Source of the DNA: an uncultured virus (IMG/VR IMGVR_UViG_3300028840_005337)
Taxonomy: Duplodnaviria; Heunggongvirae; Uroviricota; Caudoviricetes
IMG/VR virus record: IMGVR_UViG_3300028840_005337
Coordinates: 113,610 to 133,609 of that record
Strand: one strand, 5' to 3'
Length of the DNA stretch: 20,000 nucleotides
The notes under the pieces are model-generated. The model did no database searches. It was not told the origin of the DNA and was given only the letters and a program-made list of their open reading frames with translations. Position 1 is the stretch's first letter. Every line of letters starts with the position of its first letter. Below are positions 1 through 20,000 of this stretch, one piece after another. The position numbers and the translations under genes were made by a program.

Positions 1-34
1 TGTATCGCTGGACGATTTCCGCTAAGATCACACC

Positions 35-562
35 ATGGCTAAACGTAGAATGTTTCAACTTCGACGTAAGGAAGCGCGGGCGGGTGCTCGCGATCCCTTT
101 TACAATCCCGAACGGGACATCGCTCACCTGGGGCCGAACTTGCTCCGGGGCGCGATGGTCTCGTGCGAGGAGACGTACTGGGAGCCCTGGCTCAAGCAGT
201 TCATGCTGGAGCAAGGCATCAGCTACCAGACGATTGTGGATACGAATGCTCCTGTCATCCTGGCACGGGCGTTCAACCGCATTGTCAAGGCAGAGAATCC
301 CAAGGTGGCGCTGGAGGCCGAAGGCTTCCACGAGCTGCCGTCGGCGATTCAAATGCTTTTCTATACCCGCATCGGGCAGGTCTGCTTGGCCATGATCTGG
401 GCGGGTGTGAAGGATGTGTCCAAGCCTGACGACGCACCGCCAGCGACGGTTGTAAGCCTGCTGACGGACGTCGAGGACGGTTTCAAAACGTTCCTGGAAG
501 GGAGCGACGAGGACGAAGATGCCGCGGACGGGAGCACCCCTGATCCAAGCCAATCCCAATAA
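35..562 (+). CDS. hypothetical protein (175 aa)
   Basis: ATG-started ORF with protein-like composition, same strand as the downstream cluster; no motif recognised. Confidence 0.75.
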   Translation: MAKRRMFQLRRKEARAGARDPFYNPERDIAHLGPNLLRGAMVSCEETYWEPWLKQFMLEQGISYQTIVDTNAPVILARAFNRIVKAENPKVALEAEGFHELPSAIQMLFYTRIGQVCLAMIWAGVKDVSKPDDAPPATVVSLLTDVEDGFKTFLEGSDEDEDAADGSTPDPSQSQ

Positions 563-1448
563 CTTACGAAGTGCGATGACCCGCGTTATCGCGCTGAGCC
601 GACAGCTACAGTTGGTTGCTAAAATGTCAGAACGATGGTTTCAAGAGTTCGCCGACCGTTACGGCTTTCCCGCAAATTACACCTGCGTGGACTGCGAGAC
701 GAACGGCGTGGACGTAGAACGCAGTCTCATCTGCTCTATCGGGCACACGATCGTACGTGATGGCGTGCCTATTGAAACCCGGGAGGTCTACCTGAACTGG
801 CCGGACTTCCCTGACATTGACCACGAAGACTTCCAGCGAAAGCTGTACCAGACTCAGCAGGCGATGCAGTCGCGCGGCAAGGGCTTCCACCACACGTGGG
901 AGCGGCTGCGCAACGAGGGTGAAGACCCCATCGCCACCCTCGAACAATATCTCACGATGTTCGAGGACATGGAGGAGCGTCGAGAGGTCGTCGTTGCCCA
1001 CAACGGGTGGCGGTTCGACATCGAGCTCTTCCAAGCGCACTTCCACAACTTCCTGCGCATCCCGTTCGTCTTCGAGCCTGAGCTCGTCTACGACTCCGGG
1101 ATCGTCGAGAAGGCCAGTCAGCTTGACGACTACGACGACCCGCTGCCTCTGCCTGGCGAGACCATGCAGCAGTGGGCGTGGCGCATCGGCGAACTCCGTC
1201 GGCGCGGCGTCATGTGGTCCCTCGAGGGCCACTGCGATGACAAGTACCGCATCTTTGAGAAGGCGGGCGTCGGCAAGGAAGAGGCACACGCCGCGGGCGT
1301 GGACAGCCTCGTCCTGCACTATTTGGTTGAGGAGCACCGCAAGCTTGCGGGCGTTGCCCCTCTCGTTGAAGAAGTCACTGACCACACGCAGGTGATCGTC
1401 AATGGCGAAAGCGAAGCAGCACAAGGATCCGGAGATCCTTCAGAGTGA
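519..1448 (+). CDS. DEDDh/DnaQ-like 3'-5' exonuclease
   Basis: ExoI 'VDCETNG', ExoII 'VAHNGWRFD' and ExoIII 'AHAAGVD' motifs in the order typical of DEDDh exonucleases. The start could instead be ATG 624. Confidence 0.85.
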   Translation: MPRTGAPLIQANPNNLRSAMTRVIALSRQLQLVAKMSERWFQEFADRYGFPANYTCVDCETNGVDVERSLICSIGHTIVRDGVPIETREVYLNWPDFPDIDHEDFQRKLYQTQQAMQSRGKGFHHTWERLRNEGEDPIATLEQYLTMFEDMEERREVVVAHNGWRFDIELFQAHFHNFLRIPFVFEPELVYDSGIVEKASQLDDYDDPLPLPGETMQQWAWRIGELRRRGVMWSLEGHCDDKYRIFEKAGVGKEEAHAAGVDSLVLHYLVEEHRKLAGVAPLVEEVTDHTQVIVNGESEAAQGSGDPSE

Positions 1449-2028
1449 ACTCGCAGGACTCATACCCGGTTACGTCCGCATCGTTGGGCTCGACCTGGGT
1501 ACCAACTGCGGGGTTGCCTGGTGTGACGTGGATCCCGAAAAGCCGATCGTCTGGGACGATATCCAGATGTACGCCGGCCAGCTTGACCTCGGACTCGGAC
1601 CGTATGACACCGGTCCCGTCCGTCATATCCGGCTCAAGCAGTTCATGGCCGTCATGCACCCAAGCTTTATTGGGTTCGAGGACGTCAAGAACACCCCCAC
1701 CGTTAAAGGTTTCGGCGGGAAGAAGCTCGGCATGATCATGGCCCGTGTGGCCACAGCCGCTGAGCTCCTGGGTGGTTTCAAGATCACCCTCTGCACCTGG
1801 GCCGAGGAGAACGAGGTGCCCTGCCAAGGGTACGCCATCGGCACCATCAAGAAGTACGCTACCGGGAAAGGCAACGCTGGCAAGCCTGCGATGATCGCAG
1901 CCGCCAACGAGCGCTTCGGCGCTGACCTCGACCCCGACAACTACGAATCATCCGGCACGGACAACATCGCAGACGCGATGCACATCTGCGCCATGAGCGT
2001 TGAAGGATACGCCAAGGGGCTGGCTTGA
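1402..2028 (+). CDS. ruvC: RuvC-like Holliday junction resolvase
   Basis: 'VGLDLGTNCGVA' (catalytic D), 'GFEDV' (E), 'IKKYATGKGNAGK' and 'DNIADA' match the RuvC motif series. Confidence 0.85.
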   Translation: MAKAKQHKDPEILQSELAGLIPGYVRIVGLDLGTNCGVAWCDVDPEKPIVWDDIQMYAGQLDLGLGPYDTGPVRHIRLKQFMAVMHPSFIGFEDVKNTPTVKGFGGKKLGMIMARVATAAELLGGFKITLCTWAEENEVPCQGYAIGTIKKYATGKGNAGKPAMIAAANERFGADLDPDNYESSGTDNIADAMHICAMSVEGYAKGLA

Positions 2029-2067
2029 GCCCCAATCTTATTGCTGTGAATAAAATTGGAGGCTCTC

Positions 2068-2790
2068 TTGCCCGGCACAGCACTCTACATCGGCGCCATC
2101 ATGCGTGCCGCCGGTGACGCGTCCACTTACATGGGCCCGGTCCGTGTGCCTCGATCGATGTCGAAGGCCACGACCATCAATGCCCATATTGCCGAAGTCA
2201 ATCAGCAGCGCCAGAATGATGCGGCTGCACCGCCGCAGGCGTACGCTGATTCGACGTTGGCCGGGGATCGCCGATACGAGAACCGTATCCAGCGGCCCGG
2301 CCTGGCCATGCTTACCAGCGTGATCATCCTCGATCGCAACGGCAACCAAGTCTACGCACAGGAGACCACAGGTCCCCAACTGCGTGGCAAGGTTGCCGTC
2401 CCGCTGCTGAGCTACTTGAAGGAAGCATACCCGCATCAGTTCTCCGACAATCTGCGATACAGCGACGGCACGCCCGACGCCGCGATTTTCGGATTCAACA
2501 TCAAACAGGTGCTTCGGATCGCTGCATTCGAAGTACTGAAGCGGAATCAAAGCGAAGATACAAAGATCCAGGTACCGGTGCGCATGTGGCACAATCCGAT
2601 CGGGTGTTACGACCCGTACGATGTGCTGTTGCCCTCGCCTGACCAAAAGGATCTGGATATTTTCTCCTTGATGCGTTACTTCGGCATTGCCGAGGCATCG
2701 CCCGAAGAGCTGGCCACGAGTGCGCTCCTCCAGGCCCAGGTGGCCCGGGAGCTCGTCTTGGCAGCTCAGCTATTGCCGTTGGGGTCTTGA
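2068..2790 (+). CDS. hypothetical protein, possibly a degenerate exonuclease fold
   Basis: GGAGG (2058-2062) lies 5 nt before TTG 2068. 'IFGFNI...YDPYDVL...SLMRYFGI' loosely recalls PolB-type exonuclease domains, but catalytic acidic residues are not evident. Confidence 0.7.
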   Translation: MPGTALYIGAIMRAAGDASTYMGPVRVPRSMSKATTINAHIAEVNQQRQNDAAAPPQAYADSTLAGDRRYENRIQRPGLAMLTSVIILDRNGNQVYAQETTGPQLRGKVAVPLLSYLKEAYPHQFSDNLRYSDGTPDAAIFGFNIKQVLRIAAFEVLKRNQSEDTKIQVPVRMWHNPIGCYDPYDVLLPSPDQKDLDIFSLMRYFGIAEASPEELATSALLQAQVARELVLAAQLLPLGS

Positions 2791-2814
2791 CACACTGGCC
2801 AACCCGGAGGCCGG

Positions 2815-2920
2815 GCGCTCGTCGCGTAGTGGTTACGTCAGCGGGCTCATAACCCGCATGGCCGCTGCTGAAGTTATCGGATCTTCCCCAGCGGTGGGGT
2901 TCGACTCCCTAACGAGTGCT
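2815..2920 (+). tRNA. atypical tRNA-Met(CAT)-like gene with oversized variable arm
   Basis: Acceptor GCGCTCG(T)/(A)CGAGTGC, D arm GCGT-AGTGGTT-ACGT, anticodon arm GCGGG-CTCATAA-CCCGC, T arm TGGGG-TTCGACT-CCCTA, 37-nt variable region 2858-2894. CCA is not encoded. Confidence 0.75.
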
Positions 2921-2964
2921 TTGGATCGACGGAAGTTACAGTGTAGTCAAGCCCGGGGAAGGAG

Positions 2965-3000
2965 GGGCGGGTCGCGGTATCCCCACGCCGCGGCCCGCCC
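2965..3000 (+). other. strong GC hairpin downstream of the tRNA-like gene (terminator or processing stem?)
   Basis: 13-bp stem GGGCGGGTCGCGG/CCGCGGCCCGCCC (one G-U) with a 10-nt loop and only a weak T-tail. Confidence 0.45.
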
Positions 3001-3031
3001 TCGTGTTTACCACCACTACAGGAGAGACCCA

Positions 3032-3472
3032 ATGTCTCGCATCGAATTACATCACTCCGTGATGGACATCTTTCAAGCGCTCGGCGAGGGTAATCCCGGC
3101 GCGCTGCGCGTCTGTATGGAGCTGATGCAACAGTCCGCCAACATTGACCCGGACAGCGCCCTGGGCGGTATGGGACCGTTGCTGTCGCTCGACACGCTCG
3201 AGATCTACGGCCCCCGCATTTGGATGCTGTACAAGGACGTGTGCGGCGAGGATCTGACGCTGACAATAGCGTTGCTTCGTGGCCACCAGCTTGGTATGCT
3301 ATCATCCGCAGAGTTGAACCACGCCATCGACAACCGTGGCGACGGCATCGACCCCGCGACGGTACTCGCGCTGGTGCAAGAAGAGCTGCCGGCGTTCGCT
3401 ACACAAGGAGCGAAAGATGACGAAGTGCAAGAACCACAAGAGGTACAAGGGGATACACCCCCCGCGGTGTAA
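3032..3472 (+). CDS. hypothetical phage protein (146 aa)
   Basis: AGGAG RBS before ATG 3032. Contains 'EGNPGA...LDTLEIYGPRIWMLYKDVC'. The longer ORF-track start at 2687 would overlap the tRNA-like gene. Confidence 0.8.
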   Translation: MSRIELHHSVMDIFQALGEGNPGALRVCMELMQQSANIDPDSALGGMGPLLSLDTLEIYGPRIWMLYKDVCGEDLTLTIALLRGHQLGMLSSAELNHAIDNRGDGIDPATVLALVQEELPAFATQGAKDDEVQEPQEVQGDTPPAV

Positions 3473-3536
3473 CCGCGGAAAGCCTTGCGACGCTTGCAAG
3501 CAAAAGTACAAGGAGACTCATCGTGGACGTCTTTGA
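3417..3536 (+). CDS. small basic Cys/His-rich protein (39 aa), putative zinc-binding
   Basis: AAGGAG RBS before ATG 3417. MTKCKNHKRYKGIHPPRCNRGKPCDACKQKY... has CxxH and CxxC; it bridges the flanking genes. Confidence 0.6.
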   Translation: MTKCKNHKRYKGIHPPRCNRGKPCDACKQKYKETHRGRL

Positions 3537-4266
3537 ACCAGGCGAAGGATGGATGGAGAAGCGCGAGCGTCTGCCTGTTCCGAGCAGCGACGCGAAATTC
3601 GCACTGCATGAAATGGCAGACGACTGGCATTTCTTCAACCACGGCGCACTGTTCGAATACACCACGATCGATACCGATCCCGTGGGTGACTGGTATGCCC
3701 AGCAAGAGCCGGGCACACGTGTCATCCGCACACCGTTTAAGCGTCCAGTGATCGAGGGGCTTACGCGCCCCACGGCGCTGGGCGTTCCGTGGGGCCACGT
3801 CATCTGTGGCGTGCGCAACCACGATTGGGAGGATCTCTTTCCTTTCCTCGGCGGCGTTGTCGCCTTGGACTCCAAGGACAAGGACTACTTCCAGCTATTC
3901 AGCGGCGACATCGAAATCGTCGACCCAGGCGAGGCACAACGCCACAGCGTGTGGAGTCTCGACCTGCCGAAGATTACGGTCACTGTGTTCTGTGTCGATG
4001 GCATGAAGGACCGGTGGCAGGTGACGCCCAGTGTTGGTGGCATGCCGCCACGCTTCTATCGTGTCGACCCCCGCCAGGAGGTCATCGATATGGGGCAAGC
4101 GGTGCTGTCCGGCGACATGGAGCACCTCCAGTACAAGGACAATCCGGCGTTCAAACCGCTGCAGGATAAGTTCAAATCCATAGTTACACCCGGAGAAGCG
4201 AGCAATGAAGCTCTACATCGAGCTGCCCAGCAAAATCGAGGGAAACTGGACCTTGGTGGACGGTGA
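3523..4266 (+). CDS. hypothetical protein (247 aa)
   Basis: AGGAG RBS before GTG 3523; long ORF in the cluster. Confidence 0.75.
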   Translation: MDVFEPGEGWMEKRERLPVPSSDAKFALHEMADDWHFFNHGALFEYTTIDTDPVGDWYAQQEPGTRVIRTPFKRPVIEGLTRPTALGVPWGHVICGVRNHDWEDLFPFLGGVVALDSKDKDYFQLFSGDIEIVDPGEAQRHSVWSLDLPKITVTVFCVDGMKDRWQVTPSVGGMPPRFYRVDPRQEVIDMGQAVLSGDMEHLQYKDNPAFKPLQDKFKSIVTPGEASNEALHRAAQQNRGKLDLGGR

Positions 4267-4534
4267 TGGCAAACCGATCTGCGACAACACGCCCCCAGGG
4301 GCGATGATCGTGCTCGAGCCGCATTTCTACAAGGGCATGCACTCGCAAGCATTACTACGTTCTACTAACGCTGGCAAAAAGGGCCTCACCGTCGACCAGA
4401 CGATTCGGGTCTCGGCCACCACCGGCAAGCTGACTGCTGAGTCCGCTGGCAAGGTGCCCAAGCCGATCGAACCGCACTTCGACAAGAAGGAACCGAAGAA
4501 GTCAGCACCTAAGGAGCCAACGAATGGCAGCTGA
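4205..4534 (+). CDS. hypothetical protein (109 aa)
   Basis: ATG-started ORF with an upstream GGAG, overlapping its neighbours in operon fashion. Confidence 0.7.
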   Translation: MKLYIELPSKIEGNWTLVDGDGKPICDNTPPGAMIVLEPHFYKGMHSQALLRSTNAGKKGLTVDQTIRVSATTGKLTAESAGKVPKPIEPHFDKKEPKKSAPKEPTNGS

Positions 4535-5021
4535 TACCCCGCCCGAAGAAGAGGGCCTGACTGACGAACAGCTCGCGGAGATCATGCGGCGCCTTGGCAG
4601 TGCTTTCCTACAGGCTGCCGATCCGCCGGAACGTCCGCAGCAAACTATCTACATCGTCTACGGCGTCGTAGGCGACCGGCCGAACATCAGCACCGTGCAG
4701 AACGAGCAGGCGCTGTGTGACGCCATCATGGAGGCTCGCGTGGCCCAGAACGCCGATCCCGAGAATGAGCGCTACATGCATATCTTCGTTGGACAGCAGT
4801 GGCCTATTCAGAAGGGGCGCGTCTGGTACGTCTGCGCTGGTGAGCGGATGATTCCGGTGACCAGCGAGAACATCGACATGCGCGTCGATCAGACAGGCAG
4901 CCTGCGAGAACCCATCGACTTCGACACGGTCGTACCGTCCCCGCCGGACGAGCCGGAGACCGAAGATGATGAACCGGACGGCGACGTTGAAGTCGTTCCG
5001 GGGCCGCCCGAGTCGGGCTAG
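4524..5021 (+). CDS. hypothetical acidic protein (165 aa)
   Basis: AAGGAG RBS before ATG 4524. Confidence 0.75.
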   Translation: MAADTPPEEEGLTDEQLAEIMRRLGSAFLQAADPPERPQQTIYIVYGVVGDRPNISTVQNEQALCDAIMEARVAQNADPENERYMHIFVGQQWPIQKGRVWYVCAGERMIPVTSENIDMRVDQTGSLREPIDFDTVVPSPPDEPETEDDEPDGDVEVVPGPPESG

Positions 5022-5057
5022 TCAATCTGACTAACATAACAAGGCATTATAAGGTAG

Positions 5058-5089
5058 ACGCCAGCATATCTGCTGGCGTTTTCCTTTTG
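5058..5089 (+). terminator. probable intrinsic terminator
   Basis: ACGCCAGCA-TATC-TGCTGGCGT 9-bp stem followed by TTTCCTTTT. Confidence 0.6.
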
Positions 5090-5105
5090 CAGAAGGAGGA
5101 GACGC

Positions 5106-5339
5106 ATGTTCAAGTTATCTCCCCACAGACCACGTGGTCCGCAACATGGCGCGATCAACGTGCGATGGGTGGAGGGAACGAAGCTACTGCGTGTTGTGTA
5201 CAAAGGTCCCTTTAAGGGGTCAGACCTGATGGACCATACTGCTGGCAAACGCAGGCCGTACGAGGATCTGACCCAGGACGAACTAGATGAGCTCAAAGCA
5301 GCTCAGGCCGCTTTAGGGCGGCCATTACAGCATGCGTAA
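5106..5339 (+). CDS. hypothetical protein (77 aa)
   Basis: Strong AAGGAGG RBS before ATG 5106. Confidence 0.7.
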   Translation: MFKLSPHRPRGPQHGAINVRWVEGTKLLRVVYKGPFKGSDLMDHTAGKRRPYEDLTQDELDELKAAQAALGRPLQHA

Positions 5340-6897
5340 GCATTTCTACTTCTCCACTCGGAGTACAGCTTTGGATGAGTTCCAACAATTGAAAATGGGT
5401 GGCCGCGAGGTCACTACCAAAGTCCGTGAAACAGCAGATGAGCCACAAACGGCTAATCTGGCTACCGACACCATCGAGTTGGCGGAGCAGCTGTTTCAGG
5501 ACTACAAAAAGGGAACGGCTTGGTCGAAGAAGCTTTTCAACGGCCGTAGTGGTTCTCAGCTGATTCAGGCCTTGCGCCTGTGGGCCCAGAAGGTTGACGT
5601 GGACAGGGTTAGCTCCGACGAACCAGTCCTCAACGCTCTCGAGCTTGAGGAAGTGGTCGCCAAGCAAGCCGTCTCGTTGGCACTACCGCTGCAGACCCTC
5701 TGTCGCTGGATCGTCCTCGTGAGGATCGGCGTTGGGCGGCTGCGGCGGGAGCTTCTGGGACTGGTATCGATGGTCCCGATGCCGCCATGCGGTAGCGTGA
5801 GATTGGGGCGCCCAGCTGACCACGTGAGCAAGACTCACTATGTGGTCACGCACGTACTGGGCGATAGGATTTTCAGCAGGGGGTACTTGTTGCGGTTCAC
5901 CGACCAGGGCTGGAAGCTCGGCGGCAAGGAAGGCAACAAGTGGTCCAAGGACCTGTGGCTCACGCCCGGGCTCCAAGAGGTGTCTGCAATCGTCGCGGCC
6001 AAACGCCGCAAGATGATGCCAAATGGCAATCCACCGAAAGGCGAGCTGCAGAACATCAACCGGACCTGCAAGAACCTCGAAAAGAAGCTGAAGGCCAGTC
6101 GGCAATCCGCCGGCATAAGCACTGACCAGTTTAGTAAGGCGCACGGTGCACGCCTCGACCTTGAGAACAAGAACATCATGGTCGCTACCCTGGCCAGCGT
6201 AAGGGCGCTGCTCGCACAAACGATCGTCTACAAGGAAAACCAGACCTTGGACGAGATCGCAGCGCGCCATGACAATTCCAAGTTCGCCTTGCTTGACGAT
6301 CCGTCGCTCGCAGGGGACGAACAGGAAGCGTTCCTTTACCATCTACAGCGTCGCCGCCAAGCGCAGGCGTGCTTCGCGGAACTCGGGAAGTTCGTCTTCC
6401 CGCGCGGGTACATGGTGTTCTCGGAAACGGGTATACCTGACCACGTCCCGCCTGAGGTCCGTGTTGAACTCACTGGCGTGTCCGGTGTCGCCGTCGGCTC
6501 CGAGTATCTGGCATCTCGGTTCGACATTCCTGTGCTGCGTAAGCACGCGGCAGCTCTGCCCGAAGTGGAGGACCTCACGCCGCTCATCGACGCGTGTGGC
6601 ATTTCTACCCTCCACGGCAAGATGGTAGACGAACTAGACGAAATTCAAAAGGATGCGGGAGCGGCCGGCTCTGAGGATTACATCCGCTACCGGCTCGTCG
6701 GCGAAGAACCAGCCGACATGCCGAAAGCCGACTTCTTCCGCAAGACCAGCGTCCGATTTGTTCCGATGGTGGTGAACTTCAATCGAAAAAGGCTCTTCGC
6801 CGAAGATATGCAGGGCGTCTCCAACGGGGTCAGCTTTGCCATCTCGCACGAAGACGTGAACGAGAGGTTCAACCAATGCCAGCCGAAGAAATCTTGA
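5332..6897 (+). CDS. hypothetical protein (521 aa)
   Basis: Long ORF whose start overlaps the end of the previous gene; no motif recognised. Confidence 0.8.
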   Translation: MRKHFYFSTRSTALDEFQQLKMGGREVTTKVRETADEPQTANLATDTIELAEQLFQDYKKGTAWSKKLFNGRSGSQLIQALRLWAQKVDVDRVSSDEPVLNALELEEVVAKQAVSLALPLQTLCRWIVLVRIGVGRLRRELLGLVSMVPMPPCGSVRLGRPADHVSKTHYVVTHVLGDRIFSRGYLLRFTDQGWKLGGKEGNKWSKDLWLTPGLQEVSAIVAAKRRKMMPNGNPPKGELQNINRTCKNLEKKLKASRQSAGISTDQFSKAHGARLDLENKNIMVATLASVRALLAQTIVYKENQTLDEIAARHDNSKFALLDDPSLAGDEQEAFLYHLQRRRQAQACFAELGKFVFPRGYMVFSETGIPDHVPPEVRVELTGVSGVAVGSEYLASRFDIPVLRKHAAALPEVEDLTPLIDACGISTLHGKMVDELDEIQKDAGAAGSEDYIRYRLVGEEPADMPKADFFRKTSVRFVPMVVNFNRKRLFAEDMQGVSNGVSFAISHEDVNERFNQCQPKKS

Positions 6898-7145
6898 GGC
6901 CGCTGTACACCGGAGATGAAGATCTGTCGGTGTGGCTTGAGGGACTCGATGAATGCGACGCACCTAGGCTGTTTCCCCTGTGGCCAGATGACTTCCCGAA
7001 TTATCTGGCGGTATATCTCACAGCCGAGGATGAGCTCGGAGTCCCGCAGAGCAGGCAGGCGATGCTCTACGCCTGCTGTATAGGGAGATTGTGGTTCTGC
7101 CGCGTACCCAAGGCAGAATTCGATGACCACACGACTTTGGAGTAG
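6876..7145 (+). CDS. hypothetical protein (89 aa)
   Basis: GAGG upstream of ATG 6876; fills the gap after the 521-aa gene. Confidence 0.65.
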   Translation: MPAEEILRPLYTGDEDLSVWLEGLDECDAPRLFPLWPDDFPNYLAVYLTAEDELGVPQSRQAMLYACCIGRLWFCRVPKAEFDDHTTLE

Positions 7146-7149
7146 ACCC

Positions 7150-7296
7150 ATGGACGACGACCAATTGGTCGACGACGCCATACAGGCGTTGATTGAGATT
7201 GTTGAACCTTCGGCCCTCCAGGAGGCCGAGACAGAGTGGACAATCCACAAAGCACGCGATGAGGAACCGGTGGCGGCCGACCTCGTCGAGGTCTAG
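7150..7296 (+). CDS. small acidic protein (48 aa), absent from the ORF track
   Basis: GGAG RBS and ATG 7150; MDDDQLVDDAIQALIEIVEPSALQEAETEWTIHKARDEEPVAADLVEV; ends just before a terminator. Confidence 0.55.
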   Translation: MDDDQLVDDAIQALIEIVEPSALQEAETEWTIHKARDEEPVAADLVEV

Positions 7297-7324
7297 TATC
7301 AAGGAGAAAAAAAGGGTAAACTTG

Positions 7325-7361
7325 TCCCTGGGTCGTTCCGTCACGGCCCAGGGATTTTTTT
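7325..7361 (+). terminator. intrinsic terminator
   Basis: 12-bp stem TCCCTGGGTCGT/ACGGCCCAGGGA followed by T7. Confidence 0.85.
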
Positions 7362-7366
7362 AGCTA

Positions 7367-7395
7367 TTGGCGGCAAAACAGTCTGAGGATAGACT
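7367..7395 (+). promoter_or_regulatory. sigma70-like promoter candidate for the block containing the portal gene
   Basis: TTGGCG-17 nt-TAGACT directly after the terminator and upstream of ATG 7419. Confidence 0.45.
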
Positions 7396-7418
7396 GATGG
7401 GCCGGAGGAAAGGATGCC

Positions 7419-8612
7419 ATGCCACTAGAAAAAGACTCGTTTTGGGACCGCGGGAACGCCGTAATGGATTCCCAACTGGATCCCTCGCAGTACCATAATC
7501 CGGCAGAAGAGATACTGCCGATAAGCAAACAATCGATGGCGAGTGTGCTGCCGCCCGGCGTTTGGGGGGCACAGGGCACTGTCATCAGGCGTTCTACGAT
7601 GGATGGAGCACCGATCGGATGGGATCCTTTCGAAGTCGCCACCCGGGTGAATGTCGATCCAGACATCCCCGGGCAAGGCTTCGTGATCGACCCCAGGCAG
7701 ATCCAGAAGGATGCAGCCCTCAAGGCCGTCAAAGATGCCGGTGTGCGGCACGCTTCGACGGTAGAGGACCTGCGCTTCGCCGGTGCGAGAGCCTATCAGC
7801 AGTTCGCCATCAGCAACGTTCCAGATACCCCGGCCATGACCGCACGTGAGCGTCCTCGAGAGGCACCGATTGCTTTGCCTGGCGTCTATGTCGTGCCCAA
7901 GGCCACCGAAGGAGGAGGACAAGAAGTGCCCACAGCCAACGAGCATGTGAACGACATCGTCAGCGGTTATGACCTCGCCCAGGGCGTGGCCACAGGCCGC
8001 AACGATCAACCATCTGCGAAGCAGCCCCAGGAGCCCGCAACCGTCCCGCAGGCCCCTGCGCCGCCTCCGCAGTCTCCGCCGCCCGTGCCGCAAGGTCCCC
8101 CGCAGCCACAGCCGCAGCAGGCTGTGTACGCTGCGCCACCGCAACCGGCCCCGGCCGCTCCGGCAGCCCCTGTGGCTCCGGTAGGCGCACCCATGCCTGC
8201 CCCGTCGTTGTTCGGCCCGTGCGGCCCTACCGGCGAGACACCGGCTGCCGCTGGACCCTCTGCGCCCAGCTACAAGGTCACGTTCGAGGTCCGCGGCGCG
8301 CCCGCGGCTATCGAAGCGTGGTACCACGAGATCGTCAAGGACAACCAGGTGCTCGTGATGTGCTATGACACGCGCACCCACGGTTATCCCCGGATCAACC
8401 TCATGCCCACCGAGGAAGATATCGCCATCCATCTCGACGGCAGCGACATGGTCTACGACGTGACGGACCCCGCAATCAAGTTCGTTCACGGGCACGATGA
8501 GCTGCAAATCTTTCTCATCAAACGCGAGCGCCCGTTGCCTGGCGCTGTCGTTGACAGCACGCCTCAGGCTGCGGTTGCCGGCGGGCAACACAATATCGTG
8601 GGATTGCAATAG
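7419..8612 (+). CDS. hypothetical protein with central Pro/Ala/Gln-rich linker (397 aa)
   Basis: GGAGGAAAGG upstream of ATG 7419; two globular-looking halves joined by a low-complexity linker. Confidence 0.8.
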   Translation: MPLEKDSFWDRGNAVMDSQLDPSQYHNPAEEILPISKQSMASVLPPGVWGAQGTVIRRSTMDGAPIGWDPFEVATRVNVDPDIPGQGFVIDPRQIQKDAALKAVKDAGVRHASTVEDLRFAGARAYQQFAISNVPDTPAMTARERPREAPIALPGVYVVPKATEGGGQEVPTANEHVNDIVSGYDLAQGVATGRNDQPSAKQPQEPATVPQAPAPPPQSPPPVPQGPPQPQPQQAVYAAPPQPAPAAPAAPVAPVGAPMPAPSLFGPCGPTGETPAAAGPSAPSYKVTFEVRGAPAAIEAWYHEIVKDNQVLVMCYDTRTHGYPRINLMPTEEDIAIHLDGSDMVYDVTDPAIKFVHGHDELQIFLIKRERPLPGAVVDSTPQAAVAGGQHNIVGLQ

Positions 8613-8706
8613 GCGTAGCAGTACTGGCAGCCAAGGGGTAAGATGGTGGATATCTACGTCAATAAGCAACAGATGGCACAGATCATTGCCCTATGGGGAG
8701 ATTCCG

Positions 8707-8883
8707 ATGAGCATGGAAAAACAGGGAGTGGTTCGCCGGGGCACGACCCCGGAGATCGAGGAGAAGCAAGAGAAGACCGCGGCCGATGCTGCAGCCGAGA
8801 CTCTCAAACAGGCAGCCCGCCGGCTTGAGCAGGACGACCCCAACGGGCGTCTCGCTGACGGTGTGGCCAAGCGCTCCAAATAA
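8707..8883 (+). CDS. small protein (58 aa) upstream of the portal gene
   Basis: GGGGAG RBS before ATG 8707; MSMEKQGVVRRG...EKTAADAAAETLKQAARR; ends 14 nt before the portal start. Confidence 0.65.
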   Translation: MSMEKQGVVRRGTTPEIEEKQEKTAADAAAETLKQAARRLEQDDPNGRLADGVAKRSK

Positions 8884-8897
8884 TCCAAGGACGGATC

Positions 8898-10895
8898 ATG
8901 AGCTTCCTCATCCCATCGTTTGCTGGCGGGACCAATCGGGGTTCGCAGAACATCGAGCCCTTCCCCGACCCCTTCTGCGACTACGCGTCGACGCGTATGC
9001 CCGAGTCCCTGGAGAATGCTCTCCGGTGGTGCGAGTACATCATGCTGGCCAACGGCATCTACCGATCGGCGGTGGACCGAGTGGTCTCGTACTTCATTAC
9101 CGAGGTGGAGATCGATGGGACCGATCGGGACGGCAAGGAGAAGTACCTTGACTTCCTGAACAACACGCTGGGCATCAACTCGATCCTTCGGCAGACGGCG
9201 CTCGACTACGTCACCTACGGGAACTTCTTCAACTCGCTGGTTGTGCCATTCAGACGGCACCTGCGCTGCCCAGGCTGCGGCTTCGAGGCGCCTCTCGACC
9301 GGATCCACGGCAACGACAAGTTCAACTTCTCGTGGAGCGGCTTCGAGTTCAACGCCAACTGCCCCTTCTGCAGCTACCACGGCAAGTGGGCGCACAAGGA
9401 CAGGCGATCGACCGAGGAAGACGACATCATCATCAAGCGCTGGAGCCCGCACGAGATGGAACTCGTCTGGGACCCGTACACCGACCAAGTCGGGCACGTG
9501 TGGCGCATCCCGAATCACTACAAGAAGTACATCAACCAAGGAACCTTGTTCCATCTGGAGCGTGCGCCGTGGGAGGTCCTGCAGGCGATCAAGAACAACA
9601 CGCATATCCAGTTCAACAAGGACATCATCTACCACGGCAAGGAAGATACCCTGGCTGGCGTGCTGAACAAGGGCTGGGGCGTCAGCCGTATCCTGACGAA
9701 CTTCCGTCAGGCGTGGTACGTCCAAGTGCTTCACCGCTACAACGAGGCGATCGGCCTCGACTACATCATCCCATTCAGGGTGATTACGCCCGAGCCGCGT
9801 CCGGGCGGGGCCGGCGGTGGTGGTGAGTCAACGGACCCGCTGTTCACCGCTGACCTCGGCGGCTTCGTAGGCCAAGTCAACTCGATGCTGCGCCAACGGC
9901 GGCGTGACCCGACCATGTGGTTCACCATGCCGTTCCCGCTGAAATACCAGACTCTCGGGGGGGAAGCTAGCCAGTTGGCCCCGTATCAGCTCATGGACCA
10001 GGCCGTGGATGGCCTCCTGACGTCCGTAGGCGTCCCTGTGGAGCTCTACAAGGGTACGATGAGTCTCCAGGCTGCCCCGGCCGCGCTGCGGCTCCTGGAG
10101 AGCACCTGGAGCCACCTGACGACGATGCTGAACAACTACCTCCAGTGGCTGGTCAACAAAATCAGCGTGGCGCTGTCCTGGGACGAGGTTACGGCCACCC
10201 TGGCCAAGCCGTCGCACGCGGACGATCTGAACCGTCAGCTGGCCAAGCTCCAGCTCATGATGGGACAGTCGATCAGCCAGACGACTGGCCTCAAGAGCGT
10301 CGGCCTCAAGTTCGAGGACGAGCAGCGCCGCATGCTCGACGAGCAGAAGTTCATCGCCGAGGAATCGCAGAAGACACAAGAGGAGCTGGAAGCCTCGGGC
10401 ATGGGCGATGCAATGGCGCAAGGCATGATGGGCCCCGGAGGCCAACCGACCGATCCTGCTGCGGCAGGCATGGGTGGCCCTGGTGGTTCCGCACCTCCGC
10501 AAGGCGGTGCACCTCCGGCCGGCGGCGCACCGGGTGGCGCTATGCCTCCTCCAGGCGCAGAAGCCGGAATGGCGCCGATGGACCCGATTCAGGCCATCAT
10601 GGCACAAATACCTCTGGGCAATGAGCAAAGCCTCACGCCGCCAGAGCTGGAGCAGATCGCCAACACGGTTGCCGAGCAGATCTACGGACTGCCCGGCGGG
10701 CAACGTGTATCCGCGCTGCGACAACTCAAGCAGGCGTCGCCCACCATTCACAGCCTGGTCAAGAGCCTTCTCGAACAGAAAGACTCGCAGGCTGAGTCCC
10801 AAGGCCGCATGATGGGCCAAGAGCAAGCTATGCAGATGCAACAGCAGAGCATGGCTCCACCCCCGCCGATGGGGCCGGGTGGTGGGATGATGTAG
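8898..10895 (+). CDS. probable phage portal protein with CxxC...CxxC insert and Gly/Pro/Met/Gln-rich C-terminus (665 aa)
   Basis: 'LDYVTYGNFF' and 'SVGVPVEL' resemble the 'xxxxGNxx' and 'gvP..l' segments of HK97-like portals. Size and phage context fit. The call rests on motif recall only. Confidence 0.65.
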   Translation: MSFLIPSFAGGTNRGSQNIEPFPDPFCDYASTRMPESLENALRWCEYIMLANGIYRSAVDRVVSYFITEVEIDGTDRDGKEKYLDFLNNTLGINSILRQTALDYVTYGNFFNSLVVPFRRHLRCPGCGFEAPLDRIHGNDKFNFSWSGFEFNANCPFCSYHGKWAHKDRRSTEEDDIIIKRWSPHEMELVWDPYTDQVGHVWRIPNHYKKYINQGTLFHLERAPWEVLQAIKNNTHIQFNKDIIYHGKEDTLAGVLNKGWGVSRILTNFRQAWYVQVLHRYNEAIGLDYIIPFRVITPEPRPGGAGGGGESTDPLFTADLGGFVGQVNSMLRQRRRDPTMWFTMPFPLKYQTLGGEASQLAPYQLMDQAVDGLLTSVGVPVELYKGTMSLQAAPAALRLLESTWSHLTTMLNNYLQWLVNKISVALSWDEVTATLAKPSHADDLNRQLAKLQLMMGQSISQTTGLKSVGLKFEDEQRRMLDEQKFIAEESQKTQEELEASGMGDAMAQGMMGPGGQPTDPAAAGMGGPGGSAPPQGGAPPAGGAPGGAMPPPGAEAGMAPMDPIQAIMAQIPLGNEQSLTPPELEQIANTVAEQIYGLPGGQRVSALRQLKQASPTIHSLVKSLLEQKDSQAESQGRMMGQEQAMQMQQQSMAPPPPMGPGGGMM

Positions 10896-11340
10896 CTTCG
10901 AGGTAATCGGCAGCGGCTCGGCACAGTGCCGGGTCGTCTTGAAAATATCCCAGACCAGGATTGCAGCGTGTGCACAGCAGGCCACGCACTTTACCTGTTA
11001 CATGGTCATGGTCGACATGGAGCGTCCTATCGCTGGCTTTACGGCAGATGGCGCAGCGACCATCTTGCTCCCGCAGCAACTTATCGAACGCTTCCTGATC
11101 AAGACCGTACTTTTTGAGTCCCTGTTTACGGTTGTGCTTTTGATAGCGTGCCTTGTTGGCATCGCGCCAGCGTTTGCTTGAGTCTCTATTTCGCTGCGGA
11201 TTCTTACGGCGATACTCTCGTTGGTAATCCGCCCTGCATTGTTTACAGTGGGAGTCTCGGCCATGGCGTTTTTGGGAGGCGCGTGAGAACGCCTCGACTG
11301 GCTTGGTCTCACCGCATTTGGTACACTGTTTCTCAGCCAT
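10828..11340 (-). CDS. endonuclease VII-family (His-Me/HNH) nuclease, probable free-standing homing endonuclease
   Basis: 'QDGRCAIC...LHVDHDHVTGKVRGLLCTRCNPGLG' is the endonuclease VII signature. N-terminal CxxC...CxxC and a basic helix. GAGGGG RBS on the minus strand. Confidence 0.9.
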   Translation of the reverse strand: MAEKQCTKCGETKPVEAFSRASQKRHGRDSHCKQCRADYQREYRRKNPQRNRDSSKRWRDANKARYQKHNRKQGLKKYGLDQEAFDKLLREQDGRCAICRKASDRTLHVDHDHVTGKVRGLLCTRCNPGLGYFQDDPALCRAAADYLEATSSHHPAPSAGVEPCSAVASA

Positions 11341-11367
11341 GATACCCCTCTATGGGTAGACTGGTTA

Positions 11368-11401
11368 GAACTGAGGGCAAGCCCATCTTGACCCTCGGTT
11401 C
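11368..11401. promoter_or_regulatory. inverted repeat between the divergent HNH and glycosyltransferase genes
   Basis: GAACTGAGGGCAAG/CTTGACCCTCGGTTC (14 bp with one G-U and one bulge). The right arm contains TTGACC, followed 18 nt later by GATAAT. Confidence 0.4.
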
Positions 11402-11451
11402 GCCATTTTACGATAATTCCTGCTGGTTTGGCAACAGCGAGGAGCAGCAAT

Positions 11452-12495
11452 ATGGCTGAGCGGCTAGGGCTTTACGGCCGTTACTACCAGCACGAAACGA
11501 CCCAGGCAACCATCATGCTGGCTGAGACAGCCACGAACCAAGGCATCCCTGTGTCGATGCTGGCACGCGACGTGTGTCGCCGCGAGGTCTCGGGGAGCTG
11601 GGACAACCGAGTTCTGTCGAACAAAACGCATCCTTACCGTCACTGGGTACGCACGCTAAATAACGTAATTTGGACCAGCGTACCATCTCTCGGCGAGGTC
11701 CAGCTGGCCAAGCAGCTTGGCGTCCGGACCAGCATCCTGATCAACTGGGAGACGCTCGTCCCCGAGGACGAGGCGGTCATCAACCACATCGACAAGGTCA
11801 TCCTGCCCTACCGCTGCGTGGGTAAGGCCATCCACAAATACTGGACGCTGCCTTCGAAGCCCATCATGATGCCCTGGGATGTGCCCGTGGCGCTCACCAA
11901 GCAGCCCGAGCATTTCCGTCGGCACGTCACAGCATACTTCCCGCTGTACGACTCGCAGCCCGAGCGCTCCGACTGCGCTGTGTTTGACATGATGGAGAAG
12001 GCGCTCAGTGAGGTGCCTGACAGCTGCGTCCTGATCGCCTGTGGCCGCAAGTGGTCCTTGGCGTCCAGGAAGGCCGTGAAGCGCCTACGGAGCCTCTACG
12101 GGCCTCGTACGGTGGCTGTCATCCGACCCAATATGCTACAGCGTCTCCTGCTGTTTGCCAGGGCGGACGTGACCGTCTGGGCGCCGCGGTTCGAAAGCTT
12201 CGGCATCGTGGGGCTGAACAGCATCTGCATGGGCACTCCGGTGCTCTCCTGGGACGTCCGACCGCAGAACGAATTCCTCAAGCCCTGGAAAAACGCCATG
12301 CTGGTTCCGTGCAAGACGGACAAGAACTGGATCGGCGTCCCGGAGGTTGTCGGGGGGTATGGGGACTTCGGTGAATGCTTGATAGCGCTCTTGCGGGACA
12401 AAGCACTACTTGCAAGAATGAAGTCTACCGTTTTGACCGGCATGGAGAGCCGCAAGCAGCAGTTCCTGGCCGGATGGGAAGAACTACTGAAATGA
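11452..12495 (+). CDS. GT-B fold (GT4-like) glycosyltransferase
   Basis: C-terminal 'ADVTVWAPRFESFGIVGLNSICMGTPVL' matches the GT4 'aDvfv.PS..EgFGl..lEAma.G.PVi' motif. AGGAG RBS before ATG 11452. Confidence 0.8.
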   Translation: MAERLGLYGRYYQHETTQATIMLAETATNQGIPVSMLARDVCRREVSGSWDNRVLSNKTHPYRHWVRTLNNVIWTSVPSLGEVQLAKQLGVRTSILINWETLVPEDEAVINHIDKVILPYRCVGKAIHKYWTLPSKPIMMPWDVPVALTKQPEHFRRHVTAYFPLYDSQPERSDCAVFDMMEKALSEVPDSCVLIACGRKWSLASRKAVKRLRSLYGPRTVAVIRPNMLQRLLLFARADVTVWAPRFESFGIVGLNSICMGTPVLSWDVRPQNEFLKPWKNAMLVPCKTDKNWIGVPEVVGGYGDFGECLIALLRDKALLARMKSTVLTGMESRKQQFLAGWEELLK

Positions 12496-12507
12496 CGAGG
12501 ATAAACG

Positions 12508-13020
12508 ATGTCAGTACCGAATCAAATCAGCCACCGTGCTAACTACAAGGCCCAGAAGGAAGCCGGCCAAGTCGCCGTCAACCCGAAGCCCGGTCAGCCG
12601 CCCGCTGCGGCACCGCCCCAGTTCCCGAAGCGCAAGAAGGGCGAGAAGACCACCTTGCGTGAGAAGCTGGGCATGGCGCCCGTGGCGCCAACGACCGTGC
12701 CGGACGAGGCTGAGTCCGAAGCACCTGCCGCTCCCAAGCTCGCTGCGCCCAAGACGCCAGTCGAGGAGATCATCGAAGAGGAGAACGAGAAGTTCTTCGC
12801 TACGGTCCGGGAGCTGGCCGAAGATCCCGAACCTGAGGCGGACGAGTACGATCCGGAAGATCCGGAGAATGCCGAGGGCGACGACAATACGATCGAAGTC
12901 GATCCGCCCCAGGACGATGGAGAGGAAGAGGCCGTAGCGCAAGAGCAAGGGATCGGCAAGCTGCCGTCGTTTGATCTCGGCAGTCCGGCCTCTGAACCCG
13001 AAGAGAAGCCCCTGATCTAA
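12508..13020 (+). CDS. hypothetical protein with basic/Pro-rich N-terminus and very acidic C-terminus (170 aa)
   Basis: GAGG RBS; low-complexity composition, likely disordered. Confidence 0.7.
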   Translation: MSVPNQISHRANYKAQKEAGQVAVNPKPGQPPAAAPPQFPKRKKGEKTTLREKLGMAPVAPTTVPDEAESEAPAAPKLAAPKTPVEEIIEEENEKFFATVRELAEDPEPEADEYDPEDPENAEGDDNTIEVDPPQDDGEEEAVAQEQGIGKLPSFDLGSPASEPEEKPLI

Positions 13021-13028
13021 GGAAGCCG

Positions 13029-13607
13029 ATGGGAAGACGACGTCAAACGACCCGGCGTCACAAGCGGAAGACAGGGCGTTCCAAGGAAGCGAAGGAAAAG
13101 GGCCGTCGCGGTGGCCGTACCATCATCAAAGAAGGTGAGAAGGTGCGCCGCAACGAGCCCTGCTTCTGTGGGAGCGGTCTGAAGTTCAAGGCCTGCCACG
13201 GCAAGCCGAAGACGCCGCGCAATGTGATGCGTTACAACACGCTCGAGGACATGTACACCGATGAGCAGCGCGCTGCCATGCGGGAGTTCTCGAAGTACTG
13301 GGGATTCCACCCAGATCCCATGCTGCTCAAGATGTTCATGGAGGAGGACTACGACGCCATCGTCGCAGAGGTCACACGGGCCATGCGAGAGACAGGCGCC
13401 GATCCTGCCCACATCTACGCAGTTCAACAGGTCACAGGCCTGGTCACCCCACGCAACCACGGGCTCCTCTCTGAGGCCGAGCTCGAGCTGTGGGAACGAA
13501 TGGTCCAGGAATACCGGGACCAGCACCCAGAAGAAGGAGAGAACGATGGCGGACAAAGTCCCCCACCTGATGGCGTATCTGATGGAGGAGTACCAGCGAC
13601 AGGGTGA
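13029..13607 (+). CDS. SEC-C motif-containing protein (192 aa)
   Basis: 'KVRRNEPCFCGSGLKFKACHG' matches the SEC-C metal-binding motif (RNxPCxCGSGKKxKxCH). AAGG RBS. Confidence 0.85.
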   Translation: MGRRRQTTRRHKRKTGRSKEAKEKGRRGGRTIIKEGEKVRRNEPCFCGSGLKFKACHGKPKTPRNVMRYNTLEDMYTDEQRAAMREFSKYWGFHPDPMLLKMFMEEDYDAIVAEVTRAMRETGADPAHIYAVQQVTGLVTPRNHGLLSEAELELWERMVQEYRDQHPEEGENDGGQSPPPDGVSDGGVPATG

Positions 13608-13977
13608 GACCCCGGCTGGACAAGATCCCGATCCCAGTGCTCTCGACGAGCTTGACGAGCACCTCTCGCTCGAAGTCGAGGACGATCGGGATACGGCTAC
13701 CGTGCGCAAATACCAAGAGGTCGCTCGATTCGCCATCGAGGACTTCTGCGAGTTCTGCGTGCGTCGGCTGCACGAGAATCCTCCAGTAACTGTGAGCGCC
13801 GCCGAAGTCGCTGAAGGGCTTGGGCTGCGCTTGGCCGACCAGACACTTGTCTGTACCCGGAAGGACGGCACCACACAAGGCGAGGGCACAATGGAGCCTG
13901 CGGGCGACGTGCCAATCACCAAGAGCGGCGGTGGCATGGAGGGTACGCGAAGCGTGCCGGTCACCGGCAAGAGGTAG
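13546..13977 (+). CDS. hypothetical protein (143 aa)
   Basis: AAGGAG RBS before ATG 13546, an in-frame internal start of the 13261 ORF. Confidence 0.7.
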   Translation: MADKVPHLMAYLMEEYQRQGETPAGQDPDPSALDELDEHLSLEVEDDRDTATVRKYQEVARFAIEDFCEFCVRRLHENPPVTVSAAEVAEGLGLRLADQTLVCTRKDGTTQGEGTMEPAGDVPITKSGGGMEGTRSVPVTGKR

Positions 13978-14513
13978 TGTCGACTGCCTGCTTCATAATC
14001 TCTATCTTGATTGCGATGGCAGGTATGATCTGCTGGTCGCACTCCAAGATGCAAGCGATCAATGCTGAGCAGCAGCGCTTAACTGCGGAGTTCAAAAAGA
14101 GCACCTCGGCGCTGCGCGCTCGCGTTGATACCTTCTTAGTTACGCCCCAAGAAGAAGCCGAGGCGCAGATCGAAACTGCGCTTGAGCTCATCGACGAGGG
14201 CCTCACCACCGACTATGTCATCAATGCCGTATTCCGTCCGCATGATGAATACGAGCGTGGTATCTGTCGTGACGTTCTCTGGGCAGCGGCTGAACGCCGA
14301 GGTCGACAACGTCGCCGTGACGGCGGCATGCAGCATGTCTTTGAGCAGATGTGGGGCATCCAGGAGCGGCTACGACTTGCACGCCAACGTGAGCGCGATC
14401 AGCGTGAGGCGTTAGAGCAGCAACGTGCTGAGGAAAGTAGGGCTGACACACGGAGGCCCAGACTATTACGATTTCGCAAGGAGGAAGTAGATGACCCATC
14501 ACCCCAAACGTGA
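13977..14513 (+). CDS. membrane-anchored hypothetical protein (178 aa)
   Basis: GTG start coupled to the upstream TAG; hydrophobic N-terminal segment 'CFIISILIAMAGMICW', then charged helical sequence. Confidence 0.7.
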   Translation: MSTACFIISILIAMAGMICWSHSKMQAINAEQQRLTAEFKKSTSALRARVDTFLVTPQEEAEAQIETALELIDEGLTTDYVINAVFRPHDEYERGICRDVLWAAAERRGRQRRRDGGMQHVFEQMWGIQERLRLARQRERDQREALEQQRAEESRADTRRPRLLRFRKEEVDDPSPQT

Positions 14514-14805
14514 CTGCGGCGAGCGTTTTGAGATTGCCGTCGGGTTTCCCGAAGGCACACCCGACAACATCGTTGGCTACGAAAACACGCATATCGACGC
14601 GTACGACTCTGCGAAGGGCGTGGCACTACGGCAAGATGCCTGCCGTGGGATTGTTACAGATCGTCAGGGTGACGACCATGCGTCGCTCATCCGGGACGAG
14701 GAAGGATGCCTGACCGCCAATGATGGCGGACCCTGCAAGAAGTGCGCCGGGGTGTCGTTTTGGCACAACGAATTCACCAAAAGACCCCTCGGAGAACCTA
14801 CTTAA
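14491..14805 (+). CDS. hypothetical protein (104 aa)
   Basis: AAGGAGG RBS before ATG 14491. Confidence 0.7.
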   Translation: MTHHPKRDCGERFEIAVGFPEGTPDNIVGYENTHIDAYDSAKGVALRQDACRGIVTDRQGDDHASLIRDEEGCLTANDGGPCKKCAGVSFWHNEFTKRPLGEPT

Positions 14806-14832
14806 AAACTACAGGATTTAGGGCATTCTAAG
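14802..14832 (+). promoter_or_regulatory. copy 1 of the repeated promoter-like motif
   Basis: TTAAAAAC-11 nt-GGGCATTCTAAG. Confidence 0.6.
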
Positions 14833-14925
14833 TCAAGCAGCAATAAGATCGCTGCATCACTAAGATGGTGGTGCGCGTTTGCATGAGCGTGCACCATTGC
14901 ACCCCGAACATGAAGGGAGAAAGTC

Positions 14926-15543
14926 ATGCGCACCGATGTACTGCTGGCGATTGTGGGGACCATCCTGCTGTGTCTCGTCGCGTTGTTCTGCTGGGATGCC
15001 TTTGGGCCGGAGACGGCCTCGGCAGCGCCCGCAAAGCAGACCGAAGCGAAGGACACCAAGAAGGACACCAAGAAGGAGGAGGCAGAGCCGACCTCCACTT
15101 GCACGCCTTCCCCCACCCCGGCCATGCAACCCCGGCCTGATCGCAAGGCCTCGCCGACCCCGGCGAAACGGTGTTTCACACCGAGCGAGCTGCGGGAGTT
15201 CTGCAGCAAGACGCCGCCCACGCTGAAGTACGTCATCGTCGAAGAGACCGTGACGAAGAACAGCAAGGAAGAAGAACCATTCGCCAAGTGGCTGGTTCTC
15301 GACGGCGGCAAAACTCTCGTTATTCCCTATCGGCATCGGAACGTCTGGCACAAAGCCGGCACCACCGAACCGATGGAGGAGAGCGAAGAGGTCACGCTTC
15401 CGAAGCATTGGGAGCACTGGGATCGGATCGCCGATAACCAGTGCGACTTTGCGCCGGAAGCACGTGGAGATCGGATGACCTCCACAAAAAGTAATGGCGG
15501 CCACACCCTGCGGGTGGGGCGCTATTACTTCGACGCACCGTAA
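14926..15543 (+). CDS. secreted or membrane-anchored protein (205 aa)
   Basis: GGAG RBS; N-terminal hydrophobic helix 'VLLAIVGTILLCLVALFCW' followed by a Lys/Pro/Thr linker. Confidence 0.75.
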   Translation: MRTDVLLAIVGTILLCLVALFCWDAFGPETASAAPAKQTEAKDTKKDTKKEEAEPTSTCTPSPTPAMQPRPDRKASPTPAKRCFTPSELREFCSKTPPTLKYVIVEETVTKNSKEEEPFAKWLVLDGGKTLVIPYRHRNVWHKAGTTEPMEESEEVTLPKHWEHWDRIADNQCDFAPEARGDRMTSTKSNGGHTLRVGRYYFDAP

Positions 15544-15610
15544 CTTCTGGGTTCCGTTTGGTATGTGCATCCTGTAGGATGAATCACGCTACCATCGGAA
15601 CCAAGCGATA

Positions 15611-15657
15611 AAGAGCAGCGCCCGGCCCCATCCAGGCCGGGCGCAACGTGCTCTTTT
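15611..15657 (+). terminator. probable terminator hairpin
   Basis: GCGCCCGGCC/GGCCGGGCGC 10-bp stem with outer AAGAGCA/TGCTCTT and a short T-run. Confidence 0.55.
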
Positions 15658-15688
15658 CGCTTAGCCTTTGGAACATAAGGAGCCGGCA

Positions 15689-16189
15689 GTGAAGCCGATC
15701 TATCCAGACGACATAATCGATTTCATGGCGAGCGGAGAGCCGCTCTACGTTGTCCTCGAGGCAGGTCCGTTCAAAGAGAACGTGTCGCCCTACACCGGCG
15801 AGAAGACCACTGTCGAGGATACGTCTATGCATGGGAGGGTGCAGCAGGTGGTCGGTTACAATCCGCCGTGGATCCTGCTGTTGCCTCTCGAACCGCCTCG
15901 GAAGAACCCGTCATCGCTGGGTCCGTTCTCGGTGATGGCGTTTGGGCCACAGCCGCAACAGCGTCAGCCCGAGGCAACACCCTACTACCTGCCGGACATT
16001 TCCATGCGGCAGGTGGACGGTGACTACTTGGAAGCTTACCGCAGGTACGTTTGTGGTGAGCAGGAGAAGGAGGACGTCTTCAAAGACCTGACGCCGATCC
16101 AGCGCACCATCCAGCGGCTGGAGTGCGGGCAGTGCGAAGACAAATCCAACTGCACAAACTGTATATCAAAGAGGCAGAAGAGTGAGTAA
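15689..16189 (+). CDS. hypothetical protein with Cys-rich C-terminus (166 aa)
   Basis: AAGGAG RBS before GTG 15689; ends CGQC...CTNC. Confidence 0.7.
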   Translation: MKPIYPDDIIDFMASGEPLYVVLEAGPFKENVSPYTGEKTTVEDTSMHGRVQQVVGYNPPWILLLPLEPPRKNPSSLGPFSVMAFGPQPQQRQPEATPYYLPDISMRQVDGDYLEAYRRYVCGEQEKEDVFKDLTPIQRTIQRLECGQCEDKSNCTNCISKRQKSE

Positions 16190-16841
16190 TCGCAACCCAA
16201 GGGGAATCCGGTTGGATCGTGGAGAGCACGACGAGGAGCTCGAAGGCACCTACACCGTCGAGGTTCACTGCGCCAACTGTGACTGGGCGGGAGATGTCGA
16301 GATACCCAAAGGCATTCCCGTACCCAAAGGACTACCACTCGAACAGATTGCCAGGTGCGATGAGTGCGGTTGCTACACGCTCATCCGCCCTGCCGATGAA
16401 GAAGAGCCAGAGACTGAGCCCTCGCAAGGGGAGGAGGTTGATGCTGCTCAAGAACGCATGGATCAGATCCGGCGTGAACTAGAGCGAGTACGCAGGGAGC
16501 AGGGAAACCGCCCGCTGCCTCCGTTTACTCCATATCGTGAGCGTCCGCCGCGTGAAACGCCGGTGCCAGATCCCAATGTCGTGCCTCGTCCGTCGGAGCA
16601 GACATCGCCGTGGGGGCCCGTGACGCCCGTGACGCCCAGGCCGAACACCGGTGACGGCTTTCCGCCTGGCATGATCTGGATGTCCACCACGGGACAGCAA
16701 GGCGAGCAACCAAACCTGAACGGCGATATATTCCCACGGGATGCCGTCAGTATGTCGAGTCAACCACTGCGTCGGGAACACCTTTCTGACGCACAAGTTG
16801 AGTGGCTGAACCATATCGGGTGCAACCCCGAGGAGGTGTAA
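16182..16841 (+). CDS. zinc-ribbon protein with Pro-rich C-terminal half (219 aa)
   Basis: GAGG upstream of GTG 16182; CANC...CDEC pair in the N-terminal part. Confidence 0.7.
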   Translation: MSNRNPRGIRLDRGEHDEELEGTYTVEVHCANCDWAGDVEIPKGIPVPKGLPLEQIARCDECGCYTLIRPADEEEPETEPSQGEEVDAAQERMDQIRRELERVRREQGNRPLPPFTPYRERPPRETPVPDPNVVPRPSEQTSPWGPVTPVTPRPNTGDGFPPGMIWMSTTGQQGEQPNLNGDIFPRDAVSMSSQPLRREHLSDAQVEWLNHIGCNPEEV

Positions 16842-16866
16842 GCACACACATTCACTTCTTTCTTCG

Positions 16867-16909
16867 AGACCCACCGTACTCTCCCGCAGTACGGTGGGTT
16901 TTTCTTTTT
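16867..16909 (+). terminator. intrinsic terminator
   Basis: ACCCACCGTACT/AGTACGGTGGGT 12-bp stem followed by TTTTCTTTTT. Confidence 0.85.
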
Positions 16910-16930
16910 GCGGGATCCAAGGAGGCCCAC

Positions 16931-17941
16931 GTGGCTGTGAAGTACAAGACAGAGGCTATCGAGCTTGGCTTGAAGGCCTCACGGCAGCTGCTACTGAACA
17001 CGGATGAATCCACCTGGAAGGAGGACGATCCGCAGATCAAACTGGGAAACGATGCGCTGGCTGCCAGCGCACAATTCGTTCCCGCGGCACGTTTGCAGAT
17101 GATGCTGGACGGACCGCCCACGCTCGAAACGGCCGAGCTGGTGACGAATCCGACAGTCAAGCTGGAACGCATGGGCGCGGCGATCCACTTCCTGCACAGC
17201 GCCCGCGATCGTTTCCTCGAAGGTGTCGTGCGTGCCACCCACTTCATGGTGGGCAAGATGCAGGCCGCGGTGCAGCCGTTGAACTTCGGCGAAACCATGG
17301 ACTGGATCGAAGAGAACGTCAGCTTCACGGAGCCCACCACCAACATCCTCGGGCAGATGGAGCAGTTGATCTATCTCGCTGCCAGCTCCAGCGGCAACGA
17401 CAAGGCTGCCTGCGAAGCCATCTGCGCCGATTTCGTCGACAGCGTCTGGGCGCGTGCCATCCCCTACGAAGAGGAGATCTGGGGACTCTTCCTGGAGAAG
17501 AAGGACGCGTGGCTCGCAGAGGACAAGGCGAAAGAGGAGGCAGAAGGTGGCGGCTCCGGCGGTGCCCTCGGCGCGCTCATGCAGATGCTCGGTGGTGGCG
17601 GTGACGGTGGTGGCCCTGTGGCCATCAACATGGCGGATGTGGCCCGTATGGCCGGGGTGGAGTGTGACTGCCCCGAGTGCACGGCCGAACGCGCAGCAGC
17701 GGCTGGCGAGACGACCGAAGCCATGTCCGTCGAGGATGCCCAAAAGGTGGTCAACGAGGCCCGGGGCGACCTCAAGCTCGATCCGATCGAAGACTTTGAC
17801 AAATGGGAGATGCGCGCGGACGACGGTTCCACCTACCCGCTCATCGACCAGGTCGTTATCAACCGGATGACGAAACTCCAGATTTCCATGATGATGGATA
17901 ACGGCCTCATCCGCCGTAGAAAGGAACCCGCGGAAGCGTGA
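16931..17941 (+). CDS. hypothetical protein (336 aa) with Gly-rich linker and CDCPEC motif
   Basis: AAGGAGG RBS 5 nt before GTG 16931. The longer ORF-track start would cross the terminator. Confidence 0.8.
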   Translation: MAVKYKTEAIELGLKASRQLLLNTDESTWKEDDPQIKLGNDALAASAQFVPAARLQMMLDGPPTLETAELVTNPTVKLERMGAAIHFLHSARDRFLEGVVRATHFMVGKMQAAVQPLNFGETMDWIEENVSFTEPTTNILGQMEQLIYLAASSSGNDKAACEAICADFVDSVWARAIPYEEEIWGLFLEKKDAWLAEDKAKEEAEGGGSGGALGALMQMLGGGGDGGGPVAINMADVARMAGVECDCPECTAERAAAAGETTEAMSVEDAQKVVNEARGDLKLDPIEDFDKWEMRADDGSTYPLIDQVVINRMTKLQISMMMDNGLIRRRKEPAEA

Positions 17942-18273
17942 GCACCGGAACCATTCCCCTTGACATCCTGAACGCACGTCAGTGTGAACGTATAAGACTC
18001 GTGCCGCGGCAGCACGGGTTGGAGCTGCAGTTGCAAAATCCCAACGGTCTTGCCCCTACCGACGAATATGACCCAGCCAAGCTGGCTATTTTCGAAACAC
18101 CCGAAACCAAGATTTGCAACGACCAGCTTATTGCGTCTGTCCGCGTTGAGAAGACTGAGAGCGGCTACCAGTTCTATTCGACACTGCCGCACGGCGCACG
18201 CATCTGTGCAGCCATCACAGCACTCAACACTATTCTCGACAGCCACGGCAGCCTCCCAGTGAGACTGCTTTAG
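17938..18273 (+). CDS. hypothetical protein (111 aa)
   Basis: GTGA start/stop overlap with the previous gene. Confidence 0.65.
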   Translation: MSTGTIPLDILNARQCERIRLVPRQHGLELQLQNPNGLAPTDEYDPAKLAIFETPETKICNDQLIASVRVEKTESGYQFYSTLPHGARICAAITALNTILDSHGSLPVRLL

Positions 18274-18314
18274 CGTTGAAAGGAAATAGCCGTCAAATAA
18301 GGCCCCAAAAGTGC

Positions 18315-18349
18315 TTAAAAACAGCGCTTTTTTGGGCATAGTAAAGTAG
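18315..18349 (+). promoter_or_regulatory. copy 2 of the repeated promoter-like motif, upstream of the structured region
   Basis: TTAAAAAC-11 nt-GGGCATAGTAAAGTAG. Confidence 0.65.
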
Positions 18350-19350
18350 AGCGCGCACGTCATTGAAATGGCGTGAGCGACACGCATTGCAGCGGGGCTC
18401 TGGTTTGGTTCATCCCGTAAGGAGTTGCGGGATGTGCCTCAACTCTGCATGGCCGGCAACCTAGTGAGCCGGTCAGCTTGCCAGCGTCCGCGTGCCGCGC
18501 AGCACGTGGGTACTGGCCGCGCCAGAGCCTACGTTGCAATGCGTGTCGCGTTCGCACTCTTAGACCGGAGAGAGGTGCCCTCTCCGGTTGAAGCCTCTGC
18601 AGAAATGTGGAGGTGTCGGCGGCCCTGCTATGGTCTAGTCCACCGGATACCCAAACGGACTCGGGGCCATCGCTCGTAAGCCTGGTGGTAGGGGTTATCG
18701 TCCGTTCCCCGAGGCCAAAATGGACGAAGGGACTTCTACGCACGCCGGGACCACCTCCCCACCGCGTAGACTCCCGGCCAATGCCGCGTCGTCGGAGCGC
18801 GGGTGGCCGAAGAAGCGTCAGAGGTGGCAGGCCCATGGCCGTGACGGTTTCCGATCCGTCACGGCGCAAGGGCCATCCCCCCGAGGTCGACGGGGGCGCT
18901 GGGAGATGGCACATTCCCCAGCATGCGGTAGGCGTAAAGCGTACGGGGTGTGAGCCCGACGCGAGGAAGCCTTGTACCGTACGTGCCAGCAGCGCAGATG
19001 TGGTCCCGCCCATCTGACGTGTGCTACCGGCCGCTCCATATAGCAGGCCAACAAACGACCACGGGAAAACTCACGTGCAGGCGACGTGCACGTGGACCGT
19101 CATCCGGCGGTATAAAATAGTGACGGGCCAATGAGCTCCGAGTACCGACTCGGTTATCAAAGCGGAGAGCGGGCAGGCCCGCAAACCATGATTGACCCCG
19201 GCCCGGTCACTATCGGATTGGCTTGATCAGCCAACGATTGTTATGGACGCACCATCCCATAAACGTGCGTATCGAACAATCGGATCGATCACCTTGGGCC
19301 CTGTACGCTGAGGCGTGCAGGGCACCAGACCAGAGCATAGACATTTTTTT
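18350..19350 (+). ncRNA. candidate large (~1 kb) structured non-coding RNA
   Basis: No credible ORF. About 20 helices are visible by eye, including an 18+9 bp stem (18377-18403/18522-18549), long-range pairs and crossing pairs. Promoter-like motif upstream; hairpin 19298-19323 and T7 (19344-19350) downstream. Confidence 0.7.
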
Positions 19351-19361
19351 AGCCTTCAGAA

Positions 19362-19379
19362 CTTATTCACGTGAATAAG
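19362..19379. promoter_or_regulatory. perfect 18-bp palindrome (operator-like)
   Basis: CTTATTCACGTGAATAAG is its own reverse complement. Confidence 0.45.
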
Positions 19380-19381
19380 AT

Positions 19382-19702
19382 CTACACAGGCGGAGGAGGA
19401 TCGGGGGATTGCTGGACGATACCAGCGGCGGCCACGCCCTCCAGATCGATCAGGCCGAAGATCGGCTGCGTCCCGCCGAGCAGCGCCCTGGCGGCAATGC
19501 ACGAGCTGCCATAGCCATGCATCTCGGCCTTCCACGGTTTGCCATCTTTGAACACTGGCAGGATCACGTTCACGACGAGCCCGCGGTGGTAGCAAACGCA
19601 AATGGTGACGGTGAAGTTCTCTTGGCCCTCGCGGCCTTCCGACTGCTTGACGGCGATTTCGAGGGCGTCGTTGATGTGCTTGAGGACATCTTCGGGTTTC
19701 AT
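19382..19702 (-). CDS. hypothetical protein (106 aa)
   Basis: AAGGAG RBS on the minus strand before ATG 19702; MKPEDVLKHINDALEIAVKQSEG...; protein-like composition. Confidence 0.7.
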   Translation of the reverse strand: MKPEDVLKHINDALEIAVKQSEGREGQENFTVTICVCYHRGLVVNVILPVFKDGKPWKAEMHGYGSSCIAARALLGGTQPIFGLIDLEGVAAAGIVQQSPDPPPPV

Positions 19703-19765
19703 GACTCGGCTCCTTGGGTTTCGAATCATCCCAGTATGCCAGGATTTCGGGCCCTCTGCAACAGG

Positions 19766-19800
19766 TTAAAAACAGCGTTTTTTTGGGCATAGTAAGTTAG
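19766..19800 (+). promoter_or_regulatory. copy 3 of the repeated promoter-like motif
   Basis: TTAAAAAC-11 nt-GGGCATAGTAAGTTAG; 32/35 identical to copy 2. Confidence 0.65.
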
Positions 19801-19871
19801 GGCGCCACTGGCATCAAACAAATCCACCCGATCCCGGCGCCTGGGTGGTTATTCTTGAAGGGAGAATACCG

Positions 19872-20000
19872 ATGAGAAACTACATGTCGAGCGTGGCCGC
19901 TTACTGTGTTATCATCTGCGCGATCTGCTGCACCGGGTGCAGCAAGTTCAGTCGCGTGCAACCCGCCGCCGCCGAGACTGGCTTCGAAGAGAAGCCGGAC
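19872..20000 (+). CDS. putative lipoprotein or secreted protein (3' end outside the window)
   Basis: GGGAG RBS and ATG 19872; MRNYMSSVAAYCVIICAICCTGCSKF... has a hydrophobic stretch ending in a lipobox-like TGC. Confidence 0.6.
   Translation, partial: MRNYMSSVAAYCVIICAICCTGCSKFSRVQPAAAETGFEEKPD

Follow-up and report, generated by a model that had tools for sequence, protein, structure and literature searches.

A candidate structured RNA gene of about 1 kb, delimited by reused cassette motifs, in an uncultivated phage

The stretch 18,350-19,350 of the 20,000-nt phage DNA analyzed here (hereafter, the window) is non-coding. It folds in excess of chance and in a well-defined manner, is delimited by motifs that the phage uses again for other cassettes, and matches no known RNA family. 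As judged largely from the modeled folding and from its borders, the stretch is probably, with considerable room for doubt, a genuine structured RNA gene: a separate unit that would make one + strand non-coding RNA (ncRNA) of ~1.0 kb. We infer that this unit is transcribed, on which strand, and between which ends, and the same holds for everything that is proposed below about its function.

Genomic context

The window is the final 20 kb of a 133,609-bp IMG/VR record, for which the CheckV completeness is 62%. The gene content of this contig includes a gpA-type terminase, an NAD ligase, and a DnaB-like helicase; two sigma-70-family proteins and two endonuclease VII homologues are also encoded. 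Four tRNAs are located at 50.7-53.9 kb, ~78 kb distant from the candidate RNA. Ten DNA runs, which come from sediment and seawater metagenomes of eight studies, contain the stretch nearly word for word. The 115-aa protein encoded next to the candidate is also recorded on a 220,266-bp contig. Since a protein of the locus sits on a contig of this length, the uncultivated phage seems to be of jumbo size, roughly 220 kb.

The coordinates of the features in and around the candidate are given in Table 1. On the upstream side, the last ORF ends with its own stop codon at 18271-18273. Between positions 18283 and 18284, the window lacks 52 nt that are present in all four other contigs and in all four runs. 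These 52 nt constitute the intrinsic terminator of the upstream operon: the hairpin TTTCTTTT is followed by AGCTATCAGGA. On the downstream side, the 115-aa protein is an orphan; among 5.8 billion proteins, no homologue was found except the protein itself. As the next gene is convergent on the - strand, the candidate unit is not a 5' leader. An intron can also be dismissed, as neither neighbor is an interrupted gene: a stop codon and a terminator of its own end the upstream ORF, and the downstream gene lies on the opposite strand.

Table 1. Positions of features in and around the candidate RNA, in window coordinates
Feature	Position	Strand	Description or basis
Upstream operon end	18274..18284	+	52 bases present in all other assemblies are missing from the window
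P1, 42-nt promoter-like motif	18313..18354	+	TTAAAAACAGCGC TTTTTT GGGCATAGTAAAGTAGAGCGC; recurrence
Candidate ncRNA body, ~990 nt	18355..19343	+	Folding statistics, codon scores, GC 0.622
5' hairpin, 7-8 bp	18356..18375	+	P 0.84
Domain 1 (D1)	18377..18549	+	Predicted 28-bp closing helix (one G-U, one bulge) enclosing three hairpins
Two adjacent hairpins	18563..18617	+	18564-18588 and 18590-18617 (GAAA loop); P 0.95-0.99
Central multi-helix region	18624..19065	+	Well-defined local helices 18830-18874 (17 bp) and 18988-19025 (16 bp)
3' region	19072..19326	+	Hairpins 19072-19094, 19096-19111, 19219-19233, 19236-19281, and 19296-19326
T1, end module	19344..19379	+	T7 at 19345-19351, AGCCTTCAGAA, and perfect 18-bp palindrome CTTATTCACGTGAATAAG at 19362-19379
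Convergent 115-aa gene	19382..19729	-	Codon score +0.219; GC1/2/3 0.64/0.41/0.76; AAGGAG before ATG
P2, second promoter-like copy	19767..19806	+	Leads into a protein-coding cassette, first ORF from 19869

Coding potential

A codon model was trained on 59 long ORFs of the contig. According to this model, the interval 18,274-19,381 of the window (contig 131,883-132,990; 1,108 nt) is the longest of the 11 gaps of at least 300 nt without a codon-supported ORF in 133.6 kb. Five ORFs of 77-217 aa are found inside this gap. Their codon scores are -0.14 to -0.23 per codon and their GC1/2/3 values are flat (~0.65/0.65/0.62), the corresponding values for the accepted genes of the window being +0.06 to +0.32 per codon and ~0.65/0.42/0.74. 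When 12 six-frame ORFs of the region were compared with Pfam, none matched at E<=0.1 and one matched at E 0.17; the comparison of the same ORFs with PHROG gave three matches at E 0.08-0.23, none of them meaningful. The sequence-only reading of this DNA, made before the present analysis, had described 1 kb without a plausible ORF in an otherwise gene-packed window, and this description agrees with the codon scores, the base composition, and the family searches.

The body has a GC content of 0.622; that of the contig is 0.590, and the other ten low-coding gaps lie at 0.52-0.59. Another low-coding gap of ~1 kb, beside the terminase (contig 63,505-64,482), was considered as an RNA and rejected: it reads as small membrane-protein genes.

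Folding compared with shuffled sequences

The + strand of the unit (18,350-19,330) has a predicted folding energy of -496.2 kcal/mol, against -411.5 +/- 8.8 kcal/mol for 60 dinucleotide shuffles. The resulting z-score of -9.6 places the folding that had been noticed by eye beyond chance. The - strand of the same unit gave -468.8 against -406.8 +/- 10.0 kcal/mol (60 shuffles; z -6.2). On the + strand, four of five parts were individually below their shuffles. The z-scores were -8.6 for 18356-18549, -2.7 for 18550-18623, -4.2 for 18624-19047, and -5.5 for 19048-19343; the first half of 18624-19047 taken alone gave -0.3. Five coding controls of 981 nt (14 shuffles each) gave z-scores of -1.7, -6.3, -0.9, -1.4, and -1.1, and the support from folding energy is weakened by the one strongly negative value among them.

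The definition of the predicted structure also differs from that of the shuffles. Of the 343 pairs in the minimum free energy (MFE) structure, 282 have P>=0.7, against 168 +/- 45 in the shuffles, and the mean positional entropy is 0.52 against 1.03 +/- 0.23. In terms of entropy, diversity, and the count of well-defined pairs, the native ensemble was better than all 12 of the shuffles compared.

The two strands were compared part by part. The energies on the + and - strands are -124.0 and -99.5 kcal/mol for D1, -207.1 and -205.3 kcal/mol for D3, and -120.0 and -119.2 kcal/mol for D4. The greater stability of D1 on the + strand, by 24.5 kcal/mol, is due to G-U pairs, and the z-score of 18356-18549 on the - strand is -6.8. 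The two hairpins that follow D1 favor the + strand by 6.6 kcal/mol. In the central and 3' parts, the raw energies are about equal on both strands and the z-scores favor the + strand, the 3' region having z -5.5 on + and -2.5 on -. The internal G-U pairs and A-C mismatches number 16 and 2 on the + strand and 14 and 6 on the - strand; this count is not decisive, since the MFE structure of one strand is not the mirror image of the other. The sequence-only reading had taken the many G-U pairs as favoring the + orientation. This seems to be right for the 5' 270 nt, where the preference is clear, but not for the central and 3' parts, where the energies are nearly equal.

Predicted helices and domains

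All 16 local hairpins that had been picked out from the sequence fold as described (5-17 bp, with 14 G-U pairs in total), and all five long-range complements exist in the sequence. Among the latter, the duplex of 18377-18403 with 18522-18549 has an energy of -52.1 kcal/mol. This duplex is the closing helix of D1, for which the pairing probabilities are 0.96-1.0. Three hairpins are enclosed by it (18407-18438, 18447-18477, and 18480-18517), and the domain as a whole has P 0.95-0.99. In the folding model, D1 is solid and is the best-supported part of the candidate RNA.

The layout proposed earlier for the downstream parts is changed in the Boltzmann ensemble. A domain of ~420 nt had been drawn with the closure 18624-31/19040-47; the pairing probability of this closure is 0.003 at most, and the same is true of the inner helices 18926-31/19024-29 and 18939-46/18977-84. 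The stem 19117-29/19200-13 in the 3' part is disfavored as well (P about 0.11-0.13). The energy model instead prefers pairing of 18656-18677 with 19123-19147 (21 bp, P 0.86) and of 18880-18889 with 19056-19065 (9 bp, P 0.90). As modeled, the long-range closure of the central region (18624-19065) is uncertain. The multi-domain character assigned to the stretch was thus right in spirit, but the closures drawn beyond 18,549 are disfavored by the energy model.

The terminal hairpin of the 3' region (19296-19326) is GC-rich. Direct repeats inside the unit are limited to one 15-nt pair, and the hairpins all differ in sequence. Near-perfect helices of 28 bp are unusual in old structured RNAs, a point that weighs against the RNA reading. 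The 28-bp helix of D1 resembles what we take to be an RNase III substrate, and this likeness suggests possible processing by RNase III.

Start motif, end module, and neighboring cassettes

The 42-nt motif P1 is present in two copies in the contig, where 0.04 would be expected by chance. A third copy, also on the + strand, is found further downstream in the run contigs of four runs. Both of the other copies lead into protein cassettes. The transcript of the candidate unit probably starts near 18350-18356. In the promoter scan, no sigma-70 consensus was recognized in P1; the two sigma-70-family proteins of the phage could read such a non-consensus motif.

The end module, which consists of T7, AGCCTTCAGAA, and the palindrome, recurs twice and closes the next two cassettes. 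Three cassettes are therefore bounded by the start motif and the end module, with lengths of 991, 3,184, and 2,830 nt. In a metagenome contig that extends 3.8 kb beyond the window (L121), the second cassette comprises six + strand ORFs and ends with the same module. Seven ORFs of the next cassette were compared with Pfam, and no family was matched. Related elements occur in the relative G003. In this record, TAAAAACA-N11-GGCAT(N)GTAA precedes by 130 nt a protein gene whose ribosome-binding site is strong. Elsewhere in G003, a stretch of ~110 nt contains, one after the other, a canonical terminator hairpin, T7, AGCCATCAGA, a palindrome, and a P-like motif. From the recurrence here and in G003, the start and end motifs seem to be the two halves of an inter-cassette junction in this phage group.

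It should be mentioned that 17 nt separate the last hairpin of the candidate from T7, which lies downstream; because of this distance, the end module is not a canonical intrinsic terminator. Of the earlier proposal that the stretch has its own promoter and end signal, what is supported is the framing by a promoter-like motif and an end module that the phage reuses for other cassettes; the end is not a terminator of the canonical kind.

Relatives and sequence variation

Homologues were searched for in a phage database, plasmids, seven related IMG/VR records, metagenome contigs, and GTDB genomes. Relatives of the phage at 66-82% identity were found through the terminase and a conserved 665-aa protein. 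Two of these records, the complete G002 (226 kb) and G003 (153 kb), show synteny with positions 50-16,841 of the window; in both, the candidate RNA is missing, together with the two genes upstream and the one downstream of it. This absence from records that are syntenic up to 16,841 was counted against the RNA reading. The positional analogues in G002, G003, and L134 are protein genes or unrelated sequence.

No homologue of the RNA was found by blastn in distant mode against the phage database and against plasmids, by blastn against five related virus records with the RNA and positions 14000-20000 of the window as queries, by nhmmer and blastn against the whole of G002 and G003, or in 12 further related loci. 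A single 38-nt match in G003 is the end-module palindrome alone. The covariance model of D1 scored 211 bits against itself and nothing else was detected at E<1 in 649 kb. Short words gave a similar result: a 24-mer of D1 had no match in GTDB genomes, and a 16-mer of the RNA had eight loci in IMG/VR, all attributable to chance. For the promoter, a 15-mer had 73 loci in IMG/VR, all of them chance as judged by the extended motif, and the degenerate pattern gave seven rows in metagenome contigs, corresponding to four contigs of the same phage and G003. The flanking proteins encoded at 16802-17941 and 19382-19729 have no homologue in IMG/VR or in the five related records, and the terminase has no relative in GTDB genomes. 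The related phage contigs thus provided no homologues with which the proposed new class could be compared. Since no diverged homologue was present in anything searched, this class is a candidate, not a finding.

All other copies of the locus (contigs L119, L121, L122, and L123; runs X1, X5, X7, and X10) are 100% identical over the RNA. In four runs, no other letters were found at a 10% share, the one variation being an extra T at 19343 in one run. The strain variant L123 shows 55 differences, all within 17,086-17,659, and none from 17,952 to 20,000. This pattern looks like a recombination mosaic.

Comparison with curated RNA families

With Rfam 15 at the gathering score, no match was found in the window, and the rest of the contig gave only the four tRNAs. 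When the threshold was relaxed to E<=10 for 18200-19450, just two snoRNA matches, at chance level, appeared. ARAGORN found neither a tRNA nor a tmRNA in the window. GOLLD, ROOL, OLE, HEARO, RNase P, tmRNA, and introns were all negative, in line, for RNase P, tmRNA, and group I/II intron cores, with the failure to match the stretch to them by eye. The candidate RNA is outside every curated RNA family, including GOLLD, ROOL, and the intron families.

Alternative explanations

The main alternative is a hairpin-dense accessory spacer without a single functional RNA, in which the apparent architecture would be a by-product of folding and the hairpins would be terminators, stability or processing hairpins, protein-binding palindromes, or a small-RNA precursor. 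Hairpin density alone is not unique to the locus, since the same phage has a second hairpin-dense intergenic stretch (L008:850-1250, 400 nt; z -7.7 with 100 shuffles), and an array of ~15 hairpin repeats is present in the syntenic accessory arm of G003. Many partners in the long-range closures have P<0.5, which leaves these closures ambiguous, the - strand also folds beyond its shuffles (z -6.2), and the 28-bp helix could be an RNase III site. However, the hairpins of the candidate are unrepeated and each has a different sequence; the length of 1 kb far exceeds that of any other such tract of the contig; several long-range helices reach P 0.86-0.90; and the whole unit lies between one promoter motif and one end module, as in the gene cassettes. 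A spacer of this kind is regarded as rather unlikely. An element that acts at the DNA level through its palindromes, such as an origin of replication, a site for packaging or recombination, or the decayed remains of an inverted-repeat mobile element, is improbable. It would account for inverted repeats that fold on both strands, for the resemblance of D1 to a 173-nt unit with 27-bp terminal inverted repeats, and for the tendency of assemblies to break near the arm that carries the locus. These breaks, however, occur past position 20,000 of the window, in a strain-variable gene, and the run contigs read through the region, which argues against a genome end. Furthermore, the GC content is above the genome mean and the stretch is not AT-rich, there are neither iterons nor direct repeats, no further copy of D1 or of any other part is found in the contig, and the stability that D1 gains from G-U pairs on the + strand would not be expected of a DNA element.

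That the kilobase holds a protein gene is highly improbable. Open frames of 217 aa (- strand, 18360-19013) and 136 aa (+ strand, 18607-19017) are present, and a perfect AAGGAG is placed 7 nt before an ATG at 18432, though the ORF that follows has only 10 codons. The codon scores of the two long frames are -0.17 and -0.14 per codon, respectively, with flat GC1/2/3; the translations of the ORFs inside the region are rich in R/P/G/S/T and could be assigned to neither a Pfam nor a PHROG family. Real genes of this phage have ORFs of 328-414 aa on their antisense strand, so that long empty frames are normal in this genome of 59% GC. A different genetic code would not help, as all the neighboring genes are open in table 11. 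Equally remote is a diverged member of a known family (GOLLD, ROOL, OLE, HEARO, group I/II intron, RNase P, or tmRNA) that escaped the models. The size and the phage setting resemble those of GOLLD and ROOL, as far as these are described in the part of the literature used here (PMC12286853). Against this stand the lack of any Rfam match at the gathering score, the chance-level snoRNA matches as the sole yield at E<=10, the negative ARAGORN result, and the lack of an interrupted host gene.

Proposed model and comparison with known systems

If the stretch is a structured RNA gene, the following course can be proposed. The upstream operon would stop at its own terminator, and the phage-specific promoter motif P1 would start the RNA near 18350-18356. 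The RNA would fold into ~30 helices. Its 5' domain (18377-18549) would be very stable and would be followed by a pair of hairpins and then by the extensive central and 3' part. The module of T7 and palindrome, which also closes the neighboring cassettes, would end the unit. The folded RNA particle might then act in trans during infection, and not as an mRNA, leader, or intron; it may serve an RNA-binding factor, of host or phage origin, as a scaffold or decoy, as has been proposed for GOLLD and ROOL. This trans-acting particle is a model that we infer by analogy only. A further step would be to regard the RNA as the prototype of its own, new class of ornate phage RNA: ~1 kb in size, longer than GOLLD, carried in a dedicated jumbo-phage cassette, and forming an RNA-only particle. 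We hold this to be tentative, and more doubtful than probable. Under such a reading, the cassette would share its phage-specific promoter with accessory protein operons, and the RNA could, for example, either assemble itself into a scaffold or act as a decoy to sequester a host defense or RNA-processing factor.

To our knowledge, just a handful of very large structured ncRNAs are known. The candidate resembles GOLLD and ROOL in being a large (0.6-1 kb) phage ncRNA with many helices, patchy among relatives and without a known function, and it is by resemblance only that it would be counted among the large ornate phage RNAs of unknown function. It differs from both in that neither model is matched in sequence or structure, even with the threshold relaxed to E<=10, in that it is known from one phage lineage only, and in that it contains the 28-bp near-perfect helix. 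GOLLD is frequently associated with an adjacent or embedded tRNA, whereas no tRNA was found by ARAGORN beside the candidate in the window, the nearest being those of the contig ~78 kb off. In the portion of the published work drawn on here, GOLLD and ROOL are described as forming RNA-only multimeric nanocages (Kretsch et al. 2025, PMC12286853).

The candidate also has some likeness to the sponge RNAs of the CsrB/RsmZ type, as a trans-acting RNA with many hairpins and a possible decoy mode. In these sponge RNAs, one short motif recurs in many loops, whereas neither modules nor loop motifs recur in the candidate. OLE, a chromosomal RNA of bacteria, has protein partners. In the present locus, by contrast, no Rfam match was obtained, and the sole adjacent gene is an orphan, with no annotated partner gene. 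The candidate is similar to OLE in being a large ornate ncRNA with many helices, those of OLE being described as conserved in the portion of the cited work used here (PMC12286853).

The main points of note in the candidate are its length, its signal, and the cleanness of its cassette boundaries. If it is a true RNA gene, the small set of large structured RNAs would grow by an unrelated member of 1 kb whose cassette borders are clear, and jumbo phages would be shown to keep RNAs of this type in exchangeable accessory cassettes next to protein operons. With a single sequence at hand, from a single phage lineage, its value is that of a well-delimited experimental candidate, not of an established class. 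The segment ~18,352-19,351 provides an exact construct that can be directly transcribed for structure work.

Assembly and strain differences near the candidate RNA

All four other contigs and all four sequencing runs carry 52 nt between positions 18283 and 18284 that are missing from the window. The absent segment corresponds to the upstream operon's intrinsic terminator and a AGCTATCAGGA box; its absence reflects either a deletion variant or a difference in assembly. When the metagenome contig L123, from a strain variant of the same phage, was compared with the window, 55 positions differed, including one 6-nt deletion. The differences are confined to a section of the 379-aa gene, at 17,086-17,659, and are absent across 17,952-20,000. 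This distribution looks like a recombination mosaic.

The contigs of X5, one of the four runs, end at window 18,659-18,662, within the candidate RNA. A low-depth 123-nt contig of this run (window 18,630-18,691 area) matches the window over 30 nt and then diverges. It may represent a minor variant having another continuation.

In the 5' domain of the RNA, D1, a perfect AAGGAG is positioned 7 nt 5' of ATG 18432 (window 18419-18464), which opens an ORF of 10 codons (MCLNSAWPAT). A D1 hairpin holds this Shine-Dalgarno box in its loop and the ATG in its stem. This arrangement may be due to chance.

Folded and palindromic segments elsewhere

A second intergenic stretch of the same contig (80,850-81,250; L008:850-1250) is dense in hairpins, several of them perfect, of 13-21 bp, and its folding z-score was -7.7 (100 shuffles). 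At its end are the palindrome TTTATTCACGTGAATAAG and a hairpin rich in GC. In the related phage record G003, a hairpin repeat of about 38 nt, TGCCCCATCCAGGTCTAACGGTCTGGCTGGGGATTGCTT, occurs in about 15 copies at 145,986-147,700 (loci L117/L118), separated by GT-rich spacers of about 60 nt. This array, which contains a single small ORF, belongs to the accessory arm that shows synteny with the 3' end of the window; the repeats could represent either an array of repeat-hairpin RNA or iterons.

Strong folding was also observed in a coding segment: window 5332-6312 (981 nt), the start of a 521-aa ORF, gave a z-score of -6.3 with 14 shuffles, much lower than the values of the other four coding controls. 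No Pfam family matched this ORF. The tRNA stretch of the contig (L006) includes several low-coding gaps, and two of its spacers gave + strand z-scores of -5.4 and -4.3 (15 shuffles). The Rfam search of this stretch matched tRNAs only.

Eight sites on the contig resemble the palindrome YTTATTCACGTGAATAAR, with 0-3 mismatches each. Several are immediately 5' of a ribosome-binding site or start codon. The palindrome may be a phage operator or a regulatory hairpin.

Protein families with two members

The phage encodes two endonuclease VII homologues, and its sigma-70-family proteins are likewise two in number.

Features of the phage contig outside the candidate RNA
Feature	Location	Strand	E-value
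Four tRNAs (2 Met, Glu, Gln), 5.5-kb stretch	contig 49,930-55,384 (L006)		
YTTATTCACGTGAATAAR-like site	contig 15,658		
YTTATTCACGTGAATAAR-like site	contig 39,645		
YTTATTCACGTGAATAAR-like site	contig 53,522		
YTTATTCACGTGAATAAR-like site	contig 64,507		
YTTATTCACGTGAATAAR-like site	contig 81,110		
YTTATTCACGTGAATAAR-like site	contig 88,430		
YTTATTCACGTGAATAAR-like site	contig 96,864		
YTTATTCACGTGAATAAR-like site	contig 132,971 (window 19,362)		
Endonuclease VII homologue	window 10828-11340	-	5.6e-23
Endonuclease VII homologue	L004:7466-7960	+	1.5e-24
Sigma-70-family protein	L005:1707-2471		
Sigma-70-family protein	L007:18012-18854
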